NCBI GenBank assembly: GCA_963822175.1
Contig: CAWGGJ010000003.1
Coordinates: 198,802-262,801, forward strand
Reading direction: 5' to 3'
DNA from: an uncultured Chloroflexia bacterium
GTDB lineage: Bacteria; Chloroflexota; Anaerolineae; Anaerolineales; UBA4823
DNA length: 64,000 bases
Part shown: positions 1 through 64,000 of the stretch, one piece after another
Layout: each line of letters begins with the position of its first letter
Numbering within the stretch: position 1 is the stretch's first letter
Made by a program: the position numbers and the translations under genes
Notes under the pieces: model-generated
Told to the model about the DNA's origin: nothing
The model's input: the letters and a program-made list of their open reading frames with translations, nothing else
The model's database searches: none

Positions 1-280
1 CGTCCTGAATTTCTATACCCGTGAATTTTGATTTTGCCGCTGGACGGAAAATATCTGCTCGACCCAAAGTCACCCCAGGATAGATTTTTACATGATTACC
101 GATCGTAGAGCTTGGGTGGATCACCACCCCGAAGCCACCATGAACTAACTCAAAATCGACCCCGATGTTGACAGGTCGGGGAATCTCAACGCCTAATAAT
201 TTGAGAGTATAGTATGCCAATCTTCCATAGATCGGGTTTTTCCGCCCATACACCAGCCTGGAGTATATGTCTCGCTTCAT
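1..280 (-). CDS. Hexapeptide-repeat O-acetyltransferase (serine-acetyltransferase-like); 3' end cut by the window edge
   Basis: Absent from the ORF track because it is open at the edge. Reverse-strand translation from the ATG at 278-280 gives MKRDIYSRLVYGRKNPIYGRLAYYTLKLLGVEIPRPVNIGVDFELVHGGFGVVIHPSSTIGNHVKIYPGVTLGRAD... This is the hexapeptide beta-helix pattern of CysE/WcaB-type acetyltransferases. Confidence 0.6.
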   Translation of the reverse strand, partial: MKRDIYSRLVYGRKNPIYGRLAYYTLKLLGVEIPRPVNIGVDFELVHGGFGVVIHPSSTIGNHVKIYPGVTLGRADIFRPAAKSKFTGIEIQD

Positions 281-333
281 AGGATTCTTCCCGGAATTGT
301 ACCGCGATCAAAGGGATGGAGGATCATTCTCGC

Positions 334-1647
334 TTATTGAAGATGACCAACACCCAAGCGGATGACCGTAAACCCTGCATCGGACCAAACCTGATGCTCT
401 AATCCTCCCACAGTATCCACCACCAGGCGTGCGGGGGTTAGCTCTTTCAGGCTAAACGGATTTATTTGCTTGAATTCCTTGTGACCAACCAATAGCACCA
501 GTAATTCTGCATCCCTAATGGCTTCATTGAGCGTTGGTGAAGACTGTATCCCAGGTATTTCCACCTCGAGCTTATTTGGCTCGTAGCATCTGACAATTGC
601 ACCCTCCTGAGCCACCAATTTTGCCACTTCAATGGCAGGGCTTTCCCGTAAGTCATCTACATCTGGTTTATACGCTAACCCTAACATTGCAATTTTTTTT
701 CCAACCAGGTCAGTGCCAAGTGACCTCTTGATCAGATCCACAGCAAAATGAGGCTGGTTATCATTTACATGCCGGGCAGTGGATATTAGCTCCGATAACT
801 CCGGTGCCGCTTCAACAAAGAACCAGGGATCCACGCTGATGCAATGTCCGCCAACACCTGGTCCAGGAGTTAATATCTTCACCCGAGGATGGTGGTTGGC
901 TATCTTGATCGCCTCCCAAATATCGACTCCAAACCGGTCAGCCAGGCGCGAGAATTCATTGGCTATGGCAATATTCACATCTCGGTAGGTATTTTCCATT
1001 AGTTTTACCATCTCAGCAGTGGTTGCATCAGTGAGAATGATCTCGCCTTTTACGAAATGGGCGTATAAGTCTCTTCCAGCTTCAGCAGAGGGTATATCGA
1101 TGCCACCAATGACCCGGGCATTTTCCGTCAGCTCACGGATGATCTGCCCAGGAAGGACTCGTTCTGGAGAGTATGCCAGGTGAAAATCGGTTCCTGATTT
1201 TAGTCCAGATTTTTCCAAAATAGGTCGCACCAAATCGGTTGTAGTCCGTGGCGGAGAGGTAGATTCCAGGACTACCAGGTTTCCTGGATGTAAGTGGGGT
1301 ACAATGGATTCTGTAGCAGAAATCACTGCACGCATATCTGCCAGGCGATATTCCTGGCCATTATAGCTTCCCCTCTCATTTTTATAGAATGGAGTAGGTA
1401 CTGCGATGATGTAGGCATCTGCTGCTTCAGGTGTTTCACTAAGAGTGAGTTTCCCGGAGTTTATCGCAACATCGACTAACATCCGTAAGCCAGGTTCGCT
1501 GATATGAATCCCCCCATTGCGCAGGGTGGAAATTACCTTGCTATTGGAATCTACACCTACAACCATTAACCCGTGGCTGGCCAATGTGCTTGCTGTTGGC
1601 AGACCAATATAACCGAGGCCAATAACACATACCTTCGTAAATATCAT
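334..1647 (-). CDS. Nucleotide-sugar dehydrogenase (UDP-ManNAc / UDP-glucose dehydrogenase family)
   Basis: N-terminal Rossmann motif VCVIGLGYIGLP and family-wide similarity, including the catalytic GGHCI motif. Start moved to the internal Met (MIFTKVCVIGLG) at 1645-1647, just before the GxGxxG motif. Confidence 0.85.
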   Translation of the reverse strand: MIFTKVCVIGLGYIGLPTASTLASHGLMVVGVDSNSKVISTLRNGGIHISEPGLRMLVDVAINSGKLTLSETPEAADAYIIAVPTPFYKNERGSYNGQEYRLADMRAVISATESIVPHLHPGNLVVLESTSPPRTTTDLVRPILEKSGLKSGTDFHLAYSPERVLPGQIIRELTENARVIGGIDIPSAEAGRDLYAHFVKGEIILTDATTAEMVKLMENTYRDVNIAIANEFSRLADRFGVDIWEAIKIANHHPRVKILTPGPGVGGHCISVDPWFFVEAAPELSELISTARHVNDNQPHFAVDLIKRSLGTDLVGKKIAMLGLAYKPDVDDLRESPAIEVAKLVAQEGAIVRCYEPNKLEVEIPGIQSSPTLNEAIRDAELLVLLVGHKEFKQINPFSLKELTPARLVVDTVGGLEHQVWSDAGFTVIRLGVGHLQ

Positions 1648-1791
1648 AACTACTCCATCATTGAGATCATAAATCTGTTGATTTTGATTGATGTTTTTTT
1701 TGTATAGGCTGTAATTATCCCACAAATTGTTTTGGTTTTACTCTACTCGTTATCCGAAAAATGATCTATGTCTATTTCCTCATATATGCAC

Positions 1792-1841
1792 TTGACATCG
1801 AACGCATGTTCTGGTATTATCAATACATAGAACAACTGTAC
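1792..1841 (+). promoter_or_regulatory. lexA promoter with SOS (Cheo-type) boxes
   Basis: TTGACA (1792-1797), 17-nt spacer, TATTAT (1815-1820). The spacer contains the perfect palindrome GAACGCATGTTC (1800-1811). A second imperfect box, GAACAACTGTAC, lies at 1830-1841. Confidence 0.7.
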
Positions 1842-1863
1842 TGATATACAATTCCGGAGGTGA

Positions 1864-2592
1864 ATGATGACACCCAGACGTCGAAGTACTACATTAACTG
1901 ATCCACAAATCAAGGTTTTAAAAGTAATCGAAGATTACCAAAATTCGAATGGTTTTCCCCCATCGATCCGAGATATCCAGGATATGGGCAATTTCTCCTC
2001 GACCTCAGTGGTAAATTATTACCTTGAACAGCTTGAAACAATGGGGCATATCAAACGATCTGGGCATGTCTCACGGGGCATTCGGTTGATGCGTCCATTT
2101 TCGGAATTACCCCAAACAGCTTCTCGATCACTCCAAAACGTTCGTAAATCAGTACAGCAAGTCCTGCGTATCCCTGTTATGGGACGTATCTTTGCCAGTG
2201 AACCCGTACCTGTTCCACCTTCCGACTTTGCCTACCTGGATGCAGAATCGGTAGTTAATGTTGCCCGCAGTATGCTACCTGCCCGCGAGAAAGTTGAAGA
2301 ATTATTCGCCCTCGAAGTAAATGGGGATTCAATGATTGATGCAATGGTCAATGATGGTGATATTGTTATCATGAAACCTGCCAAAGATGTTCACAATGGA
2401 GACCTGGTTGCCATCTGGCTACGTGATAAAGATGAAACGACACTAAAGTATTTCTTCCTGGAGAACGGTAAAGTACGATTACAACCTGCTAACCCTACGA
2501 TGAAGCCTATATTTATTGATGATCCATCCACCGTTGATATCCAGGGAAAAATCGTCATGATTATACGCCCGTGTGAAATGTCGCTGCTGTAA
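1864..2592 (+). CDS. lexA: LexA repressor (S24 peptidase)
   Basis: N-terminal winged-helix region (GFPPSIRDI...YLEQLETMGHIKR). C-terminal S24 autoprotease motifs (VNGDSMIDAMVNDGDIVIMKP ... LKYF). GGAGGTGA ribosome-binding site immediately upstream. Confidence 0.9.
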   Translation: MMTPRRRSTTLTDPQIKVLKVIEDYQNSNGFPPSIRDIQDMGNFSSTSVVNYYLEQLETMGHIKRSGHVSRGIRLMRPFSELPQTASRSLQNVRKSVQQVLRIPVMGRIFASEPVPVPPSDFAYLDAESVVNVARSMLPAREKVEELFALEVNGDSMIDAMVNDGDIVIMKPAKDVHNGDLVAIWLRDKDETTLKYFFLENGKVRLQPANPTMKPIFIDDPSTVDIQGKIVMIIRPCEMSLL

Positions 2593-2615
2593 AACCAAAT
2601 AACCTTTTATCGATA

Positions 2616-2650
2616 GCTGAAGCCGTTAATCAGGTTTCAGCTTTTTTTTT
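2616..2650 (+). terminator. Intrinsic terminator after lexA
   Basis: GCTGAAGCC (2616-2624) pairs with GGTTTCAGC (2633-2641): 9 bp including one G-U, with an 8-nt loop. A run of nine T follows (2642-2650). Confidence 0.65.
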
Positions 2651-2752
2651 ATACATTCAGCGTACGATTAAATCTTCCAAATAAATAAATCAACGGCAAT
2701 TTGCACATACTCTTGGCATCTGTTCTTCAGTGACATCTGGTAGAATTCCACT

Positions 2753-3385
2753 ATGCCAGGTACAGAAATACAAAGATTGGTACCCATTTCAAAGAGAGCT
2801 TTGGATCTGTTAATAACCATACCAGGACTCCTGGTCTTATCCCCAGTCCTTGTCATTATAGCTATCCTTGTGAGGATGAATTTTGGCTCTCCGGTTTTAT
2901 TTCGCCAGAAGCGTCCTGGATACCAGGGAAAGCCATTTTGGATTTATAAGTTTCGCACGATGACTAATGTAGTCGACAATGAGAATAATCTTCTACCAGA
3001 TGACCAGCGGATCACACGCCTGGGTCTTTTTTTACGTTCCTATAGTCTCGATGAATTGCCTGAGCTGTTCAACGTCCTTCGAGGCGAGATGAGCTGGGTG
3101 GGTCCACGTCCCTTGCTAATGAAGTATCTGGAAAGATATTCCCCAGAGCAAGCCCGCAGGCATGAGGTTTTACCTGGGATTACAGGCTGGGCGCAAGTTA
3201 ATGGGAGGAATGCCCTTACATGGGAAGAGAAATTTAAACTGGATGTCTGGTATGTAGACCATTGGTCGATCAAGCTGGATTTAAAAATACTCCTGATAAC
3301 CGTAGGGAAAGTCTTGCGCAGGGAAGGAATCAACCAAGCAGGGCAGGTAACAGCTGAGGAGTTCATGGGTTCAAATGACTCCTAA
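2753..3385 (+). CDS. Polyprenyl-phosphate sugar phosphotransferase (bacterial sugar transferase, WbaP/PglC family)
   Basis: Single N-terminal membrane helix followed by SPVLFRQKRPGYQGKPFWIYKFRTM ... DELPQL-like LDELPELFNVLRGEMSWVGPRP. These are the family hallmarks. Confidence 0.85.
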   Translation: MPGTEIQRLVPISKRALDLLITIPGLLVLSPVLVIIAILVRMNFGSPVLFRQKRPGYQGKPFWIYKFRTMTNVVDNENNLLPDDQRITRLGLFLRSYSLDELPELFNVLRGEMSWVGPRPLLMKYLERYSPEQARRHEVLPGITGWAQVNGRNALTWEEKFKLDVWYVDHWSIKLDLKILLITVGKVLRREGINQAGQVTAEEFMGSNDS

Positions 3386-4298
3386 TGTGGGAGAAATTGC
3401 AGCCCTCCTGACTGCGATGTGCTTCTCCGCTTCCTCTGTATTTTTCACCATGGCAGGGAAGAAATTTGGTCCACTGGTTACCAATCGCCTCAGGCTACTG
3501 ATTGCCGTCCTCCTGCTCTGGATATCCCATTGGATAATCTTTGGATCACCCATCCCTTTGAACGCTGAGTTTCAACAATGGTTTTGGTTGGGTTGTTCAG
3601 GCATCATTGGGCTAGTCATTGGTGACTTTTTTCTGTTTACAGCATATGTTTCGATCGGACCGAGGCTGGGTTTGCTTTTCCTGAGTCTATCCCCAGTGAT
3701 AGCCACCATGCTTGCATGGATCTTGTTAGGGGAAACGATCAATGCAGGAAGTATCTTTGCGATTTTATTAACCCTGATCGGAATTGCGTGGGTGGTATTG
3801 GAAAGTAAACCTGATTTGAAAACCTCAAATGATCTTCCATCCACCCTATCAAGAGAAGTCTATATCAAGGGATTAATTGCCGGTCTGATTGCTGCGACCG
3901 GACAAGCATTGGGAATGGTATTGGCAAAGAAAGGATTAAACCTTGACTTCCCTCCTCTATCTGGAAATGTAATCCGCATGACAGTTGCATTCATAGGGAT
4001 ATGGGTTATAACAATTATCCAGGGCCAGGCGTCATCAACGATCCAGCAGGCAGGAAATGATAGATCAGGTTTGGTATATATTCTCATGGGTGCTTTTATT
4101 GGACCACTGATCGGCGTTTCACTATCTTTGTTCGCAATTCAAAAAACAAATATTGGGATCGCCAGCACAATTATCGCCCTACCACCAATCTTTTTACTTC
4201 CAATCAGCCATTTCATATTCAAGGAAAAAATTACATGGCAGGCGATCGTGGGAACTGTGATAGCTATTACAGGTGTTTCACTACTCATTTTGTTATAG
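3375..4298 (+). CDS. EamA/DMT-family membrane transporter
   Basis: About 10 predicted membrane helices in two repeated halves. Overlaps the upstream stop by 11 nt. Confidence 0.7.
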   Translation: MTPNVGEIAALLTAMCFSASSVFFTMAGKKFGPLVTNRLRLLIAVLLLWISHWIIFGSPIPLNAEFQQWFWLGCSGIIGLVIGDFFLFTAYVSIGPRLGLLFLSLSPVIATMLAWILLGETINAGSIFAILLTLIGIAWVVLESKPDLKTSNDLPSTLSREVYIKGLIAGLIAATGQALGMVLAKKGLNLDFPPLSGNVIRMTVAFIGIWVITIIQGQASSTIQQAGNDRSGLVYILMGAFIGPLIGVSLSLFAIQKTNIGIASTIIALPPIFLLPISHFIFKEKITWQAIVGTVIAITGVSLLILL

Positions 4299-4316
4299 GC
4301 ATATAATTATTGAATT

Positions 4317-5210
4317 ATGGAATCAAATCAAGATCTATATCGCTCACTCTATCGTATCCGCAGGTTTGAGGAGACTGTGCTGGATAACTTTTCACGAGGC
4401 ATTTTTTTCGGCACAACTCACACCTACCTGGGTCAGGAAGCGGATGCTGTTGGTGTTCTAACCAACATCCAGAATAATGATATCGTATTTAGCAATCATC
4501 GCTGCCATGGGCATTTCCTGGCATATGGTGGTGAACCACGGGCATTATTTGCCGAGTTAATGGGACGTGCGACTGGTGTATGCGGTGGCCGGGGAGGATC
4601 ACAGCACCTGCACTGGAAAAATTTTTACTCGAACGGTATTCAAGGTGGAATCATCCCCATCGCGACTGGAATGGCATTGGCAGAAAAATATAAACGATTA
4701 AAAACAGCAACCATTGCATTTCTTGGGGATGGTACATTGGGGGAAGGTGTGATTTATGAGGCATTTAATATGGCGTCTCTGTGGAAAGCACCCATACTCT
4801 TTGTTCTTGAAAATAACAGGATTGCCCAAACCACAAACATAGAGGTAGCTGTAGCTGGGAACATAAAAGCACGGTTCAATGCATTTGGAATACCATCTCA
4901 GGAGCTTAACACCTCAGATATCCTTGATATTCTGCCCGTCGCCACCGATTTACTTGAGAAAGTCCGCCAAGAATCTTCACCCTTTGCCCTGATTTTAAAC
5001 ACCCATCGCTTCGGTCCACACTCGAAAGGTGATGATACGCGCGATCCTGACTTTGTAAACCAGCTCCGTATCCATCATGATCCAATTCAAATCCATGGTA
5101 ATCGGTTGAATCCCTTGGAAAAAAGCTCCATTGAGGCAGAGGTAGATCAAGAGATTAAGAAAGCTTTCGACGCTGCACTTCAGGACCCATTCCCACCAGG
5201 ATTCGCGTAA
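4317..5210 (+). CDS. Thiamine-diphosphate-dependent 2-oxoacid dehydrogenase, E1 alpha-type subunit
   Basis: E1-alpha signature: YLGQEA..., GGRGGSQHL, TPP motif FLGDGTLGEGVIYEAFNMASLWKAPILFVLENN. Confidence 0.8.
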   Translation: MESNQDLYRSLYRIRRFEETVLDNFSRGIFFGTTHTYLGQEADAVGVLTNIQNNDIVFSNHRCHGHFLAYGGEPRALFAELMGRATGVCGGRGGSQHLHWKNFYSNGIQGGIIPIATGMALAEKYKRLKTATIAFLGDGTLGEGVIYEAFNMASLWKAPILFVLENNRIAQTTNIEVAVAGNIKARFNAFGIPSQELNTSDILDILPVATDLLEKVRQESSPFALILNTHRFGPHSKGDDTRDPDFVNQLRIHHDPIQIHGNRLNPLEKSSIEAEVDQEIKKAFDAALQDPFPPGFA

Positions 5211-5236
5211 TAGAACTCGAGTAGTCCAATCAGAAC

Positions 5237-6361
5237 CTATTGTGATTTTCCTCGACCACTGATTTCCCAGATGTCCAGTAATTGACCGTCCTGGATGACA
5301 TAATACCTGTCATGCAGGTTGACCGTTGTGCAGACATGGCTGGGAATGATCTCAATACACGACCCCACCACAGGCATTTTTATATCAGGATCCACCCACA
5401 CGATGCCGTGTTCTTCATTAAGCTTATGTAACTCAAAACCTTTGGGAGTTATTATTTCAGGAATTCCATTGTCAGTCGTGAGGACTTTAATCCCAGCATC
5501 TATGATGCATCGTTCGGAATCATGAACACTGGTGACCGTTGCCAATAATGTCAGGGATTGTTTAAAATCCAATCCCAGCTGGTTATATTTGCTATCCATA
5601 AAGACATATGATCCGGCTTCAACTTCGGTTACTCCAGGAAAATCACCAGTCAGGTCGTATGTTCCAGTCCCGCCTGCGCTGATAATCTCAACCGGTATAC
5701 CTTCCTGGCGAATTAATTCACCTGTGCTTACCAATGCCTCCATTGCGAGCTGAGTATTACTACGGCGCACATCCCGATCCGTTTCAAACATGGTAAATCC
5801 TTCATATCCCAGTAAGCCTGAAAAAGTAATCCCAGCAAGTCCAGATGCTTCCTTTGCTAACCTCAAGGCAGGCACACCCGGTTGAACTCCCGCGCGGTGT
5901 AAACCGACATCAACTTCAATCACAACATTGACCATGGTCGCAGCATTTTTAGATGCCGTGGCAATTTGCCTCAGGTTATCCACATTATCCACCGCTACAA
6001 TGATCTGAGATACCCTGGAAAGCTCTGTCAAGCGCGTGATTTTTGCTGGATCCACCACCTGGTTGGCGATCAATATGCTTTTAATTCCGGAATTCACCAG
6101 TACTTCCGCTTCGCTTAATTTCGCGCAGGTAATTCCTATTGCCCCATAATCCATCTGTTTTTGGGCGATCCTGGGACATTTATGGGTCTTAAAATGGGGA
6201 CGAAGTTTAGTCGAACGGGGATTGAAATAATTACTCATCAAATTCAGGTTGAATTCCAACGCATGAAGGTTGATGAGCAAGGCAGGAGTAGGTATTCGGT
6301 CTTTCGACGTACCTATAGGTGGATAATAAAGCCTGTCATGCATCAGGTCGTTCATAATCAA
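5237..6361 (-). CDS. DSD1-family PLP enzyme (D-serine dehydratase / D-threonine aldolase-like, alanine-racemase N-terminal fold)
   Basis: PTPALLINL...LRPHFKTHKCP (PLP-lysine context) ... AGGTGTY ... C-terminal HVC motif typical of the DSD1 family. Confidence 0.7.
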   Translation of the reverse strand: MIMNDLMHDRLYYPPIGTSKDRIPTPALLINLHALEFNLNLMSNYFNPRSTKLRPHFKTHKCPRIAQKQMDYGAIGITCAKLSEAEVLVNSGIKSILIANQVVDPAKITRLTELSRVSQIIVAVDNVDNLRQIATASKNAATMVNVVIEVDVGLHRAGVQPGVPALRLAKEASGLAGITFSGLLGYEGFTMFETDRDVRRSNTQLAMEALVSTGELIRQEGIPVEIISAGGTGTYDLTGDFPGVTEVEAGSYVFMDSKYNQLGLDFKQSLTLLATVTSVHDSERCIIDAGIKVLTTDNGIPEIITPKGFELHKLNEEHGIVWVDPDIKMPVVGSCIEIIPSHVCTTVNLHDRYYVIQDGQLLDIWEISGRGKSQ

Positions 6362-6415
6362 ATTATACGCTATCTTGTTTCTATCTGATTACTATCGGAA
6401 AATAAATAAACTCGA

Positions 6416-6467
6416 TTGACTTTTCGTTCCAAAAATGCTAGAATAAGATCAACTGGTCAGACCACTT
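6416..6467 (+). promoter_or_regulatory. fadR promoter plus FadR-type operator
   Basis: TTGACT (6416-6421), 17 nt, TAGAAT (6439-6444). Immediately downstream is AACTGGTCAGACCACTT (6451-6467), a near-perfect palindrome TGGTC-A-GACCA. It matches the E. coli FadR operator core CTGGTCNGACC. Confidence 0.6.
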
Positions 6468-6503
6468 ACTAGATATAGGTTCATCAATCTCGAGGTGAAT
6501 GTG

Positions 6504-7199
6504 ATGGATTGGTCTCCACCAAAACGCCCGGCAGTTTATGCCGAAAAATCCCTGATATTAGCCATCCTAAATGACGATTATCCCCCAGGCTCTGTTCTTC
6601 CCGCAGAACGGGAGTTAGCAATAAAGCTTGGTGTTACTCGCTCTACATTACGGGAAGCACTTCAACGTTTAAGCCGTGATGGATGGTTAACCATTCAACA
6701 AGGGAAGCCCACCCGGGTAAATGATTACTGGCGGGAAGGTGGTTTGAATGTATTGAATGCCTTGGTCCAATACTCAGATCGATTACCAGCCTCTTTTGTT
6801 CCAAACTTGCTCCAAGTACGCCTGGTACTGGCCCCATACTATGCCAGGCTGGCAGTGGAACAATCTCCAACTCAAGTAACAGAATGTCTACAGGATTCAG
6901 ATGCCTTGAATGATATTCCCGAGGAGTTTGCATCTTTCGATTGGCGCTTGCACCATACGATGACAATCGCTAGTGGAAATCCAATCTTTACCTTGATTTT
7001 AAATGGCTTTGCTGGATTCTACGAACAAATGGCTACGATTTACTTTTCGCAATCGATAGCCCGTCAAAGCTCAAGAGATTTTTACCATTTTCTTGCTGAA
7101 TCCATCAAACAAAATGATACTCATGGGGTCGAAATTATCACCCGATCGATGATGTCGGAGAGTATCAAGATTTGGGAATCTATTGCAGGAGGGGAATGA
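6504..7199 (+). CDS. fadR: FadR-type (GntR family) acyl-CoA-responsive transcription factor
   Basis: Collinear similarity to E. coli FadR over the whole length. Example: [57 protein letters not shown] versus [57 protein letters not shown]. Also [17 protein letters not shown] versus SGNPIYGLILNGMKGLY. Start set at the ATG at 6504, 5 nt after AGGTGA. The track's GTG at 6495 lies inside the ribosome-binding site. Confidence 0.85.
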   Translation: [231 protein letters not shown]

Positions 7200-8791
7200 T
7201 GAAACGATGGAATGGCTGGGGTGACGACGCGGTAACATATACCGTCCCCGCTTCAGCAAAGATATTCTTATCTCGTCTGGTTGGGGAGGGTCATCGACCG
7301 CTCGATGCAAGTTTGGAACAGTCTCTCTCCCGGGTGCCAAAATCCCGGATTGCGAAGCATCTCCTGATTTCAACTGATCCATTGGTGCGATTTCTCCATG
7401 CCCGCGGTCAAAGCTTCCCGGATTGGCTTGATCTACATAGTGGACAATTGAGCTCCTATCCAGATGGTGTCGCTTTTCCGCAATCAAATGAGGATGTAAT
7501 ATCATTGATAAAGTTTGCCCAGAAAACAGGCACACACCTGATTCCATACGGTGGGGGCACAAGTGTGGTGGGACACATTGATCCAATAAATAGTAAGAAT
7601 CCAATTTTAACTGTTGATATGAGCCGGATGAATCGTTTGATCGATATCCATTCCGATAGCCTTCTGGCAACCTTCGGCGCAGGCGTGACCGGGCCTGACC
7701 TTGAAGCCCAGTTACGCGCCCATGGTTTCACCCTTGGGCATTTTCCTCAATCATTTGAATACTCAACACTCGGTGGCTGGATAGCCACCCGCTCAAGTGG
7801 ACAGCAATCTTTAAAATATGGGCGGATTGAAAAATTGTTTGCTGGTGGCAGATTGATATCCCCCCTTGGTGAGCTGGAAATGCCTGCTTTTCCCGCTTCA
7901 GCAGCTGGCCCTGATATCAAGGAGATGGTTCTGGGGTCAGAAGGAAGGCTAGGAATTATTAGCCAGGCACTCGTGCGGATATCTCCTATCCCCGAACGTG
8001 AAGATTTCCACGCCGTCTTCTTTCCCGATTTTCAGCACGGGCTGGAAGCAGTACGCCAGATCCTTGCCTCAGGATTATCCTTGTCTATGCTGCGCCTGAG
8101 TACACCTAATGAGACAACCACAACGCTTTCACTTGCCGGACACGAGAACCTCATCGGGGCTCTGGAAAGATTACTTACCATTCGTGGTATGGGGGAAGAA
8201 AGGTGTATGCTCCTGATTGGTTTTTGCGGAAAATCTTCATTGGTTCGAATAAACCGTAATGAAGCATTGAGCATAACTGCCAGGCACAAAGGGGTTCATA
8301 TTGGAAAAACCTTCGGTGAGCAGTGGCATAAAAATCGTTTTCGCACACCTTACTTGCGTAATTCGCTTTGGGAAATGGGATATGGCGTGGATACCCTTGA
8401 GACTGCCACCGATTGGGAGACTACACCCCTCATGGTCGACCAGATTGAGACCACTGTGCGTGAAACCATGTCTGGTTTGGGAGAACGAGTTCATATTTTT
8501 ACTCATTTATCGCATGTTTATCCAACCGGATCATCTGTTTATACAACCATCCTTTTCAGGCTTGCAGATGATCCGGATGAAATGCTTGCCCATTGGCAGG
8601 CAATGAAAACCGCAACCTGTCAGGCAATCATCACCAATGGTGGGACGATCAGTCACCAGCATGGTGTAGGGCTGGACCACTTGCCCTATCTTGGCGTTGA
8701 GAAAGGCCCCCTGGGTTTGGCAGCGATAGGATCAATGTGCCGCCAATTTGACCCAAAAGGCATCATGAACCCGGGTAAGTTGGTGGCATAA
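7196..8791 (+). CDS. FAD-linked oxidase, alkyl-dihydroxyacetonephosphate-synthase-like (AGPS family)
   Basis: N-terminal RWNGWG motif typical of the AGPS family. FAD-binding PCMH domain (IPYGGGTSVVG). C-terminal HQHGVG motif. Start ATG 7196 overlaps the fadR stop (ATGA) and is preceded by AGGAGGGG. Confidence 0.8.
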   Translation: MMKRWNGWGDDAVTYTVPASAKIFLSRLVGEGHRPLDASLEQSLSRVPKSRIAKHLLISTDPLVRFLHARGQSFPDWLDLHSGQLSSYPDGVAFPQSNEDVISLIKFAQKTGTHLIPYGGGTSVVGHIDPINSKNPILTVDMSRMNRLIDIHSDSLLATFGAGVTGPDLEAQLRAHGFTLGHFPQSFEYSTLGGWIATRSSGQQSLKYGRIEKLFAGGRLISPLGELEMPAFPASAAGPDIKEMVLGSEGRLGIISQALVRISPIPEREDFHAVFFPDFQHGLEAVRQILASGLSLSMLRLSTPNETTTTLSLAGHENLIGALERLLTIRGMGEERCMLLIGFCGKSSLVRINRNEALSITARHKGVHIGKTFGEQWHKNRFRTPYLRNSLWEMGYGVDTLETATDWETTPLMVDQIETTVRETMSGLGERVHIFTHLSHVYPTGSSVYTTILFRLADDPDEMLAHWQAMKTATCQAIITNGGTISHQHGVGLDHLPYLGVEKGPLGLAAIGSMCRQFDPKGIMNPGKLVA

Positions 8792-8836
8792 ATACTTTTT
8801 TGTTCACGGTGAGATATTATAGATGGAGAAATAGAA

Positions 8837-10585
8837 ATGTGGGATTACGGATGGCGAACAAAAATCTGGCAATCTATTGATGGCCCCTGGGATATTCTGA
8901 TCATCGGCGGCGGTATCACAGGTGCTGGGATCCTGCGCGAAGCCACCCGCCTAGGACTGCATGCTCTACTGGTTGATCAGCGTGATTTCGCCTGGGGGAC
9001 TTCCAGCCGCTCCTCAAAGTTAGTTCACGGGGGATTACGATACCTAAAAGAAGGTAAGATAATGCTTACCCGTAATTCTGTACACGAGAGGAAGCAGCTG
9101 CTTCAAGAAGGTCCAGGATTGATCGATCCCCTGGGTTTTCTGTTGACCGTGTACAAAGGTGATTTTCCGGGCAGGTGGGCATATGCAATGGGTCTTACCG
9201 TGTACGACCTGCTTGCACTGCGGTGGGACCATGACTACTATTCACCGGAAGATTTCCGCCTGCTGGCGCCTCACATCAGTCAGGATGATCTGCTGGGTGG
9301 ATTTCGTTATGGAGACGCCCAAACGGATGATGCCCGTTTGACCTTGCGAGTGATCCTTGAAGCAGTTGCAGATGGCGCAACTGCCATCAATTACGTCAAA
9401 GCAGATAAATTACTCTTCGAAGGTGATCTTGTCAATGGTGTAGAACTCAACGATATCTTAACCGGTCAGAAGACTGAAGCATATGCCAGGGTAGTGATAA
9501 ATGCCACGGGTGCCTGGGCTGACCATCTACGAGAACAAACCGGAGGTACCCCACACATCCGCCCATTACGAGGCAGCCATCTCATCTTTCCCAGCTGGCG
9601 ATTGCCAGTTGCCCAGGCAGTAAGTTTTTTGCATCCATTTGACCATCGTCCTGTTTTTATCTTTCCCTGGGAAGGCGTGACCCTGGTAGGGACAACAGAT
9701 GTGGATCATGGTGATCCGCTTGATGTTGAACCAAAAATCAGCCCTGTTGAGGTGTCTTACCTGATGGCAGCAGTGGATTATCAATTCCCATCCCAGGCAA
9801 TTGGGCTGGAGGATGTTATATCAACATATTCTGGGGTCAGGCCAGTGATCGGTTGTGGAAAAACCGATCCTTCTGAGGAATCACGGGACCATGTCATTTG
9901 GGAAGAAAGAGGATTAATCACTGTAACTGGTGGAAAACTCACAACCTTTCGTTTGATTGCATTGGATGTGCTTGCAGCAGTGCGTCACAAAATCCCGCAG
10001 ATGCCCGAACCGGATCATCATATGCCTGTGTTGAACCAGGTAAATCACCAGATAAATGGTTGTAATGATGTTACCGATACTTGTAGAAAAAGGTTATTAG
10101 GTCGTTTAGGTGCTGATGCCCAATTGATGGTGAAAGCGGCACAGCCCGGTGAAATGGAACCTATTCCTGGGACTAATTATCTCTGGGCGGAGATACGTTG
10201 GGCTGCACATGCTGAAGGTATTTGCCATTTGGACGACCTTCTCCTCCGACGTACCAGGCTTGGGCTTATCTTACCTCTCGCAGCAGAAGCGATCATGCCG
10301 GTGGTTAAAAATATCTGCCTATCTGAATTGCATTGGAGTGAAAATCAATGGCAGGAGGAATTAATAGCATATCATACTACATGGGAAAACAGTTATAGCC
10401 TTCCCCTTGTTGAAACCATCCCCGATTGGAAGGAAAAGCTGGTGGAAGCAAAATACAATCAAAGATTACGCATTCCTTTACATCGAAAAAAAATGGTTCG
10501 CCAATCCAGCCTGATCGTAATAATAATCCTGTTATGCACTGCGTTGATTGCTCTCCTCTGGAAACGTTCCAACCATCCCAGGTGA
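8837..10585 (+). CDS. glpD: FAD-dependent glycerol-3-phosphate dehydrogenase with a C-terminal membrane anchor
   Basis: DILIIGGGITGAGI dinucleotide fold, SSRSSKLVHGGLRYL, GGKLTTFR. The last ~30 aa form a hydrophobic helix (LIVIIILLCTALIALLW). Confidence 0.85.
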   Translation: MWDYGWRTKIWQSIDGPWDILIIGGGITGAGILREATRLGLHALLVDQRDFAWGTSSRSSKLVHGGLRYLKEGKIMLTRNSVHERKQLLQEGPGLIDPLGFLLTVYKGDFPGRWAYAMGLTVYDLLALRWDHDYYSPEDFRLLAPHISQDDLLGGFRYGDAQTDDARLTLRVILEAVADGATAINYVKADKLLFEGDLVNGVELNDILTGQKTEAYARVVINATGAWADHLREQTGGTPHIRPLRGSHLIFPSWRLPVAQAVSFLHPFDHRPVFIFPWEGVTLVGTTDVDHGDPLDVEPKISPVEVSYLMAAVDYQFPSQAIGLEDVISTYSGVRPVIGCGKTDPSEESRDHVIWEERGLITVTGGKLTTFRLIALDVLAAVRHKIPQMPEPDHHMPVLNQVNHQINGCNDVTDTCRKRLLGRLGADAQLMVKAAQPGEMEPIPGTNYLWAEIRWAAHAEGICHLDDLLLRRTRLGLILPLAAEAIMPVVKNICLSELHWSENQWQEELIAYHTTWENSYSLPLVETIPDWKEKLVEAKYNQRLRIPLHRKKMVRQSSLIVIIILLCTALIALLWKRSNHPR

Positions 10586-10658
10586 CCCATGATATAAATA
10601 GGGCACCATCAGCCTGCAAATAATTCATCACTGGGTAAACCTTAGGCAGTAAAACAAA

Positions 10659-10690
10659 AATTCCCTGCACAAATTTCTCGGCAGGGAATT
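10659..10690. terminator. Hairpin terminator between convergent glpD and the S1-domain gene
   Basis: Perfect 10-bp stem, AATTCCCTGC (10659-10668) with GCAGGGAATT (10681-10690), and a 12-nt loop. The A-rich left flank gives a U-tract for the minus-strand gene. The U-tract for the plus strand is poor. Confidence 0.55.
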
Positions 10691-10709
10691 TAGTTATGAT
10701 AATGAATAT

Positions 10710-11519
10710 CTATTTGGGTGAGCGAGTCTTTAAAGTTCGCGAAAAAATTGTCTCAAGCTCAGGGTTGGTCTCAGGACCTTTTCGCTTCTTTTTCTTATCC
10801 GCCAGCACGTTGACATTATCCACGCCTTTTCGCTCCATGGCTTCCCGTAGTGCCATTTCCATTGCTGTGGGCACGGGGGTTTCCTTCTCTTCGACAACCT
10901 GCTCAGGCTCTTTCTCTTTCTCTTTTTCTTTTTCTTTGTTGTGCTGTTCTTTTTTATCCGTCCGATCTAAAGCAGCCTTGACAACATCATCAGGCTTTTC
11001 CTGTAATGCCTTCATGCTAAGTTTGATCTGTTTCTTGGCTTTAATTACATCCAGAACCTTTACCTCAACAACATCGCCTTCTTTGACCACGTCTCCAGGG
11101 GTGCGGATAAAATCATGCGTCATCTCGCTGATATGTACAAGCCCCGGTCGTTCAGCACCAATATCAACGAATGCACCAAATTTCTCAAGGCGGATGACCT
11201 TGCCTGAAACGACCATATCTTTTTTAATCTCACCCCATTCTAATCCCAAGGGTTCGATCATGGTGAGCTCAATGCGACCTTTTTTCGGAGAAACCCGACG
11301 GACCCACACATCGATTTCTTCTCCTTCGTGGATCACATCTTCAACTCGTTTTACCGGCACCTTCTGAAGTTGGGATATATGGACCATCCCTGGGGTTTCC
11401 AATCCAATATCAACCAAAGCCCCAGCTAAAGTTGTCTTTAGCACCTTGCCTTTAAAATACATTTTATTTTTTATTTCTTTAATATTGCTTGGAGCACCTG
11501 TAGTTGTATTGGTATCCAT
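10710..11519 (-). CDS. S1 RNA-binding-domain protein (two S1 domains, charged C-terminal tail)
   Basis: Two S1/OB repeats (GKVLKTTLAGALVDIG..., VSGKVIRLEKFGAFVDIG...VHISEM). K/E-rich tail with (KE)n. Start set at the ATG 11517-11519, preceded by GGAGAG. The track start is a TTG further upstream. Confidence 0.8.
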   Translation of the reverse strand: MDTNTTTGAPSNIKEIKNKMYFKGKVLKTTLAGALVDIGLETPGMVHISQLQKVPVKRVEDVIHEGEEIDVWVRRVSPKKGRIELTMIEPLGLEWGEIKKDMVVSGKVIRLEKFGAFVDIGAERPGLVHISEMTHDFIRTPGDVVKEGDVVEVKVLDVIKAKKQIKLSMKALQEKPDDVVKAALDRTDKKEQHNKEKEKEKEKEPEQVVEEKETPVPTAMEMALREAMERKGVDNVNVLADKKKKRKGPETNPELETIFSRTLKTRSPK

Positions 11520-11604
11520 AGCGAACTCTCCACATAACCGAATTTCACGCAAACGTAGATTATACCATCGTGAGAAAAAAAGTTAAAATATTTTTCTAAT
11601 CATT

Positions 11605-11651
11605 AGAGAAAAAATGGGGTTTCTGGCAGTAAACCATATACCAGAAACCCC
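11605..11651 (-). terminator. Intrinsic terminator after ftsH
   Basis: Perfect 11-bp stem, GGGGTTTCTGG (11616-11626) with CCAGAAACCCC (11641-11651). On the minus strand it is followed by ATTTTTTCTC. Confidence 0.65.
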
Positions 11652-11680
11652 GAAAAATATTAATTTTTAAATTACCTGTA

Positions 11681-13552
11681 TTATACCGATCTAGGTAGAG
11701 GAGTGCCACCGTTTTTCAGTACAGGAGGTGGAAAAAGCGCTTCAAAATCTTCCCTGGATAAAGTTTCAACCTCTAATAATTTGCGGGCAACTGTATCTAA
11801 CACATCCCGATATTGAGTAAGGATTTTCTTAGCCTTTTCATAAGCTTCATTAACTAAAATCCGCACTTCTTTGTCTATCTGTTCAGCCACAGCTTCAGAA
11901 TAATCCCGTTGCTCAGAGATCTCACGACCCAGGAAAATAAGCTCTTCTTTTTGACCATAGACCATGGGTCCCAAATCACTGCTCATACCCAGTCTGGTAA
12001 CCATTGCCCGTGCCATCTTGGTTACCCGCTCCAGGTCATTCGATGCGCCTGAGGTGACGTCGCTAAAAACAATTTCCTCTGCCGCACGCCCACCCATTAA
12101 TCCAATCATATCTGCTACGAGCTTATTTCTGCCCATTAATGTGCGATCTTCCACAGGCAAGGCTAATGTATATCCACCAGCCATTCCTCTGGCGGTAATC
12201 GAAACCTTGTGCACCGGATCAGCCTCGGGTACAGCATTCATCACAACCGCATGACCTGCTTCATGATATGCCACGATCCTTTTTTCTTCCTCACTGATCA
12301 ACCGGCTCTTCCGCTCAGGTCCAGCAATGACGCGTTCGATCGCTTCCTCGAGATCTTCCTGTTCAATTGCCTTTCGATTTCTACGTGCCGCCAGGATAGC
12401 TCCCTCATTGACAAGGTTCTCAAGGTCAGCCCCAACAAACCCCGGCGTCGAGCGAGCTAGGACACCCAGGTCTGTATTTGGGGACAGCGGTTTGCCTTTC
12501 ACATGCACCTTTAAAATAGCCTCCCTGCCTCTCATATCAGGACGATCAAGGACAACCCGCCGGTCAAACCGCCCGGGTCGGAGAAGCGCTGGGTCAAGGA
12601 TATCGGGACGGTTGGTAGCTGCCATGATAATCACATTGGTATCAGTATCAAAGCCATCCATCTCAACCAACATCTGGTTCAAGGTTTGCTCGCGTTCGTC
12701 ATGACTTCCACCCAAACCTGCTCCACGTTGGCGTCCGACTGCATCGATTTCGTCTACAAAAACAATACAAGGCGAATGACGTTTTGCCTGGTCAAACAGG
12801 TCACGTACACGGCTTGCACCTACACCCACGAACATTTCCACAAACTCGGAACCAGAGATTGAAAAGAAAGGCACACCAGCTTCACCTGATACAGCTTTTG
12901 CCAGTAACGTTTTACCAGTTCCTGGAGGTCCCACCAGCAATACACCTTTCGGGATACGCGCACCTAACGAGATAAATTTTTCAGGTTCACGTAAAAATTC
13001 CACCACTTCCTGAAGCTCTTCTTTGGCTTCCTCAACCCCAGCAACATCCCCAAAGGTAACCGAAGGTTGGTCACCAGTGAACATTCTTGCACGAGATTTC
13101 CCAAACGACATGGCAGCATTATTGCTCCCTTGCGCCTGGCGGAAAACAAACCAGAACACGCCCCCGAGGATAATAAATGGAAGGATATAACCCATAGCAG
13201 AAGCAAGCCCCAGCCATGGGTTTGGTGGTTTCACTTCGATGCTGATATGGTCTGGAGATAATTGTTCAGAAGAAACTCCCAGGTCCTTTAATTGTTGTAC
13301 CAGTGTTGTCTCAGTCTCTTTATGAGCTGTTCGCTCGATTGCACTTGTGTTGTTGCCGTAGATTACTGTCAGCCGATCTTGCTCTTCGATGATTCGCGAC
13401 ACCTTCCCACTTTGAATATCTGCAGCAACCTGGTTAATAGATAGTACTTCCTGCGCAGTGGAATTTTGATTAAAGCTATAAAAAACCAGGAATATGATGG
13501 CTGCAAATAATAAAACGTAAATAATCGTTGAACGATTACGACTAGGATTCAC
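11681..13552 (-). CDS. ftsH: ATP-dependent zinc metalloprotease FtsH
   Basis: Two N-terminal membrane helices. AAA Walker A (GPPGTGKT), Walker B (IVFVDEID), second region of homology. Zinc motif HEAGHA. Confidence 0.95.
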
Positions 13553-13770
13553 TCAAGCCTCCAAAATAAAATACATAGCAAATACTTAAATAAACCTAAA
13601 AGCGGGATTCACTTTAGGGCGATTGCGATTATACCAAGTCTTAGCCTGATAGGTAGGATTATGACGACATAAACTGATTTCTCTAACATCGCTCTAACAA
13701 ATCCCCCTTGATTCGTGCAAGTTAAGCCCTACCTAAAGGATAATATACCCCTAATCTTGTTAGTTCATTA

Positions 13771-13798
13771 CCTCCCGCTGACCTTAACCAGCGGGAGG
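13771..13798 (-). terminator. Hairpin directly after fabH (weak U-tract)
   Basis: Perfect 10-bp stem, CCTCCCGCTG (13771-13780) with CAGCGGGAGG (13789-13798), 8 nt past the fabH stop. No clear T-run, so function as a terminator is uncertain. Confidence 0.4.
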
Positions 13799-13805
13799 TT
13801 GATCA

Positions 13806-14912
13806 TTATTCGTTGCGTCCCCAGATCCAGCCTTCGATACGGCGCACCAACCTGAGAAGCTTCGACCGGATCGCAACCCACCAACGGTAGGATGCTGGAT
13901 AAATATGGCGGTGAGGCAGGAACGGTCCTGACCAACGAACAAGTGCAGCCCCCCAGGTAAGTCCAGCTCCAAACCCTACAAAAACGGTATTATCTCCCGC
14001 CCGTAAACGTCCCTGTTGAATCGCTTCACAGGTAGCAATGGGGATAGAAGCTGTGGAAGTGTTACCATACCGCTCAATATTGACAAAGTATTGATCTGGA
14101 GGTATTTCCAGCCCACGCATCGCAGCTTCAATGATCCGCAAGTTAGCCTGGTGAGGGATGATCAGTTTAACATCTTCAATTTTTAGCTGAGCAGAAGCAA
14201 TCGCTTCCTTGGTGGCCTGGACAATGACCCGGGTAGCAAAACGGAAAACCTCTCTACCGTTCATATGAATCGTGTGTTCATTATTTAATATTGTGCTTGG
14301 GCTGGTTGGTAGGTGGCTACCTCCTGCGGGAACCGAGAGTAGATCACCACCAGATCCATCAGAACGCATAACGGCAGAAACCAATCCCCCAATTTCATCA
14401 CCAGCTTGTAATACGAACGCCCCAGCGCCATCCCCAAACAGAACACAGGTATTTCGATCCTCCCAATTAACAAATCTGGAGAGTGTCTCTGCACCGATTA
14501 CCAAAGCATTTTGAACAGAACCACTGCGAATGGCTTGTGTAGCCATGTTCAAAGCATAAATGAATCCAGAACAAGCAGCAGAGAGATCAAATGCACCCGC
14601 ATGGGTGGCACCGATCTGATCCTGGACCAAACATGCAGTGGCTGGGAAAAAATATTCAGGAGACGATGTAGAGACTATGATCAGCTCTACATTAACAGGA
14701 TTGAGATTTGCCACCCTCAAGGCATTGAGGGCAGCATCTTTTGCCAGCGTGGCGGTTGATTCTTCCTCGTTTGCAATGTGCCGTTGTCGAATTCCGGTAC
14801 GAGAGACGATCCACTCATCGTTCGTGTCAACCATTTTTTCCAGGTCTGCATTCGTCAATACCCTGGCTGGAACAGCCATCCCCCATCCAGTGATATGGGC
14901 GTAAGGACTCAT
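13806..14912 (-). CDS. fabH: 3-oxoacyl-ACP synthase III (FabH) with a 41-aa C-terminal extension
   Basis: Catalytic Cys context (DLSAACSGFIYAL), HQAN, GNTSTASIP, and the canonical C-terminal end GFGAGLTWGAALVRW. An extra basic amphipathic tail follows. Confidence 0.9.
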   Translation of the reverse strand: MSPYAHITGWGMAVPARVLTNADLEKMVDTNDEWIVSRTGIRQRHIANEEESTATLAKDAALNALRVANLNPVNVELIIVSTSSPEYFFPATACLVQDQIGATHAGAFDLSAACSGFIYALNMATQAIRSGSVQNALVIGAETLSRFVNWEDRNTCVLFGDGAGAFVLQAGDEIGGLVSAVMRSDGSGGDLLSVPAGGSHLPTSPSTILNNEHTIHMNGREVFRFATRVIVQATKEAIASAQLKIEDVKLIIPHQANLRIIEAAMRGLEIPPDQYFVNIERYGNTSTASIPIATCEAIQQGRLRAGDNTVFVGFGAGLTWGAALVRWSGPFLPHRHIYPASYRWWVAIRSKLLRLVRRIEGWIWGRNE

Positions 14913-14914
14913 GA

Positions 14915-16159
14915 TTATGATCCGTTATAACGACTTATGATAATACTGGCATTATGTCCACCGAAGCCAAAAGAGTTGGATAGGATATGATTGACTGTTT
15001 TTCGCCTGGACTGGTTTGGAACATAATCCAGGTCACATTCAGGATCCGGTGTTTCGTAGTTGATCGTCGGTGGCAGGATGGAATCCTGTAGTATTTTTAC
15101 ACAGATCAATGCTTCCAATGCCCCTGCTGCACCCAAAAGGTGACCGGTCATTGATTTTGTTGATGATACAGGTATGTTATAGGCTCGCTCACCGAATACG
15201 GTCTTAATTGCTGCACTTTCGCTTTTATCATTAAGTTGTGTGCTTGTACCATGAGCATTGATATAGTCGATATCATTCACCGTCAATCCAGCGTTATTTA
15301 ATGCACTCTGCATACATATTACTGCACCAGCTCCGTTTTCTGCTGGTGCTGAGATATGAAAGGCATCATTGGATGCACCATATCCGCTAATTTCCCCCAA
15401 GATTCGTGCATTACGCTCGAGTGCATGCTCAAGGGTTTCAAGCACCAAGATCGCAGCACCTTCTCCCATAACAAAACCATCCCGGTTCAGATCGAATGGA
15501 CGCGATGCCTTTTCAGGAAACTCGTTGTTTGTGGTTAATGCAGTCATCACGGTTAAACCCGCCATTGCAATGGGGACAATCACTGCTTCAGCACCGCCGG
15601 CAAGAACAACATCTGCACTCCCCCGCCGGATGACTTCAGTAGCCTCACCCAACGCATTGGAGCCGCTTGCACAGGCCGATACAACAGTAAAATTTGGCCC
15701 GCGAATACCCAGGTTGAGGGCAATCATACCCGGTGCTGTGTCTGGTAGCATCATCGGCACTAAAAATGGGCTTACCCGGTCAGGTCCCCGGTCAAAAAAC
15801 ACTTTCGCCTGCTCAAATAAGGTGCTCATTCCACCGATACCAGTGCCTACCACTACTCCAATCCTGTCTCGATTGGTATTTGTAACAACTAACCCTGAAG
15901 CTTCCACTGCCTGGAGAGCAGCAGCTAAACCGAATTGGGTAAATCGATCCATACGACGGGCATCGCGTGGGCCAAATAATGCGGTAGCATCAAAATCCTT
16001 GACCTCAGCTCCAATTTTGACTTTGAATTGGCTGGTATCATAATGTGTGATCTTTTTTACGCCCGAAACACCCGAAATGATATTTCCCCATAATGTATCA
16101 ACATCATTCCCTAATGGGGAGATACACCCTAGACCAGTGATTACGACACGTTTTCGCAT
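14915..16159 (-). CDS. fabF: 3-oxoacyl-ACP synthase II (FabF)
   Basis: RVVITGLGCISPLG start, active-site ACASGSNA, HGTST, GHLLGAAG, SNSFGFGGHN. Start set at MRKRVV (16157-16159), because a terminator hairpin occupies the upstream part of the longer track ORF. Confidence 0.9.
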   Translation of the reverse strand: MRKRVVITGLGCISPLGNDVDTLWGNIISGVSGVKKITHYDTSQFKVKIGAEVKDFDATALFGPRDARRMDRFTQFGLAAALQAVEASGLVVTNTNRDRIGVVVGTGIGGMSTLFEQAKVFFDRGPDRVSPFLVPMMLPDTAPGMIALNLGIRGPNFTVVSACASGSNALGEATEVIRRGSADVVLAGGAEAVIVPIAMAGLTVMTALTTNNEFPEKASRPFDLNRDGFVMGEGAAILVLETLEHALERNARILGEISGYGASNDAFHISAPAENGAGAVICMQSALNNAGLTVNDIDYINAHGTSTQLNDKSESAAIKTVFGERAYNIPVSSTKSMTGHLLGAAGALEALICVKILQDSILPPTINYETPDPECDLDYVPNQSRRKTVNHILSNSFGFGGHNASIIISRYNGS

Positions 16160-16213
16160 TGATGCCTCCTTCAGTAACTCGTATAAACTAATGCATCGTT
16201 GTTCGACCTTTGG

Positions 16214-16246
16214 TTTATAAAACACCGCCTCGCTGGTTCAGAGGCG
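16214..16246 (-). terminator. Intrinsic terminator upstream of fabF
   Basis: CGCCTC (16226-16231) pairs with GAGGCG (16241-16246), with a 9-nt loop. On the minus strand it is followed by GTGTTTTATAAA. Confidence 0.5.
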
Positions 16247-16272
16247 ATAGGAAAAGTATAACAGGTTTGGGT

Positions 16273-16497
16273 TTACTCGATGGATGCGATGAATTTATGA
16301 ACCTGTTGGATCTGTAATATATCATGCTCGGCAATTTCCTTAACTATATCTTGCAGCGGAATTGAGTCCGAGTATGTGCCCTGAACACTACACTCCCACC
16401 GGTCCGCTGGAATATCTTTCAAGAGCTCAAGGATTTCAATTCTTGTTTTTGTAAAATCTTCCAGTGCCTGAAATCCATCACCTTGGGGATAATCATC
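16273..16497 (-). pseudogene. Out-of-frame C-terminal remainder of a DinB-like domain (continuation of the HAD gene after a 1-nt frameshift)
   Basis: A 75-codon open frame with no usable start codon. It reads DDYPQGDGFQALEDFTKTRIEILELLKDIPADRWECSVQGTYSDSIPLQDIVKEIAEHDILQIQQVHKFIASIE*, a DinB-type last two helices with an HD..Q.QQ motif. It begins exactly at the HAD gene stop, offset by one base. Confidence 0.45.
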
Positions 16498-17488
16498 AAT
16501 ATTTGTTGATACTTCGTACTGCTGAATTCAATTGGGTAAGCCCTTGTTCACCAATGATTTTTTGCAGGTTTGGGAGATTTTTCTCTCTATCCAAATCTCT
16601 CAGTTGATATATAGGCACATCCAAACGCCCACCTTGTTGATTTGGACTTTTGGCATACTTAGCGTAATTTTGGCGATATATCGTATCTAATGCAGCTGGT
16701 GTCGATCGTAACACTGCCAGTAGTGCACAAGGTGTAGTTAAACTTCTTTGAATTGGTTTGGGAGATATTGTCTCCAACCAGGGGATTAAATCAGTGATTT
16801 CACCATGCGGGGGAATATCGCCCTCTCCACACCATTTGGCTGCTTCTCCATTGGAGATCCAAAAAACAGGCATGTCCAATTGGCATGCAGCTCTTATATC
16901 CATGTCAATATCATTCCCTACCATCACAACCGGTATGTTTGGCCAGCCAAGCTGTGCCAGGAATTCCGCAAAATAAGCAGGATTGGGTTTGGCAAAGTGG
17001 AATGTATCGTAGGATGGGATTAACCGAAAAATTGCTTGTGCATTAGGAAATCCTGCCCAGCTAAGACGTTGTAATATTGCTGTGCTTGGAAAGAGCGGAT
17101 TTGTCGCTATCGCTGCCTGGTCACCACGAGCTATGATCTGCTCTACTACTTTGACTGAATCAGGTCGGACCTGGGTCAAGTCCTTAAGCCTGGGAAAATC
17201 TATTTCATAGAAAGAATCAATGATGCATTGAACATCCTGGCGGTCCAATCCCAATGTTGGGTAAAAAGCTGTATCGAACCGATCTTCCAAGGTCAGGCTC
17301 GGGTCGAGGTTATCAACCATCTGCCGGGTCGCCATCAGTAAAGTCTTGATTAATTCTGTCGGATCAGCTACCGCAGCCATTCGTTTGGCTAAACTCTGCA
17401 GATAGGCTGGGATGAAGTTATTCATCTCGTTTCCGAGCAGAGTGTCATCCAGATCAAACAGAATCAGTGTCAATGGGTCCTTCTTCAA
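16496..17488 (-). CDS. HAD-superfamily hydrolase with the beginning of a C-terminal DinB-like domain (apparently truncated)
   Basis: HAD motif I LILFDLDDTLL at the N-terminus and motif IV VGNDIDMDI. After ~aa 235 it reads ALLAVLRSTPAALDTIY...QLRDLDREKNLPNLQKII, which resembles the first DinB helices. Confidence 0.75.
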   Translation of the reverse strand: MKKDPLTLILFDLDDTLLGNEMNNFIPAYLQSLAKRMAAVADPTELIKTLLMATRQMVDNLDPSLTLEDRFDTAFYPTLGLDRQDVQCIIDSFYEIDFPRLKDLTQVRPDSVKVVEQIIARGDQAAIATNPLFPSTAILQRLSWAGFPNAQAIFRLIPSYDTFHFAKPNPAYFAEFLAQLGWPNIPVVMVGNDIDMDIRAACQLDMPVFWISNGEAAKWCGEGDIPPHGEITDLIPWLETISPKPIQRSLTTPCALLAVLRSTPAALDTIYRQNYAKYAKSPNQQGGRLDVPIYQLRDLDREKNLPNLQKIIGEQGLTQLNSAVRSINKY

Positions 17489-17804
17489 ATTCTATGGGTA
17501 GCTTATGACATTCCCCACAACCAATATGAGGGTCGAAGCCCGACCGTTCTGTTTTCCGACAATATGTCCGTACCCGCACTTCCTGTTTTCCAAAAGGAAT
17601 CTTGCGCACCAATTTTGGAATTAAGACCATGTAAGGGCAAGTATTTGCCAGTTGGATATTCGGAACAGGGCAACTATTACACAGCTCTCGTTTCCATGCA
17701 AGCGGGGGTGAAGCAGATTCTAATAATCTGCATTCTTCTTGATTACGACCGCGGAAATAATTTCCGTAAAAATAGCTGCATTCTTTCCCTGCTGGTGTAC
17801 GCAT
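17454..17804 (-). CDS. Cysteine-rich hypothetical protein
   Basis: ORF only. Contains 9 Cys, including CNSCP and CGEC pairs, so a metal-binding role is possible. Overlaps the HAD start by 35 nt. Confidence 0.45.
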   Translation of the reverse strand: MRTPAGKECSYFYGNYFRGRNQEECRLLESASPPLAWKRELCNSCPVPNIQLANTCPYMVLIPKLVRKIPFGKQEVRVRTYCRKTERSGFDPHIGCGECHKLPIEFEEGPIDTDSV

Positions 17805-17824
17805 CTTGGATTGTGAGAAGAGAC

Positions 17825-18382
17825 CTAAACCCTGGTTACGTACGATCCAGTTCTAGTATCGATTCGAATGCGATCACCGACATTAACAAAAGCAGGCACC
17901 TGCACTTCCAATCCTGTATCTGTTTTAACTTTTTTATTGACTCCCGTCGCAGTATCTCCACGCACTGCTACCTCTGCCTCAACCACATCCATATCGACGG
18001 TGATTGGGAGCTCAACATCGATGGGCTCTCCCTGGAAAAAGGTGAGTTTAATTTCCATATTTTCAGTCAGGTACTCTGCGCTCTCACCAAGCACGCTCTT
18101 TGCTAATGCTGGTTGCTCATAGGTGTCCAGGTCCATAAAATGATATAACTCACCATCATTATAGAGATATTGAACAGTATGGAAATCAAGGCGGGCTTCC
18201 TGCACGCGTTCACCACTCTGGAAGTTTTTCTCAATAATGGTACCGCTGCGAAGATCCACAGCTTTTATTTTAATTGTGGCATTACCTCGTCCTGGTTTAT
18301 TATGATGATAGTCTAATACCTTAAATAATTTCCCATCAAACTCAAAAGTAACCCCTTTACGTAAATCATTTACGTCGATCAT
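17825..18382 (-). CDS. efp: Elongation factor P
   Basis: Full-length EF-P pattern: NDLRKGVTFEFDGKLFKVLDYHHNKPGRGNA...KTDTGLEVQVPAFVNVGDRIRIDTRTGSYVTR. Confidence 0.95.
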   Translation of the reverse strand: MIDVNDLRKGVTFEFDGKLFKVLDYHHNKPGRGNATIKIKAVDLRSGTIIEKNFQSGERVQEARLDFHTVQYLYNDGELYHFMDLDTYEQPALAKSVLGESAEYLTENMEIKLTFFQGEPIDVELPITVDMDVVEAEVAVRGDTATGVNKKVKTDTGLEVQVPAFVNVGDRIRIDTRTGSYVTRV

Positions 18383-18535
18383 AAAATTGCCTCTTTCGTC
18401 TTGATATATTTAACATGCGGATTATAGTGTACGCTTTCTCCTCTGACAAGGTCGGTATTTCATTTAAAAAATAGCTATTAGCCATAAATTTTGGTGGGCT
18501 TTCATTTTGTGGTAAACTTTATTAAATTTTAGAAG

Positions 18536-18958
18536 GTGCTGGAGGCTTTTTTGAGTAAAGAATCCAAAAGGTTGGCATACATCGAGGACGAATCAGAAAT
18601 GATTGATTTAGTCCGCATAATCCTTGGACGTCGTGGCTATACAGTTCTAGGTGCAAATGGCGGTCGCGAGGGTCTCGAGCTTGTGCGTAAGGAACTGCCC
18701 GACCTGGTTTTATTGGATCTTATGATGCCTGATATGGATGGATGGGACGTTTACCATCAAATTAAATCGGATGAATTAACCCGTGATATCCCGGTTATTG
18801 TAATTACTGCCAAAGCCCAAAATATTGATAAAGTCCTTGGGCTGCGCGTTGCAAAAGTAGAAGATTACATCGCCAAACCTTTCAGCCCGCAGGAATTGCT
18901 AGATAGGATTGACATTGTTTTCTCAAAGCAATCGAAATCTAGCATCCATGATAGCTAA
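18536..18958 (+). CDS. Single-domain response regulator (CheY-like receiver)
   Basis: Acidic pocket DE, phospho-acceptor LVLLDLMMPDMDG, and conserved T and K (ITAKAQ, AKPF). Confidence 0.85.
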   Translation: MLEAFLSKESKRLAYIEDESEMIDLVRIILGRRGYTVLGANGGREGLELVRKELPDLVLLDLMMPDMDGWDVYHQIKSDELTRDIPVIVITAKAQNIDKVLGLRVAKVEDYIAKPFSPQELLDRIDIVFSKQSKSSIHDS

Positions 18959-19032
18959 CCTGGTTGGGTACAAGACCCCACCCGATCTACACGTTAATTA
19001 TCTCCCTGAATATTTTTTAATTTGGGGGGTGA

Positions 19033-19440
19033 ATGAAAACCAAGAAATACGTTAATATCATCAATCAGGCAAGCCAGGAATCAAAGCCCATACTGGCAGA
19101 GTACTGCCAGTCTTTTTTTTGTCAATTGCGCGGTTTAATGTTCAGGAAGAGTTTACCGGATAATCATGGCTTGTTGTTGGTTCAAAAAACTGACAGCAAG
19201 ATGAATGCATCCATTCACATGATGTTTATGTGGATGGACCTGGCAGTAATTTGGATTAATAATGAAAATGTGGTCGTTGACCTGGTACTGGCACGCCGGT
19301 GGAAACTGGCTTATATACCCAGAGCTGCAGCCAGGTATGTGCTGGAAACCAGTGAATCTCACTTGGCAGATTATAAGATTGGCGACGAAGTGGAATTCGA
19401 ATTTTTAGCTCAGGATATGTATGCGAAAAATCATTTATAG
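19033..19440 (+). CDS. DUF192-family protein
   Basis: RGLMFRKSLPDNHGLLL...SIHMMFMWMDLAVIWIN...ARYVLE resembles the DUF192/COG1430 pattern. Confidence 0.55.
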   Translation: MKTKKYVNIINQASQESKPILAEYCQSFFCQLRGLMFRKSLPDNHGLLLVQKTDSKMNASIHMMFMWMDLAVIWINNENVVVDLVLARRWKLAYIPRAAARYVLETSESHLADYKIGDEVEFEFLAQDMYAKNHL

Positions 19441-20827
19441 GATCTTCTTAATCCTTGCTTTTCTCTCGCTGATTCCATTGGAAGGGGCAAAAGCCCAAAT
19501 TACGACCTCCACTGGTCCAGTTTACATCGTTCAGGAAGGCGACAATCTCTCGGACATTGCCTATCGTTTTCACGTAACTCCGGAAGCCCTGGCCAATGCC
19601 AATGGGATAGTGAATATCAATCAGATCACCATCGGGCAATCGCTTACCATTCCCGGGTTGGAAGGGATTTCTGGCATCCTGACTACACAGGTGGTTCCGT
19701 TTGGTGAGACGTTGCGCAGTTTAAGCCTGCGATACCAAATACCACCCCAAATCCTTAAACGGTTAAACCATATCACTAGTCCCACCGAGTTGTATGCTGG
19801 ATATTCTCTGGTGATTCCACTTGACGAAAACCCTGCTTCATCGGGTAAAAGGATCATTGTGAATCCTGGCCAATCTTTGCTGGAGTTGGCTGTCCTTAAT
19901 GAGACCGATCCTTGGAAGCTCATGGTAGATAACGACCTTGAATATAGCTCCCTTGCTCTCCCTGGTGAAGTCTTGCGTTCGCCCGGCGAGGAAGATCCTG
20001 GCCCCGGATCCTTACCTCCCGAGATAACTTCAGCCATAATATCAGACTTGATCCAGGGTCAAACTGCAGAGATCCAGTTGACTGGCGATGAAGAGCTCAC
20101 CATCGATGGTTCCTTAATGGATCATCCTTTAAATTTCTTCCCATATAGCGATAAGCGCTACATTGCCTTTCAAGGTGTGCATGCCATGGCAGAGCCTGGC
20201 CTGTACCCGTTAACCCTGCAAGGCAGCACACCAGGTGGTGCGAAATTTGATTTCTCACAGATGGTGAAGGTTAACCCAGGCGATTTCCTGTATGACAGAC
20301 CGCTTCCGGTTGATCCTGCTACCTTGGACCCCGAGACAAACCGAACTGAAAATGATCTTTGGTACAGCACATCTTCTGTTGTAACTCCTGATATTTTATG
20401 GGATGGTCCTTTCTCTGTACCAGTGGATCCAGTCTTTGCGGATTGCTATTCTTCAATATTTGGAAGCCGGCGTTCATATAACGGTAGTGAATACATTTAT
20501 TTCCACACCGGCCTGGATTATTGCGGTGCGGTTGGTAATTCAATATATGCTGCAGCCCCAGGTGTGGTTGTATTTACCGGACCACTAACCGTGCGGGGGA
20601 ACGCCACCATGATTGACCATGGTAGGGGTGTTTACACAGCTTATATGCACCAATCGGAAATCCTGGTCAATGTTGGTGATCGTGTGGAACAAGGCCAGCT
20701 GATTGGAAAGGTTGGGAACACCGGCCGTGTAGAAGGTCCCCATTTACATTTTGAAGTTTTAGTGGGTACTGTTCAAGTTGACCCATTTGCGTGGTTAACT
20801 CAGAGTTTTCCGTCAGATGAGCCTTAA
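19421..20827 (+). CDS. Secreted LysM-domain M23 metallopeptidase
   Basis: Signal peptide. Two LysM repeats (YIVQEGDNLSDIAYRFHVTPEALANANG...GQSLTIP). C-terminal M23 motifs HTGLDY and GPHLHFEV. Confidence 0.85.
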   Translation: MRKIIYRIFLILAFLSLIPLEGAKAQITTSTGPVYIVQEGDNLSDIAYRFHVTPEALANANGIVNINQITIGQSLTIPGLEGISGILTTQVVPFGETLRSLSLRYQIPPQILKRLNHITSPTELYAGYSLVIPLDENPASSGKRIIVNPGQSLLELAVLNETDPWKLMVDNDLEYSSLALPGEVLRSPGEEDPGPGSLPPEITSAIISDLIQGQTAEIQLTGDEELTIDGSLMDHPLNFFPYSDKRYIAFQGVHAMAEPGLYPLTLQGSTPGGAKFDFSQMVKVNPGDFLYDRPLPVDPATLDPETNRTENDLWYSTSSVVTPDILWDGPFSVPVDPVFADCYSSIFGSRRSYNGSEYIYFHTGLDYCGAVGNSIYAAAPGVVVFTGPLTVRGNATMIDHGRGVYTAYMHQSEILVNVGDRVEQGQLIGKVGNTGRVEGPHLHFEVLVGTVQVDPFAWLTQSFPSDEP

Positions 20828-20834
20828 TATTAAA

Positions 20835-21116
20835 TTATTCTTCAGATCCCTCCGGAGGCTCTAAATCATCCAACTTCATATTTTCAAAATCCCCACGATT
20901 ATATTCTTCCATAATTTCTCGGGCTTGGTCCGCCTGGCTGGATGGCACTAATAATTCCACTGCTCCTAAAGTACCAACTGTAACCGCATACGCTCGTGCA
21001 GCACCTTGCGAATTGAGCCATACCTGGATTCCCTGGGCTTCCAATAATCCTTTGATGATCTCTGCCTGAAATTGGCCTTGGATCTTATCTATAAGAACCC
21101 ACTCATCATCTGTCAT
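20835..21116 (-). CDS. DUF2007-like small protein
   Basis: A 93-aa ORF whose pattern (AEIIKGLLEAQGIQVWL...VELLVPSSQADQAREI) resembles the putative signal-transducing DUF2007 fold. Confidence 0.45.
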   Translation of the reverse strand: MTDDEWVLIDKIQGQFQAEIIKGLLEAQGIQVWLNSQGAARAYAVTVGTLGAVELLVPSSQADQAREIMEEYNRGDFENMKLDDLEPPEGSEE

Positions 21117-21417
21117 ATCCCTACTCCAGTATTTTAGATAATTATCAACATGAGATAAAAAGCTCGCATAGTAAGCACAAACGTAACATATATTTCTAAT
21201 TATAGTCCTTTATAATGATTACGGGTTCCCTTGATTGATTAATCAAATTTATCTGAAATATTTAATCATCGAGTATAATACTCAGGCATTAAATATTGAG
21301 TTACAAGCGTCGATCACGCAAGTTTGACGCGCCAGAATTAAGTACGACCCAGGTTCATAGGGGTTCTTATATTACAGCGCTTACAACCGATATTGACGCA
21401 ATAAGGTTACAACGACA

Positions 21418-23004
21418 ATGAAGAGTACGGCAATAATATCATTACGTGAAGGCTACTGGGAGAACTTTGAACTTACGGATCAGGATCGTGAATTCATATA
21501 TAACTATCTCCTGGAAATTGAAACTCCATTAACATCACCGGAATTATTAACTGCATTAGTTACCGAGCGCATCCGCCTGGAAACAATAGCTTTGGAAAAA
21601 CAACGCACCTCTGGTGGAGATATTTACCTACCAGTAAATAGCTACACAACCAACCAGGATCTTGTTGTTCCTGCCTTCGGCTGGCAGCATGCCCGGGTAA
21701 TTGGTGTACGACCAGGCCAAAATCCCGACCTGGGAAATTTCGATGTGATCCAGGTTAAATTTGACGACGACGAAATACGTGAATTTGCCTCAAACATCCA
21801 GGATCACATTCTCAATCGACCTCAGGAGACATCCATTGTGGATACTTCATTGGATGTAGAGGTCGTGATCATGGATCATGGTGAAAATTTACTTGAGATC
21901 ATCAATTCCGATTTAACTAAAAACGAGGAATTTGTTCGTATTGCTGGTAAATGGTTCCCGCGTGCATTACTCATCGATATTAATGCTGGTCATTTGAATT
22001 TAGCAGAAGCGATCCTGGATATGGCTGGTGGTGGTCCATCCTCAACCCAACCGTTATTGGAACAGGTCGGATTAGCTACAACCACGAATTCCAAATTGGT
22101 TGAATTCTCCCTAGACCATGCTCTACAGGAAGATCCTCGTTTCGACGAAGTTGGTCCTACAGGCGAAGTTCTTTGGTTTCTCCATCGCCTGGAACCAGAG
22201 GGTGTTTTGCAGGTTCCGCCATATCTGCGTTATCAAGAGTTGGATTACGACCCTTCATTACTAACTCCTGAGATGCTTGATCTCGAACGAAAACTAGATG
22301 ATGAGCTAACACCGATCACTGGAAAATATCCGATCGTCAACGATGTTCTATTAACCCTGACATTTCCTCATTGGCGTGCTGGTAGCCTGCCATTAACCCA
22401 GAGGATCAATCATCTCTTCCCAACAGCCTATGAAGCTCCCCGGATACGTTTCCTGCTTGTTGATGGTGAGACCGGTCAGAAATTCCCGGGATGGGTTGTT
22501 CGTTCAAACCATTATGTCTACGGTCTTGGGGATTGGTATAAATCCCACGGTTTGATGCCTGGAAGCTTGATCCACGTAAAGCGTGGTAAAAACCCAGGTG
22601 AGGTAATTGTTCAATGTGACTCACAACGTGGGACGCGTGAATGGGTTCGCACGGTCCTGGTGGGTTCAGATGGTGGAATAGTTTTTGCAATGCTCAAGCA
22701 AATCATTACAGCTGCTTATGATGAACGAATGGCAATAGCAATACCAGATCCAGAAGGATTGGATGCTGCCTGGAAACAAATCCAAAAAGAACGGATTCCA
22801 TTCGAACGTATTGTGGTCAATACAGTACGTGACTTGGCAAAATTAAATCCCCAAAGTCATGTACATATCAGTGAGCTATATACTGCTGTAAATATCATAC
22901 GTCGATGTCCTCCAGGGCCGATCCTTGCCTTATTGGCATCCAGGCCTTGGTTTGTCCATGTTGGTGACTTGCATTATCGTTTCGATGAATCGGAGAAAAG
23001 TTAA
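21418..23004 (+). CDS. Conserved hypothetical protein (528 aa)
   Basis: Long ORF with coding-like composition. No motif I can name with confidence. Possible winged-helix-like segments at both ends. Confidence 0.55.
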   Translation: MKSTAIISLREGYWENFELTDQDREFIYNYLLEIETPLTSPELLTALVTERIRLETIALEKQRTSGGDIYLPVNSYTTNQDLVVPAFGWQHARVIGVRPGQNPDLGNFDVIQVKFDDDEIREFASNIQDHILNRPQETSIVDTSLDVEVVIMDHGENLLEIINSDLTKNEEFVRIAGKWFPRALLIDINAGHLNLAEAILDMAGGGPSSTQPLLEQVGLATTTNSKLVEFSLDHALQEDPRFDEVGPTGEVLWFLHRLEPEGVLQVPPYLRYQELDYDPSLLTPEMLDLERKLDDELTPITGKYPIVNDVLLTLTFPHWRAGSLPLTQRINHLFPTAYEAPRIRFLLVDGETGQKFPGWVVRSNHYVYGLGDWYKSHGLMPGSLIHVKRGKNPGEVIVQCDSQRGTREWVRTVLVGSDGGIVFAMLKQIITAAYDERMAIAIPDPEGLDAAWKQIQKERIPFERIVVNTVRDLAKLNPQSHVHISELYTAVNIIRRCPPGPILALLASRPWFVHVGDLHYRFDESEKS

Positions 23005-23451
23005 ATGGTTCCGTTGCCAGATGTGAAACACGCCAGCAGGGTAAGGCCAACCATCCATACACATTTCCACATTGATTTTAACTGGTGGCAGGAGCGGGAT
23101 CGCGATTGGCGGGTCTTCTTGCAAAGCCTGCTTTGTTCTGAACATCAACAAGCCTTTGCAGAACTATCGGACGACCACCTGGTGGATTTTGTCGATCCAG
23201 AAACTGCTGAAGTACACCAGCTGGATGGATTGCAACATGCATTAATTAGCCATTGTGCTAAGACGGAGGGATTTATTTCTCCCCGTACGACCCTTGTGGA
23301 CGCTATCTTCCGCGTCTTCCTGGCAAGTGGGAATACACCAATGACCCCCAACGAATTGGCACAACAACTCGGGCGTCCAGCAGATATTATCTTGCGTGTA
23401 TTGACTGGTGAACGCATTTATCGCGGACTTCGCCCGACTTTAGAGGGGTGA
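23005..23451 (+). CDS. Hypothetical protein (148 aa), directly abutting the upstream gene
   Basis: ATG immediately follows the TAA stop of the 528-aa ORF in the same frame (TAAATG). Possible C-terminal helix-turn-helix-like segment (MTPNELAQQLGRPADIILRVL). Confidence 0.5.
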   Translation: MVPLPDVKHASRVRPTIHTHFHIDFNWWQERDRDWRVFLQSLLCSEHQQAFAELSDDHLVDFVDPETAEVHQLDGLQHALISHCAKTEGFISPRTTLVDAIFRVFLASGNTPMTPNELAQQLGRPADIILRVLTGERIYRGLRPTLEG

Positions 23452-23459
23452 GTTTGAAT

Positions 23460-23535
23460 GCCCCTGTAGCTCAAAGGATAGAGCAGCAGCCTTCTAAGCT
23501 GTTGGTTGTGGGTTCGAATCCCGCCAGGGGCGCCA
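23460..23535 (+). tRNA. tRNA-Arg (anticodon UCU)
   Basis: Cloverleaf read by hand. Acceptor GCCCCTG/CAGGGGC. D arm GCTC-AAAGGATA-GAGC. Anticodon arm GCAGC-CTTCTAA-GCTGT. T arm GTGGG-TTCGAAT-CCCGC. Encoded CCA. Confidence 0.9.
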
Positions 23536-23614
23536 GATGACCATACAAGAATTTTTCCGATGAGTTTTTTCGGTTGGATCATTTGTATGGATACAAAGAA
23601 TACCGGAGTTTTAT

Positions 23615-24142
23615 ATGATGACTGAAAGATTTGGAATTCTAAAATTTGCGGGAAATGATGTTACCGTGATTGGTCCTGACTTGATTGCAGGCCAAAAAGC
23701 ACCAGAATTTACTGCTCAAGCCCAGGATTGGTCATTGTTCAACGGGTTGCGAGATACTAGTGGGAAGGTACGGATTATTGCCTCCCTTCCTTCTCTTAGC
23801 ACCTCGGTCTGCGACCGTGAAACGAGGCTTTTCAACCAGGAAGCTAGCAGCCTGGACGAGCGGATTGTTATCCTGACTGTCAGCATGGACCTACCCTTTA
23901 CCCTTAAAAACTGGTGCGCTGCTGCTGGAATTGACCGGGTGATCACCTTGTCCGATCAAAAAACAAACGAGTTTGGTCAAAAATACGGCGTCCTTGTAAA
24001 AGAACATCGTTTCCTGCGTAGGGCTATATTTGTTATTGACCAGAACGACATGCTAGTATATTCAGCCTATATGCCAGCTATTGGGGTGGAGCCTGATTAC
24101 CCTGAGGTACTTAATGCAGCCAGGAGTGCATTAAAGGACTGA
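23615..24142 (+). CDS. tpx: Thiol peroxidase (Tpx, atypical 2-Cys peroxiredoxin)
   Basis: SLPSLSTSVCDRETRLFN peroxidatic-Cys context and MDLPFTLKNWCAA resolving-Cys context. Confidence 0.9.
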   Translation: MMTERFGILKFAGNDVTVIGPDLIAGQKAPEFTAQAQDWSLFNGLRDTSGKVRIIASLPSLSTSVCDRETRLFNQEASSLDERIVILTVSMDLPFTLKNWCAAAGIDRVITLSDQKTNEFGQKYGVLVKEHRFLRRAIFVIDQNDMLVYSAYMPAIGVEPDYPEVLNAARSALKD

Positions 24143-24177
24143 TGAAGACGAGTCTCTGTACAAAGGAGCGAAATAAT

Positions 24178-24606
24178 ATGGAAGATATATCTGTATCATC
24201 AGATTCCATGCGGCGCATCTGGCACATCACAGAGAATTATCAGAATACACTTGCAGAAACTTCACGCTGGCGAAGTGTCTCCCGCCTGCATGTTTGGCGT
24301 CCTCCCACTGATGTCTATGAAACAGAGGACGCCATCATCATCAGGGTCGAAGTCGCGGGTATGCGTGAGTCCGACTTTACCATCTCACTCGTCGAACGTA
24401 GCCTGATCATTCACGGCATTCGTCAGGATACACCAGAACGGCGTGCTTATCACCAGATGGAGATACCTTTCGGTGAATTTAGCACTGAAATTGAGTTACC
24501 GTACATGATCATCCCCGATAAAGTTGAGGCGATCTACCGTGATGGGTTTTTACGCATCAGTCTGCCAATAGCGCAGCCAAAACACATAAAAGTTGAGGGT
24601 GAGTAA
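24178..24606 (+). CDS. Hsp20/alpha-crystallin small heat-shock protein
   Basis: Alpha-crystallin domain ([21 protein letters not shown]...[11 protein letters not shown]...[13 protein letters not shown]). Start set at the ATG 24178, 9 nt after AAGGAG. Confidence 0.85.
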
Positions 24607-24614
24607 ACGATTTT

Positions 24615-27251
24615 ATGTCTGCAACGCGTTGGAACACGTTAAACTTAATGCGCTGGTTGGAAGAACATGGCTGGCCTGATGAAGATCTGGAGTTAAAAGA
24701 AATGATCCTCGATTCCGACGTTCCCGGACAATCATCCTTGGTCATGGATCAAACATCAAATTCAGCGCAGGTGGTAGAAGACGGTCAACCTCAACCTAAA
24801 ATCCCATCCAGCCTGCCGATCCTGCCGTTACGTGGTCTTGTTGTCTACCCTGAGACCGCAGTCCCACTGACGATTGGACAACCTCGGTCGATTCGCTTGG
24901 TTGATGATGTGGTGGCAGGTGAAGACCGGTTGATCGGGTTGGTTGCTTCTCGCGATCCTGAGCTGGAGATCCCCGAACCAAAAGACCTGTTTGAAATTGG
25001 CACCGTTGCCATGATCCACCGGCTTTTCCGGGCTCCAGATGGTACCATTCGATTATTGGTACAAGGTACGGCACGCTTTCGGTTGGGTGAGTTTTTACAA
25101 CACGAACCATACTTAAAAGCAAACATTGACCTAATTCCAGAAGCAGAGGAAGAAGGCGTTGAGGTTGAAGCGCTTGCACGTAATGCCCGAGATCAATTTG
25201 CTCATATTGGCGAGCTGATCACATCTATTCCACGTGAGTTGGTGGCCTCCGTACAGGCAATCGAAGACCCGTTGCAAACAGTTTATACCATTGCGAATTT
25301 TCAACGCATGGACCTTGCTGCTGCCCAATCTCTGCTCGAGCTGGATTCAGTAAAAGAAAAGTTACACAAGCTGGTTACCATCCTGACGCGTGAGATTGAA
25401 GTTTTGGAAATTGGTCAAAAAATCCAGAATGAAGCTCGTTCAGAGATTGAAAAAATGCAGCGTGATTATTTCCTGCGCGAGCAATTAAAAGCTATCCAAA
25501 GAGAGCTTGGCGAAGGAGACGAACAGGCAGCTGAGGTGGATGAATTACGCCAAAAGATCGATGCAGCCAAGATGCCGGAGGAGGCAGATAAACAAGCCCG
25601 CCGGGAGCTGGATCGATTGTCTCATCTGCCAACTGCTGCAGCAGAATACGGTGTCATCCGCACCTATCTGGATTGGATGGTCTCCCTACCATGGGCGACC
25701 AACACTGACGACAATCTCGATATTTCTCATGCACGTGAGGTACTCGACCAGGACCATTACGGGCTGGAGGATATCAAAGAACGCATCCTGGAATACCTGG
25801 CTGTGCGCAAATTGCGCTATGAACGCAAGGATGAGACCCCTCCAGAAAGTAAGGATGAGATACGTCGCCTGCGTGAAGGTGTCATTCTATGCTTTATTGG
25901 TCCTCCTGGTGTCGGCAAGACCTCCCTGGGACGCTCTATTGCCCATGCGATGGGAAGAAAATTTATCCGCATATCGCTTGGGGGAATGCGCGACGAGGCT
26001 GAAATACGCGGGCATCGGCGAACGTATATTGGAGCCATGCCTGGACGAATTTTACAAGCCATTCGTCGCATCGAATCACATAACCCTGTGTTCATGTTGG
26101 ATGAAATTGACAAGCTGGTCATGGACTTCCACGGTGATCCTGCCTCTGCTTTATTGGAAGTGCTGGATCCGGAGCAAAATTCAGAATTCCGTGACCATTA
26201 CCTTGAAGTGGCATTTGATCTTTCACAGGTGATGTTCATCACCACCGGCAACCTGCTGGAACCCATCCCGGATCCCTTGCGCGATCGGATGGAAATTATT
26301 ACCCTCTCTGGATACACGGAGAACGAGAAGAGTGCCATTGCCAAACAATACCTCATCCCACGTCAAATTCGTGAAAATGGCCTTCATCCCGATGAAATCC
26401 AATTCTCTGATGAAGCCTTATTGGCGGTCATTCGCTCCTACACTCGTGAAGCTGGTGTAAGGAATCTCGAGCGTGAGATCGGATCGGTCTGCCGGAAGGT
26501 TGTAACCATCATCGCCGAGAAAAAGACGGATATGGTTGTAATCACACCTGATAAAATCCATGAATTTCTAGGACGGCCTCATTTCTTCGGAAATGAAGAG
26601 ATAGCCATCCGGACTTCCATCCCAGGAGTGGCAACCGGTCTGGCATACACCCAGATGGGAGGCGATGTCCTTTTCATAGAAGCTACCCGTATGTCGGGCA
26701 GCAAAGGTTTTCAAATTACCGGATCAGTGGGAAATGTGATGCAGGAATCAGCCCATGCAGCTCTTTCCTACGTCAGATCCCGCGCAGAACAGCTTAATCT
26801 TGATCAAAGCTTTTTTGAGAAATCGGATATCCATTTGCATATCCCTGCTGGTGCCCAACCCAAGGACGGCCCGTCGGCAGGAGTAACCATGGCAACTGCC
26901 CTGGTATCCCTCATCTCCGGACGACCAGTATGCGCCGAGGTTGGGATGACCGGTGAGATTACCTTGCGAGGTCAGGTTTTACCCGTTGGAGGGATCAAAG
27001 AAAAAGTCCTTGCTGCCCACCGTGCAGGCTTGAAAACAGTTATATTGCCAAAACGGAATGAGAGCGATCTCGAAGAGCTTCCTGATGAGGTGCGGAAGTC
27101 GATGAAATTTATTTTTGTCGAAACGGTGGACGAAGTTTTGAACGCAGCCCTTGAAAAAGCAAATCGGAATAAAAAACAAGCAAAATCGAAGGCTGGTCTG
27201 GAACAGAAGATCAAATCAAAGGAATCTAATGCCAAAAGTAATGCTGATTGA
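24615..27251 (+). CDS. lon: ATP-dependent Lon protease (LonA)
   Basis: LON N-domain ([13 protein letters not shown]), Walker [10 protein letters not shown], Walker B FMLDEIDK, and protease Ser-Lys dyad context ([11 protein letters not shown] ... [14 protein letters not shown]). Confidence 0.95.
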
Positions 27252-27591
27252 AGATGATCAGACCATGGTGTCCTTGCTGACTACCCTGCTTAAATTGGAG
27301 GGTTTTTCAGTTTCCACACCGGAAAATCATCATATCGATGGTGTACTCAATGATGTGCGAAAAGAGCATCCAGAGGTTGCGTTTGTGGATGTTAATTTAA
27401 ACTCAGGTAGCGGGTTAGATTTGGTTCGTGAGATCCGGCGTGAGCCAGGGATTCAACAAACTCGCATCCTTATGTCTTCAGGGTTAGATTTACAAACAGA
27501 ATGTATTCAAGCTGGGGCGGATGATTTTATCCTTAAACCCTTCATGCCAGAAGAGTTGATAAAACTGATCCGTACAACAATTAAACAATAA
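27229..27591 (+). CDS. Single-domain response regulator (receiver only)
   Basis: VMLIEDD ..., FVDVNL (acceptor Asp context), LKPF. Start chosen at the internal Met, overlapping the lon 3' end. The ATG at 27241 is an alternative. Confidence 0.75.
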
Positions 27592-27626
27592 AAAATTACA
27601 AAGAAAAAGAGTAAAGAAGAAAAAAA

Positions 27627-29381
27627 GTGAATAAGAAAAAAATTCGTGCCCAAATGCAGTGGCACTCAATGGATATACATTTACACACACCAGCATCAAG
27701 TGATTTCCAACAACCCGATGTGAAATACCTTGAGGTACTTCAACGCGCCGAGGCACGTGGTTTGGATATCATCGCATTTACCGACCATAATACAGTTGCT
27801 GGCTATAAAAAAATGCAGGACGAGATTCACCAGCTCGAATTATTGGAGCGCCTCAATCGTATCCTACCAGAAGAGCAAAATCGCTTGCGTGAATACAGGC
27901 GTCTCTTTGAAAAACTACTGATCCTGCCAGGATTTGAGTTTACCGCCACATTTGGGTTTCACATCATCGGTCTTTTCCCACCAGAAACCCCTATCCGTGA
28001 GATCGAATATCTTTTGATCGATCTGAATATTCCCACAGACCAGCTCGATCTCGGTTCAGCCCTTGTGGGCGCAACCTCCGATGTCTTGAATGCCTATCGT
28101 TTGATCGATGAGGCCGGGGGTTTGGTGATCGCTGCACATGCCAACTCAAACAATGGTGTTGCCATGAGAGGCTTTCCCATCGGCGGTCAAACCAAAATTG
28201 CCTACACCCAGGATCCGCATTTACATGCTCTCGAAGTTACCGACCTCGACCAGCGAGGTGCTCGGACCACCGCCACTTTCTTCAGTGGTACAAAACCAGA
28301 ATACCCTCGCCGTATGCATTGCATTCAAGGCTCCGATGCCCACAGGTTGACCACTGACCCGGTGCGCAAGAAGAACCCAGGGATCGGTGATCGAGTCACC
28401 GAAGTGCTGTTACCGGAAGTCACCTTTGAAGAGCTCCGGGACTTATTCTTAAGTAATGATTTTGCCCGCACCCGCCCGCGCCATCATATTGCCCAGCCTG
28501 CATTTGATTTCATCCAAACTGCAAGAGAAGAAGGGGCTAATATCATTCAAGACTTCCATGAGAGTATGACTGTTCGGGGTGGAAAATTATTCGCCATCAT
28601 TGCTGACGTGTGTGCCTTTGCCAACGCAAATGGTGGCACCCTTTATATTGGATTGAACGTTGATCCAAAAAAGCCCGTGATTGGGGTGCCTAACCCCGAG
28701 CAATCCATCACCCAGCTGGATAAGGAGATCAGCACGCGTATCACTCCTCCGTTGCAGTGTTCGATCGATGTTCATGAAACCAACGGTAAAAAGATCCTTC
28801 GGGTGCTCATCCCTCGCGGGGATGATCCTCCGTACGCTGTGGATGATAATAAAGTTTATGTCCGCGACGAAGCGGAAACAGGTCTGGCTGTGCGCGACGA
28901 AATCGTCAGCCTTGTTCTTCGTTCCAGTACGACCCAGAGCACATCAACGCCAAAATTGACCAGGGAAAAACCTTCGGTTGAAGCAGAGTTGCCCCAAATA
29001 GAAGTTACTGTTGAGAGAGATGGTGAATCCCCTCCACGTACCGGGGTTGAAGTTGTCAAGGTGGATGAGCGTGAAGGTGTATCCTATTACACCATGCGAG
29101 ACCTACGCAACGGGAACGAGGTAAAAAATGTCACCCGCGTTTCTGCCCGACGCCTCTGGCATTATGCCATCACAGAATTCGACCAGCTGCCTGCAGATCT
29201 TTCAAAAGTAAAAATCCAATGGCAGGGTAATGTTGGCCTTCTCGCAACTCAACGGCAAGGTAAAAATGTCCGTTACAATCTCGTTCAGCGTACTTCCAAG
29301 GGTTATCGCCTGTATTTTGGTGTGACAGAGGACGGGGTACATGGTCGCTGGAAATCACTGGTTGGTGGCGATGAGGAATGA
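27627..29381 (+). CDS. PHP-domain phosphoesterase fused to an AlbA_2 (Schlafen-like) nucleic-acid-binding domain
   Basis: PHP motifs [31 protein letters not shown] in the N-terminal ~250 aa. An AlbA_2-like core ([23 protein letters not shown]...[14 protein letters not shown]) lies near aa 320-410. The last ~150 aa are unassigned. Confidence 0.65.
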
Positions 29382-29823
29382 TCCATCGCTTCCAGATGGC
29401 CTGATTCTCCGCGATTTTGAATTCCCTAAAGATTATATCGAGGTGATCAACCTTTGGGAAAATGCCGGTCCGGGCATTCAACTCCGCCGATCCGATGAGA
29501 AGGAAGAGATCGCTAAAAAGCTGCAGCGTGATCCTGACTTGTTCCTGGTAGCCGAAACCGGAGGGCGTATCATCGGATCAGTATTGGGAGGTTACGACGG
29601 TCGTCGTGGTCTGGTGTATCACCTCGCGGTAGAAAACTCCTATCGTAATCAAGGGATTGGCGCAGCCCTAATGACCGAGCTCGAAAAACGGATGAAGCAA
29701 AAAGGATGCATCCGCACCTACCTCTTGGTCACCCACGAGAATACCGAGGCGGCTCGATTCTACGAAACACATGGATGGGAACAGATGGACCTCTTTATCT
29801 ATGCCAAGAATCTGGAATCATGA
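29371..29823 (+). CDS. GNAT-family N-acetyltransferase
   Basis: Acetyl-CoA motif A: LAVENSYRNQGIGAALMTELEKRMKQKG. Start set at the ATG 29371 (an 11-nt overlap with the upstream gene). Confidence 0.75.
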   Translation: MRNDPSLPDGLILRDFEFPKDYIEVINLWENAGPGIQLRRSDEKEEIAKKLQRDPDLFLVAETGGRIIGSVLGGYDGRRGLVYHLAVENSYRNQGIGAALMTELEKRMKQKGCIRTYLLVTHENTEAARFYETHGWEQMDLFIYAKNLES

Positions 29824-29840
29824 ACAGTAATCAATAGACC

Positions 29841-30344
29841 ATGACTATACGCATAGGAATTATCACCGTATCTGACCGTTCAGCTCGCGGAGAGCGTTTG
29901 GATGAATCGGGACCAACCTTAGAAAACGCCATCATACAGCAAGGCTGGTTAGTTATCCGGACAACGATACTACCCGATGATGTAGCACAACTTATCTCCA
30001 CGCTGATTGAGTGGTCAGATGGGGGTGAAATGGATGTTATCCTTACCACCGGTGGCACTGGATTTAGCCCGCGCGACATTACCCCTGAAGCCACACAAGC
30101 AGTGATTCAGCGTTCCGCTCCAGGCATGGCTGAAGCCATGCGCCTTGCCAGTTTGCGCATCACCCCACACGCCATGCTTTCGCGTGCCATTGCTGGAATC
30201 CGTTCTAAGACTCTGATCCTTAATCTTCCCGGTAGCCCCAAGGGAGCACTGGAAAATCTCGCTGTGGTGTTGCCGGTTCTGCCACATGCGGTTCAGTTGC
30301 TCAACGAAGACCCCTCCGCTGAGGCCGGGCATCACCAGATTTGA
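29841..30344 (+). CDS. mogA: Molybdopterin adenylyltransferase (MogA/MoaB family)
   Basis: IGIITVSDR...DVILTTGGTGFSPRDITPEAT...LPGSPKG, the canonical MoCF-biosynthesis domain. Confidence 0.85.
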   Translation: MTIRIGIITVSDRSARGERLDESGPTLENAIIQQGWLVIRTTILPDDVAQLISTLIEWSDGGEMDVILTTGGTGFSPRDITPEATQAVIQRSAPGMAEAMRLASLRITPHAMLSRAIAGIRSKTLILNLPGSPKGALENLAVVLPVLPHAVQLLNEDPSAEAGHHQI

Positions 30345-30395
30345 TTGGGGTATAATTTCAGCCACAAAGACAACGATAAACTTTTGGAGGTATGA

Positions 30396-30992
30396 GTGGA
30401 TTTTTGGCATGCTGACTTGGTTCCCGACGAGCTGCCCGAAGAACAAAAAGCAAGCTGGCGGCGTACGCTCCTGGATACCCTCGAGACAATCTTATTATCC
30501 CTGGTTCTGTTTTTGGCTATCAATGCGATCTCAGAACGTATTCGGGTTGAATCAATCAGCATGCAGCCAACCCTGTATCCGGGTGATTATGTCATCGTAA
30601 ACAAGTTGGCTTATCGCTTCGATAAAAATCCCAGCCGCGGCGATGTGATTGTTTTTCGCTATCCACCTAACCCGGAAGCCATCCCTTACATTAAGCGTAT
30701 CATCGGACTTCCTGGGGATCAGATCCACATCGCTGATGGCAAAATATATATCAATGGTCAATTATTGCTTGAATCCTACCTTACTGTGACAACAAACCGT
30801 GGAGGCGATTGGAGTGTGCCTCCAGGTCAATTGTTTGTCATGGGTGATAATCGCAATAACTCTTCCGACTCCCGCACCTGGGGTTTCGTTCCATATGAAA
30901 ATATCATTGGACGAGCCGAGGTGATCTACTTACCCCCCCAACACTGGGCATTTCTTCATCAAAACATAGCGGTTGCTTCACCTGAGCCATAA
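30396..30992 (+). CDS. lepB: Signal peptidase I
   Basis: Membrane helix followed by the catalytic Ser box SMQPTL, the Lys box YIKRIIGLPGD, and GDNRNNSSDSR. Confidence 0.9.
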   Translation: MDFWHADLVPDELPEEQKASWRRTLLDTLETILLSLVLFLAINAISERIRVESISMQPTLYPGDYVIVNKLAYRFDKNPSRGDVIVFRYPPNPEAIPYIKRIIGLPGDQIHIADGKIYINGQLLLESYLTVTTNRGGDWSVPPGQLFVMGDNRNNSSDSRTWGFVPYENIIGRAEVIYLPPQHWAFLHQNIAVASPEP

Positions 30993-31037
30993 TTTAACTG
31001 GAAGTGGGATCTTATTCTGGTTTCATTATTGCAACCT

Positions 31038-31064
31038 ATGTAACAAAATGTTGGGATTCTCGTT
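31038..31064 (+). promoter_or_regulatory. ECF-type promoter upstream of the sigma gene
   Basis: ATGTAACAA...CGTT: AAC (31042-31044), 16 nt, CGT (31061-31063). The same motif with the same spacing recurs at 32486-32512. Confidence 0.45.
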
Positions 31065-31079
31065 CATTAAGGTGAATGC

Positions 31080-31637
31080 ATGCCAGGCAGGCTTGACGAA
31101 GATCATGAGCTGATTAAAAAAGCCCAACGAGGTGATATCGATGCCTTTGGTGATCTATACGAAAGCCATGCACCGGTTGTTTTCCGTTATCTTTATTCCC
31201 ACCTGGATAGCCGGATGGATGCTGAAGATTTAACGGGTGAGGTTTTTTTAAAGGCCTGGCAATCCTTACCAAGATATATCGAGCGCGGTGTGCCCTTCCT
31301 GGCGTTCCTTTTCCGGATTGCTCGCAATGTTCTTGTTGATCACTTCCGTCAAAATAACCGGCTGGAGTCAAAAGATCCGGATGAGATGGATGGATATAAA
31401 GCAGAAAACTTCGCTGAACCGGTTGATTTGGTTGGAAGTCAAATGGAACACCAGAGGATCGTAAATGTGTTGGATAAGTTGCGCCCCGACTACCAATCCG
31501 TCCTTACCCTGCGGTTCATCAGTGAGCTCTCACCTGAGGAAATTGGTCGGGTGATGAATCGCTCAGTTGGCGCTGTTCGGGTTTTACAACACCGTGCATT
31601 GGCAGCATTACGGGAAGAAATGGAAAAGCAAAGTTAA
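31080..31637 (+). CDS. ECF (group 4) RNA polymerase sigma factor
   Basis: Region 2 (FGDLYESHAPVVFRYLYSH...DAEDLTGEVFLKAW) and region 4 (LRFISELSPEEIGRVMNRSVGAVRVLQHRAL). Confidence 0.9.
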   Translation: MPGRLDEDHELIKKAQRGDIDAFGDLYESHAPVVFRYLYSHLDSRMDAEDLTGEVFLKAWQSLPRYIERGVPFLAFLFRIARNVLVDHFRQNNRLESKDPDEMDGYKAENFAEPVDLVGSQMEHQRIVNVLDKLRPDYQSVLTLRFISELSPEEIGRVMNRSVGAVRVLQHRALAALREEMEKQS

Positions 31638-31639
31638 TT

Positions 31640-32404
31640 ATGAAGATTGAACGACAGATTGACCAGATCATCCAGGATGCCCTGCCCGCCATCACAAGTG
31701 GAAATGAAACCCTTGAATCGGTGGTTGCCAGGCATCCTCAGATCGCAGCGGAGCTTCAACCCAGGCTTGAAGCTGCCATCTGGTTGCAAGGGTCCAGGTT
31801 TGCCATGGCTACCAGGCCAGGATATATCCACGATTCACGAAAGGTTCTGGAAGCAACAATAAAGTCCCTGCAACCGATCGGTTTTTGGCACCGCCTTTCG
31901 AGGCTCTATTCGCCCCAGCGCTGGGTCTTTAACTTTGCTTCTGCAATAATTGTGGTGCTTCTCCTTTCTCTGGTGATCAATAGTTCGATCTTGACTGCCC
32001 GATTATCCATCCCTGGCGATCCTTTATTTTCTACAAAGCTGGTCATTGAGGATCTTCAGTTAGCATTTACGCGTGATCCAGTTGAGAAAGCCAATCTGCA
32101 CGCTCAGTTTTCGCGTGAACGGGCTCTCGAATTTATCGAACTGGTTATGGAAGGAGAATATGATTACCTACCCTCCGCGGCATACCGCATGGAAGCCGAG
32201 ATCATTGGTTCCTTGCATGCCTTGAATAATATCCCAACCGATGATGCATCGGCCGGGGCGGCACTGACCGTGAATTTGCGGGATGTTTTATCCAATGAAA
32301 TTTCCATGTTAATTCTGCTAAAAGAAACCTCTCCAAGCTATGCCTACCCAGGGATTGACCTGGCGATCCAGGTGGCTCAGGCAGGTGAATTAGCACTAAG
32401 ATGA
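31640..32404 (+). CDS. Probable cognate anti-sigma factor (single-pass membrane protein)
   Basis: Starts 2 nt after the sigma gene stop. One membrane helix (FASAIIVVLLLSLVINSSIL) separates a ~95-aa cytoplasmic part from an extracytoplasmic helical domain. Confidence 0.55.
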   Translation: MKIERQIDQIIQDALPAITSGNETLESVVARHPQIAAELQPRLEAAIWLQGSRFAMATRPGYIHDSRKVLEATIKSLQPIGFWHRLSRLYSPQRWVFNFASAIIVVLLLSLVINSSILTARLSIPGDPLFSTKLVIEDLQLAFTRDPVEKANLHAQFSRERALEFIELVMEGEYDYLPSAAYRMEAEIIGSLHALNNIPTDDASAGAALTVNLRDVLSNEISMLILLKETSPSYAYPGIDLAIQVAQAGELALR

Positions 32405-32485
32405 TTTTTTTTGTTAGGTTATGGTTCGCCTATCACAATTGATAGTTATTTTTAATGGTATAGGTTGTATGATTATAAGGAATCG

Positions 32486-32512
32486 ATGTAACAACGGGCT
32501 TTCATATCCGTT
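32486..32512 (+). promoter_or_regulatory. ECF-type promoter upstream of the TadE/TadG-like genes
   Basis: ATGTAACAA...CGTT: AAC (32490-32492), 16 nt, CGT (32509-32511). Identical core and spacing to the promoter at 31038-31064. Confidence 0.45.
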
Positions 32513-32608
32513 AATCAGATTAGTAAATAATACGAACTATTAATTGCATGACTGATATAATATGTAAATTAAAATTGTCTGCATTGCACCATCCTGGAGA
32601 AAGCGTTT

Positions 32609-33826
32609 ATGAGTAAATTAAAGAACATCTTCAGTCGGAAGAATAAGGAACATGCCCAGACCATGGTTGAGTTTGCCCTGGTTTTCCCATTTATATTATT
32701 AATTACTTATGGGATCATCGAGTTTGGGCGGATGGTCTTTATCTATACCGCGGTGACTGGTGCCGCTCGTGAAGGTGCCAGGTATGGAGCAGCTGCAGGA
32801 GATCTGGGTAATAACCTTACCCGTTATTACATGGACTGTACTGGAATATTGAACGCAGTGCAGCGGGGTGCCATCCTTACCCCGATCAATTCCAATGATG
32901 TGACGATCTGGTACGACCATGGTCCCGATACGAATCATATTAAAAATACCTGTCCCCCAGAAGATGCGAATGGCAAGGATTTGATAAACATCGGGGACCG
33001 CATCGGGGTACATGTTGTTGCCCACTTCTCACCGATCATCCCAATTCTCGGCGTGGATGGTTTTGACATTAACTCGGAAAATGCCCGCACCATCCTGGTC
33101 AATGTGGATGTGGTTGGCACACCCATGCCTCCCATGCCCACCAACACCCTCACCCGCACACCCGGACCTTCCCCTACCAGAACCCCTAACTATACTCCCA
33201 CAATATCTCCGACATCGACTCAATCCGGCACACCGACCCATACCCCAACTGTTACCCAGACCTGGGATCCGACCCAAACACCCACCATCACTCCCACACC
33301 GGCATGTATCATCAACAACGATGGCATGACCATTGGTTATGACTTCTTCGAATGGACATTAACCAGCCGAAGTACGGCGTTGGTTCGTTTGCAGGTTGCC
33401 GGCATCACCTGGCCTGGCTATCAATTGAATCCATTGGCTATCTCACCTGCACCTGGTGGCGGAAATATTTTAGCGAAAACTGACACACCGACTCCAACTT
33501 CCACAATTACCCCAACTGCCGCACCAACGTCGACTGCCTCAGTGACACCAACCATCACCCCTACCCCCGTTCCATCGGATAATCTTATTCAGGTCGATAT
33601 CGGTGTAAATGCTGTCTGGCAAGGGAACCAGCCACCCACCTCCTGGTCTACGGGCAGCTGGACTGGTGATCAATCCCGGAGAGAGCTTAGTCCAGGTGGC
33701 TCGCATACCCTCACATTCTCATTCTCGGACTATTTACCGACCGGAGATTATGCTGGTACATTGACCTACGTGAATGTGACGACCGGGCAAACTTGCAGCG
33801 TATCATTTTCGGAATATAAGCCATAA
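32609..33826 (+). CDS. TadE-like pseudopilin with two Pro/Thr-rich linkers and extra C-terminal domains
   Basis: TadE N-terminal signature AQTMVEFALVFPFILLITYGIIEFGRMVF. PT-rich tracts at roughly aa 172-232 and 292-322 (PTxTPT repeats). Confidence 0.75.
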   Translation: MSKLKNIFSRKNKEHAQTMVEFALVFPFILLITYGIIEFGRMVFIYTAVTGAAREGARYGAAAGDLGNNLTRYYMDCTGILNAVQRGAILTPINSNDVTIWYDHGPDTNHIKNTCPPEDANGKDLINIGDRIGVHVVAHFSPIIPILGVDGFDINSENARTILVNVDVVGTPMPPMPTNTLTRTPGPSPTRTPNYTPTISPTSTQSGTPTHTPTVTQTWDPTQTPTITPTPACIINNDGMTIGYDFFEWTLTSRSTALVRLQVAGITWPGYQLNPLAISPAPGGGNILAKTDTPTPTSTITPTAAPTSTASVTPTITPTPVPSDNLIQVDIGVNAVWQGNQPPTSWSTGSWTGDQSRRELSPGGSHTLTFSFSDYLPTGDYAGTLTYVNVTTGQTCSVSFSEYKP

Positions 33827-33837
33827 CGGAGCGTATT

Positions 33838-34272
33838 ATGGTTCATGATAAAAAATTAGAAGACAAAGAGCGCGGTCAAAGCATGGTCGAGCTGGCCCTG
33901 ACAATCACCATCCTAATGGTCCTCTTGGCTGGCACAATCGATATGGGTCGAGCTTTCTTCACCTGGCTGGCACTGCGTGATGCTGCTCAGGAAGGTGCTT
34001 CCTTCGGTTCCATCTATCCTTCCTACACAAATTTAATCAGATTACGGGTATGGGATAACCTGGAGCAGGTCGTTCCAGATCCAAAAACTGATGTTAATGT
34101 TACGGTCGGATATATCGACCATCCATGTCTTGGGAATACAATTTTGGTTAGCGTAGACTACCCAAATTTTCCTCTCACCATGCCCTTTCTGGGTACGATA
34201 CTTGGCTCACAAACCCTCAACATTCACGCCAGTGTGAATGACTCAATCCTGAAGCCAATTTCTTGTCCATAG
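33838..34272 (+). CDS. TadE/TadF-like pseudopilin
   Basis: RGQSMVELALTITILMVLLAGTIDMGRAFF, the TadE-family N-terminus. Confidence 0.75.
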   Translation: MVHDKKLEDKERGQSMVELALTITILMVLLAGTIDMGRAFFTWLALRDAAQEGASFGSIYPSYTNLIRLRVWDNLEQVVPDPKTDVNVTVGYIDHPCLGNTILVSVDYPNFPLTMPFLGTILGSQTLNIHASVNDSILKPISCP

Positions 34273-34296
34273 CAATGGTTTATTAAGGAGGCTATT

Positions 34297-35544
34297 ATGG
34301 TTATTAAGAATAACTCTGAAAAAGGTCAGGCGATTATTTATCTGGTCATCGGGTTTGTTGTCTTTCTCGGTTTTGTTGCTCTGGCAGTCGATGGTGGCAT
34401 GGCCCTCGCTGATCGTCGTCACTCACAGAATGCTGCTGATGCTGCTTCTTTAGCAGGCGGCGCGGAAGCTGCCCTGACCCTGGAGCAATGGGGAATAGAC
34501 TATAAAAACTGGAATTGTAATCCTAATTATCAGGCCCTGGCAAATGCCGAGAACACCGCGATCAGCCGGGCTGGAGCTAACAACTTTCCAATTGACGGCA
34601 ATCCTGACGATCACAATGGAGTGGTTGCTGATTGCGGTGTCACCTATTACCCCTGGTGGGGCGATAAAGGGGATGTCTATATCGATGTGACTGTGGATAT
34701 CTCAGCGACCACGCCCAGTAATTTCTTGCATATCCTTTACCCTGGAGTATTGCATAACGAGGTGGATGCCGTCACCCGTGTTCGACCTCGCCAGCCGATT
34801 GCCTTCGGAAATGCCATCGTGGCATTGAACCCGGAAAGTTGCTTGGGGCACCAGAACGGTGGGATTATGTACGGTAACGAGGATATCGAACTCCATGGTG
34901 GCGGTGTATTTTCCAATGGTTGCCTGCGGGGTAACGGAAATGGAGATGTTGATATCTATGATGGGCTGCCTTTGGGGAATGAACTGGACCCCGGTAATAT
35001 TGATTGGAATCCACCCCCAGAACCAGTTGATTTTCAAATTCCCGATGCAACCTATGCTGTGCCTCTCCCGAACTGCGCCGGTCATTGGGTTGATGAACTG
35101 GATGAGATGCCGACCTTGTTAAACGGGCTGTATTGCCTCAATGGAGACTTAAAGATCAATGCCAATGAGGTGTATTCAAGTACGATGGATGGGATCACGA
35201 TTTTCGTACCCAATGGGAGTGTAAGTATCAATGGTACCGCAAAACTGACCATCACTGCTCCCCCTTCTGACTCTCATCCTGACCCTGCCATTCCAGGGGT
35301 TCTGCTCTACCTGCCTCCTTCTAATCCAAGACCCGTGCAAATCAATGGAACATCGGATTCTGTATTCACGGGTTTGATCCTTGCTCCACGCTCTGAAATC
35401 GAGCTGAACGGCACGGGTGGCAATTCCTATGTCGGGCAGGTGGTCGGTTGGAATGTGCTCGTGGGAGGTACTGCTGACCTGTATCTCGTTTATAATCCGG
35501 ATGATGTATATAATACCCCCACCTCGATCGAGCTGGCAAAATAA
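34297..35544 (+). CDS. TadG-like protein (Flp-pilus-assembly TadG N-terminal domain)
   Basis: KGQAIIYLVIGFVVFLGFVALAVDGGMALADRRHSQNAADAASLAG matches the TadG-type N-terminus. Confidence 0.75.
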   Translation: MVIKNNSEKGQAIIYLVIGFVVFLGFVALAVDGGMALADRRHSQNAADAASLAGGAEAALTLEQWGIDYKNWNCNPNYQALANAENTAISRAGANNFPIDGNPDDHNGVVADCGVTYYPWWGDKGDVYIDVTVDISATTPSNFLHILYPGVLHNEVDAVTRVRPRQPIAFGNAIVALNPESCLGHQNGGIMYGNEDIELHGGGVFSNGCLRGNGNGDVDIYDGLPLGNELDPGNIDWNPPPEPVDFQIPDATYAVPLPNCAGHWVDELDEMPTLLNGLYCLNGDLKINANEVYSSTMDGITIFVPNGSVSINGTAKLTITAPPSDSHPDPAIPGVLLYLPPSNPRPVQINGTSDSVFTGLILAPRSEIELNGTGGNSYVGQVVGWNVLVGGTADLYLVYNPDDVYNTPTSIELAK

Positions 35545-35654
35545 GATTCAAATCACCCAATAAACGCCGGGCGGTAAATGTGAACTGAACCCCTAAAACA
35601 AGACAGAAAAAGAAAGCACCTCGTGCGAAAATAAAAGCAGGAGGTGCTTTTTAT

Positions 35655-36002
35655 ATGGCTGGGAAACACGGAATGCGACATTACAGCAAGGAAACCAAAC
35701 TACTCGCTGTGCAGATGTACCTCGAACTAGGAAAGAGTCAGGCACAAATAGCACAAGAGTTGGGTTTACCGCGGAAAGAGCTGGTTGAGCAATGGGTACA
35801 TCGTTATCGTCACGAAGGGGAAATCGGCTTCTGTAAGCCGATTGGCAGACCGCGAAAATCCCCACAGTCTCAGCAAGCCTATATTGCTCGACTAGAAATG
35901 GAAAATGCTCTGCTAAAAAAATACCACACCGAGTTGCGCAAAGCTATGCTCGCGAGGCGCGATATCGGGTTATTGAACACTACCGAGGAGTATACCCCGT
36001 GA
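35655..36002 (+). CDS. IS3 transposase OrfA (helix-turn-helix plus leucine zipper)
   Basis: [30 protein letters not shown]... and the coiled segment [15 protein letters not shown]. Confidence 0.85.
35915..35921 (+). promoter_or_regulatory. Programmed -1 ribosomal frameshift heptamer A_AAA_AAA
   Basis: Seven A read as CTA AAA AAA TAC in the orfA frame. The -1 (orfB) frame is open from 35837 onward. The fusion reads ...[49 protein letters not shown]. Confidence 0.6.
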
Positions 36003-36808
36003 ATGGGATGTGTAACTTCTTTGGGATCTCGCGAGCTGCCTACTATGCTTGGTGTCAGCGTATCAACCGGCCCGATCCAGACCGTGAACGCAAGCACTAT
36101 GTCTTAGAAGCATATCAGGCATCCCGAAAGAGGTATGGTTATCGACGTATCAGCTTGTGGTTGCGGAAGAAACGGTCAGTAATTATCAACCATAAGGCAG
36201 TGCTGCGGCTCATGAACCGCCTAGGCATTCATTCGGTTGCCCGTCAGCGCAAACCATTCCAGAAAATGAGCCGATTACCCATCTATCACCGCTACGAAAA
36301 TGTATTGCTTCGCAATTTCAACGCCAGCCGACCGAACCAAAAGTGGGTCACCGACATTACCTATGTGGCCACAGGACAGGGATTCGCATATCTGGCGGTG
36401 ATCAAGGACCTGTTTGACGGTTTCATTGTTGCCCACAAGCTCAGCCAGGACAATTCAGTTGCCCTGGTGACCCATACCCTCCAGCAGGCCTTTCAGAAAG
36501 AAATGGCCACTGATGGATTGATCCTCCACAGTGACCAAGGACATCAATACACCTCACACGCGTATCACGTCCTGACTCAACAGTATAACATCATCCCTTC
36601 CATGTCACGAAGGGGTAACTGTTGGGATAATGCGCCTATGGAGAACTTCTTTAGTCATCTCAAAGAAGAAGCGCTCCGTCATATTAATATCACCTCTTTT
36701 GAGGAGGCCAAGAATGTAGTTGACGAATATATTAACTTTTTCAATTATGAACGGTTACAATTGAAAACAAAACAGACACCCTACGAAGTAAGGTGTCTGT
36801 CCAGTTGA
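35999..36808 (+). CDS. IS3 transposase OrfB (DDE/rve integrase core), probably expressed as an OrfAB fusion
   Basis: [10 protein letters not shown] (first D), [10 protein letters not shown] (second D), [18 protein letters not shown] (E). Lies in the -1 frame relative to orfA. Confidence 0.85.
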
Positions 36809-36880
36809 GATAGAGGCCGCTTTCTTTTTTTGTCTACATTATAGGGTGCACTTCAATGATACCGCCCGTTTTTATTTTTA

Positions 36881-36993
36881 GCACGCTCCGGGCAAGCTAC
36901 CCGGCGGCACCCGGAATATCCTCCTTACTGCTGCTTCTTCTCAGACCTGACAGGGTTCAAAGGGTTCCGCCGCGCCGGACCCACCCGGAGCGC
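36881..36993 (-). ncRNA. ffs: Signal recognition particle RNA (small, 4.5S type)
   Basis: The minus strand reads ...CCCUGUCAGGUCU-GAGA-AGAAGCAGCAGUAAGG..., matching the universal domain IV CAGGUCAGGUCC-GGAA-GGAAGCAGCCAAGG. A GNRA tetraloop and compensatory closing pairs are present. A closing helix GCGCUCCGGG / CCCGGAGCGU and an internal CCGGCG / CGCCGG helix give a ~113-nt hairpin. Confidence 0.8.
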
Positions 36994-37022
36994 AGCAAGC
37001 ATACCTCATCAATTCCCCTGTG

Positions 37023-37334
37023 TCAATGTTTTGATTTCCACCTCGGGCTGATCAATACGCCCCCGATGATGATCAATACCAATATGCTCCCCCCAAAAAC
37101 CAGCAGGGCATTGTTCCCGACAGGTGGCAGCTCCCGGGGTTCCGGTGTCTCTGTTAATTGTTGAGTTGGGGTAGCAGATTGAATCGGTGACTGGGTTGCC
37201 AGCTGGTATTTACCAAATTCCCTTTCATCGCTGAGCCCTAGATTATTCATCGCATGTGCAACCTGCGTGAAACTGGCCATAACCATCACGCCTGCCATCA
37301 AGACCATCACCCAGAGTATTTGCTTATTTTTCAT
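37023..37334 (-). CDS. Small secreted protein with a C-terminal anchor / sorting-signal-like tail
   Basis: Signal peptide MKNKQILWVMVLMAGVMVMASFTQVAHA. The C-terminus reads ETPEPRELPPVG-NNALLVFGGSILVLIIIGGVLIS-PRWKSKH: a motif, then a hydrophobic helix, then a basic tail. Confidence 0.5.
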   Translation of the reverse strand: MKNKQILWVMVLMAGVMVMASFTQVAHAMNNLGLSDEREFGKYQLATQSPIQSATPTQQLTETPEPRELPPVGNNALLVFGGSILVLIIIGGVLISPRWKSKH

Positions 37335-37468
37335 CGAGCTATCTCAAATCCTCGAGAAATTGTTTCTTTCGATTAGTTTATCACATCACAGCCGGCAAAT
37401 AAAGAAAAAACCCACCGAAAATTACAGCGGGTGGATTTTACCTGGTTATGGGAAGGGTTTTCCATCGA

Positions 37469-38053
37469 TTATGGAAATGGGCGTCCGATACTAAGCACCT
37501 GTAGTAGCTCAGGCTCGAGCTCTCGATAGATCTCGTCAGGTTGAACGTCCAGCGCATCCAGGGTCTTACTGAAGAAACTGCGTGCAGTTACTGCGGTGAG
37601 GACATTGAGGATATCTTCATCAGTAAGGCCATGACCACGCAATTCATCCATGTCTTCCTGCTCAACCCTTCCGGGATGATTGATAACTTTTTGGGCGAAG
37701 GCCATTAATGCCACTTCCTCTGCAGAGAGACCCGCATTATGAAAATCTTTGATAATCGCCTGGATTTGCTCCACATTGAAGAAATTTTTACGAAGCAACG
37801 CTCCGTGGGCAAGCATTCAATAGGTGCAGTCTAGTGCCATCGCAGCTGCAAAGGTGATCAGCTCGTAACGGCGAAGCCTCATCTTTGAGCGTACTGCCCC
37901 GATCAGTTTTAGCCAGCCCTGGTATATTTCCGGGTTCAGGCTGAAGGCCTGGGTAAAATTCGCAATATAACCCCTTTTTTCCTGGTCATCCTTGTATTGG
38001 TCCAGGACCAATCCATTTGCTTCATCCAATGAAATTGTTTTGATCAACGCCAT
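37469..38053 (-). CDS. AhpD/carboxymuconolactone-decarboxylase-family protein with in-frame TGA (candidate selenocysteine) at 37817-37819
   Basis: The two track ORFs (37817-38053 and 37469-37816) are contiguous and in the same frame. The junction reads AAAMALDCTY-TGA-MLAHGALLRK. The family motif is C-x-Y-C-x-x-x-H-G, so the TGA sits at the second Cys. Confidence 0.65.
37790..37806 (-). promoter_or_regulatory. Candidate SECIS-like hairpin downstream of the in-frame UGA
   Basis: In the mRNA sense: UGA-AUGCUUGCCC-ACGGAGC-GUU-GCUUCGU. This is a 7-bp stem starting 11 nt after the UGA, with a G-containing apical loop. An alternative longer-range pairing, CCAC/GUGG plus UUGC/GCAA, is also possible. 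Confidence 0.35.
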
Positions 38054-38227
38054 AATCTTTATTCCTCTTTCAATACGTATTTTATCAGCTGATAATGTCT
38101 TTCCACCTAAATTAGACCTTTATTGTATCATTATTACATGAGAATATTCTGAGGATTTTTGCCGATCAGAATTGGTACTACGTAGAAGAAAAATCGCGGT
38201 CTTGTAAAATCAACTCCATTGCCAATG

Positions 38228-38256
38228 AAAAAAAACGCCTGCATATCTGCAGACGT
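38228..38256 (-). terminator. Intrinsic terminator immediately after the tRNA-Ser 3' fragment (probably the original tRNA-Ser terminator)
   Basis: The minus strand reads ACGTCTGCA-GATA-TGCAGGCGT followed by eight T. It starts 5 nt after the CCA end of the fragment at 38261. Confidence 0.6.
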
Positions 38257-38260
38257 TTCC

Positions 38261-38321
38261 TGGCGGAGAGAGAGGGATTTGAACCCTCGTTCCCTTGCGG
38301 GAAACACGCTTTCCAGCCGTG
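38261..38321 (-). repeat. Direct repeat: duplicated 3' half of tRNA-Ser (att-like)
   Basis: 38261-38310 is 50/50 identical to 39326-39375, the 3' 50 nt of tRNA-Ser(GGA). Similarity continues for another ~11 nt with 2 mismatches and is then lost. No 5' acceptor or D arm is present. Confidence 0.85.
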
Positions 38322-38438
38322 GGTTAATGCATTGCTACACGGTGTAGAATTTTTTTTACTCGAAAGTATTTGCCCAAGTTGCCTTTTGGTGAATTATAAA
38401 TATGGAAATTCTCTTTTTTGATTTCCCCCAATCGTTGG

Positions 38439-38954
38439 CTACAATCCACGATCTTTGTTCAACCACTCACGGTTATTCCAACTGACCGGACATCCACCAA
38501 CTCTATTGAAGGAAAGCTCAGGATTATTGGATTGCACAAGGACCATCAAGCGTCGTCCAAAGAGTAGATGATATCGTGCTTGAAAGGCAAGGATGTCTAG
38601 CACTATTTCTGCGTCATTAACTGTCATTGGAACAAATCGATCATATTGATAAAAGACAAGAACACGGCCGCTATTTTCTGGAATCTCAAGATCGTAAAGA
38701 CAATCGCTCAAAGCATCCAAATTTCGTCCAAAATAAGCAGGAAATGCAAGCTGTGTGGAGATAGCATCGTAAAAATCATCATCATTCAGCCAATCTTTGC
38801 AATCTATCGGGTCAATTTGGTAATCATGGTCACGAAGCCAGGATAAGTCATCCTCAAGAATTTCTCTGCGATTATAAAGAGTAATCGGACCATTCTGTAG
38901 CAACCGCCAATCAAGTTCATGCATACGAGCATCGATATATTGAAAGATTGCCAT
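38439..38954 (-). CDS. Barstar-like ribonuclease-inhibitor / immunity protein (orphan)
   Basis: AFPAYFGRNLDALSDCLYDLEIP...VLVFYQYDRF aligns with the barstar core [29 protein letters not shown]. Carries an extra ~60-aa N-terminal segment. Confidence 0.6.
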   Translation of the reverse strand: MAIFQYIDARMHELDWRLLQNGPITLYNRREILEDDLSWLRDHDYQIDPIDCKDWLNDDDFYDAISTQLAFPAYFGRNLDALSDCLYDLEIPENSGRVLVFYQYDRFVPMTVNDAEIVLDILAFQARYHLLFGRRLMVLVQSNNPELSFNRVGGCPVSWNNREWLNKDRGL

Positions 38955-39325
38955 ATATTTCCTCCTGAATCAAGACTATATTAGATAATGAAAAGACAAT
39001 AATCAAGAAATGATTAATTATATAAAGATTAATCGTTAAATACAGGGTGTATTAATAAAATTATATCGTTAAATAAATTTCGATGCTCAGATGTTGAAGA
39101 TTTGCTAGTAATTTCTTTGCTCTTGACGTCTGTATACTTCGAATGTTAAAATAATCTTGCTGATTGTTAAAGAATTACATGACGCACAATTACTCTAAAT
39201 TAGGTCACACGCTCTTTTAAATTTTTATCAAAGGTAATTCCACGGTTACCTTATATGTGTGGGGTGTTTCGGGGTGGGTATAATAGGTATATGAAGAAAG
39301 CCCACTCTGGTGAATGGGCATCTCC

Positions 39326-39415
39326 TGGCGGAGAGAGAGGGATTTGAACCCTCGTTCCCTTGCGGGAAACACGCTCTCCAGGCGTGCGCGCTAGGCCAGA
39401 CTACGCGATCTCTCC
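39326..39415 (-). tRNA. tRNA-Ser (anticodon GGA), type II with a long variable arm
   Basis: Reverse complement: GGAGAGA..GCACGC-CTGGAGA-GCGTG-TTTCCCGCAAGGGAAC-GAGGG-TTCAAAT-CCCTC-TCTCTCC-G-CCA. Length 90 nt. Confidence 0.9.
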
Positions 39416-39525
39416 GAGAAAAAACTACTGCGGTTTACTCCCCACAGCGAAGCGCATTATACCATAAAGGATACTTTGCCCTGCATCCCTGGCAAATATC
39501 GCCTTCATGGTTGATAACATCAAGT

Positions 39526-40401
39526 TCATACCCGCAGCTCATAAATATATATTGACCGATCCCAGCTTCGTTGAAAACCGGCTTTTTCCAAAGCGGAAAG
39601 GACGATGGGCTGGTTGGGTGCCACCCATCCAGCGGATGGATACCCCATCTCACCCATCAGGTTGCGATAATCCATCAGCATCTCCAACAGGTCATCCGTC
39701 GAACATGCCAGCAATTGGATACCCGGCTCCCGTGGTTCGCTCTCCTCATCTTCCCAGATTGACAGGAAACCTGCCCCATCCTTCCACCACCAGGCATGTC
39801 CATCCTTGATCGCCTCCTGGATATGCTTTAGCTGCAGATTGGCATACACCCAACCTAAATTGATCAAGTCATTCGATAATGCGTGTGCGGGGCTTCTGCC
39901 AACAAAATCCAGGGCACGTTCAGCTTCCTGCTGTTCCAGCCTGGTGAACCTCCCCATCGCTTCGATCAAGCAGGGAGCTCGATATGGGATGAATTCTGCT
40001 ACCCGCCTGAAGCCGGATTTTTCACACATATGGTGGATTTTGATGTTATACGACCCGGTCACTAGGCGGATGATCCCACTCCCCATGCAACGCCAGGTCT
40101 CCACCACGTAATCATGGATGTGTGCTGCAATGCCCTTCCCTTGCACATCAGGATGAACACGCAAACCTTCCATGTACCATTCCTGCTGGGAGAATTTGGT
40201 AAGCTTAAATACACCCACCACATGCCCACCTATTTCAGCCACACCCAACAAACCATCCGGGTCCGCCAGCCATTCCTCCCACACGCTGGGGATGTAATCC
40301 CCACCATCCCAGATGTGTGAGCATAGCTCCATCACCTCATCGGTATCTTTTTGCAGGGCTGGTCTGCAGACGGTCACATCCAAATCTAATAAGGGAAGCA
40401 T
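39526..40401 (-). CDS. GNAT-family acetyltransferase with an additional C-terminal domain
   Basis: Motif A: LRVHPDVQGKGIAAHIHDYVVETW. Start set at the internal Met (MLPLLDLDV) to avoid overlapping the upstream gene. Confidence 0.65.
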   Translation of the reverse strand: MLPLLDLDVTVCRPALQKDTDEVMELCSHIWDGGDYIPSVWEEWLADPDGLLGVAEIGGHVVGVFKLTKFSQQEWYMEGLRVHPDVQGKGIAAHIHDYVVETWRCMGSGIIRLVTGSYNIKIHHMCEKSGFRRVAEFIPYRAPCLIEAMGRFTRLEQQEAERALDFVGRSPAHALSNDLINLGWVYANLQLKHIQEAIKDGHAWWWKDGAGFLSIWEDEESEPREPGIQLLACSTDDLLEMLMDYRNLMGEMGYPSAGWVAPNQPIVLSALEKAGFQRSWDRSIYIYELRV

Positions 40402-40417
40402 ATCAACAAATCCATAA

Positions 40418-41743
40418 CTATTCGGGGAACATTTCTGGAAAAGCAACGGGGGCATATTTACTCACCATGTCGCTGGATATTCCGTTTTCGCGACAGATCT
40501 CAGCATAAAGCTCCGCGCTTGGTCGTTTATGCCGTGCCTGTGTCGCAATATCCAGCTCCCACAAGCCAAATCGCTGCGTCCAGCCCCGTTCCCATTCGAA
40601 GTTATCCACCAGCGTCCAATGAAAATAACCTTTTACCGGCCAATTAAAATTTACCGCCCGCCATACCTGGTGAATGTGCTCAACGATATATCGGGGACGA
40701 ACCCGGTCCTCTGAATCATCGAAACCGTTTTCGGTCACGATGATCGGGAGTTTGTACTTTAACCCCCACTTAAGCGCTTCGAACATCCCCAGTGGTTCGT
40801 TAGCTAAAAAACCGGTCGTACTGAGTTCTGCATCTTCTCGAAAAAAACGCCGGCCGAAGAATTCACTCCCTTTTGTCAGGTTAAAACTGACATAATCACG
40901 GGTATAGTAATCGATGCCCAGGAAGTCCTGGGTACCTTTCGCCCCTCGGATCCGTTCGCGTTTGGTAAGGAAATGCACCACTCCATCTGTGGCAACTGAC
41001 GGAAAGATATTATTTGAGCCTGCCTGGATGCGTGCAACGAGGCGATCTAATGGAGACCAGGATTTGGCTGGCACCAGGCTTCGATAATAATGAGCCATCC
41101 CTACCCTGGCTTGGGGTTGGATCTGATGGATCACCTGGTAAGCGGTGGCATGAGCCCGGGCGATATTGACCACCACTTTGAACGCCAGGTTAAAATCCTT
41201 TTTGCCTGGGGGAAAATATCCGAATAAAAAACCGTAGGCAGCATATCCACTCGGCTCATTAAATGTGCACCAAAGGCTGACGTAATCTTTTAAAGCGGTG
41301 ACGACCTTGCGTACATATTTCTCAAACAGACCAGCAGCAGTGTCCTTTTCCCAACCACCCTGATCAACAAACCATTGGGGGTCCGAATAATGATGTAGGG
41401 TGATCAGAGGGGTCATATTTAGCTCCACCAGGCCTCGAACCATCTCAATATATCGGTTTAAGGCATCCTCATCCCACCGATCCGGAGCCGGTTGAATTCT
41501 ACTCCACTCAACGGACATGCGATGGGCGTTCTGATTTCCTTCTGCTGCCCGGTGAAAGTCCTCCCGCCATCGCCCATTCCACCAGTCGCACGCCAGCCCA
41601 GCGCGATCTCCATTGGTGACCCGTCCTGACTGTTGCTCCCAGGCATACCAATTGCTATTTTGATTGTTCCCCTCAACCTGATAGGCTGCGGTTGCTGTCC
41701 CCCATAAAAAACCTCGTGGAAAATGGAATGTTGCCTGTACCAT
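40418..41743 (-). CDS. Glycoside hydrolase family 1 beta-glucosidase
   Basis: FLWGTATAAYQVEG, the acid/base TFNEP and the nucleophile ITENG motifs. Confidence 0.9.
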   Translation of the reverse strand: MVQATFHFPRGFLWGTATAAYQVEGNNQNSNWYAWEQQSGRVTNGDRAGLACDWWNGRWREDFHRAAEGNQNAHRMSVEWSRIQPAPDRWDEDALNRYIEMVRGLVELNMTPLITLHHYSDPQWFVDQGGWEKDTAAGLFEKYVRKVVTALKDYVSLWCTFNEPSGYAAYGFLFGYFPPGKKDFNLAFKVVVNIARAHATAYQVIHQIQPQARVGMAHYYRSLVPAKSWSPLDRLVARIQAGSNNIFPSVATDGVVHFLTKRERIRGAKGTQDFLGIDYYTRDYVSFNLTKGSEFFGRRFFREDAELSTTGFLANEPLGMFEALKWGLKYKLPIIVTENGFDDSEDRVRPRYIVEHIHQVWRAVNFNWPVKGYFHWTLVDNFEWERGWTQRFGLWELDIATQARHKRPSAELYAEICRENGISSDMVSKYAPVAFPEMFPE

Positions 41744-41885
41744 GCATGCTCCTTGTATTTCAGTGCGTCAAGCAGTACTAATTTTAGCTGTTTGCTGGCT
41801 TATTGGCAAAGGGTAATATTCTCCTGTAATTTTATTCATTCTATAATTATGGTATGCTTATCATACAAGCTAAGGAGGTGCCGCT

Positions 41886-43019
41886 ATGTCAGAAGCCTTT
41901 ATCATTTCCGCGGTACGAACCCCTGTTGGTTCAGGTAGACCTACGGGGGCACTCGCGCCATTATCTCCCGTAGATTTGACCGCACTGGTACTTCAGGAAG
42001 CTGTGAAGAGAGCAGGTATCGAACCACGTCAAGTGGAAGATGTGGTTTGGGGCTGCGTTACCCCGATCGGTGACCAGGGTGCCAACCTGGCACGCTTGAG
42101 CGTGCTAAAAGCGGGTTTTCCTATGCATGTTCCTGCTGTCACCCTGAGCAGGATGTGTGGCTCGAGCCAACAGGCGATTCACTTCGCTGCCCAGGCCATC
42201 CTGGCTGGTGATATGGACTTTGTGATCGCTGGTGGCACCGAAATGATGTCTCACCAGCCATTGGGAGCTGATTATCCAAAAGAATGGCCTGAAGGAATCC
42301 CATATAAACTGGTACATCAAGGCATCAGTGCAGAGATGCTGGCTGAAAAATATGGTCTCTCCCGCCAGGAGCTGGATGATTATGCCTACGAATCTCACCT
42401 GCGCGCCATGCATGCGATCCAGAATGGGTATTTCGAAGATCAGATCCTACCCATTCCTTTACCAGATGGAAGGGTCATAACAATTGACGAAGGGGTGCGC
42501 ATGCCCCCCAACCGCGAGAAAATGGCATCGCTCCAACCAGTCTTCAAGCCGGATGGAGTCATCACAGCTGCGAACGCCAGCCAGATCAGTGATGGCTCTG
42601 CTGCGTTGGTCCTCGCGTCTGCCAAAGCAGTTGGTGCTTATAACCTGGCGCCCCTGGCATGTATTACCACCCGATATGTAACGGGTTCCGACCCGGTTCT
42701 GATGCTCGATGGGCCGATTCCTGCCACTCGTCAAGTCTTAAAGCGGGCAGGATTAACCATGGAGCAAATAGATATCATCGAAATAAATGAAGCCTTTGCA
42801 TCCGTCGTACTGGCCTGGGCAAAGGAAATCAATCCCGATATGTCAAAGGTCAATCCGAATGGCGGTGCAATTGCCCTTGGTCACCCATTGGGTGGGACGG
42901 GTGCTATTCTGATGACTAAGCTGGTACACGAATTACACCGTACCAACGGAAGATATGGCTTACAAACCATGTGTATTGGGCATGGTATGGCAACCGCATC
43001 GATCATCGAGCGAATTTAG
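41886..43019 (+). CDS. Acetyl-CoA C-acyltransferase (thiolase)
   Basis: Active-site LSRMCGSSQQA, NEAFA, GGAIALGHPLG, CIGHGMA. AAGGAGG ribosome-binding site upstream. Confidence 0.9.
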   Translation: MSEAFIISAVRTPVGSGRPTGALAPLSPVDLTALVLQEAVKRAGIEPRQVEDVVWGCVTPIGDQGANLARLSVLKAGFPMHVPAVTLSRMCGSSQQAIHFAAQAILAGDMDFVIAGGTEMMSHQPLGADYPKEWPEGIPYKLVHQGISAEMLAEKYGLSRQELDDYAYESHLRAMHAIQNGYFEDQILPIPLPDGRVITIDEGVRMPPNREKMASLQPVFKPDGVITAANASQISDGSAALVLASAKAVGAYNLAPLACITTRYVTGSDPVLMLDGPIPATRQVLKRAGLTMEQIDIIEINEAFASVVLAWAKEINPDMSKVNPNGGAIALGHPLGGTGAILMTKLVHELHRTNGRYGLQTMCIGHGMATASIIERI

Positions 43020-43043
43020 CCGGAGGCAATCATTCCTAAATCC

Positions 43044-43535
43044 ATGCACCACACCATCTTCCTTTCTTTAGGTAGTAATTTGGGAGATCGCCTTGCCAAT
43101 CTCCACAATGCGATTTCTGCTCTGCCGCCAAAAATACGACCTTTGCTTCAATCATCTGTCTATGAAACCAGTCCATGGGGATACTTCAGCCAGCCTGATT
43201 TCTATAATCAGGTGATTAAAGCAAAGACCCATCTCGAACCTTCTGATGTACTGGCATACCTAAAGAGCTTGGAGCGATCCCTGGGCCGAGAGGAGACATT
43301 CCGATATGGTCCCCGTTTGATCGACATTGACTTATTATTCTTCAATTCGTTGACTTTGAGTACACCAGAACTAACCATCCCACATCCACGGATAATTGAG
43401 CGTGCATTTGTGCTCGTTCCGCTGGCTGAAATTGCCCCTGACCTTACCCACCCTGGTATTGGTAAGACGATTCAACAGCTTATTTCTTCCATAGACACCA
43501 GCAGTGTTAATTTAATCCATTCCTCTTTTTCCTGA
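43044..43535 (+). CDS. folK: 6-hydroxymethyl-7,8-dihydropterin pyrophosphokinase
   Basis: IFLSLGSNLGDR, YETSPWGY, QPDFYNQV, GPRLIDIDLL, IPHPRIIERAFVL. Confidence 0.85.
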   Translation: MHHTIFLSLGSNLGDRLANLHNAISALPPKIRPLLQSSVYETSPWGYFSQPDFYNQVIKAKTHLEPSDVLAYLKSLERSLGREETFRYGPRLIDIDLLFFNSLTLSTPELTIPHPRIIERAFVLVPLAEIAPDLTHPGIGKTIQQLISSIDTSSVNLIHSSFS

Positions 43536-43549
43536 CCTGGAGTTGAGAC

Positions 43550-44965
43550 ATGCCTTCCATTATTAAATCCGGCACGATTATCACTGCCTCAGAGATTTAC
43601 AATGCTGATCTATTGATCGTTGGCGAAAAGATAGCCTCAATTGCACAAAATATTGAGTTTGAAGGTGCAGAGATCTTTGATGCCTCGGATAAACTTGTGA
43701 TGCCAGGTGGGGTTGACCCACACACCCACTTCAACCTGCCCATGTTTGGGACCGTATCATCGGATGACCACTACACTGGACACAAAGCAGCCGCCTTCGG
43801 TGGTACGACCACGGTGTTGGATTTCGTACCCATGGAAGAAAAGTCATTACCTGCCTGTATTGATGCATGGCATAAACGCGCTGATCCCATAGCAGCCATT
43901 GACTTCGGCTTTCACATGAATATCACCCACTTCAACCAGCAGGTGGCTGAGGAAATACCCGGGCTGATCCCACTGGGAATCAGCTCCGTGAAGGTATTTA
44001 CTGCGTATAATGACCGTTTACGGTTACAGGATGCTGAGATCTTCCAGGTATTACGGTTGGCAAAAAAACACAATCTACTCACCATGGTACACGCTGAAAA
44101 TGGTGACGTGATCGAAGCCCTCGTCTCTGATGCGCTGGCGAACGGGCACACCACACCCGAATGGCACGCCAAAACCCGGCCTGCGTGGGGTGCCGTGGAA
44201 GCAGTCCTGCGTGCGGCCTCCCTCTCAGCGCAGGCAGAGGCACCCCTATATATCGTCCACATGAATGTGGCTGGAGAAGTCGATCAGCTGCGTTACGCCC
44301 GTGACCATGGGCTTCGGGTGATGGGTGAAACCTGCCCGCAGTACCTGTTCTTTTCTCAAGAAAAACTCTTGCATGAAGATGGGGCAAAATGGGTGTGCTC
44401 ACCGCCATTGAGAACCCCCCAGGATAATTTTCGTTTATGGCAGGGTTTGGCGGATGGCACGATACAAACCATTGGCACAGACCATTGTCCATTCTTTTTT
44501 GATGGAAGTCAGCCAATTATTTATGAAGGGCAACCAGTAGCGATCCCAGGCAAAGAGCTGGGCAAGGATGATTTCACAAAAATACCCAATGGACTTCCTG
44601 GAGTGGCTGATCGTCTTCCAATACTGTGGAGCTATGCGGTTCGGTCAGGGAAATTATCTCCCAACCAGTTTGTCGCCCTCACCAGCACCAATCCAGCAAA
44701 AATCTTTGGTCTGTACCCTCGCAAGGGTACCTTGCTTCCCGGTTCAGATGCAGATATTGTGATCTGGGATCCAGATAAGCATATCAGGTATGGATTGGCC
44801 TCTTCGCATCATCGTACAGATTACAATTTATATGAAAATTGGGAGTTGGTTGGCTTCCCAGAAAAAGTATTCCTGCGCGGATCTTTGATTGTCGATGGGG
44901 ATCAGTGGCTGGGTAAAGCCGGAATGGGTCAATTCTTACCTCGAAACCCCGGATCGATCATCTAA
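43550..44965 (+). CDS. Dihydropyrimidinase / D-hydantoinase (cyclic amidohydrolase)
   Basis: PGGVDPHTH metal motif, the carbamylated-Lys context SSVKVF, VHAENG, TDHCPF. Confidence 0.85.
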   Translation: MPSIIKSGTIITASEIYNADLLIVGEKIASIAQNIEFEGAEIFDASDKLVMPGGVDPHTHFNLPMFGTVSSDDHYTGHKAAAFGGTTTVLDFVPMEEKSLPACIDAWHKRADPIAAIDFGFHMNITHFNQQVAEEIPGLIPLGISSVKVFTAYNDRLRLQDAEIFQVLRLAKKHNLLTMVHAENGDVIEALVSDALANGHTTPEWHAKTRPAWGAVEAVLRAASLSAQAEAPLYIVHMNVAGEVDQLRYARDHGLRVMGETCPQYLFFSQEKLLHEDGAKWVCSPPLRTPQDNFRLWQGLADGTIQTIGTDHCPFFFDGSQPIIYEGQPVAIPGKELGKDDFTKIPNGLPGVADRLPILWSYAVRSGKLSPNQFVALTSTNPAKIFGLYPRKGTLLPGSDADIVIWDPDKHIRYGLASSHHRTDYNLYENWELVGFPEKVFLRGSLIVDGDQWLGKAGMGQFLPRNPGSII

Positions 44966-44983
44966 GCCACTTAGTCAGAATAT

Positions 44984-46714
44984 ATGCTCATACTACTGAC
45001 CATATTTCTCCTCATATTTATTCCATGTGTAATGTTAATCCTATACCTGGCGCGCCCAAAATCAAGTTTTCAAGGATTATTGGCTGTTCTCACGGTACTA
45101 GCAGGATGGATCATGGTATTGCTGGCAAGGTCAAGCATACCCCAGGTCATTACGCTCATCTCCTGGGAGACGATTTATATTTCTTCAGTCTCCCCATCAT
45201 TACTTATCGATGAGGTATCCTGGTATTTTGCCTTGGCAGTCATGTCTCTATCTTTGGCATTAATGATTATGTCCATTGCCCAACTGGGTCAGAGCCATAA
45301 ACCTGATCAGCCCGCATTGACTAAAAATATCGATGTTATTGAGGAAAAGGGACCATTAGAGGAAGAGACCGAATCAAGAAAACCGATGGTTCAGGGAGAA
45401 GTTAGTGTTTCCACGAATTGGCGATCATGGGCAGGAATTTTAATCCTCACCAGCCTGGGGTTGGTAGCAGTAACTGCTGGGAATATGCTTACATTGCTGC
45501 TTGCATGGGCTGCTTTAGATGTAATTGAGCTGGTTATTTTGTTGGGTCAGTACACAGACAGTCACTCACGCGAACGAGTCATCCTCGCGTTTTCTGCGCG
45601 CATGGCTGGTATCGGGATCGTTTTATTGGCAGGTGTTATCACCTGGTCTCAGGGTCTTTCATTGTCTTTTGATATCATTTCGCAATCGACGAGCATTTAT
45701 CTACTTGTGGCAGCTGGCTTGCGATTGGGTGTTTTGCCACTCCACTTACCCTTGATACAAGAAGTTCATCTCAGGCGCGGGTTGGGAACTGCATTACGCC
45801 TAATACCTGCCGCCGCGAGTTTTATTTTATTGGTGCGGGTAGCAAACATCGGCGTCCTCGGATCTGCAACTGGTCTTTTACTAGGCTTAACTGCACTGGC
45901 AGGTTTATCGGCCGCTCGTAACTGGTTAATAGCCAGAGATGAGCTAAACGGCCGACCATTTTGGTTGATAGGCACTGCTTCTCTCGTAGTCGCATCGGCT
46001 ATTCTCAAACTTCCCGAGGCATGCATAGCCTGGAGCATTGCCAGTATACTTTCCGGGGGGCTTGTGTTTTCCATGTCCATCCGCCACAAGAATCTCATTC
46101 CGATTATCTTCCTTGGTTTTCTAAATTTCTCAGCTATTCCATTTACCCCTGCCTGGCTTGGAACGGGTATCTACCAATATTCCGAGCCAATCAGATCGAT
46201 ATTAAGTCCATCTATATTTTTCTTCTTATCATTCTTGTTTTTATTAATTGAGGCAATTTTACTTGCTGGTTTAATCCGTCATTCCATCGGAGGGATTTTA
46301 CCTGCTCTCGAACCCTTCAAAGAGCATATAGAGCGTTGGGTATGGTTTCTGTACCCCTTAGGGCTATTGTTCATCATCGTTACTCATATTTATATTGGTT
46401 TTTGGTTACTGCCTGTCTTGAACGAGATTCCGTTCTCTGGATGGATCATGGGTGTGGTTGCAACAATGATCGCAGTGCTGATTTGGTATCTCTCATGGCG
46501 TTTCCTTCATGCTTTTTCAGGAAGAGATCAATCCATTAAAGCCTCAGCATATAATAAATTAATCTCATTGGATTGGTTGTACCAACTTGTTGGGAGGTTA
46601 TTTCGTTTACTGGCTCGATTTTTTGCCCTCATATCAACGATTTTAGAGGGCGAGGCAGGGATCCTCTGGGCATTGGTATTGTTTGCATTGATCTTTGTTT
46701 TTCTGCAGAGATGA
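44984..46714 (+). CDS. Polytopic membrane protein, distantly NuoL/M/N-MrpA/D-like (degenerate)
   Basis: More than 14 predicted helices. LLIDEVSWYFALAV and NMLTLLLAWAALDVIELVILLG resemble the N-terminal and core segments of antiporter-like subunits. A ~60-aa hydrophilic insert is present. Confidence 0.5.
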   Translation: MLILLTIFLLIFIPCVMLILYLARPKSSFQGLLAVLTVLAGWIMVLLARSSIPQVITLISWETIYISSVSPSLLIDEVSWYFALAVMSLSLALMIMSIAQLGQSHKPDQPALTKNIDVIEEKGPLEEETESRKPMVQGEVSVSTNWRSWAGILILTSLGLVAVTAGNMLTLLLAWAALDVIELVILLGQYTDSHSRERVILAFSARMAGIGIVLLAGVITWSQGLSLSFDIISQSTSIYLLVAAGLRLGVLPLHLPLIQEVHLRRGLGTALRLIPAAASFILLVRVANIGVLGSATGLLLGLTALAGLSAARNWLIARDELNGRPFWLIGTASLVVASAILKLPEACIAWSIASILSGGLVFSMSIRHKNLIPIIFLGFLNFSAIPFTPAWLGTGIYQYSEPIRSILSPSIFFFLSFLFLLIEAILLAGLIRHSIGGILPALEPFKEHIERWVWFLYPLGLLFIIVTHIYIGFWLLPVLNEIPFSGWIMGVVATMIAVLIWYLSWRFLHAFSGRDQSIKASAYNKLISLDWLYQLVGRLFRLLARFFALISTILEGEAGILWALVLFALIFVFLQR

Positions 46715-46723
46715 ATCGGGTTT

Positions 46724-47320
46724 ATGATCACTGATTTTCTTGTGATTGGCGCAGTCGTATTAGTTAGTCTGACATCAATATATATATTGATCAGTCGAGA
46801 TTGGCGCTATTGCATTGCAGCTTTGACCATCCAATATATCGGTGTCTTCCTGTTGGTGGATGCATTTTGGCCAATTGAGCTGGCTGTTGTAAAAATGGTG
46901 ACTGGTTGGATGGTTGCTGCGATCTTGGTAGTTGCGATGGTAAGCATTCCTGACAATTGGTCTGAATTTAGCCGATCTCAAAAATACGGCTCGGTATTCA
47001 GGATTTTAGCTGCTTCGATCTTTATCCTGACAATCACTTCTTTAGTATTAAATTCAAGTAATTGGTTGGCAATGATCAATTTACCCATCAGGTGGGGAAG
47101 CTTCTTTCTGGTCGGGATTGGATTATTACAGCTAAGCCTCACCTCACATCCAATGAGGGTGGTTATTGGTTTGCTCACCGCATTATCAGGTTTTGAAATT
47201 ATCTATGCTGCAGTTGAAACTTCGACACTTGTATCCGGTTTATTGGCTGGGGTAAATATAGGTCTTGCCCTCGTGTGTGCTTATCTGTTAATTGCTCCAT
47301 CCATGGAGGCATATCGGTGA
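46724..47320 (+). CDS. Small polytopic membrane protein (about 6 helices)
   Basis: ORF only. Hydrophobic throughout. Translationally coupled to the next gene (GTGA overlap). Confidence 0.5.
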
Positions 47321-48738
47321 GCGCACCAGTGATCTGGATCTTTGTACCATTTTTATTGGGAGTTGTTTTATTTTTTTTCCGGCACTTTTACCGGTTAACT
47401 GTGGCAATCAGTACTGGGGTGATGATTTTATTGGCTGGAATGGCTTGGAAACTGCCAATTAAAGATGCAATCCAAATTGGTCAATGGTCTTTTGAAATCA
47501 ATGATACTTTGCTGGTCTTAGGAAGGCGATTTATTTTGGATAACACGGATCGCCCCTTACTGGTAGTGATATTCCTTCTCGCCAGTTTTTGGTTTGCAGC
47601 AGTATATGTCGCTAACTCAGGTAGAATGTTCACTCCACTTGGGATGGTTCTCGTTGCTTTGCTGACTGCTGCACTGGCAGTCGAACCATTCCTTTATGCA
47701 GCGTTATTGTTGGAATTATCTGTCCTGATCTGTGTGCCCATCCTTATCCTGCCGGGTAGCAAAACAGGAAAGGGTGTATTACGCTTTTTAACATTCATGT
47801 CGTTTGGTATGCCGTTCATATTATTTTCAGGCTGGATACTTGCCGGAGTAGAAGCAAGCCCAGAAGAACTAACCCTGGTGACACGTGCATCCCTGTCGCT
47901 GGCATTTGGTTTTGTGTTTTTATTAGCCATCTTTCCTTTTCACACCTGGATACCCATGCTGGGTGAAGAAATCCATCCATATGCTGTTGGTTTCATCCTG
48001 GTCATCCTTCCATGGATGGTGACCCTCTTCGGGCTCGGTTTTTTTGACCGATACACCTGGTTGCGAGATTCTTCATCTGCCATTCAGTTGATGCAACTCT
48101 GTGGAGCGATGATGGTGTTCGTTGGTGGTATCTGGTCAGCTTTTCAACGTCATTTGGGACGGATGCTAGGCTATGCATGTATGACCGGGATAGGTATCTC
48201 CTTACTGGCTATTACTGTCAGGTCAGGTATGTCATTGTTTTTTTCCTTGCTCCTACCCCACAGTTTGGCTATCGGCCTTTGGGCATTGGGATTATCATCA
48301 ATCTATAATACGCAATTGCAATTTGGAAGTGAGGCATTGCGATTTCATTCCGTAAAGGGCATAGCACGGCGAATGCCAGTTGCGTCCCTCGGTGTGATAT
48401 TAGGTTGCTTTTCTATGGCCGGTATGCCCTTGCTGGCTGGTTTTCCAGTAAATTTATCATTATGGAAGGGTTTGGCCATTAACGCACCCGTCATTACTGT
48501 TTTCACCATGTTCGGATGCTTTGGCTTGTTTGCCAGTGGTCTCCGAAGCCTGGCTGTGATGACCATGGGGGGTACGGATGAAAAATGGAGCCTTCACGAA
48601 ACCCGAGGTAGCCTGATATTCCTTTCACTTGGGTTGATCCTGATATTTCTTGTGGGAATTCTCCCGCAATGGTTCCTTCCACACATGACCAATGCAGCAC
48701 AGGTATTTTCTCACCTGATTTCCTGGCAAGTACCATAA
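47317..48738 (+). CDS. Proton-antiporter-like membrane subunit (NuoN / MrpD family)
   Basis: [23 protein letters not shown] resembles the conserved PFHxWLPDA(Y/H)EGAP segment. About 14 helices. Start set at the GTG 47317, overlapping the upstream TGA. Confidence 0.65.
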
Positions 48739-48823
48739 ACTACCTCATGCTATAATCGCCATATCGAACTACCCATCCACATGGGAGTGAAGAATATGAA
48801 TTTTATTAATCTTAGGAGCCCTC

Positions 48824-50002
48824 ATGGATATTGAACAGCTACAGAAGCGGATTCAATGGATTGAAGAGGACCGCCGAAAAGAAAAAGATGCGATCGCCCT
48901 GCTTGAGAATAAGTTGACAACCTTGGAGGGCAACCTTACAAAAGTTTTGCAACAAGGTAAGGATTTAAGTGGTGAAATCACACGCCTTTCCGCAATCATT
49001 GTCCGCATGGATCAATACGACCAGGCTTTAGCCAGAGCACGGGTCGAGACCAAGCAAACCATCGACGACCTTGATAAGACGGTTAAGCTTCGCTTTGATG
49101 AATTTGAAAAAGTTCGTCGAGCTGAAATCCAATCCATTGATATCAAGATTCTCGATTTACAAAAACAGCTCGAAATTATCCCAAAATTGGATAAAAATAT
49201 ACAGTCACGCGTTGAAATTGAAATTGCAATTCGACGATCCGTGGATGAGCTGCGCAGTAAAATCGATGCGGTTCGGATCGAAGAAGAAGAGTACACCCGA
49301 ACAGTACGCCTGCTTGAAGATGGACGTCGTCAGGATGCAAAGCGGATAGTGGATTTGCAAGGTGAAGAAAATGCTCTAAGAAAGCGAGTGGATGATCAGA
49401 GAGGCCAGACAGAATTATTCAACACGAACTTGAGAAAATTGGAAACCCGCTTAAATGAGCTGATTACGGTTGAAGATGAACGCAAAGATGTGATGACTAA
49501 TTTCCTTAATAAGCAGGCAGTTACCCAGGTTGAACGCGAGCGAACCTGGAAGGAATGGCAGGCTCGCTTTGATACGATTGAAAAACAAGCAGTGGATATC
49601 GAGGCTCAGCTTGTCGTCCTAGACACCACTCACCGGGATGTGAAACGTACTCAAACAACTTTAGAGGAATTGACCCAAAAGATTGAACGGCGGATCACAG
49701 AAATCACCGAAATTCAGCGTCTCTCAGAAGACCGGTTCAGGCAGGAATGGGTTACATTCAAAGGAGATGACCAGAAGCGTTGGACAAATTACACTCTTTC
49801 ACAGGAAGAGCAGCGCAATGAGGCAACTCGCCAATACGATAAACTGACTGAACAAGCCACACACTATGAAGATGAGCTGCAAGAAGTGAAAGATCTGCTC
49901 CAACAAGCAAACGAATTGGTTGAAAAACGTCTTCAAGCCATCCTGGCCATGGCACATGACTGGGTTACTACATATGAACGTACCGTGAGGCGGACACGCT
50001 AA
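48824..50002 (+). CDS. Coiled-coil protein of unknown function
   Basis: 392 aa, highly charged (E/K/R/Q/L-rich) with heptad-like periodicity throughout. No membrane helix. Confidence 0.5.
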   Translation: MDIEQLQKRIQWIEEDRRKEKDAIALLENKLTTLEGNLTKVLQQGKDLSGEITRLSAIIVRMDQYDQALARARVETKQTIDDLDKTVKLRFDEFEKVRRAEIQSIDIKILDLQKQLEIIPKLDKNIQSRVEIEIAIRRSVDELRSKIDAVRIEEEEYTRTVRLLEDGRRQDAKRIVDLQGEENALRKRVDDQRGQTELFNTNLRKLETRLNELITVEDERKDVMTNFLNKQAVTQVERERTWKEWQARFDTIEKQAVDIEAQLVVLDTTHRDVKRTQTTLEELTQKIERRITEITEIQRLSEDRFRQEWVTFKGDDQKRWTNYTLSQEEQRNEATRQYDKLTEQATHYEDELQEVKDLLQQANELVEKRLQAILAMAHDWVTTYERTVRRTR

Positions 50003-50007
50003 GGCTT

Positions 50008-51903
50008 ATGCATGTTATCGGCACTGCCGGGCACGTTGATCACGGAAAATCCACCCTCGTCCAGGCATTAACGGGTACCCATCCAGATCGCTTAAAAGAA
50101 GAGCGTGAGAGGGAGATGACGATTGACTTGGGTTTTGCCTGGTTGACTCTCCCTTCTGGAGAGGAGGTCGGTATTGTTGACGTTCCTGGGCATCGTGATT
50201 TCATCGAAAATATGCTTGCCGGTATCGGAGGGATAGATGCTGTATTATTTGTCATCGCAGCCGATGAAGGCATCATGCCTCAAACAAAAGAACATCTGGC
50301 CATTTTGGATATTCTGCAAGTGCAGGGTGGCGTCATTGCTCTTACAAAAATTGATCTCATCGATGATCCTGATTGGCTCGAGTTGATTGAAGAAGATATT
50401 CGCAGTGCATTAATCGGTACGATCCTGGAAAACAGACCCATCATTCGCCTCTCTTCGCGCACAGGTCAGGGTATCCCTGAATTGTTAAAATCCTTAAGCG
50501 ATTGCCTGGCTGATCGTCCGCCAAGGCTTGATCTAGGTCGCCCGCGACTTCCCATTGATCGTGTATTTACCATGTCGGGGTTTGGTACTGTAGTCACCGG
50601 TACCCTATCTGACGGGAGCTTTCACACAGGGGACGACGTGGAAATTCTACCATCCAGGTTGCGTACCCGTATTCGTGGTTTGCAAACGCATCGCCGAAAA
50701 GAAGACATAGCCATCCCAGGCAGCCGAACGGCTGTCAATATTTCTGGTGTAAATGTAGATCAGGTGAAACGGGGTGATGTAATTGCTTATCCTGGCAGTT
50801 ATCAATCCAGTCAGCGCATCGATGTTCGTTTTCGTCTTCTTGGTGATGTCGTTCACCCATTGAAGCATAGCACCCCGGTAAAATTATTCCTTGGTGCAGC
50901 GGAGATCTTATCAAGAGTGCGTTTATTGGGAAGTGATGAACTCCTCCCTGGTGAAGAAGGTTGGTTGCAGCTTGAGCTTGATCAACCTATCGTGGCCATA
51001 CGGGGAGATCGCTACATTCTACGTAGACCCTCACCTGGAGAGACTCTTGGTGGTGGAATTGTAGTTGATCCACAACCCAAGCGTCGACACAAACGTTTTT
51101 CAGCCGAGGTGCTCAATAATTTAGAAACACTTGAGCGTGGTACACCTGCAGAGATCCTATTACAGGCACTAATGACCCTGAGAGTGGCAACAATACAAGA
51201 CGTGATTGTTCGATCAAATCTTGACGTAAAATCAGGCGAAGATATTGCGAAAGAATTGGTTTCAACCGGACAAATTATTGTTTTGGAGAACGGCGATCAA
51301 GCGTCAATCTCACCACTTGCATTGGTAACATCGAATGCATATTGGGAACAGCTCCAACACCAGGTTTTACTAGAGGTGGATGGATACCATAAAAACTTCC
51401 CATTGCGGCGGGGGATGTCACGCGAAGAGTTAAAATCGCGCCTAAAATTTTCCTCCCGTCTCAACAATGCTGTCCTGAGAAGAATGGTTTCTTCTGGAGA
51501 ATTGGTAGAAGCTGGTTCACTGGTCCATCGTGCCGGGTACACAATCCAATTTACCTCACAGCAACAAAGGATGATCAACGGTTTACTGGCCCGCTTTGCC
51601 TCCTCCCCATTCTCTCCTCCAACAATAAAAGAATGTTCAACAGATGTGGGAGAGAATATTTACTCTGCTATGGTGGAGCTTGGATTATTGATTCCCATTC
51701 CCCCTGATGTGGTCTTCCGCAAGGAGGACTATGACATGATGCTGTCTGAAATAATTCGCCTGTTGAAATCCAGGGGAACGATCACAGCCGGGGAGGTACG
51801 TGACCATTTCAATACCAGCCGGCGGTATGTGCTTGCATTATTGGAGCACCTCGATGCGAAAGGAATTACTGTTCGTGAAGGTGACCTGCGCCGTTTAAAA
51901 TAA
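50008..51903 (+). CDS. selB: Selenocysteine-specific translation elongation factor SelB
   Basis: N-terminus IGTAGHVDHGKSTLVQALTGTHPDRLKEEREREMTIDLGF and DVPGHRDFIENMLAG match E. coli SelB almost position by position. Four C-terminal winged-helix repeats end in ITAGEVRDHFNTSRRYVLALLEHLDAKGITVREGDLRRL, the SECIS-binding module. Confidence 0.9.
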   Translation: MHVIGTAGHVDHGKSTLVQALTGTHPDRLKEEREREMTIDLGFAWLTLPSGEEVGIVDVPGHRDFIENMLAGIGGIDAVLFVIAADEGIMPQTKEHLAILDILQVQGGVIALTKIDLIDDPDWLELIEEDIRSALIGTILENRPIIRLSSRTGQGIPELLKSLSDCLADRPPRLDLGRPRLPIDRVFTMSGFGTVVTGTLSDGSFHTGDDVEILPSRLRTRIRGLQTHRRKEDIAIPGSRTAVNISGVNVDQVKRGDVIAYPGSYQSSQRIDVRFRLLGDVVHPLKHSTPVKLFLGAAEILSRVRLLGSDELLPGEEGWLQLELDQPIVAIRGDRYILRRPSPGETLGGGIVVDPQPKRRHKRFSAEVLNNLETLERGTPAEILLQALMTLRVATIQDVIVRSNLDVKSGEDIAKELVSTGQIIVLENGDQASISPLALVTSNAYWEQLQHQVLLEVDGYHKNFPLRRGMSREELKSRLKFSSRLNNAVLRRMVSSGELVEAGSLVHRAGYTIQFTSQQQRMINGLLARFASSPFSPPTIKECSTDVGENIYSAMVELGLLIPIPPDVVFRKEDYDMMLSEIIRLLKSRGTITAGEVRDHFNTSRRYVLALLEHLDAKGITVREGDLRRLK

Positions 51904-51939
51904 ATACATCTATTGATTAGTTATTTCCACGTGGTGGTA

Positions 51940-52206
51940 TTATTCCAGGTACTCATTGATATTTAAAGTTTTGTATAAACGCTCGCGCATATCGCTAGGG
52001 ATATCCTCGGTTTCAGCAGCCTCGTGATACAGATAAACGGTTTTTCTAAGCGTATCAACCACGATACGGCAGTTTTCACATTCTTCCATGTGTTGTTCCA
52101 AGACACTACACAATTCCTCGTTTAACTCCCCATCTACATATTCCGATAATGAACCGAGCAATTTTCGGCAATCCTTGTGCTCATGTTTTTTTGTTGTTCC
52201 GTTCAT
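51940..52206 (-). CDS. Zinc-finger (zf-HC2) anti-sigma factor, cytoplasmic
   Basis: H-x3-C-x2-C pattern: LEQHMEECENCR, preceded by CRKLLGSLSEYVDGEL. A 4-nt overlap with the upstream sigma gene. Confidence 0.7.
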   Translation of the reverse strand: MNGTTKKHEHKDCRKLLGSLSEYVDGELNEELCSVLEQHMEECENCRIVVDTLRKTVYLYHEAAETEDIPSDMRERLYKTLNINEYLE

Positions 52207-52901
52207 TCTATTTCTTCTCCTTTGGAATGGAGAAGCATGTTCTCCTGGTCATTTTTAGAGATATCATTTGATGCATCAAGATTTGTTCCACGCATGAGTT
52301 TCGCTCTATCTCCAAAATAAGAAGATAGATCTTCCCTTAGGCGTAACCGCGCTCGTGATAGCCGTGTTTTTACTGCTGTATCGCTTAATCCTAAAATCTC
52401 ACCGGTTTCATGTGTCGACATGTCATTAATGTCCCGCAGTAAAAAAACAACCCTTAAGCTTTCTGGCAACCTTTGAACTGCTTTATCCAATCTTTCTCTC
52501 AATTCTTCAGACAATAACTCACTTTCTGGCAAACAACACCAATCTACGATCTGCACCGGTTCCTGTTCGCCTTCCTCAGTTTCCACAGGTTCATCGATGG
52601 AGATAACATTTAGATGTTTTCGACGTAAAACCATTAATGCTTCATTCGTAGCGATCCTGAATAACCACGTGGATAGCTTTGAGCGGCCATCAAAAGATTT
52701 TAGACCTCGGTATGCCTTTAAAAAAGTCTCCTGTAAAACATCCTCAGCATCTTGCTCATGGTTCAGCATTTTCGTCGCCAGGCGATATATTTTGCTCGAA
52801 TATGCATCCACCAGGTGAGAAAACTCTTCTGGGTCACCGGCCTGCAGCTTCTCTAGCGAAAATCCTTCGGCTAAAACCTTATTCTCGTATTCAACACTCA
52901 T
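52203..52901 (-). CDS. ECF-type RNA polymerase sigma factor
   Basis: Region 2 (FSHLVDAYSSKIYRLATKMLNHEQDAEDVLQETFLKAY) and region 4 (VFLLRDINDMSTHETGEILGLSDTAVKTRLSRAR). Confidence 0.9.
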   Translation of the reverse strand: MSVEYENKVLAEGFSLEKLQAGDPEEFSHLVDAYSSKIYRLATKMLNHEQDAEDVLQETFLKAYRGLKSFDGRSKLSTWLFRIATNEALMVLRRKHLNVISIDEPVETEEGEQEPVQIVDWCCLPESELLSEELRERLDKAVQRLPESLRVVFLLRDINDMSTHETGEILGLSDTAVKTRLSRARLRLREDLSSYFGDRAKLMRGTNLDASNDISKNDQENMLLHSKGEEIE

Positions 52902-53265
52902 TTAGATGCACCTTGTCTGATATCGTCGCATATTTGCATGTGTACAAATCCCAATTTCACCCGCTCATATACTCGAGGCATTAGAGTATAACCCATTTAT
53001 ATCCTCGATATGAAGTATACCGAATATATATCATTATTCTATTAATTAATCACTTACCTGTCGGCATATTAATCGCCCACAATCATAATATTTACAGGTA
53101 CAATTACCCAACTCATTCAGTCCAAGAAACATTTGGAAGTCCGCGGAGATACCTGGGATGTTCCCAGTATCTTAGGCGTTGAGATTAATGGATCGACCTT
53201 AAATATGGTGCACCCAGACCATGTTCGAATATTTATATCCATAATTCAAAACCTGAATCTAACCT

Positions 53266-55410
53266 ATGAGCAATAATCAAGATCCAATAACACCATCTTC
53301 TCCTCTCGCCCCATTCTTTTCACCCCGTGGTATTGCTGTTGTCGGTGCATCAGCTGATCCATCTAAGCTCGGGTATGGTTTAGCCCGCAACCTGGTACAG
53401 TGTAACTACCAGGGGGTCATTCATTTTGTTAATCCAAAAGGCGGCAGCTTGCTTGGTCGACCAATGTACCCATCGGTAAAGGATCTCCCAGACCCGGTCG
53501 ATATGGCAATCATTTTAATTCCTGCCTCAGGTGTCGCCAAAGTCCTTGAGGATTGCGCTTCTCGAGGTATACGGGCAGTAATCGTTGCAGCTGGAGGTTT
53601 TCGAGAGACTGGCGTTCAAGGAGCTAAAATGGAAGCTGAGCTTCTTGACATAGCCAGGCATCATGGAATACGTATCATTGGTCCCAACTGCATCGGCTTG
53701 CTTGATACTCACTTACCTTTAGACGCTACCTTCCTGCCGCCCCCAGGTCCTCCTCCGGGGGATGTTGCATTTATCTCTCATTCTGGAGCCATATGCGCTG
53801 CGGTGATCGATTGGGCGCGTGGTCAAGGTTTTGGCCTTTCCCGCCTGATTAGCCTGGGGAACCAGGTTGATGTTAATGAGACTGATGTATTGGCTCCTGT
53901 CGCTGAAGATCATTTCACCCGGGTACTTACCCTGTATTTGGAAGGTGTGAGTGATGGACTGCGCTTTGTTCAAGAAGCACGAAAAATCACCCGCCAAAAA
54001 CCGATCGTTGCATTAAAAGTTGGACGCTACCCAAGTGGACAGCGGGCAGCCGCTTCCCACACAGGTGCTCTGGCTGGGCAGGAAAATGCCTTTAATGCTG
54101 CTTTCCGCAGGTCAGGTGTGATCAGGGCAGATACCAGTGAAGAGCTTTTCGATTGGGCACGGGCACTGGCATGGTGTCCCCTTCCAAAAGGTCGTGCCAT
54201 AGCAATATTAACCAGTGCAGGTGGCCCTGGGGTTACAGCTGCGGACGCACTGGAGATGAACGGCATGGCATTGGCAATATTATCTCCTGAAACGCAGATG
54301 AAACTGGGAAAAATACTGCCACCAGCAGCAAGCCTAAATAATCCCGTGGACATGCTGGCCTCAGCTACTCCCGAGCAATTTGCAGCATGTCTGCAGGTCT
54401 TGCTTGATGATCCAGGTGTCAACGGTGTCATGGTGGTCACACCTCCTCCCCCCATGCATACCACCGGTGCGGTGGCAAAGACCATGATCCCGGTCATTCA
54501 CAATTCAGAAAAACCAGTCACCATCGCGTTGATGGGCGAGCGATTGATCCAGGAAGCAGTTGAGCATTTCCGTGCAGCCAGGGTTCCGGAATATCGTTTC
54601 CCAGAACGGGCAGCTTCTGCCATGGCTGTTCTGGCTCAACGAGCTGAATATTTACAGCAGGAGCGATATTCGAATTCAATTCGATTGGATGTTGATAAAG
54701 ATGCGGTCACTAAATTTTTATCCGATCACCGTCAGTTTTCGGGTTTTCTGAGTTCACTGGAGACTTCGCCTATCCTTCAGGCCTACAACCTGCCTGACGT
54801 GCCATTACGCCTGGCATCCACATCGGATGAAGCAGTAAAATATGCCCAAGAGCTGGGTTTTCCTGTCGTACTCAAGATTGCATCCCCAGATATCTCCCAC
54901 AAATCAGATATCGGTGGAGTGATGCTCAACCTGGTAGATTCCGAAGCTGTATTGCTTGGCTACTCTCAAATAATCTCAAACACATGCTCGGCTAACCCCC
55001 AGGCACATATTGATGGAGTGTATGTCCAACGGATGATTCCTGCCGGGCAGGAGGTCATCCTGGGGGCTATCCAGGACGCCCAATTTGGTCCGATGGTGAT
55101 GTTTGGTTCCGGAGGCGTTGAGGTTGAGGGATTGAAAGATGTTGCCTTTGCCCTTGCACCGTTAACTCTCCTGGATGCAGAATGGATGTTGGAAAACACA
55201 TGGGCTGGTCGCAGATTACGAGGTTTCCGCAATCTGCCTCCCGCAGATAGGCAAGCAGTTATTGATGCTATCTTGCGATTGGGTCAGCTGGCGGCAGACT
55301 TTCCACAATTCACTGAGATCGATATAAACCCATTGCGCGTATTCTCGGCCTCACAAGGTACAGCCGCATTAGATGTACGAATAAAATTAGCGGGAGCTTT
55401 TGAAGACTGA
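53266..55410 (+). CDS. ADP-forming acetyl-CoA synthetase (fused alpha/beta; CoA-binding, CoA-ligase and ATP-grasp domains)
   Basis: FFSPRGIAVVGAS (CoA-binding), GPNCIGL, the phosphohistidine segment ASHTGALAG, and a C-terminal ATP-grasp (VVLKIASPDISHKSDIGGV). Confidence 0.85.
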   Translation: MSNNQDPITPSSPLAPFFSPRGIAVVGASADPSKLGYGLARNLVQCNYQGVIHFVNPKGGSLLGRPMYPSVKDLPDPVDMAIILIPASGVAKVLEDCASRGIRAVIVAAGGFRETGVQGAKMEAELLDIARHHGIRIIGPNCIGLLDTHLPLDATFLPPPGPPPGDVAFISHSGAICAAVIDWARGQGFGLSRLISLGNQVDVNETDVLAPVAEDHFTRVLTLYLEGVSDGLRFVQEARKITRQKPIVALKVGRYPSGQRAAASHTGALAGQENAFNAAFRRSGVIRADTSEELFDWARALAWCPLPKGRAIAILTSAGGPGVTAADALEMNGMALAILSPETQMKLGKILPPAASLNNPVDMLASATPEQFAACLQVLLDDPGVNGVMVVTPPPPMHTTGAVAKTMIPVIHNSEKPVTIALMGERLIQEAVEHFRAARVPEYRFPERAASAMAVLAQRAEYLQQERYSNSIRLDVDKDAVTKFLSDHRQFSGFLSSLETSPILQAYNLPDVPLRLASTSDEAVKYAQELGFPVVLKIASPDISHKSDIGGVMLNLVDSEAVLLGYSQIISNTCSANPQAHIDGVYVQRMIPAGQEVILGAIQDAQFGPMVMFGSGGVEVEGLKDVAFALAPLTLLDAEWMLENTWAGRRLRGFRNLPPADRQAVIDAILRLGQLAADFPQFTEIDINPLRVFSASQGTAALDVRIKLAGAFED

Positions 55411-55415
55411 TCGAT

Positions 55416-56549
55416 TTATTTAATTCGCTGCATTAAAGCCTGCACCAAATCTACAAGTATTTGTAAACCTTGTCCAACTGGTTTTATATCGATAAATTCA
55501 CTGGTGGTATGTGAGCCTCCGCCGGTAGTCAATCCTATGCATACCGCTGGGAACCCTCTGCTGAGCGGTTCATTGGCATCTGTGGAACCAATATTTAACC
55601 TGGGGCTGATGCCATTTGTTATATGGCATTCTTTTGCCAGGGCGACCAGTTGGTGATCTGCCTGGATTTCACCCGCTGGTCGATCCCCGATGATTTTTGC
55701 TTTCACCTGGATGGTATCCGCACCTTTCAGGTTGGCTTGGTCCACCAACAATTCCACCTGCCTGGTTAATGCACCCAACTTAAGGGGACTCACAGAACGT
55801 AAATCCAGCTGCATGCTGGCTTTACCAGCAATGGTATTCACGGATGTTCCACCTGAAATAACGCCTACATTCAACGTGGTTCTTGGTTCAATGGGCAAGG
55901 CAAGATTCTTGATTTTTACCACTAGTTCTGCAATTTCATGGATGGCTGATGGATTGCCATAATCTATCCAGGAATGCCCTCCTTTGGTGTCCACGCTGAT
56001 CTCATACCTGCGTACACCCAGTCCCCTATGGTATATCTGACCGAGTGACATGCCCTCAAGAATGATATATGCCAGGACATCCCCCTTAAACCGGTTAACC
56101 ACGGATTTCATCCCCTTCAAGTCACCTAACCCCTCTTCACCAACATTTGCCACCAGCCAAACGTCACCCGGCAATAGTCTATCTTCACGCTGTCCTGAAC
56201 GGGTTCCACGCAACGCCCAATATAGTCCAAATAAACCTGCCAGACCCAGCGAATTATCTCCAATCCCAGGCCCGGTGATCTTCTCAATGGTACTCATCCC
56301 AGATAAATCTGTACCCTCAGGGAAGACCGTGTCCAAATGAGCGGTTACCACAACAGGTGGTATTTCTCCTCGACCTTTCAGACATGCATATACATTGCCA
56401 CTTTCATCTTTAAAGCTATCTTGCAATCCTAAATTATAAAATTTTTCCCCAACAAACTCAGCCCGTCGGGATTCATAAAATGTCGGAGAAGGTATTTGCT
56501 GTAACTCTACCGCCAGGTTTATGACCCGTTCAACAATGGATTGATCCAT
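55416..56549 (-). CDS. M20-family metallopeptidase / deacylase
   Basis: VVTAHLDTV, GPGIGDNSLG, NVGEEGLG metal-ligand motifs. Confidence 0.8.
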   Translation of the reverse strand: MDQSIVERVINLAVELQQIPSPTFYESRRAEFVGEKFYNLGLQDSFKDESGNVYACLKGRGEIPPVVVTAHLDTVFPEGTDLSGMSTIEKITGPGIGDNSLGLAGLFGLYWALRGTRSGQREDRLLPGDVWLVANVGEEGLGDLKGMKSVVNRFKGDVLAYIILEGMSLGQIYHRGLGVRRYEISVDTKGGHSWIDYGNPSAIHEIAELVVKIKNLALPIEPRTTLNVGVISGGTSVNTIAGKASMQLDLRSVSPLKLGALTRQVELLVDQANLKGADTIQVKAKIIGDRPAGEIQADHQLVALAKECHITNGISPRLNIGSTDANEPLSRGFPAVCIGLTTGGGSHTTSEFIDIKPVGQGLQILVDLVQALMQRIK

Positions 56550-56557
56550 AATCAGGA

Positions 56558-57595
56558 TTAAACCTTTCGAACGCCTTCTTTCAAGGCTTCCAATCTTGCT
56601 TGTGCTAATCCAGGCAGCGCTTCCATAGCATACATAGCCCCGCTACCTTCAATCGTAAGAGATGCGGAAATACTTCCGTATAATACAGCCTGGAGTGGAT
56701 CATAGGTTCTTCGATATCCCGCAAGAAAACCTCCACAAAATGAATCTCCTGCTCCAGTCGGATCTACTACCCTTGCCGGGTAGGCTGAGATTTCCCACCG
56801 GGAATTTGTCGCACGATCGTAGAGCAGCTGACCACGCTCACCTCTTTTTACCACCACGATTTCGCACCCACAATCACTTATTGCTTCTATCATTTCCCAT
56901 AAATCGGTCTTTCTGCCATGGAATAACATTCGCACCTCTTCTTCGTTGGGAAGAAAAGCAGTCAAACCACTGACTAAGGCTGGTATATCGTCCCAAAATG
57001 TTGGTGTCATTGTACCAGCCGACGGGTCGAGGGTCACAATTGTAAAGCCACCTTGGCGTAATACAGCTGGCAATAAAGAGTGAGTTAGAAAATCAATGGG
57101 ACAAAGATGTGCTGCAGATGCATCCAGGTAATCTGGTGAAATGTCGGATTGGCGTAAAGACGTGGCAGTCAGCTGTGTACGACTGTCATATGAATTCCTT
57201 CGTTGTGCGTAATTTAGCAACGCCTTGGGAAACTGTTGCTCCAACCGCGTAAAATGTGCAGCCGGGTCCTCGGTCAGACGGGTGTACATATCCGTATACA
57301 CATAAAAAGAGCGCAAGTCAATGGCTTCAGGTAATACTCGAATACCCTGGGTATCGAAACCCCGCTTGGCAAGCTCAGCCAGCCAATCTCGAGGATAATC
57401 CTCACCAACCCTGGCTACCAAACCAAGGTGTTCCACAGGCTCCCACACACCAAAGCCTGCCGCGGCATAGATCAGGTTTCCACCTGGTACATCCACAAAA
57501 GCCCTTCCACCTGGGATGAGTGCAAAATCGCGTCGTAGTTGTCCTGCAATGACGTATCTCACTGAAGTCTCTGGCATGGTTTTTCCGATAATCAA
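56558..57595 (-). CDS. PfkB-family carbohydrate kinase
   Basis: C-terminal DPTGAGDSFCGGFLAG motif and overall ribokinase-fold length. Confidence 0.8.
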   Translation of the reverse strand: MIIGKTMPETSVRYVIAGQLRRDFALIPGGRAFVDVPGGNLIYAAAGFGVWEPVEHLGLVARVGEDYPRDWLAELAKRGFDTQGIRVLPEAIDLRSFYVYTDMYTRLTEDPAAHFTRLEQQFPKALLNYAQRRNSYDSRTQLTATSLRQSDISPDYLDASAAHLCPIDFLTHSLLPAVLRQGGFTIVTLDPSAGTMTPTFWDDIPALVSGLTAFLPNEEEVRMLFHGRKTDLWEMIEAISDCGCEIVVVKRGERGQLLYDRATNSRWEISAYPARVVDPTGAGDSFCGGFLAGYRRTYDPLQAVLYGSISASLTIEGSGAMYAMEALPGLAQARLEALKEGVRKV

Positions 57596-57649
57596 TCCCC
57601 AATAATTTTCATGAATAATAGAGAAAGAATCTTACTATCATTAAGAGGT

Positions 57650-59173
57650 TTATTTGGTCGCATTTATCTGGCTCGCTGCATCAGAACAGGTACAGGCATA
57701 AATTGTGTTCCCCGCCTTGGTGAGAGTACCTTGATATTCTACCTGCCCATTATGGACTACCCATCCTTCCATATTAAATGGAATGACACTATCAGCTAGC
57801 ATCCACTCCCCACTGTATTTTCGGGCAATGTGTACATGGGTACCCGTTGTCCGACCCCCTTCACAGGATGGATGTCCGATGAGATCACCTGTCTTCATTA
57901 CCTTTCCAACAGGTGCCCTACCTTTTGCCTCAATGTGAAAGTAAAAAACCACCCAACCTGTGCGTTCATCTCCGTCACCATCAAGATCCAGCAACACAGC
58001 CGCATTATCCGATCGTACCACTACACCCGGTGCAACAGCAGTAGCCCACGCATCAGTAGGGACACATCCGCTGGTCTCTGCCCCTGGGGCAAAATCAATC
58101 GCTGCCAGTGGCTCTCCCTCTCCATATCCTGTATGCGGACCCCCAGTGTATGCCCAGGTCAGACCAGGTAAAAATGGTAATGAGAACTCTGGCTGGGAAA
58201 GGCTCCCGGGAAGATGCGGGGTGTCTACACCCCACGGATCCCCAAACAAACTGGCATAAGTTTGAGCCAATCCGTCAGGTGCCACCGACCGTGCATATTG
58301 GTCACCATCGATTAATCTAGAGAAATAGTACTGCAAAGCCACTGAGGCTGCATTCTGCCATGGATCAGGTCGTTCTTGAGTCCCATCCTTATGATCAAAT
58401 GCGATCAAGCTGCCATTTCTCCAACTATAGTATCCATTGTTAAGCAAATTAGCTGCCCAAACCAATTGCCGATACACACCTTTATGTTGCCAATCCTGGT
58501 ACCCAAGCGGATATTGGCCTAATTCATCTGGATATACAGGTTTAGTTAAGGCTCCAGCTTGATATTCCAACAAGGATAAAAGTAAGCGTGGGCTGACGCT
58601 GTAATTCAGTGCTACTAAGTCAATGATCTCCGCTCCCGTCCTGTTGTCATCAAAGGCATACTCAATATATCCATTTAACCATCCAGGCTGACCGGAGACA
58701 AATGCAGAAGTATCAAAGCCAATTTGAGCTGGACCATTTATGAATAAACTATCTGGGATGATTTGAAACTGCGACCCCCAGAAAGGTTGGTAATAGATTG
58801 GGATTTTCATTGGCATACCAGGGGGCATGGTCGTGGCATCAGCAGGGATAAAACTGTTGGCATTGAGAATTTCATCTACCGAGGTATTAAAATGGCTGGC
58901 AATACCGGGAAGAGTATCTCCGGTTTGTGCAACGTAGTCCACCAGCTCACCCGGTGTGTATGAAGGACGGGCTGGTAAAGGTGTTGTTGTAACGTTTGGT
59001 TGGCTGAGAATTAAATTCTGGGTCGGGGTCTGTGCGGGGGCAACCGTATTAACCACAGCTAAATTCTGATTTTCTATACCACTGCATCCGCTTATCAAAA
59101 TTGACAATACCATCACAAGGAGGACGTATTTGTTCGATTTACTCATTCTAGAGATATATTTCTGGGATACCAT
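57650..59173 (-). CDS. LysM-M23 peptidoglycan hydrolase-like lipoprotein, paralog 1
   Basis: Lipobox LISGC. LysM (YVAQTGDTLPGIASHFNTSVDEILNAN). A conserved central module (SPRLLLSLLEYQAG...GVYRQLVWAANLLNNGYY). M23-like C-terminus (GGPH...AIDFAP...FHIE...GHPSCEGG..TGTHVHIARK). Confidence 0.8.
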   Translation of the reverse strand: MVSQKYISRMSKSNKYVLLVMVLSILISGCSGIENQNLAVVNTVAPAQTPTQNLILSQPNVTTTPLPARPSYTPGELVDYVAQTGDTLPGIASHFNTSVDEILNANSFIPADATTMPPGMPMKIPIYYQPFWGSQFQIIPDSLFINGPAQIGFDTSAFVSGQPGWLNGYIEYAFDDNRTGAEIIDLVALNYSVSPRLLLSLLEYQAGALTKPVYPDELGQYPLGYQDWQHKGVYRQLVWAANLLNNGYYSWRNGSLIAFDHKDGTQERPDPWQNAASVALQYYFSRLIDGDQYARSVAPDGLAQTYASLFGDPWGVDTPHLPGSLSQPEFSLPFLPGLTWAYTGGPHTGYGEGEPLAAIDFAPGAETSGCVPTDAWATAVAPGVVVRSDNAAVLLDLDGDGDERTGWVVFYFHIEAKGRAPVGKVMKTGDLIGHPSCEGGRTTGTHVHIARKYSGEWMLADSVIPFNMEGWVVHNGQVEYQGTLTKAGNTIYACTCSDAASQINATK

Positions 59174-59200
59174 TCTCTCAATGCAAAAGGCGATAAATCA

Positions 59201-60838
59201 CTATGGTGTCCCTCGAGTCCGCACTATTCGTGATTCATATGATCCAACAACACTGGAGGAAACTATTTCTTCTCCTTTAGTCATTGTTCCGTCATAGGGA
59301 ACGCTTCCAGCATGGACCGTCCATCCACTCAAAACAAAAGGCAAAGGTCCATCCGCAGAAATCCACTCACCATTATATTTTCGAGCGATGTGGACATGGG
59401 TTCCCGTAGCAATCCCTCCTTCACAGGATGGGTGGCCTAAATAATCGCCGGTTTCAACCCAGTCGCCTACAGCTACCTGCATCTTATCAACATGAAGGTA
59501 GAGGATATTCCATCCAGTTTGCTCATTGCCATCACCATCCAGGTCCTGGACAACTGTGGCATTATCCGCACGAACAATCAATCCAGGCGCAGCTGCAGCG
59601 ATCCACGCAAAGGATTCAACACAACCCGACTCGGTGCTTCCCGGTGCGAAATCGACAGCCGCGCGCGAACCTTCTCTTTCCCAGGCACCATGGGGTCCAC
59701 CAGTATAACTCCATACTTGCCCGATCAGGAACGGGAGGATGAGATCTGGCTGAGTTAAATTCGGTGGGTAAAGAGGCTCAACTTCCATGGCTCGGAACCA
59801 GGGATTACCATACATTTTTTCATAAAGGGCTGGAAAACCACTATTCGTGTCCAGAGCTGCCAACCAGCCCGGGGTATTATTAAGTTGGGCTAAATAATAT
59901 TGGAGCGCAACGGTCCCACTGTTTAGATCTGGTGCGAGTCGGGCAGAAATCCCGTCTGAAAATTGGATGTCTGTCATCCATCCCTCACGCCAGCCATAAT
60001 ACCCGGTGGATAATTGATTGACAGCCCATGCAAGTTGACGATATAAGCCTTTCATTGGTAAATCCACCTTGCCCATTGGATAATCCTCTTGCAAGGGATT
60101 GGCGGGTTGCCCGTATACCCACCCACTCTGCAATTCCAACAAAGCCAGTAATACTCGAGGGTTGATCGAGTTTTCCAGCGCTATTCGACTGATTATTCCC
60201 GCCCCTGAAGTCCATTCGCCGGTACCCAGCCATGCTCTATAAGTACTTAAGTATCCTCCTGCTTGGTTGACGAAGTCTTCTACATCGAAGTCAACAGCTG
60301 ATGGCGAATATACTAGCTCACTATCAGGGAGGATCTTTGCAGAGTTGGTGGTATTGACTAACACATGTGGGATGATCAATAATGTATCGGGAGTTAATAA
60401 TCCTGTTGAAGGAATGGAGGCAGATGGAGCGATGATCTCATCGGGTTCAACCCCGAAACGTGTTGCAACCACAGGCAGTGTATCCCCAGCCTGGGTGTAA
60501 TAAAGCAGCGGAGCAGTATCCACAGGGACTGATTCAGGTGTAGGTATTTCAGTCGATAACAGGAGGATTCCTTGGGGGGGCAGATCTGTGATCTCAGTTT
60601 GCTCGGGCTGGTCTGTCGGAAAATCCAAGGATGGGGTAGGCGTCCTGAGCTCGATGCCATTCGGTGCATTAAATAATGGGTCATTCTGATCCAGCACCCC
60701 AATTGCACAGGAGAGGCTGATGAATGCTACAGTCAATCCACTAATTAATATTCGAAAGAGGTTGAATGACCGGTTATGATCACCTGTGGATTGTATTTTC
60801 GGGGTAGAAAGCTTCCCAAGCTTCAATCGATTCTCCAT
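59201..60838 (-). CDS. LysM-M23 peptidoglycan hydrolase-like lipoprotein, paralog 2
   Basis: Same architecture as paralog 1 (YYTQAGDTLPVVATRFGV; NPRVLLALLELQSGW; GLYRQLAWAVNQLSTGYY; GHPSCEGGIATGTHVHIARKYNGEW). The start is uncertain. The ATG at 60838 overlaps the end of paralog 3 by 59 nt. Confidence 0.8.
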   Translation of the reverse strand: MENRLKLGKLSTPKIQSTGDHNRSFNLFRILISGLTVAFISLSCAIGVLDQNDPLFNAPNGIELRTPTPSLDFPTDQPEQTEITDLPPQGILLLSTEIPTPESVPVDTAPLLYYTQAGDTLPVVATRFGVEPDEIIAPSASIPSTGLLTPDTLLIIPHVLVNTTNSAKILPDSELVYSPSAVDFDVEDFVNQAGGYLSTYRAWLGTGEWTSGAGIISRIALENSINPRVLLALLELQSGWVYGQPANPLQEDYPMGKVDLPMKGLYRQLAWAVNQLSTGYYGWREGWMTDIQFSDGISARLAPDLNSGTVALQYYLAQLNNTPGWLAALDTNSGFPALYEKMYGNPWFRAMEVEPLYPPNLTQPDLILPFLIGQVWSYTGGPHGAWEREGSRAAVDFAPGSTESGCVESFAWIAAAAPGLIVRADNATVVQDLDGDGNEQTGWNILYLHVDKMQVAVGDWVETGDYLGHPSCEGGIATGTHVHIARKYNGEWISADGPLPFVLSGWTVHAGSVPYDGTMTKGEEIVSSSVVGSYESRIVRTRGTP

Positions 60839-62336
60839 CACGCTCTAAATAGCCATCGTACTCTATACCTGTTCCGCTAGAAATCCAGCCATCTAAATTG
60901 AACGGTGGACTGCTGGTTGTTCCTGGTTGATCAGCTGGAATCCACTCACCATTATACCGCCGTGCAAGATGAAAATGGGTGCCCGTGGAAATACCCCCCT
61001 CACAAGATGGATGCCCTATAGGTTCTCCAGCCTTCAAATACACACCGGGTTCAACCCGATCACGCTCCTCGATGTGCAAATACAGAACGCTCCATCCTGT
61101 CCCCTCGTTCCCATCACCATCCAGGTCTTGGATCACCCTTCCCTGGTCTGCACGTATGATCAGGCCATCTGCAACTGCCACTACCCACAAGTCACTTTGG
61201 ACACATCCACGACCTTCATTCCCAGGTGCAAAATCAATGCCTGCCCAAGCTGATCCATCCCCCCAACCCGCATGAGGGCCTCCAGTGAAAGCCCAATCAA
61301 CATCTGGTTCAAATGGCAATTGCATTTCTGGTTGTTCAAGAATTGAAGGTATCACTGGCTCAAAAGTATAATCAAATGGATGTCCAAACAAGTTGCTAAA
61401 TGTGCTGAATAACCCATCTGCTGAGACTGCATTATCCCAGGCCTGGCGACCATATAATTGGGAAAATAACAGGTGCACTCCAGCTGTCCCAGCATTAATA
61501 GATTGATCGATGGGTATGATAATCCCATTGTTCAATAGCCATCCACCGATGCCATTCACACGCCATAAATAGTATCCACGATTAAGGTTATTGGCAGCCC
61601 AGGCGAGCTGCAGGTATAAGCCTTTGCGCCAGCTATCTGTATTTCCGATCGGGAAATCCCGACTGTTCTCATCTGGATTTGCTTGCGTAACCCAACCACT
61701 TTGATATTCAAGGACCGCCAGTAATAACCTTGGGTTGATGGAATAATCCATTGCCACTTTCTTCACGATTTCAGGACCTGTGAGCATTCTTCCTTCCACT
61801 TCTTCCTGGTATCGGTTTAAATAGCTATCATAACGACCGACAAATTCCATCAAGTCAAAGCTTTGCGCCATAGGTCCGTAAACCAGCTCAGAATCCGGTA
61901 TGATCTTAAATCCAGTGCTTGGCTCACCTGGGGTAGGCGCTGGGATGATCAATACTTGACCGACTTCGAGTAAATTTGGATTGGTTATTTGGTTGGCTGA
62001 CAACAACATCTGTACGGTGATTTTATATCGATTGGCAATAATACCCAGGTTATCTCCCCTTTGGACAATATATTGTTCCTCCTGAGTGCGAATCCCTGGC
62101 AATTCACGTGGAGCGTCAGGAGTTGGAGTCAAAATAGTTATATCACCGGGATTCCTAATTTGTGGCAGGAATGTCACACTTGTCGAGGCAAGCCCGGGAG
62201 GTGGAGTCAGGCTTGCGGTAGCCAATTGGTAATTAAGGGCTGGAATCTCGATGGGTTGGATTGTTTGCTGGCACGCCAAAGTAATGCCTAATACCAATAA
62301 GACAAAGGTAAACAATATTAATCTTCTACCAGTCAT
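60780..62336 (-). CDS. LysM-M23 peptidoglycan hydrolase-like lipoprotein, paralog 3
   Basis: Same architecture as paralogs 1 and 2. Start moved to the second Met (MTGRRLILFTFVLLVLGITLAC, lipobox) at 62334-62336, 6 nt after AAGGA. The track's first ATG lies inside the -10 hexamer of the promoter. Confidence 0.8.
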   Translation of the reverse strand: MTGRRLILFTFVLLVLGITLACQQTIQPIEIPALNYQLATASLTPPPGLASTSVTFLPQIRNPGDITILTPTPDAPRELPGIRTQEEQYIVQRGDNLGIIANRYKITVQMLLSANQITNPNLLEVGQVLIIPAPTPGEPSTGFKIIPDSELVYGPMAQSFDLMEFVGRYDSYLNRYQEEVEGRMLTGPEIVKKVAMDYSINPRLLLAVLEYQSGWVTQANPDENSRDFPIGNTDSWRKGLYLQLAWAANNLNRGYYLWRVNGIGGWLLNNGIIIPIDQSINAGTAGVHLLFSQLYGRQAWDNAVSADGLFSTFSNLFGHPFDYTFEPVIPSILEQPEMQLPFEPDVDWAFTGGPHAGWGDGSAWAGIDFAPGNEGRGCVQSDLWVVAVADGLIIRADQGRVIQDLDGDGNEGTGWSVLYLHIEERDRVEPGVYLKAGEPIGHPSCEGGISTGTHFHLARRYNGEWIPADQPGTTSSPPFNLDGWISSGTGIEYDGYLERDGESIEAWEAFYPENTIHR

Positions 62337-62352
62337 GATTAATTCCTTGTGC

Positions 62353-62381
62353 ATTCTACCGTGAACAACTGTTCAAGTCAA
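62353..62381 (-). promoter_or_regulatory. Sigma-70-type promoter with an embedded LexA (SOS) box driving the LysM-M23 genes
   Basis: The minus strand reads TTGACT (62376-62381), then tGAACAGTTGTTCacgg (17-nt spacer; box at 62363-62374), then TAGAAT (62353-62358). This is the same architecture as the lexA promoter at 1792-1820. Confidence 0.65.
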
Positions 62382-62480
62382 TTATCGTCGGTTTATCAAT
62401 TAAGTCGAATAATATGACTTAAAACCCTTCAGTAAACTGCGAGGGTATAATTGAGTTACTCCAACTGGTCGAGGTGAGAT

Positions 62481-64000
62481 ATGACAGAAGCCATCGTTGA
62501 ATGTATCCCAAATTATTCTGAAGCGCGCCGTCCCGACATTGTTGAGGCAATTATGAACGCAATTACATCTGTTGATGGTGTTTCCTTGCTGGACCGTCAT
62601 TCAGATCTCGACCATAATCGCACCGTTCTCACATTCGTCGGTCCACCCGATGCCGTGGAGGAGGCAGCTTTTCGATCAATTGCCAAAGCCGGTGAGTTGA
62701 TCGACCTTGACCAGCATACAGGTGAACATCCCAGGATCGGGGCAACCGATGTGGTCCCTTTTGTGCCCATTTCCGGGATTACGATGCAAGATTGCATCCA
62801 AATTGCCCGTCGTCTTGGGAAGCGGGTGGGGGAAGAGCTGAACATCCCGGTTTACCTCTATGAAGAGGCAGCCACTCGCCCTGAGCGGACAAACCTGGAA
62901 AACCTGCGCCGTGGGCAATACGAAACCCTAAAAAAAGAGATGGGGGTGAACCCGGATCGTGATCCTGACTTTGGTCCAAATAAAGTTGGAACTGCAGGGG
63001 CAACAGTGATTGGAGCGCGCCAACCCCTGATTGCCTATAATGTCTACCTGACCACTGACGATGTAACTATTGCAGAGAAAATTGCAAAAACCATCAGGTT
63101 TTCTTCCGGTGGATTGCGATTTGTAAAAGCCTTGGGGATGCTGGTGGAGGGCCAGGCTCAGATATCAATGAACCTGACGAATTACCATAAGACCTCCCTA
63201 CCCCTAGTAGTCGAAACGATCCGGCGCGAAGCATCTCGTTATGGCGTCAATATCCATCACGCTGAGCTAGTCGGACTGATCCCCCAGTCGGCATTGGTGG
63301 ATGCAGCAGTGTGGTACTTGCAGCTCGATCAATTCAAAGCTGAACAAATCCTGGAACAAAAACTATACACCACCCAACAACTAAATCAAACAGCATCCTC
63401 TGAACCATTCCAATATGGCACCGAATTTCTCGATGCTATAGCATCCGGAAATGCAACCCCGGGAGGAGGGTCTGCGGCAGCATATTCCGGTGCAGCAGCA
63501 GCAAGCCTGGTCGCCATGGTAGCCCGGTTGACGATCGGTAAGAAAAAATACGCGGATGTTGAAGCAGAGATGCAAACGATCCTTTCCCAGGTTGAGACAT
63601 TAAGAAACGAGCTCACTCTCGCTATCCAACTGGATGCATCAGCATTTGATAATGTCATGGTAGCTTATAAAATGACCAAGGATACTCCCGAACAACAGGA
63701 AGTTCGTCAAAAAGCCATCGAACAGGCAACAATATTAGCTACCCAGGCTCCGATGGGTGTTGCTCATAAATCTTTACGTGTACTTTGCCTGGCAGAGAAA
63801 GTTATCCGCCGAGGAAATATTTCTGCATTAAGTGATGGTGCCACTGGAGCAGCACTTGCCAAGGCAGCTTTGATTGGGGCAGCCTATAACATCCGCATTA
63901 ATGCAAAAGACTTACCACCCTCCCTCGCAGATCCATTTTTAGCCGAACTCGAGGTACTCGAAAAACATTCAGCTGAAATAGAATTCCGCATACAAAAAAC
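62481..64000 (+). CDS. ftcD: Bifunctional glutamate formimidoyltransferase / formimidoyl-THF cyclodeaminase; 3' end beyond the window
   Basis: Absent from the ORF track because it is open at the edge. ATG 62481 follows GAGGTGAG. Translation MTEAIVECIPNYSEARR...LDRHSDLDHNRTVLTFVG...GEHPRIGATDVVPFVP matches the FTCD N-terminal domain. From about aa 300, FLDAIASGNATPGGGSAAAYSGAAAASLVAMVARLTIGKKKY matches cyclodeaminase. Confidence 0.85.
   Translation, partial: MTEAIVECIPNYSEARRPDIVEAIMNAITSVDGVSLLDRHSDLDHNRTVLTFVGPPDAVEEAAFRSIAKAGELIDLDQHTGEHPRIGATDVVPFVPISGITMQDCIQIARRLGKRVGEELNIPVYLYEEAATRPERTNLENLRRGQYETLKKEMGVNPDRDPDFGPNKVGTAGATVIGARQPLIAYNVYLTTDDVTIAEKIAKTIRFSSGGLRFVKALGMLVEGQAQISMNLTNYHKTSLPLVVETIRREASRYGVNIHHAELVGLIPQSALVDAAVWYLQLDQFKAEQILEQKLYTTQQLNQTASSEPFQYGTEFLDAIASGNATPGGGSAAAYSGAAAASLVAMVARLTIGKKKYADVEAEMQTILSQVETLRNELTLAIQLDASAFDNVMVAYKMTKDTPEQQEVRQKAIEQATILATQAPMGVAHKSLRVLCLAEKVIRRGNISALSDGATGAALAKAALIGAAYNIRINAKDLPPSLADPFLAELEVLEKHSAEIEFRIQK

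Follow-up and report, generated by a model that had tools for sequence, protein, structure and literature searches.

Among the described regulators and pilus systems that most closely resemble the locus analyzed here, the Streptomyces sigma factor BldN has the promoter CGTAAC-N16-CGTTGA (PMC2375139), and the related sigma factors ShbA and SigD have CGTAAC-N16-CGATGA and GTAAC-N17-18-CGAT, respectively (PMC12019637). In the sigma-V system of Bacillus subtilis, destruction of the single-pass anti-sigma factor RsiV is begun by signal peptidase (PMC6066255, PMC4183432). In Pseudomonas aeruginosa, flp and tad transcripts drop when the ECF sigma factor SigX is lost; this global regulator affects 307 genes, and its effect on flp is likely indirect, since the flp table entry names PprB as regulator (PMC3832394). 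Tad pili generally do not form without minor-pilin genes, and Myxococcus encodes minor-pilin triads, needed to prime Tad pilus assembly, apart from the machinery (PMC12075869). A conserved Tad cluster of Anaerolineales (flp/pilA-cpaB-cpaE-cpaF-tadB-tadC) is highly transcribed in digesters, where a role in cell aggregation was proposed; no tadE/F/G genes are listed for it (PMC4877987).

We examined a 64-kb stretch of DNA (hereafter, the window), which is our entire view of its own genome, from an uncultured filamentous Chloroflexi bacterium (class Anaerolineae). We consider it likely that the window encodes an autoregulated switch, consisting of a BldN-like ECF sigma factor and a membrane anti-sigma factor, whose conserved direct targets would be the operon that encodes it and an adjacent TadE-TadE-TadG operon. 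Through these priming and tip proteins, the switch probably controls pilus building. Gating of Tad pili through their minor-pilin (tip) genes by a sigma/anti-sigma switch would be a form of control not described before: our literature search found no description of an ECF sigma factor dedicated to Tad minor pilins, in agreement with an earlier sequence-only reading of this DNA that knew of no such described arrangement.

Two copies of one predicted promoter motif and their conservation

The motif ATGTAACAA-N14-CGTT has exactly two matches in 64 kb, against 0.01 expected, and none of 100 shuffles reached two. The shorter form GTAAC-N16-CGTT also matches twice across both strands of the window, against 0.27 expected, and the spacing AAC-N16-CGT is common to both copies. 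The shared motif is not due to chance. Allowing other spacings and variants yields only two further matches within genes, at 52343(+) and 29276(-), besides one weaker TAAC-type match at 56924(+), which was not placed relative to genes.

The first copy, at 31038..31064 on the plus strand, is the predicted ECF promoter of the sigma/anti-sigma operon (P_sig), as indicated by the motif and by footprinting. It comprises ATGTAACAA at 31038-31046, with the -35 element GTAAC at 31040-31044, and, after a 16-nt spacer, the -10 element CGTT at 31061-31064; it ends 16 nt before the sigma ATG (31080). Judging from this geometry, transcription would start near 31070-31072, within the AAGGTGA ribosome-binding site, leaving a leader of ~10 nt. 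The second copy, at 32486..32512 on the plus strand, is the predicted ECF promoter of the minor-pilin operon (P_tad), with ATGTAACAA at 32486-32494, GTAAC at 32488-32492 and CGTT at 32509-32512. The ATG of the first TadE gene (32609) follows 97 nt after its end, and transcription from this promoter would start near 32519, with a leader of ~90 nt. The sequence-only reading had pointed out these two identically spaced copies, 16 and 97 nt upstream of their genes, and its coordinates proved exact.

In each of 30 non-redundant Anaerolineae loci, the start of the orthologous sigma gene is preceded, at ~40 nt (range, 39-66 nt), by TGTAACAA-N14-CGTT, with a spacer sequence that varies freely. A weight matrix trained on sigma-upstream sites only gave P_tad a score of 22.3 bits. 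Scanned over ~640 kb, its matches of at least 16 bits outside the training set (expected at ~0.19 per 64 kb) fell upstream of TadE/TadG sets, upstream of duplicated or variant sigma copies (L020, L026, L027), or just past the anti-sigma gene (at a contig end in L006, and followed by ~1 kb of non-coding DNA in L028). In a 12-species alignment of the anti-sigma/TadE intergenic region, GTAAC and CGTT are invariant columns and the spacer is variable.

The motif, exact or with an N17 spacer, precedes the Tad genes in 18 of the 24 loci that have such genes after the anti-sigma gene; no recognisable motif precedes the first Tad gene in the other six (L005, L014, L021, L023, L024, L036) or the first TadE/TadG set of L001. 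Extra TadE/TadG sets have their own copies in L001, L009 and L045. In a reverse test on three loci chosen through TadG homologues, an upstream ECF sigma gene and a gene in the anti-sigma position were found in all three (a DUF5667 match being on record in L044 only), and the motif was at the expected place in two. The sigma/anti-sigma/Tad linkage held down to ~50% sigma identity. L031-L034, at sigma identities of 45% or less, and L028 have no Tad genes downstream, and the sigma family is therefore broader than the Tad link. The central claim of the sequence-only reading, that the sigma/anti-sigma and TadE-TadE-TadG operons have one ECF-type promoter in common and form an autoregulated ECF regulon whose output is Tad minor pilins, is strongly supported by the phylogenetic footprinting, the reverse test and the match to the BldN promoter.

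The sigma factor, its putative anti-sigma factor and the signal peptidase

The sigma gene (31080..31637, plus strand) encodes a BldN-like ECF (group IV) sigma factor of 185 aa, with Sigma70_r2 and r4_2 as its only Pfam domains. Its best NCBIfam match is TIGR02952 ‘BldN family’ (next, ShbA at 118), and among PDB chains S. venezuelae BldN (6dxo_A) ranks first with 94 bits, above SigW at 68. Orthology to BldN was rejected, as the family score of 141.5 bits is under the cut-off of 206.45. The description of this factor as envelope-stress-type in the sequence-only reading found no support; the nearest characterised sigma factor, BldN, is a developmental one. The best 120 of its 930 homologues are 72-94% identical and belong to Chloroflexi wherever they are named. 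The window also encodes a second ECF sigma factor (52203-52901).

Two nucleotides past the sigma stop codon begins the gene for a putative anti-sigma factor of 254 aa (31640..32404, plus strand; Pfam DUF5667, 1.9e-11), in which ~90 aa of helical, cytoplasmic N-domain precede a single transmembrane helix (~residues 92-118) and the extracytoplasmic DUF5667 domain. We infer its anti-sigma activity from gene context: it is paired with the sigma gene in all loci and was duplicated together with it in L020 and L044. The protein has no Cys and is therefore not a zinc anti-sigma factor, a type we ruled out. Neither RsbN nor any other solved anti-sigma domain matched it in sequence, and a single-sequence AF2 model is all-helical, at low confidence.

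Directly upstream of sigma, as had been read from the sequence, lies a gene for a LepB-like signal peptidase I (30396..30992, plus strand; Pfam Peptidase_S26, 1e-49). It occupies this place in 14 non-redundant loci with a sigma identity of at least 59% and in none at 57% or less, and no ECF motif stands in front of it. The enzyme is probably a housekeeping neighbour; only speculatively would it be the site-1 protease for the anti-sigma factor. Under a strict rule, 22 of 30 homologues have AXA-like small-residue motifs after the membrane helix and ahead of the conserved xPGD with which DUF5667 begins; the site in the window's own protein (LTA/RLS) is not canonical.

The minor pilins and their likely Tad machinery

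The first gene after P_tad (32609..33826, plus strand; Pfam TadE, 6e-15) encodes TadE-class minor pilin 1 (TadE1), 405 aa, with the leader MSKLKNIFSRKNKEH/AQTMVEFAL (the slash marks the cleavage site), a pilin head and two Pro/Thr-rich linkers with extra C-terminal modules that match no Pfam family. Its class-specific N-terminus is kept in ~25 orthologues of 167-815 aa, and the protein of this class in L045 has 996 aa and a Calx-beta domain. After a gap of 11 nt containing GGAG follows TadE-class minor pilin 2 (TadE2; 33838..34272, plus strand; 144 aa; Pfam TadE, 7e-13), which has a conserved N-terminus, a leader ending in DKER/GQSMVELAL with a canonical G/XXXXE prepilin site, and an N_methyl match that falls below threshold (18.4 bits, cut-off 21.2). 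The third protein is a TadG-like large minor pilin of 415 aa (34297..35544, plus strand; Pfam Tad, PF13400, 4e-12, and DUF7305), whose leader ends in NSEK/GQAIIYL and has no Glu at +5. Its AF2 model (pLDDT 87.2, pTM 0.78) has a 58-residue pilin-type helix at 7-64 and a beta-rich region at 189-413, and predicts a long N-terminal helix, an alpha/beta head and a beta-solenoid C-domain. Foldseek matched it weakly to beta-helices of ice-binding proteins (best E 0.02). TadG, which diverges in the close clade to 32-58% identity versus 72-81% for sigma, is likely the tip or adhesive subunit.

Beyond TadG, an IS3-family insertion (35568..36868, plus strand; the IS itself at ~35581-36855) was recognised by its Pfam HTH_Tnp_1 and rve matches, its inverted repeats and alignment with the uninterrupted L002; its orfA spans 35655-36002 and orfB 35999-36808. 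It sits in the loop of the post-TadG terminator hairpin (stem CGGGCGG at 35568-35574 and CCGCCCG at 36862-36868, followed by a T-run); it removes the terminator of the minor-pilin operon and is outside the system.

The sequence-only reading had also stated that no other Tad parts lie nearby. This holds for T2SSE, T2SSF and Flp, none of which matched the scanned ORFs of the window, with the 37-44 kb stretch read from its synteny with L002; Peptidase_A24 did not turn up either in these scans, which were not specific to it and covered all but a few ORFs. Such an absence is not odd in this lineage: two machinery-only Anaerolineae-like contigs have neither tadE/G nor the motif, and their flp genes follow a sigma-70-like promoter. 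In two relatives (L026, L027), the tad machinery adjoins the module on its upstream side, in the order flp, cpaB, tadZ, cpaF, tadB, tadC, comFC, hpf, sigma, anti-sigma, TadE, TadE, TadG; among L026, L041 and L042, cpaB (RcpC) was detected in L026 only. The Flp leader of the lineage, KEK/GQGLVEYAL, matches those of TadE2, TadE1 and TadG; Flp and the three minor pilins share a class III leader. There is good reason to think that the three proteins, two of TadE class and one TadG-like, belong to a Tad (type IVc) pilus.

A proposed switch, its alternatives and its relatives

In the mechanism that we propose, the DUF5667 protein would keep sigma at the membrane, as gene pairing and topology suggest, and sigma would be set free by an extracytoplasmic cue that the DUF5667 domain senses or that acts upon this domain. 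The conserved motif TGTAACAA-N14-CGTT, found in these positions, would then be recognised by the sigma-RNA polymerase holoenzyme, which we infer from its autoregulatory placement and its core identical to that of the BldN promoter. Transcription from P_sig would rise, providing positive feedback plus fresh anti-sigma factor, and that from P_tad would rise as well. TadE/F/G and the Myxococcus Kil ‘Tips’ serve as models for the last step: once processed, the three minor pilins would form a priming/tip complex on which a Tad machine encoded elsewhere would polymerise Flp. The machinery and flp genes are preceded by a sigma-70-like promoter of their own and have a two-component system next to them. 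If the minor pilins prime and tip the pilus, sigma would therefore gate both whether pili are built and which tip they bear. None of the RNA runs checked carries the window sequence.

P_tad could be a real ECF promoter that is read by another sigma factor, either a BldN/ShbA-like paralogue or the one at 52203-52901, with the adjacency of sigma coincidental. GTAAC-type -35 elements are common to several ECF groups (PMC12019637), the window itself holds a second ECF sigma factor, and no more than 64 kb of the genome are in view. We nevertheless regard this explanation as highly improbable: the identical motif occupies the autoregulatory position of the adjacent sigma gene in 30 loci, the linkage extends to ~50% sigma identity, also when loci are chosen via TadG, and duplication of the sigma pair brings duplication of the motif (L020, L044). 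It is also very unlikely that the TadE-TadE-TadG genes are expressed mainly by read-through or from a sigma-70-type promoter in the leader, the GTAAC/CGTT blocks being, for example, a transcription-factor site. No clear intrinsic terminator was found between the anti-sigma gene and P_tad, and read-through may therefore contribute to the operon; the motif is missing in 6 of 24 loci. The leader also has conserved boxes in the 12-species alignment (32542..32590, plus strand), namely an invariant TTGC at 32544-32547 (inside TTAATTGCAT, alignment columns T75-C78) and further ATTG(C/T) boxes, which could serve as an operator or as another promoter, of sigma-70 type; no conserved RNA fold or Rfam match was found there. 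A sigma-70-like match at 32548-32575 is weak (9/12) and no better than shuffled background, with 18 such matches in the region versus 11.6 +/- 2.8 expected. Against this explanation, the blocks keep ECF geometry, with a 16-nt spacer of variable sequence, and are the same two as at the autoregulatory site. The TTGC box and the weak site point to additional control of the TadE operon.

A further alternative accepts the regulation as proposed and takes the TadE/TadG-like proteins to be surface adhesins or a separate pseudopilus, with no Tad pilus involved. Pro/Thr-linked and beta-solenoid extensions would be shown directly on a monoderm-like envelope, the TadE1-class extensions are large and variable (up to 996 aa, with Calx-beta), the TadG C-domain weakly resembles adhesive or ice-binding folds, the TadE1 cleavage site has Ala rather than Gly, and the window lacks tad machinery. 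What makes this unlikely is that all three proteins have the Flp-type leader of the lineage and that a full tad locus adjoins the module in L026 and L027. Moreover, the examined machinery clusters have no other tadE/F/G genes, nor are any listed for the published Anaerolineales cluster (PMC4877987), and such genes are described as generally needed for a Tad pilus to form (PMC12075869).

Returning to the sigma/anti-sigma switch with Tad minor pilins as its output, we compare it with the known systems. SigX/PprAB differs in that its description gives neither a dedicated promoter motif nor a genetic link to minor pilins (PMC3832394). The resemblance to sigma-V/RsiV lies in the signal peptidase I gene directly upstream in the close clade and in the AXA-like motifs of anti-sigma homologues; there is no sequence relationship, the domain here being DUF5667 and not DUF4179, and we treat RsiV-like cleavage as a lead only. 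Streptomyces sigma-BldN/RsbN (ECF121, subgroup 1) has the closest characterised sigma factor by both NCBIfam family and PDB chain, at ~40% identity as estimated by eye from the HMMER alignment. The two systems share a promoter core (CGTAAC-N16-CGTTGA versus TGTAAC-N16-CGTT; PMC2375139), a single-pass membrane anti-sigma factor (putative here) that is encoded next door, whose cytoplasmic helical N-domain has ~100 aa and whose outer domain evolves fast (PMC6101532, PMC4255298), and a regulon, predicted in our case, of secreted structural proteins for the surface fibres of a filamentous bacterium. In contrast to BldN, the window's sigma factor has no N-terminal pro-sequence, its anti-sigma partner bears DUF5667 and has no detectable similarity to RsbN, its predicted targets are Tad minor pilins rather than chaplins, rodlins or bldM, and its phylum is Chloroflexota rather than Actinomycetota. 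Here sigma and anti-sigma share one operon with the predicted promoter before sigma; rsbN, by contrast, is transcribed from a BldN-dependent promoter of its own (PMC4255298).

On the pilus side, the Kil Tips of Myxococcus xanthus (KilL/KilM/KilN), as described in PMC12075869, are likewise TadE/TadF/TadG-like triads in separate clusters, with several alternative sets per genome (here L001, L009, L016, L018) and one large subunit with a variable exposed domain. In its passages on the Kil Tips no dedicated sigma factor is mentioned; here, length varies mainly in the TadE1-class protein, TadG diverges in sequence at near-constant length, no link to predation or a type III system is present, and the function is a putative one. 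The Anaerolineales Tad cluster, which comes from this lineage too, probably provides the partner machinery, its gene set being found also in L026, L041 and L042. The module adjoins it only in some genomes (L026, L027); no sigma factor is listed for that cluster, and the window's module would supply its missing minor pilins together with their regulator.

Paired predicted promoter motifs in the window and in relatives

The module comprises an ECF sigma gene (31080-31637), a gene for a putative DUF5667 anti-sigma factor (31640-32404) and an operon for two TadE-like proteins and one TadG-like protein. A single motif precedes both the sigma gene and the first TadE gene, exactly where the sequence-only reading had placed it. 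At the sigma gene, ATGTAACAA (31038-31046) is followed by CGTT (31061-31064), 16 nt before the ATG at 31080; at the Tad operon, ATGTAACAA (32486-32494) is followed by CGTT (32509-32512), 97 nt before the first TadE ATG at 32609. The spacing is AAC-N16-CGT in both copies. Across both strands of the 64 kb, GTAAC-N16-CGTT matches only these two sites, versus 0.27 matches expected, and the full 13-base pattern is found twice versus 0.01 expected, a count that 0 of 100 shuffles reached. Looser spacings and variants add just two intragenic matches and a weaker TAAC-type match at 56924.

We compared the window with 4 loci found via exact homologues and 36 found via a genome scan; the loci from GTDB genomes belong to MAGs of Anaerolineae, Anaerolineales or Anaerolineaceae. 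The gene order sigma, DUF5667 protein, TadE, TadE, TadG is conserved in relatives down to ~50% sigma identity. Thirty non-redundant loci have an exact GTAAC-N16-CGT 39-66 nt ahead of the sigma start; both blocks, TGTAACAA at -35 and CGTT at -10, are kept, and the spacer is free to vary. The consensus of the relatives is TGTAACAA-N14-CGTT(c/t)(a/t)A. GTAAC and CGTT are likewise invariant columns in a 12-species alignment of the spacer between the anti-sigma and TadE genes. Chance and simple duplication of the promoter region were both rejected as explanations, because spacers and flanks differ while both blocks are conserved across species.

For an independent scan, we trained a weight matrix solely on the sites upstream of sigma genes, masking the spacer, and ran it over both strands of all loci plus the window (~640 kb). 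All non-training matches of at least 16 bits fall in three kinds of place: before TadE/TadG gene sets; before a sigma copy that is duplicated or variant (L020, L026 and L027, three loci of relatives); and just 3' of the anti-sigma gene (L006, at a contig end, and L028). Shuffled sequence yields ~0.19 such matches per 64 kb. Among 24 loci with Tad genes after the anti-sigma gene, 18 carry the motif before at least one Tad set, and 6 have no motif before their Tad genes. A reverse test, which removes the bias of choosing loci by their sigma gene, started from three TadG homologues on long contigs: an ECF sigma gene and a gene in the anti-sigma position lie upstream in 3/3 (the DUF5667 match being recorded in L044 only), and the motif is at the expected place in 2/3.

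The proposal of an autoregulated regulon with a shared ECF-type promoter is thus supported by footprinting, matrix scan and TadG reverse test. Support for the motif as a predicted promoter is as strong as sequence-only evidence gets. None of the public RNA runs contains the region, and the DNA runs that do are wetland, sediment and soil metagenomes only.

The module also varies in copy number. The sigma/anti-sigma pair is tandemly duplicated before the Tad genes in L020 (10001-13840) and L044 (77-3679), and in both the second copy retains the promoter motif. The window has one TadE/TadG set; two or three sets lie within 10 kb in L001, L009, L013, L016 and L018, and sets in a row occur in L001/L008 (11507-19376), L009 (6080-12299), L013 (12728-16572), L016, L018 and L045. 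Relatives with multiple sets include a paralogous one in the order TadE2'-TadG'-TadE1'. Most of these sets have their own motif copy; the first set of L001 has none. Tad genes are absent downstream of sigma relatives at or below 45% identity and in L028 (2692-5380; sigma 51% identical). The latter has a strong motif copy at 2882 (20.9 bits) after its anti-sigma gene, followed by ~1 kb of non-coding DNA without a clear ORF and then by genes for a WbaP-like sugar transferase and an epimerase. The regulon of L028 may therefore be different.

A BldN-related sigma factor and its DUF5667 partner

Pfam confirms every gene call of the sequence-only reading, including signal peptidase I (30396-30992). 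The ECF (group IV) sigma factor (185 aa) has regions 2 and 4 only (Sigma70_r2, residues 26-94; Sigma70_r4_2, residues 125-177) and scores 102 bits against NCBIfam TIGR02937 (cut-off 42.9). We found 930 homologues; the best 120 of these are 72-94% identical and, where source names are given, come from Chloroflexi MAGs. An exact look-up of the window sigma in the assembly collection gave no match. Among NCBIfam families, TIGR02952 ('ECF sigma, BldN family') scores highest, at 141.5 bits (below the 206.45 cut-off), with ShbA second at 118 bits; the best solved structure is S. venezuelae BldN (6dxo chain A, 94 bits), followed by SigW (68 bits). Since the TIGR02952 score is under the curated cut-off, we regard the window sigma as a relative of BldN rather than an orthologue.

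The BldN promoter is CGTAAC-N16-CGTTGA (PMC2375139), and its GTAAC-N16-CGTT core is common to the window module and BldN. Those of ShbA and of ECF40 SigD are CGTAAC-N16-CGATGA and GTAAC-N17-18-CGAT, respectively (PMC12019637). A BldN-like sigma beside a predicted BldN-like promoter is an independent consistency check. The N-terminal pro-sequence that is proteolytically removed in subgroup 1 of the BldN family (ECF121; PMC7826278) is absent from the window sigma, whose sigma-2 domain begins at residue 26; a 14-sequence alignment shows Met1 and Pro2 to be invariant. The developmental regulator BldN controls the surface-fibre genes for chaplins and rodlins, and a membrane anti-sigma, RsbN, holds it (PMC6101532, PMC4255298). 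As the nearest characterised sigma is this developmental regulator, the 'envelope-stress type' label of the sequence-only reading has no basis. The main text of the ECF reclassification paper mentions neither Tad nor Chloroflexi.

The window encodes a second ECF sigma (52203-52901, minus strand, 232 aa), with no GTAAC-N16-CGTT in the upstream promoter position; the only motif match near it, at 52343 on the plus strand, lies within the gene on the opposite strand.

The sigma stop codon and the start of the DUF5667 gene are 2 nt apart. Its single-pass membrane product is always encoded directly downstream of the sigma gene and is co-duplicated with it in L020 and L044. A conserved cytoplasmic N-domain of ~90 residues (motif YP..A.ELRP.LE.A.WL...PRPGF..SR) leads into a single membrane helix, and the DUF5667 domain on the outer side opens with a conserved xPGD. 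The protein has no cysteines and hence is not a zinc anti-sigma factor. Pfam detects DUF5667 only and no known anti-sigma domain. A single-sequence AF2 model is all-helical at low confidence (pLDDT 59), with three predicted N-terminal helices, the third long. The topology is similar to that of RsbN, whose homologues diverge very fast (PMC4255298). Because PDB searches with the single sequence and a 17-sequence profile gave only coiled-coil noise and no match to RsbN (6dxo chain B) or other solved anti-sigma domains, we infer the putative anti-sigma role from context and topology. Our literature search found no paper that mentions DUF5667. The module offers a working hypothesis for this domain, as the sensor of an anti-sigma factor.

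The gene for signal peptidase I lies directly upstream of the module, a position that is conserved in the close clade only. The stretch between the membrane helix and xPGD (residues ~110-128) contains small-residue motifs (LTA/RLS in the window, ASA/LPGD in distant relatives). Together, these features recall B. subtilis RsiV, a signal-peptidase-triggered switch (PMC6066255); an RsiV-like activation step for the DUF5667 protein is purely speculative and offered as a lead only.

Predicted minor pilins apart from the Tad machinery

The three output proteins are TadE1 (32609-33826; Pfam TadE, PF07811, 55.4 bits versus a gathering score of 22.9), TadE2 (33838-34272; TadE, 49.0 bits versus 22.9) and a TadG-like protein (34297-35544; Tad, PF13400, 46.8 bits versus 22.3, plus DUF7305). 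They form three orthologous classes, each with a class III leader that combines a G/XXXXE(Y/F)-type site, at which cleavage is predicted, with a hydrophobic helix. The leaders are class-specific: KE(N/K/H)/AQTMVEFAL in TadE1, with Ala at -1; (K/R)E(R/H)/GQSMVELAL in TadE2; and SE(K/R)/GQAI(I/V)YL in TadG, which lacks Glu at +5. In the relative L026, the Flp pilin has a leader of the same type (KEK/GQGLVEYAL), which argues for a shared prepilin peptidase and for co-assembly of the minor pilins with Flp.

An AlphaFold model of TadG (48 homologues; pLDDT 87, pTM 0.78) predicts a 58-residue N-terminal helix (7-64), an alpha/beta head and a beta-solenoid. For TadG alone, this prediction agrees with a pilin fold, in which a long N-terminal helix packs against a beta-sheet head. 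The fold search gave no PDB match at E <= 0.001; weak matches are to ice-binding-protein beta-helices (E 0.02) and, lower, to tapirin. TadE1 has two Pro/Thr-rich linkers and extra modules, and its C-terminal modules match no Pfam family; its orthologues span 167-815 aa, and that in L045 has 996 aa with a Calx-beta domain. Within the close clade, identity is 72-81% for the sigma, 46-69% for the anti-sigma and 32-58% for TadG, the divergence of the last two being expected of a sensor and an exposed tip protein.

The sequence-only reading held that the rest of the Tad system is missing nearby, and this stands, as the window ORFs scanned include no T2SSE, T2SSF or Flp; for the 37-44 kb stretch, gene content was inferred from synteny rather than an ORF scan. 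A Peptidase_A24 likewise did not come up incidentally. We also considered a hidden flp gene and rejected it, since a six-frame motif search hit nothing beyond the two TadE genes and an internal stretch of the 19421-20827 ORF (LysM/M23). The window is core chromosome, with LexA, FtsH, FabH/FabF, EF-P, Lon, SelB, the SRP RNA and tRNAs.

Two relatives supply the link to the machinery, together with the literature. In L026 and L027 (sigma 51% identical), genes for a two-component system, flp, cpaB, tadZ, cpaF, tadB, tadC, comFC and hpf run directly up to the sigma, anti-sigma, TadE, TadE and TadG genes, the full tad locus lying ~1.5 kb upstream. Neither tadE/G nor a sigma gene lies near the same machinery cluster in two other Anaerolineae-like contigs found via CpaF, and the published conserved Anaerolineales tad cluster lists no tadE/G (PMC4877987). 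We therefore read the 'pseudopilin-only' genes as the probable minor-pilin set of a Tad pilus, dispersed from its machinery. The ECF motif is absent from all these machinery clusters, and flp is preceded by a sigma-70-like TTGAT-N17-TATAAT; in the clusters examined, only the minor-pilin set appears to be wired to the ECF sigma.

In the Anaerolineae tad machinery clusters, genes for a ComFC-like protein and a ribosome hibernation factor always follow tadC (L026, 8451-9833; L041, 13425-14711; L042, 13432-14703). The ComFC-like protein has a double zinc ribbon, and its phosphoribosyltransferase domain was detected in L026. This neighbour may be of interest, as Flp pili are known to act in the DNA uptake of Micrococcus.

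Further conserved elements lie in the TadE operon leader (32542-32590): an invariant TTGC box (32544-32547) in TTATTGCA, ~30 nt after the -10, and, ~30 nt further, a second box, ATTG(C/T), both conserved in the 12-species alignment. These boxes may be an operator or a second promoter. A riboregulator in this 90-nt leader was rejected, as it has no Rfam match and RNAalifold gave no consensus pairs. Rfam matches in the window are limited to tRNAs (23460-23532, plus strand; 39329-39415, minus strand) and the bacterial small SRP RNA (36887-36986, minus strand). There is no terminator after the anti-sigma gene.

Downstream of TadG, an IS3-family element (~35581-36855; orfA 35655-36002, orfB 35999-36808), with imperfect terminal repeats and a 3-bp ATG duplication, sits in the loop of the terminator hairpin (35568-36868) and ends just before the SRP RNA gene. 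It splits the stem CGGGCGG / CCGCCCG, which is followed by TTTTTATTTT; L002, a relative's locus, has an uninterrupted terminator after TadG. Since the element splits the terminator and its transposase genes are on the same strand, Tad operon transcription could run into them. A 103-aa protein with a signal/anchor sequence (37023-37334, minus strand) is conserved beside the Tad set in relatives; it resembles a family of sortase-dependent surface proteins weakly, at a score below threshold.

A proposed model and its precedents

From the motif with its placement and conservation, the gene families, their linkage and the similarity of the leaders, we propose a model. The sigma would be held by the DUF5667 protein, acting as its anti-sigma factor, until a signal, presumably an outside cue, frees it. 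Freed, it would recognise the motif and transcribe, besides its own operon, one or more operons for minor pilins, and the minor pilins would prime and cap the Flp filaments of a separately controlled machine.

A bolder reading, which we consider rather unlikely, takes the module as a checkpoint that acts on pilus assembly through the tip. The DUF5667 anti-sigma would respond to the pool of pilins not yet assembled or to a cue from the surface or envelope, and might be opened by signal peptidase like RsiV; the sole job of the sigma would be to fire one or several alternative tip operons. The cell would thereby set when pili form and which adhesive tip they carry, with the Tad motor and Flp expressed separately. 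In its wider version, BldN-type sigmas and GTAAC-N16-CGTT would be an ancient surface-fibre switch of filamentous Terrabacteria, aimed at chaplins in Streptomyces and at Tad tips in Anaerolineae.

Many bacteria adhere and aggregate by means of Tad pili, and Anaerolineae are core filamentous members of digesters, sludge and sediments. To our knowledge, hardly anything is known of how the minor pilins that prime and cap Tad pili are controlled, and the module would supply the first regulator dedicated to these proteins. It would also extend BldN-like promoter specificity from Actinomycetota to Chloroflexota. The predicted promoter, TGTAACAA-N14-CGTT, is compact and easily tested. These organisms are uncultured; the sigma and promoter pair could be assayed in E. 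coli without culture of the host. For annotation, the motif can serve as a marker of tip-gene sets in Anaerolineae genomes. In Anaerolineae, Tad pili are among the most transcribed functions (PMC4877987).

Literature searches found no described module that joins an ECF sigma to TadE, Flp or minor pilins. The nearest case is the effect of P. aeruginosa SigX on flp-tad, which is global and probably indirect (PMC3832394). What would be new here is an ECF switch with a new target class and an uncharacterised type of anti-sigma factor; as a regulator, it would still behave in the usual manner of ECF sigmas. Dispersed and multiple TadE/F/G-like triads have their closest functional precedent in the Kil pilus of Myxococcus, where such 'Tips' prime polymerisation and confer specificity (PMC12075869). 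That Tad tips might be exchangeable is an idea as recent as 2025 (PMC12075869), and the module described here bears on that new idea of adaptable tips.

Follow-up and report, generated by a model that had tools for sequence, protein, structure and literature searches.

Proteins of the AhpD-like family with a CxxU motif, in which selenocysteine (Sec) stands at the second Cys of CxxC, were recognised as a new family of selenoproteins in data from the Sargasso Sea, where COG2128 contributed 27 sequences (PMC1088965; Zhang, Fomenko & Gladyshev 2005). In the GOS data such proteins ranked with the most abundant families, "AhpD-like 1" comprising 299 sequences (PMC2398784; Zhang & Gladyshev 2008). 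A table in a 2026 review lists the "AhpD-like protein, TIGR01926, CxxU" (PMC13188914), and the BSepDB database has a page on the AhpD-like family (PMC13326102). The bacterial SECIS element is described as a stem-loop shortly downstream of the UGA, with a G in a small apical loop (PMC1088965).

The active site has been described in two Cys-containing proteins. The relay residues are Glu118/Cys130/His132/Cys133/His137 in Mycobacterium tuberculosis AhpD and Glu36/Cys48/Tyr50/Cys51/His55 in PA0269 (PMC3141380). In the M. tuberculosis protein, Cys133, at the bottom of the active-site cleft, cross-links to Cys61 of AhpC, and Cys130 is partly buried (PMC6626918).

The gene described here is found on the minus strand, at 38053..37469, of a 64-kb stretch of DNA that was analysed as a whole and is termed the window. 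It has in common with the published AhpD-like family the TIGR01926 assignment, the CxxU motif with predicted Sec at the second Cys, the presence of Cys homologues and a downstream hairpin with a G in the loop; the likeness is one of model and motif and not a residue-by-residue comparison. The published examples are mainly marine metagenome reads, whereas the lineage of the window gene relates to soil and sediment metagenome-assembled genomes (MAGs) of Anaerolineae (Chloroflexota). The novelty implied by the first-pass annotation does not hold, as the family had already been described (PMC1088965, PMC2398784, PMC13188914); the window gene is a sound but unremarkable addition to a selenoprotein family known since 2005. 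A literature search returned no paper specific to the selenoproteins of Anaerolineae. The lineage context may therefore be under-described, and what the locus adds in this respect is incremental.

Reading frame and protein family

When the minus strand is read from 38053 to 37469, a single frame of 194 codons is found, which is opened by an ATG (38053-38051) and closed by a TAA (37469-37471). The sole break is an in-frame TGA (37817-37819), which stands between ...FAAAMALDCTY and MLAHGALLRK.... The list of open reading frames presents this frame as two exactly abutting entries, one of 78 amino acids (38053..37817, ending in ...LDCTY) and one of 115 amino acids (37816..37469, starting with MLAHGALLRK). 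The first-pass annotation had described the two as contiguous and separated by the TGA only, and the minus-strand reading bears this out, the joined product having 194 residues. A Shine-Dalgarno-like AGAGGA (38063..38068, minus strand), read directly from the sequence, lies 9 nt 5′ of the ATG; on inspection, no comparable motif was seen ahead of the internal ATG at 37816. An intrinsic-terminator-like hairpin followed by a T-run (37410..37432, minus strand) is situated about 37 nt past the TAA. With a ribosome-binding site before the first ATG, none before the internal one and a terminator-like hairpin after the TAA, the unit 38053..37469 looks like one monocistronic gene. No other convincing TGA-split gene was found in the 64-kb window, the remaining cases being non-coding frames or ordinary adjacent genes.

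The joined product was scored against family models with Cys placed at the TGA position. It reaches 93 bits with NCBIfam TIGR01926, "peroxidase-related enzyme" (cutoff 81.8, residues 4-158), 45 bits with the Pfam CMD model PF02627 (cutoff 23) and 29.2 bits with TIGR00778, the AhpD core domain (cutoff 27.8). The separate halves score 16.1 and 16.8 bits with PF02627, both below the cutoff, in agreement with the earlier statement that neither half is a complete CMD domain. With TIGR00777, the model for AhpD sensu stricto (the AhpC-reducing adaptor), the score is 29.6 bits against a cutoff of 191.95; the protein, a single-domain member, of about 190 amino acids, of the TIGR01926 subfamily, is thus not an AhpD equivalog. 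No ahpC or peroxiredoxin-like gene is adjacent to it in the window.

A search of protein sequences gave 1,251 homologues; the 120 highest-ranking are all single chains of 193-235 amino acids, with 59-87% identity. In an alignment of these 120 the TGA column is Cys in 116 sequences and "W" in four, and C76, Y78, A82 and H83 are invariant; a further alignment of 26 sequences (A1) has E64, C76, Y78 and H83 invariant. The TGA, predicted to be the Sec codon U79 of the motif C76-T-Y-U79 (37817..37819, minus strand), had been placed on the second Cys of C-x-Y-C-x-x-x-H-G, and the Cys column upholds that placement. The segment E64 ... C76-T-Y78-U79-M-L-A-H83 (37805..37864, minus strand) displays the relay pattern of AhpD-like proteins, E-x11-C-x-Y-C/U-x3-H. 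The match to TIGR00777, in which residues 61-102 of the query lie on model positions 115-156, puts E64, C76, U79 and H83 on Glu118, Cys130, Cys133 and His137 of M. tuberculosis AhpD. Tyr78 matches Tyr50 of PA0269, whereas M. tuberculosis AhpD has His132 at that place; at the nucleophile position the mycobacterial protein has Cys and the window protein a predicted Sec. Two AhpD-like relatives of solved structure, 2oyo (E = 1.2e-15) and 6k40 (E = 1.7e-14), were related by sequence similarity only, the matches being unambiguous at that level; their CxYC motifs align to the same columns, with the second Cys on the TGA column. M. tuberculosis AhpD, PA0269, 6k40 and 2oyo all have the sequence signature of the CMD/AhpD helical domain in common with the window protein.

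Orthologues and the downstream hairpin

A scan of one genome per GTDB species yielded 80 loci, mostly in MAGs of Anaerolineae/Chloroflexota. Codons were counted in those loci that carry C-x-Y-[C/*]-x-x-A-H-G, with the window and metagenome contigs included. The Sec-position codon is TGA in 31 (the window among them) and TGC or TGT in 26, so both states are present at this column; orthologues are never found as two independently started genes. Chance does not account for the TGA, which recurs at the identical codon, codon 79, in 30 further loci of independent genomic or metagenomic origin. Sec and Cys forms are intermingled (at least eight changes by Fitch parsimony on a neighbour-joining tree), and they can be close: one TGA form (L031) and one TGC form (L015) have 91% protein identity. 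The closest relative of the window gene among the loci found, L086, has TGT; its identity to the window gene is 87% at the nucleotide level and likewise at the protein level. It also has an R88H change that removes one base pair of the hairpin described below, and because this change breaks the hairpin, the TGT of L086 looks like a derived state.

The four homologues with "W" at the TGA column (P0002, P0024, P0070 and P0072) originate from four different JGI metagenome samples and belong with loci L001-L005. Their DNA has TGA at this codon, and the genes do not translate to the listed proteins under table 11. The "W" is accordingly an artefact that gene calling produced on short contigs.

Several individual loci show peculiarities. 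In a MAG labelled Candidatus Saccharimonadales (L068, from position 10235 onwards), the motif of a TGA form is followed by one inserted codon; a selenoprotein in a Saccharimonadales bin would be unusual and may reflect a binning error. The frame of L057 is broken ahead of the TGA, around position 7119 (LLPPPWRLECTY*), which suggests a frameshift or an assembly error. L051 comes, as a second contig, from the MAG that also holds L006; the two have the motif-region sequence in common, and the upstream part of L051 is out of register in the alignment.

The predicted SECIS-like hairpin of the window gene, ACGGAGC-GUU-GCUUCGU, is 17 nt long (37790..37806, minus strand) and lies within the codons of H83-G-A-L-L-R88. 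It starts at the 11th nucleotide after the TGA. The first-pass annotation had pointed to a 7-bp hairpin with a G-containing loop at this place, and folding confirmed it: the stem is of 7 bp and the 3-nt loop begins with G. A 63-nt segment has a minimum free energy of -15.1 kcal/mol (z = -2.07 relative to shuffles). The 7-bp stem, the GUU loop and the 10-nt spacer correspond to the published description of bacterial SECIS elements. Rfam gave no SECIS-type match in the region of the AhpD-like gene.

An equivalent hairpin was found in all 29 non-redundant TGA forms, and in 28 of these it is in identical register; in the remaining one, L068, the inserted codon widens the loop and the CGGAGC/GCUCCG stem is intact. 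Most of the Cys forms are without this hairpin. The consensus of the Sec forms is a stem of 6-7 bp, (A)CGGAGC-G[U/G]U-GCUCCG(U), after a spacer of 10 nt. Over a 27-nt segment the mean folding energy is -9.8 kcal/mol in the 29 Sec forms versus -4.9 kcal/mol in 26 Cys forms (Mann-Whitney p = 5e-10, the sequences being taken as independent of phylogeny). Stem pairs 2-7 are paired in every one of the 28 fixed-register Sec forms, where the only variation consists of G-C to G-U (two sequences, including the window) and A-U to G-U (three sequences). Among the Cys forms, only 46% of sequences form pair 4, 46% pair 5 and 31% pair 7. In the window a G-U wobble takes the place of the G-C pair of most Sec forms, and with -7.8 kcal/mol, compared with about -10, the window hairpin is the weakest of the Sec set, tied only with L003.

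The codons that encode the hairpin are strongly conserved in the Sec forms. At each of codons 83-87 (H-G-A-L-L), one codon accounts for 92-100% of these sequences, the mean over the whole gene being 62%; no such peak is seen in Cys forms, with 50% in these codons versus 56% gene-wide. Relatedness does not account for this, since nucleotide identity between Sec forms across the gene is on average only 72%, with a minimum of 63%. No double compensatory change in the stem was found among the Sec forms, so that the predicted hairpin is supported by conservation at synonymous sites and not by covariation. At codon 86, NUG is found in 28 of the 29 Sec forms and in seven of the 26 Cys forms (Fisher p = 6e-8), and it appears that the putative RNA element allows only Leu or Val as residue 86.

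The best-known SECIS element for comparison is that of fdhF of Escherichia coli, in which the minimal functional element is said to be a 17-nt upper stem-loop located 11 nt from the UGA (reportedly Liu et al., 1998). The window hairpin is like this element in its location within coding sequence, its size of 17 nt, its spacing of about 11 nt and the presence of G-U in the apical loop, but it is unlike it in that the loop of the window clade is just 3 nt (GUU or GGU) and has no evident bulged U. It is conceivable, but on balance doubtful, that the Anaerolineae AhpD-like clade uses an unusually minimal SECIS of 17 nt which is set within the codons of the catalytic helix (H-G-A-[L/V]-L-R) and dictates residue 86. 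The features that define such an element would be the stem of 6-7 bp, the 3-nt loop G[U/G]U and the restriction of residue 86, through NUG, to Leu or Val and never Ile.

Decoding machinery and genomic surroundings

About 12 kb from the AhpD-like gene, on the plus strand at 50008..51903, the window encodes the selenocysteine-specific elongation factor SelB. The product scores 332.9 bits with TIGR00475 (cutoff 242.25), with residues 3-631 on model positions 2-580 of 581, and this full-length match substantiates the earlier description of the locus as a bona fide selB. To our knowledge selB has no role outside Sec decoding, and for this reason an intact copy is strong, although indirect, evidence of the Sec-decoding trait, as judged from gene content. 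The selB gene follows, after a gap of 5 nt, a gene for a 392-amino-acid coiled-coil protein with weak SMC-like matches, the two together spanning 48824-51903 (plus strand); it is not adjacent to selA or to a tRNA-Sec gene.

Neither selA nor selD was found among the 24 large open reading frames scanned in the 64-kb window, and ARAGORN and Rfam gave only tRNA-Arg and tRNA-Ser in the window and no tRNA-Sec. Likewise, no tRNA-Sec was detected near 20 Sec-form loci with flanks of up to 10 kb on each side, and tblastn with the window SelB against all orthologue loci revealed no neighbouring selB. A tRNA-like translation of an open reading frame at 38227-38320 was considered as a hidden tRNA-Sec and rejected, as what lies there is the 3′ part of tRNA-Ser(GGA), duplicated over 64 nt. 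TGA ends 12 of the 36 large open reading frames of the window; it is therefore an ordinary stop codon elsewhere in the window and is not reassigned, and a reading under genetic code 4 or 25 was rejected on this ground.

The duplicated tRNA sequence is part of a wider arrangement upstream of the AhpD-like gene. The tRNA-Ser(GGA) gene is at 39326-39415 (minus strand), and a 64-nt direct repeat that is 97% identical between its copies (38258-38321 and 39323-39386) duplicates its 3′ part. The repeat copies bound a segment of 1,065 bp, in which the sole sizeable open reading frame (38439-38954, minus strand) encodes a Barstar (barnase-inhibitor) domain (PF01337, 67.8 bits). At L006, a MAG locus syntenic with the window, a full tRNA-Ser and a partial copy of 55 nt bound a different cargo, consisting of a 323-amino-acid open reading frame, aldo/keto-reductase-like by eye, and one of 176 amino acids. 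On the contig L001, about 245 nt separate tRNA-Ser from the AhpD-like gene, which it directly precedes. The tRNA-Ser gene looks like an integration hotspot with variable mini-islands, with no integrase in sight.

Just downstream of the AhpD-like gene is a bacterial small SRP RNA (36887-36986, minus strand; RF00169, 61.7 bits), and the order of tRNA-Ser, AhpD-like gene and SRP-RNA-containing region is also found in L001. An IS3-type insertion sequence (35655-36808, plus strand) adjoins the SRP RNA gene; its orfA (35655-36002), with an HTH transposase N-terminus, overlaps its orfB (35999-36808), which has an rve integrase core. Farther away, a 584-amino-acid open reading frame (27627-29381, plus strand) displays sub-threshold N-terminal matches to a TrlF-family AAA-like ATPase (82 bits, cutoff 350) and to the anti-phage protein Ppl. 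No neighbour is conserved across the orthologue loci, only L006 being syntenic with the window, and gene neighbourhood consequently offers no guilt-by-association clue to a substrate or partner.

Readings of the locus and their meaning

The locus 38053..37469 is very probably a single AhpD-like selenoprotein gene whose UGA79 is recoded to Sec. The family models, the Cys/TGA column, the Sec-specific hairpin and selB all support the earlier proposal of an AhpD/CMD-family selenoprotein split by open reading frame calling. It is proposed that the gene encodes a 194-residue thiol/selenol oxidoreductase of the AhpD-like type (TIGR01926, CMD fold). SelB carrying Sec-tRNA(Sec) and GTP would be recruited by the 17-nt mRNA hairpin beyond the 10-nt spacer and would deliver Sec at UGA79, whereupon the ribosome would continue into the C-terminal 115 residues. 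The redox centre would then be C76-x-Y-U79-x3-H83, with E64 and H83 as a putative proton relay. By analogy with M. tuberculosis AhpD, in which Cys133 attacks the oxidised peroxiredoxin, Sec79 would occupy the position of the attacking nucleophile and may act as such, and Cys76 would be the resolving residue, the two forming a selenenylsulfide.

Other explanations of the TGA are to be weighed against a recoded codon. A pseudogene, or an assembly or base-call error, would require one substitution only, from TGT or TGC to TGA, with truncation at residue 78; the TGT of L086, the closest relative found, is just such a substitution away, and the window hairpin is the weakest of the Sec forms. An accident of this kind is nevertheless improbable. 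The window carries the full signature of the Sec forms, CAC-GGA-GCG-TTG-CTT-CGT, which is generally absent from Cys forms, and the identical TGA occurs in the 30 other loci. The 115 codons downstream are intact, with 24 synonymous versus 15 non-synonymous codon differences from L086; selB is retained, and L086 itself, with its R88H change, looks like the derived partner of the pair.

That the TGA is read through in some other way, by near-cognate insertion of Trp or Cys or under a reassigned code, might seem to be suggested by the Trp that JGI gene callers gave at this codon in four orthologues. Those calls are the artefact noted above, in which the table 11 translation is mismatched; TGA terminates a third of the large open reading frames as in the standard code, the TGA column is that of the redox Cys, and a SelB-type hairpin is accompanied by selB itself. 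Such read-through has very little probability. It is still harder to credit that the 78- and 115-amino-acid open reading frames are two genuinely separate genes, a reading with next to no probability, which arises from the ATG directly after the TGA, on account of which callers report two entries. That Met is M80 of a single-chain family and is conserved in 109 of the best 120 homologues; the internal ATG lacks a Shine-Dalgarno motif, neither half passes the CMD model, and the Cys-form homologues among the best 120 are all single proteins of 193-235 amino acids.

A recoded UGA79 being the preferred reading, the immediate consequence is one of annotation: the two hypothetical open reading frames should be merged into one selenoprotein coding sequence, with a transl_except for Sec at 37817-37819. 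Public data contain wrong calls of the AhpD-like Sec gene, which is either broken into two or shown with "W" at the Sec position, and selenoproteins can thus hide as Trp-containing proteins in protein databases. As the principle and the family are already established, the value of the locus lies in this annotation and in a clean comparative data set of Sec and Cys forms. The many close Sec/Cys orthologue pairs, such as L031 and L015, are useful for the question of why Sec is used over Cys. Should the reading of the hairpin as a minimal SECIS be true, the family would offer a natural series of matched Sec/Cys enzyme pairs, with at least eight Sec/Cys flips among species; and if the SelB of Chloroflexota recognises the tri-loop hairpin, this would be a compact and portable SECIS variant. 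The gene would also be a clean example of an mRNA structure that constrains protein sequence. If Sec is indeed inserted at UGA79, as the evidence leads us to infer, an uncultured Anaerolineae-type genome decodes UGA as selenocysteine.

Follow-up and report, generated by a model that had tools for sequence, protein, structure and literature searches.

YneA of Bacillus subtilis and ChiZ of Mycobacterium tuberculosis are small proteins. Both combine one transmembrane segment with a LysM domain and act on FtsW through the transmembrane segment (PMC13396833). Colicins are bacteriolytic proteins controlled by SOS boxes; colicin Z, for example, carries just one such box and has a suspected peptidoglycan target (PMC6668396). 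We compared these systems with a locus of an uncultured member of the Anaerolineales (Chloroflexota), in which a perfect LexA-type palindrome lies in the predicted promoter of three tandem genes for M23 peptidase lipoproteins (the M23 operon). The locus is part of a 64-kb stretch of DNA, analysed at its full length and referred to here as the window.

The palindrome (the M23 box) has the same 12-bp core as the Gram-positive-type SOS box of autoregulated lexA, and it is placed between -35 and -10 as in the lexA promoter of its own genome and in 73 related lexA promoters. In contrast to the Gram-positive box, it fronts a cell-wall hydrolase operon and not a repair gene. It also differs in being single, in its atypical flanks and in being conserved only in a species-level group and one other lineage.

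The likeness to YneA and ChiZ lies in the LexA-type box upstream and in the LysM domain of M23 genes 1 and 3. The parallel had been drawn in an earlier reading of this DNA (the sequence-only reading), but it fails on architecture. The M23 proteins are large lipoproteins of about 507-546 aa (518, 545 and 507 aa for genes 1 to 3), not small proteins with one transmembrane segment and a LysM domain. They have intact LasA-like M23 domains and are encoded in a core operon found across the order, which lies 60 kb from lexA and whose gene 2 has no detectable LysM. The M23 enzymes are housekeeping hydrolases, not division inhibitors of the YneA/ChiZ type. With the colicins the operon shares a LexA box in the promoter of a peptidoglycan-acting protein. 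Colicins are plasmid-borne toxins with immunity genes, whereas the M23 operon is chromosomal, syntenic and order-wide and has no immunity gene.

The promoter of the M23 operon and its palindrome

The minus strand at 62381..62353 reads TTGACT-tGAACAGTTGTTCacgg-TAGAAT; the same spacer can be segmented as TTGACT-TGAACAGTTGTTCACGG-TAGAAT. This bears out the report of a perfect GAAC-N4-GTTC palindrome within a 17-nt promoter spacer. The features of the intergenic region are:

62353..62381, minus strand: predicted strong sigma-70-type promoter of the M23 operon, with -35 TTGACT (62381..62376), a 17-nt spacer and -10 TAGAAT (62358..62353)
62363..62374: perfect LexA-type palindrome within the promoter spacer, GAACAACTGTTC on the plus strand and GAACAGTTGTTC on the gene strand
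62481..64000, plus strand: divergent FTCD gene (formiminotransferase-cyclodeaminase; Pfam FTCD_N, FTCD and FTCD_C), running off the window

In a promoter consensus scan of 57000-64000, the predicted M23 promoter matched 10 of 12 positions with a 17-nt spacer, a joint top score tied with three plus-strand matches, all in coding sequence. It contains the sole conserved -35/-10 pair upstream of gene 1, and the box at 62363-62374 lies within its spacer with 0 mismatches to the 12-bp GAAC-N4-GTTC motif. No second site accompanies this single box.

The promoter also bears on the start codon of gene 1. The first ATG (62354) overlaps the -10, whilst the second (62336) is preceded by AAGGA and gives a protein of 518 aa, as in most orthologues. 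In one relative (L001), translation from the upstream ATG, the one within the -10, meets a stop codon. The corrected start put forward in the sequence-only reading is thus upheld. From the -10 to the corrected ATG is 16 nt, and a distance of 15-17 nt is kept in all genus-level orthologues. The mRNA leader of the M23 operon would then be ~10 nt, starting at, near or in the ribosome-binding site.

We considered whether the box might regulate FTCD, the divergent gene, and rejected this, since at least 60 nt separate the box from the conserved FTCD -10 (TATAAT at about 62440). A conserved block, AATTATACCC, was also seen there in the orthologue alignments. We likewise rejected a Rex, CRP/FNR or WalR site. 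The consensus sequences of these regulators are general knowledge, and either their half-site spacing or their sequence does not match.

Perfect GAAC-N4-GTTC sites are rare in this DNA. The window holds 4 against 0.6 expected, and none of 100 shuffles reached 4. Its non-coding DNA amounts to 7.6 kb, in which 0.10 perfect boxes are expected. Besides the M23 box and the box of the lexA promoter, the perfect sites are in the T-arm region of a tRNA-Ser gene (39346) and in a 64-nt duplicate of the 3' part of that tRNA (38281). The sequence-only reading had given the two promoter sites as the only ones it found in non-coding, non-tRNA DNA. The remaining window sites with at most one mismatch are all within ORFs. 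In 875 kb of related Anaerolineales DNA we counted 16 perfect boxes, all in coding sequence and 0 in promoters. The M23 box match exceeds chance expectation.

The tRNA-linked matches belong to a 64-nt direct repeat, 97% identical, at 38258-38321 and 39323-39386. The tRNA-Ser(GGA) gene (39326-39415, minus strand) has its 3' part duplicated 1065 nt away, which explains two of the four perfect matches in the window. The repeats enclose a gene for a 171-aa barstar-domain protein (38439-38954; Pfam Barstar 8e-19), with an IS3-type transposase ORF nearby (35999-36808). The arrangement resembles an att-site scar left at tRNA-Ser by the integration of a small element. Perfect GAAC-N4-GTTC was also found within the M23 genes of seven loci (L017, L028, L029, L033, L038, L072 and L073), in the codons of the catalytic G-T-H-V-H motif (GGAACNCATGTTCA). 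These codons and the tRNA-Ser T-arm are a systematic source of false positives for LexA-box scans of these genomes.

Genes and proteins of the operon

The operon and the genes downstream of it are:

60780..62336, minus strand: gene 1, LysM and LasA-like M23 lipoprotein, 518 aa, corrected start ATG at 62336
59201..60838, minus strand: gene 2, M23 paralogue, 545 aa, with a 59-nt overlap with gene 1
57650..59173, minus strand: gene 3, LysM-M23 lipoprotein paralogue, 507 aa, 27 nt after gene 2
57595..56558, minus strand: PfkB-family sugar kinase (NCBIfam), after a 54-nt gap from gene 3
56549..55416, minus strand: M20 (ArgE/DapE-like) peptidase (NCBIfam), after an 8-nt gap from the PfkB gene

In gene 1, Pfam detected LysM (1e-14) and M23 (9.5e-07), and residues 338-511 match pseudoalterin (PDB 6ik4, 1.7e-09) and LasA (3it5, 1e-04). 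Residues H355, D368, H442, H454 and H456 are invariant in 27 gene-1 orthologues, as is the lipobox Cys22, in agreement with the proposed lipoprotein assignment. The M23 catalytic residues are thus present, and all three genes match PF01551. Against the Pfam cut-off of 28.7 bits, gene 1 (29.4) and gene 2 (31.2) score above and gene 3 (21.3) below. Of the string of LysM-M23 lipoproteins described in the sequence-only reading, the lipoprotein signal peptide and the M23 domain were found in all three genes, but LysM was detected in genes 1 and 3 and not in gene 2.

The closest known enzymes are the M23A peptidoglycan endopeptidases LasA, pseudoalterin and beta-lytic protease, the first two of which are matched by the C-terminal domain of gene 1 with its invariant His/Asp/His-x-His residues. 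LasA and the other M23A enzymes are secreted and bacteriolytic, whereas the window proteins are lipid-anchored, carry LysM and a middle region and are encoded as three tandem paralogues. The middle region is helical and ~200 aa long. A structure prediction for gene 1 from the 27-sequence alignment had a mean pLDDT of 48.6, and the M23 domain was not formed in the model.

The 59-nt overlap of genes 1 and 2 (60780-60838) is called likewise in seven relatives (L161-L164, L167, L168 and L170). Within gene 1 lie the codons for the first 28 residues of gene 2, ahead of its hydrophobic segment and lipobox. This suggests either translational coupling or a later true start of gene 2.

A scan found no terminator-like sites between the M23, PfkB and M20 genes. 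The PfkB kinase and M20 peptidase genes probably form the distal part of the M23 operon, co-transcription being judged from the gaps and the conserved order. The order FTCD, three M23 genes, pfkB and M20 is conserved in all nine genus-level genomes and in L008, with L001-L009 among them, and the M23 triple persists even in Thermanaerothrix and Bellilinea. By this comparison the three-M23 operon, kept throughout the order, is a core cell-wall operon of the housekeeping kind. The gene-1 orthologue has an in-frame stop in L001 (about 7080) and a frameshift in L007 (about 6160). As the gene is so conserved, faulty MAG assembly is the probable cause of these lesions, more so than pseudogene formation.

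The window contains a fourth LysM-M23 gene (19421-20827), encoding 468 aa with two LysM domains and a canonical M23 domain (2.7e-30). It is downstream of a small ORF and a response-receiver-like ORF at ~18553-18958, as read from the sequence, and no LexA-like site was found upstream of it.

The LexA operator of the clade

The window also encodes a LexA, and the promoter of its gene carries the same motif:

1867..2592, plus strand: lexA, 241 aa from the second ATG; Pfam LexA_DNA_bind and Peptidase_S24
1792..1841, plus strand: lexA promoter, with -35 TTGACA (1792-1797), box 1 GAACGCATGTTC (1800-1811), -10 TATTAT (1815-1820) and box 2 GAACAACTGTAC (1830-1841)

The lexA product scored 148 bits with TIGR00498 (cut-off 111), and its homologues are 241 aa long. 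At 1792-1820 the promoter reads TTGACA-TC-GAACGCATGTTC-TGG-TATTAT, so that the layout is shared with the M23 promoter, as had been claimed: in both, the operator-type box is in the spacer. The M23 box shares its core with lexA box 1, from which it is offset in spacer position by just 1 nt. With the imperfect lexA box 2, which the sequence-only reading does not mention, it has 10 of 12 bases in common, the first ten; the two do not differ in the left arm or the N4 (GAACAACTGT).

A scan of metagenomes for LexA yielded 80 loci with 57-94% aa identity (L081-L160). These gave 73 distinct Anaerolineae lexA promoters of the form TTGAC-N2-4-GAACGNATGTTC-N3-(-10), with a perfect box in the spacer and all 8 core bases invariant. 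In 64 of the 73, a second, degenerate box follows downstream of the -10, with the left half G(C/A)AC and an invariant inner C. The inner C of the left half-site is thus present in 73/73 sequences at box 1 and in 64/64 at box 2. Box 2 is kept across the class, as AGAACAACTGTACT in the window's clade and AGCACAAATGAAC-like elsewhere, its left half fixed and its right half variable. The paired boxes suggest a two-site, possibly cooperative, operator at lexA.

LexA itself is ~90% identical across the window's clade. Since 73 lexA promoters carry the invariant core in the spacer, the promoter comparison identifies GAAC-N4-GTTC as the LexA operator motif of the clade, and its placement in the spacer as the clade's own way of repressing lexA. 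Dehalococcoides ethenogenes, of the Chloroflexi, reportedly uses a GAAC-N4-GTTC box too, in work ascribed to Fernandez de Henestrosa et al. in 2002. The clade motif agrees with the Gram-positive SOS (Cheo) box, whose original description in Bacillus subtilis was widened to Gram-positives (PMC3323433).

The self-cleavage site of LexA is Ala-Ser (motif GRIFASEP) where Ala-Gly is canonical, a difference relevant to whatever is claimed about SOS in the group. In Anaerolineae LexA proteins the cleavage-site Ala is followed by S, G or A, and the catalytic Ser (GDSM) and Lys are conserved.

Motif searches of the window and all 170 loci found no RecA, UvrA, UvrB, RuvB, RecN or other regulon members, and there were no further promoter boxes in the lexA loci. 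Within the window, a Schlafen/AlbA_2-domain protein, TadE/TadG-like pilus assembly proteins and a SelB selenocysteine elongation factor are encoded at 27627-29381, 32609-35544 and 50008-51903, a Lon protease at 24615-27251 and an FtsH protease at 11681-13552. No LexA-like sites were found at any of these genes.

Conservation of the M23 box and possible control by LexA

We compared the M23 promoter across a genus-level group (67-90% aa identity) comprising 16 promoter sequences with 13 distinct spacers. Four members of the window's species group (L167-L170) stand outside these 16, and L171 has no promoter in the comparison, its contig ending inside the gene. The boxes, by mismatches to GAAC-N4-GTTC, are:

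Perfect, the window and L168: GAACAGTTGTTC
Perfect, L161, L167, L169 and L170: GAACACTTGTTC
Perfect, L163: GAACTGTCGTTC
1 mismatch, L164 and L004: GAATTGTCGTTC
1 mismatch, L166: GAATTGCTGTTC
1 mismatch, L006 and L009: GAAAAGCTGTTC
2 mismatches, L165, L001 and L005: GAAATGTCCTTC
2 mismatches, L003, L002 and L007: GAATTGTTCTTC, GGATAGTTGTTC and GATTTATCGTTC, respectively
3 mismatches, L162, sister of the window's species group (80% aa identity): GCCTTGTTGTTC

The perfect box was present in 3 of the 16 genus-level promoters (the window, L161 and L163) and also in L167-L170. Only two lineages have it: one is L163, the other the species group of the window (L161 and L167-L170, with aa identities of 90% or more). 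The other genus-level promoters have 1 mismatch (five sequences), 2 mismatches (seven) or 3 (L162 only). In none of 80 orthologous loci (one genome per species) did the 400 nt preceding the gene contain a perfect box. Among these orthologues, the ~70 beyond genus level, including cultured Thermanaerothrix and a Bellilinea MAG, were equally without one over that distance. Three of the more distant sequences (L013, L029 and L033) retain only GTTCA(CGG)TAGAAT, without the left half, and L008 retains neither half. The remaining orthologues have in common only an extended -10, (T)GGTAGAAT. The palindrome thus leaves no phylogenetic footprint of a LexA operator, being perfect only in the species group and L163. 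By the standard set in the sequence-only reading, absence of the box from the orthologous promoters of close relatives, its proposal of an SOS-controlled cell-wall or division response is largely refuted, and it is unsupported as a conserved trait.

These promoters do retain some order around the box. A block TTGAC(T/G)-N17-TAGAATG is kept in 16/16 genus-level orthologues, whilst the flanking DNA is saturated. GAA is found in 13/16 and TTC in 16/16 genus-level promoters at the correct spacing, with the central 6 nt varying, and five lineages carry GAA(T/A)-N4-GTTC. Such a pattern could reflect LexA control of the M23 operon since the genus-level ancestor through graded GAAN-N4-NTTC operators, of which the window's would be a strong version. 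The bona fide recA operator of B. subtilis is GAAT-N4-GTTC, which counts for this possibility. Parsimony on the tree favours GAAT-N4-GTTC as the ancestral state of the genus-level spacer, which it probably was. Against ancient control, 7/16 sequences have 2 mismatches and L162 has 3, nothing comparable exists in the other ~70 orthologues, the inner C never varies in the clade's own operators, and the spacer positions not involved in LexA recognition are more conserved than the LexA-critical ones. We therefore consider an old, conserved SOS-M23 circuit quite unlikely.

Per-position counts located the constraint more precisely. The invariant parts of the genus-level promoters are TTGAC(T/G)TG and TTCACGGTAGAATG, and the constant outer parts of the spacer, TTGACTTG and TTCACGGTAGAATG, appear promoter-related. 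The AA of the left half-site is moderately conserved (13/15), the inner C position is A5/C3/T7 and the inner G position G11/C4. The variable positions of the M23 spacers are those that never vary in the clade's lexA operators. As the inner C is invariant at the lexA boxes and A5/C3/T7 here, the counts point to an absence of visible selection for LexA binding beyond the species group.

This pattern would also be expected if the match were a neutral coincidence, with the edges of the spacer constrained for RNA polymerase and the promoter, the two inner positions drifting, in this lineage, into GAAC...GTTC and no meaningful regulation by LexA in vivo. Such an account fits the invariance of TTGAC(T/G)TG and TTCACGGTAGAATG alongside moderate conservation of the LexA-critical AA and variation of the inner C and G. 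It also fits the persistence of GTTCA(CGG)TAGAAT in L013, L029 and L033: since the right half survives in lineages without the left half, its conservation is independent of the palindrome. With the right half (GTTCACGG) fixed otherwise, a perfect box would need essentially one position to be C, which drift would supply in about 1/4 of lineages. The observed frequency, 3/16 sequences with two origins, is as expected from drift. In the neighbour-joining tree the perfect boxes are split between two positions with imperfect ones around them, a pattern that fits recurrent drift. The flanking bases are non-preferred as well. On the other side, a perfect core would a priori seldom fall in a promoter spacer, and the box is retained in every member of the species group that could be read. 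Perfect cores of the Gram-positive type are also said to be usually bound in vitro in B. subtilis, a report ascribed to Au et al. in 2005 that counts against coincidence. We regard neutral coincidence as a serious though somewhat unlikely account.

Retention within the species group deserves separate mention. The box is perfect in three distinguishable lineages whose N4 is polymorphic (AGTT or ACTT). Over the same comparison, a stretch of ~45 nt directly preceding the promoter is scrambled, and identity at third codon positions is only 74-77%. As the whole promoter is retained in the species group, this offers weak evidence for selection on the box itself.

The flanks raise a further alternative. 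T before GAAC and A after GTTC are invariant at the M23 promoter but rare at lexA box 1 (1/73 and 3/73). A different dimeric regulator, such as an envelope-stress or cell-cycle factor, might read TGAA-N6-TTCA, the likeness to a LexA box being incidental. The conserved T-GAA...TTC-A, the flanks that LexA does not prefer and the freedom of inner positions that LexA requires would all suit such a factor. Arguing against it, the non-coding DNA of the window holds no second copy of TGAA-N6-TTCA or GTTCACGGTAGAAT, no candidate regulator gene adjoins the operon, and the left half is absent in three genus-level lineages. We hold a different regulator to be very improbable.

The site at 62363-62374 is a genuine match to the lineage's LexA operator. 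Weighing these accounts, we consider the chances about even that it represents young, lineage-restricted LexA wiring, and not part of a conserved SOS-to-cell-wall checkpoint. That LexA binds the M23 promoter in the window's species group seems rather likely. In this species-level lineage, a LexA dimer would bind the M23 spacer and compete with RNA polymerase, as at the lexA promoter. Bound LexA would partially repress the M23 operon, and DNA damage, by triggering LexA cleavage, would de-repress it. The perfect box may have arisen by substitution at one or more freely drifting inner positions of a pre-adapted spacer, and the operator is possibly accidental as well as recent. Against LexA control, a repressor on a housekeeping hydrolase promoter is not obviously useful, the flanks are non-preferred, and the LexA cleavage site is Ala-Ser instead of the canonical Ala-Gly.

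At present, the M23 box is a candidate site for a regulon survey rather than a new checkpoint mechanism. It is a distant prospect that DNA damage in the species group de-represses three membrane-anchored LasA-type endopeptidases, so that SOS acts on the wall via hydrolases and not via a small inhibitor of the YneA/ChiZ/SulA type. If true, filament fragmentation, excision of damaged cells or controlled autolysis would be possible SOS outcomes in a filamentous monoderm, and the promoter would be a recently evolved capture by LexA. To our knowledge, the SOS regulon of filamentous Chloroflexota is essentially unstudied. Should LexA control the operon, one or two point changes in a promoter spacer would have brought a core cell-wall hydrolase operon into the SOS regulon, a useful example of regulon growth, and the site would be the first hint of an SOS effect on the envelope of filamentous Chloroflexota.
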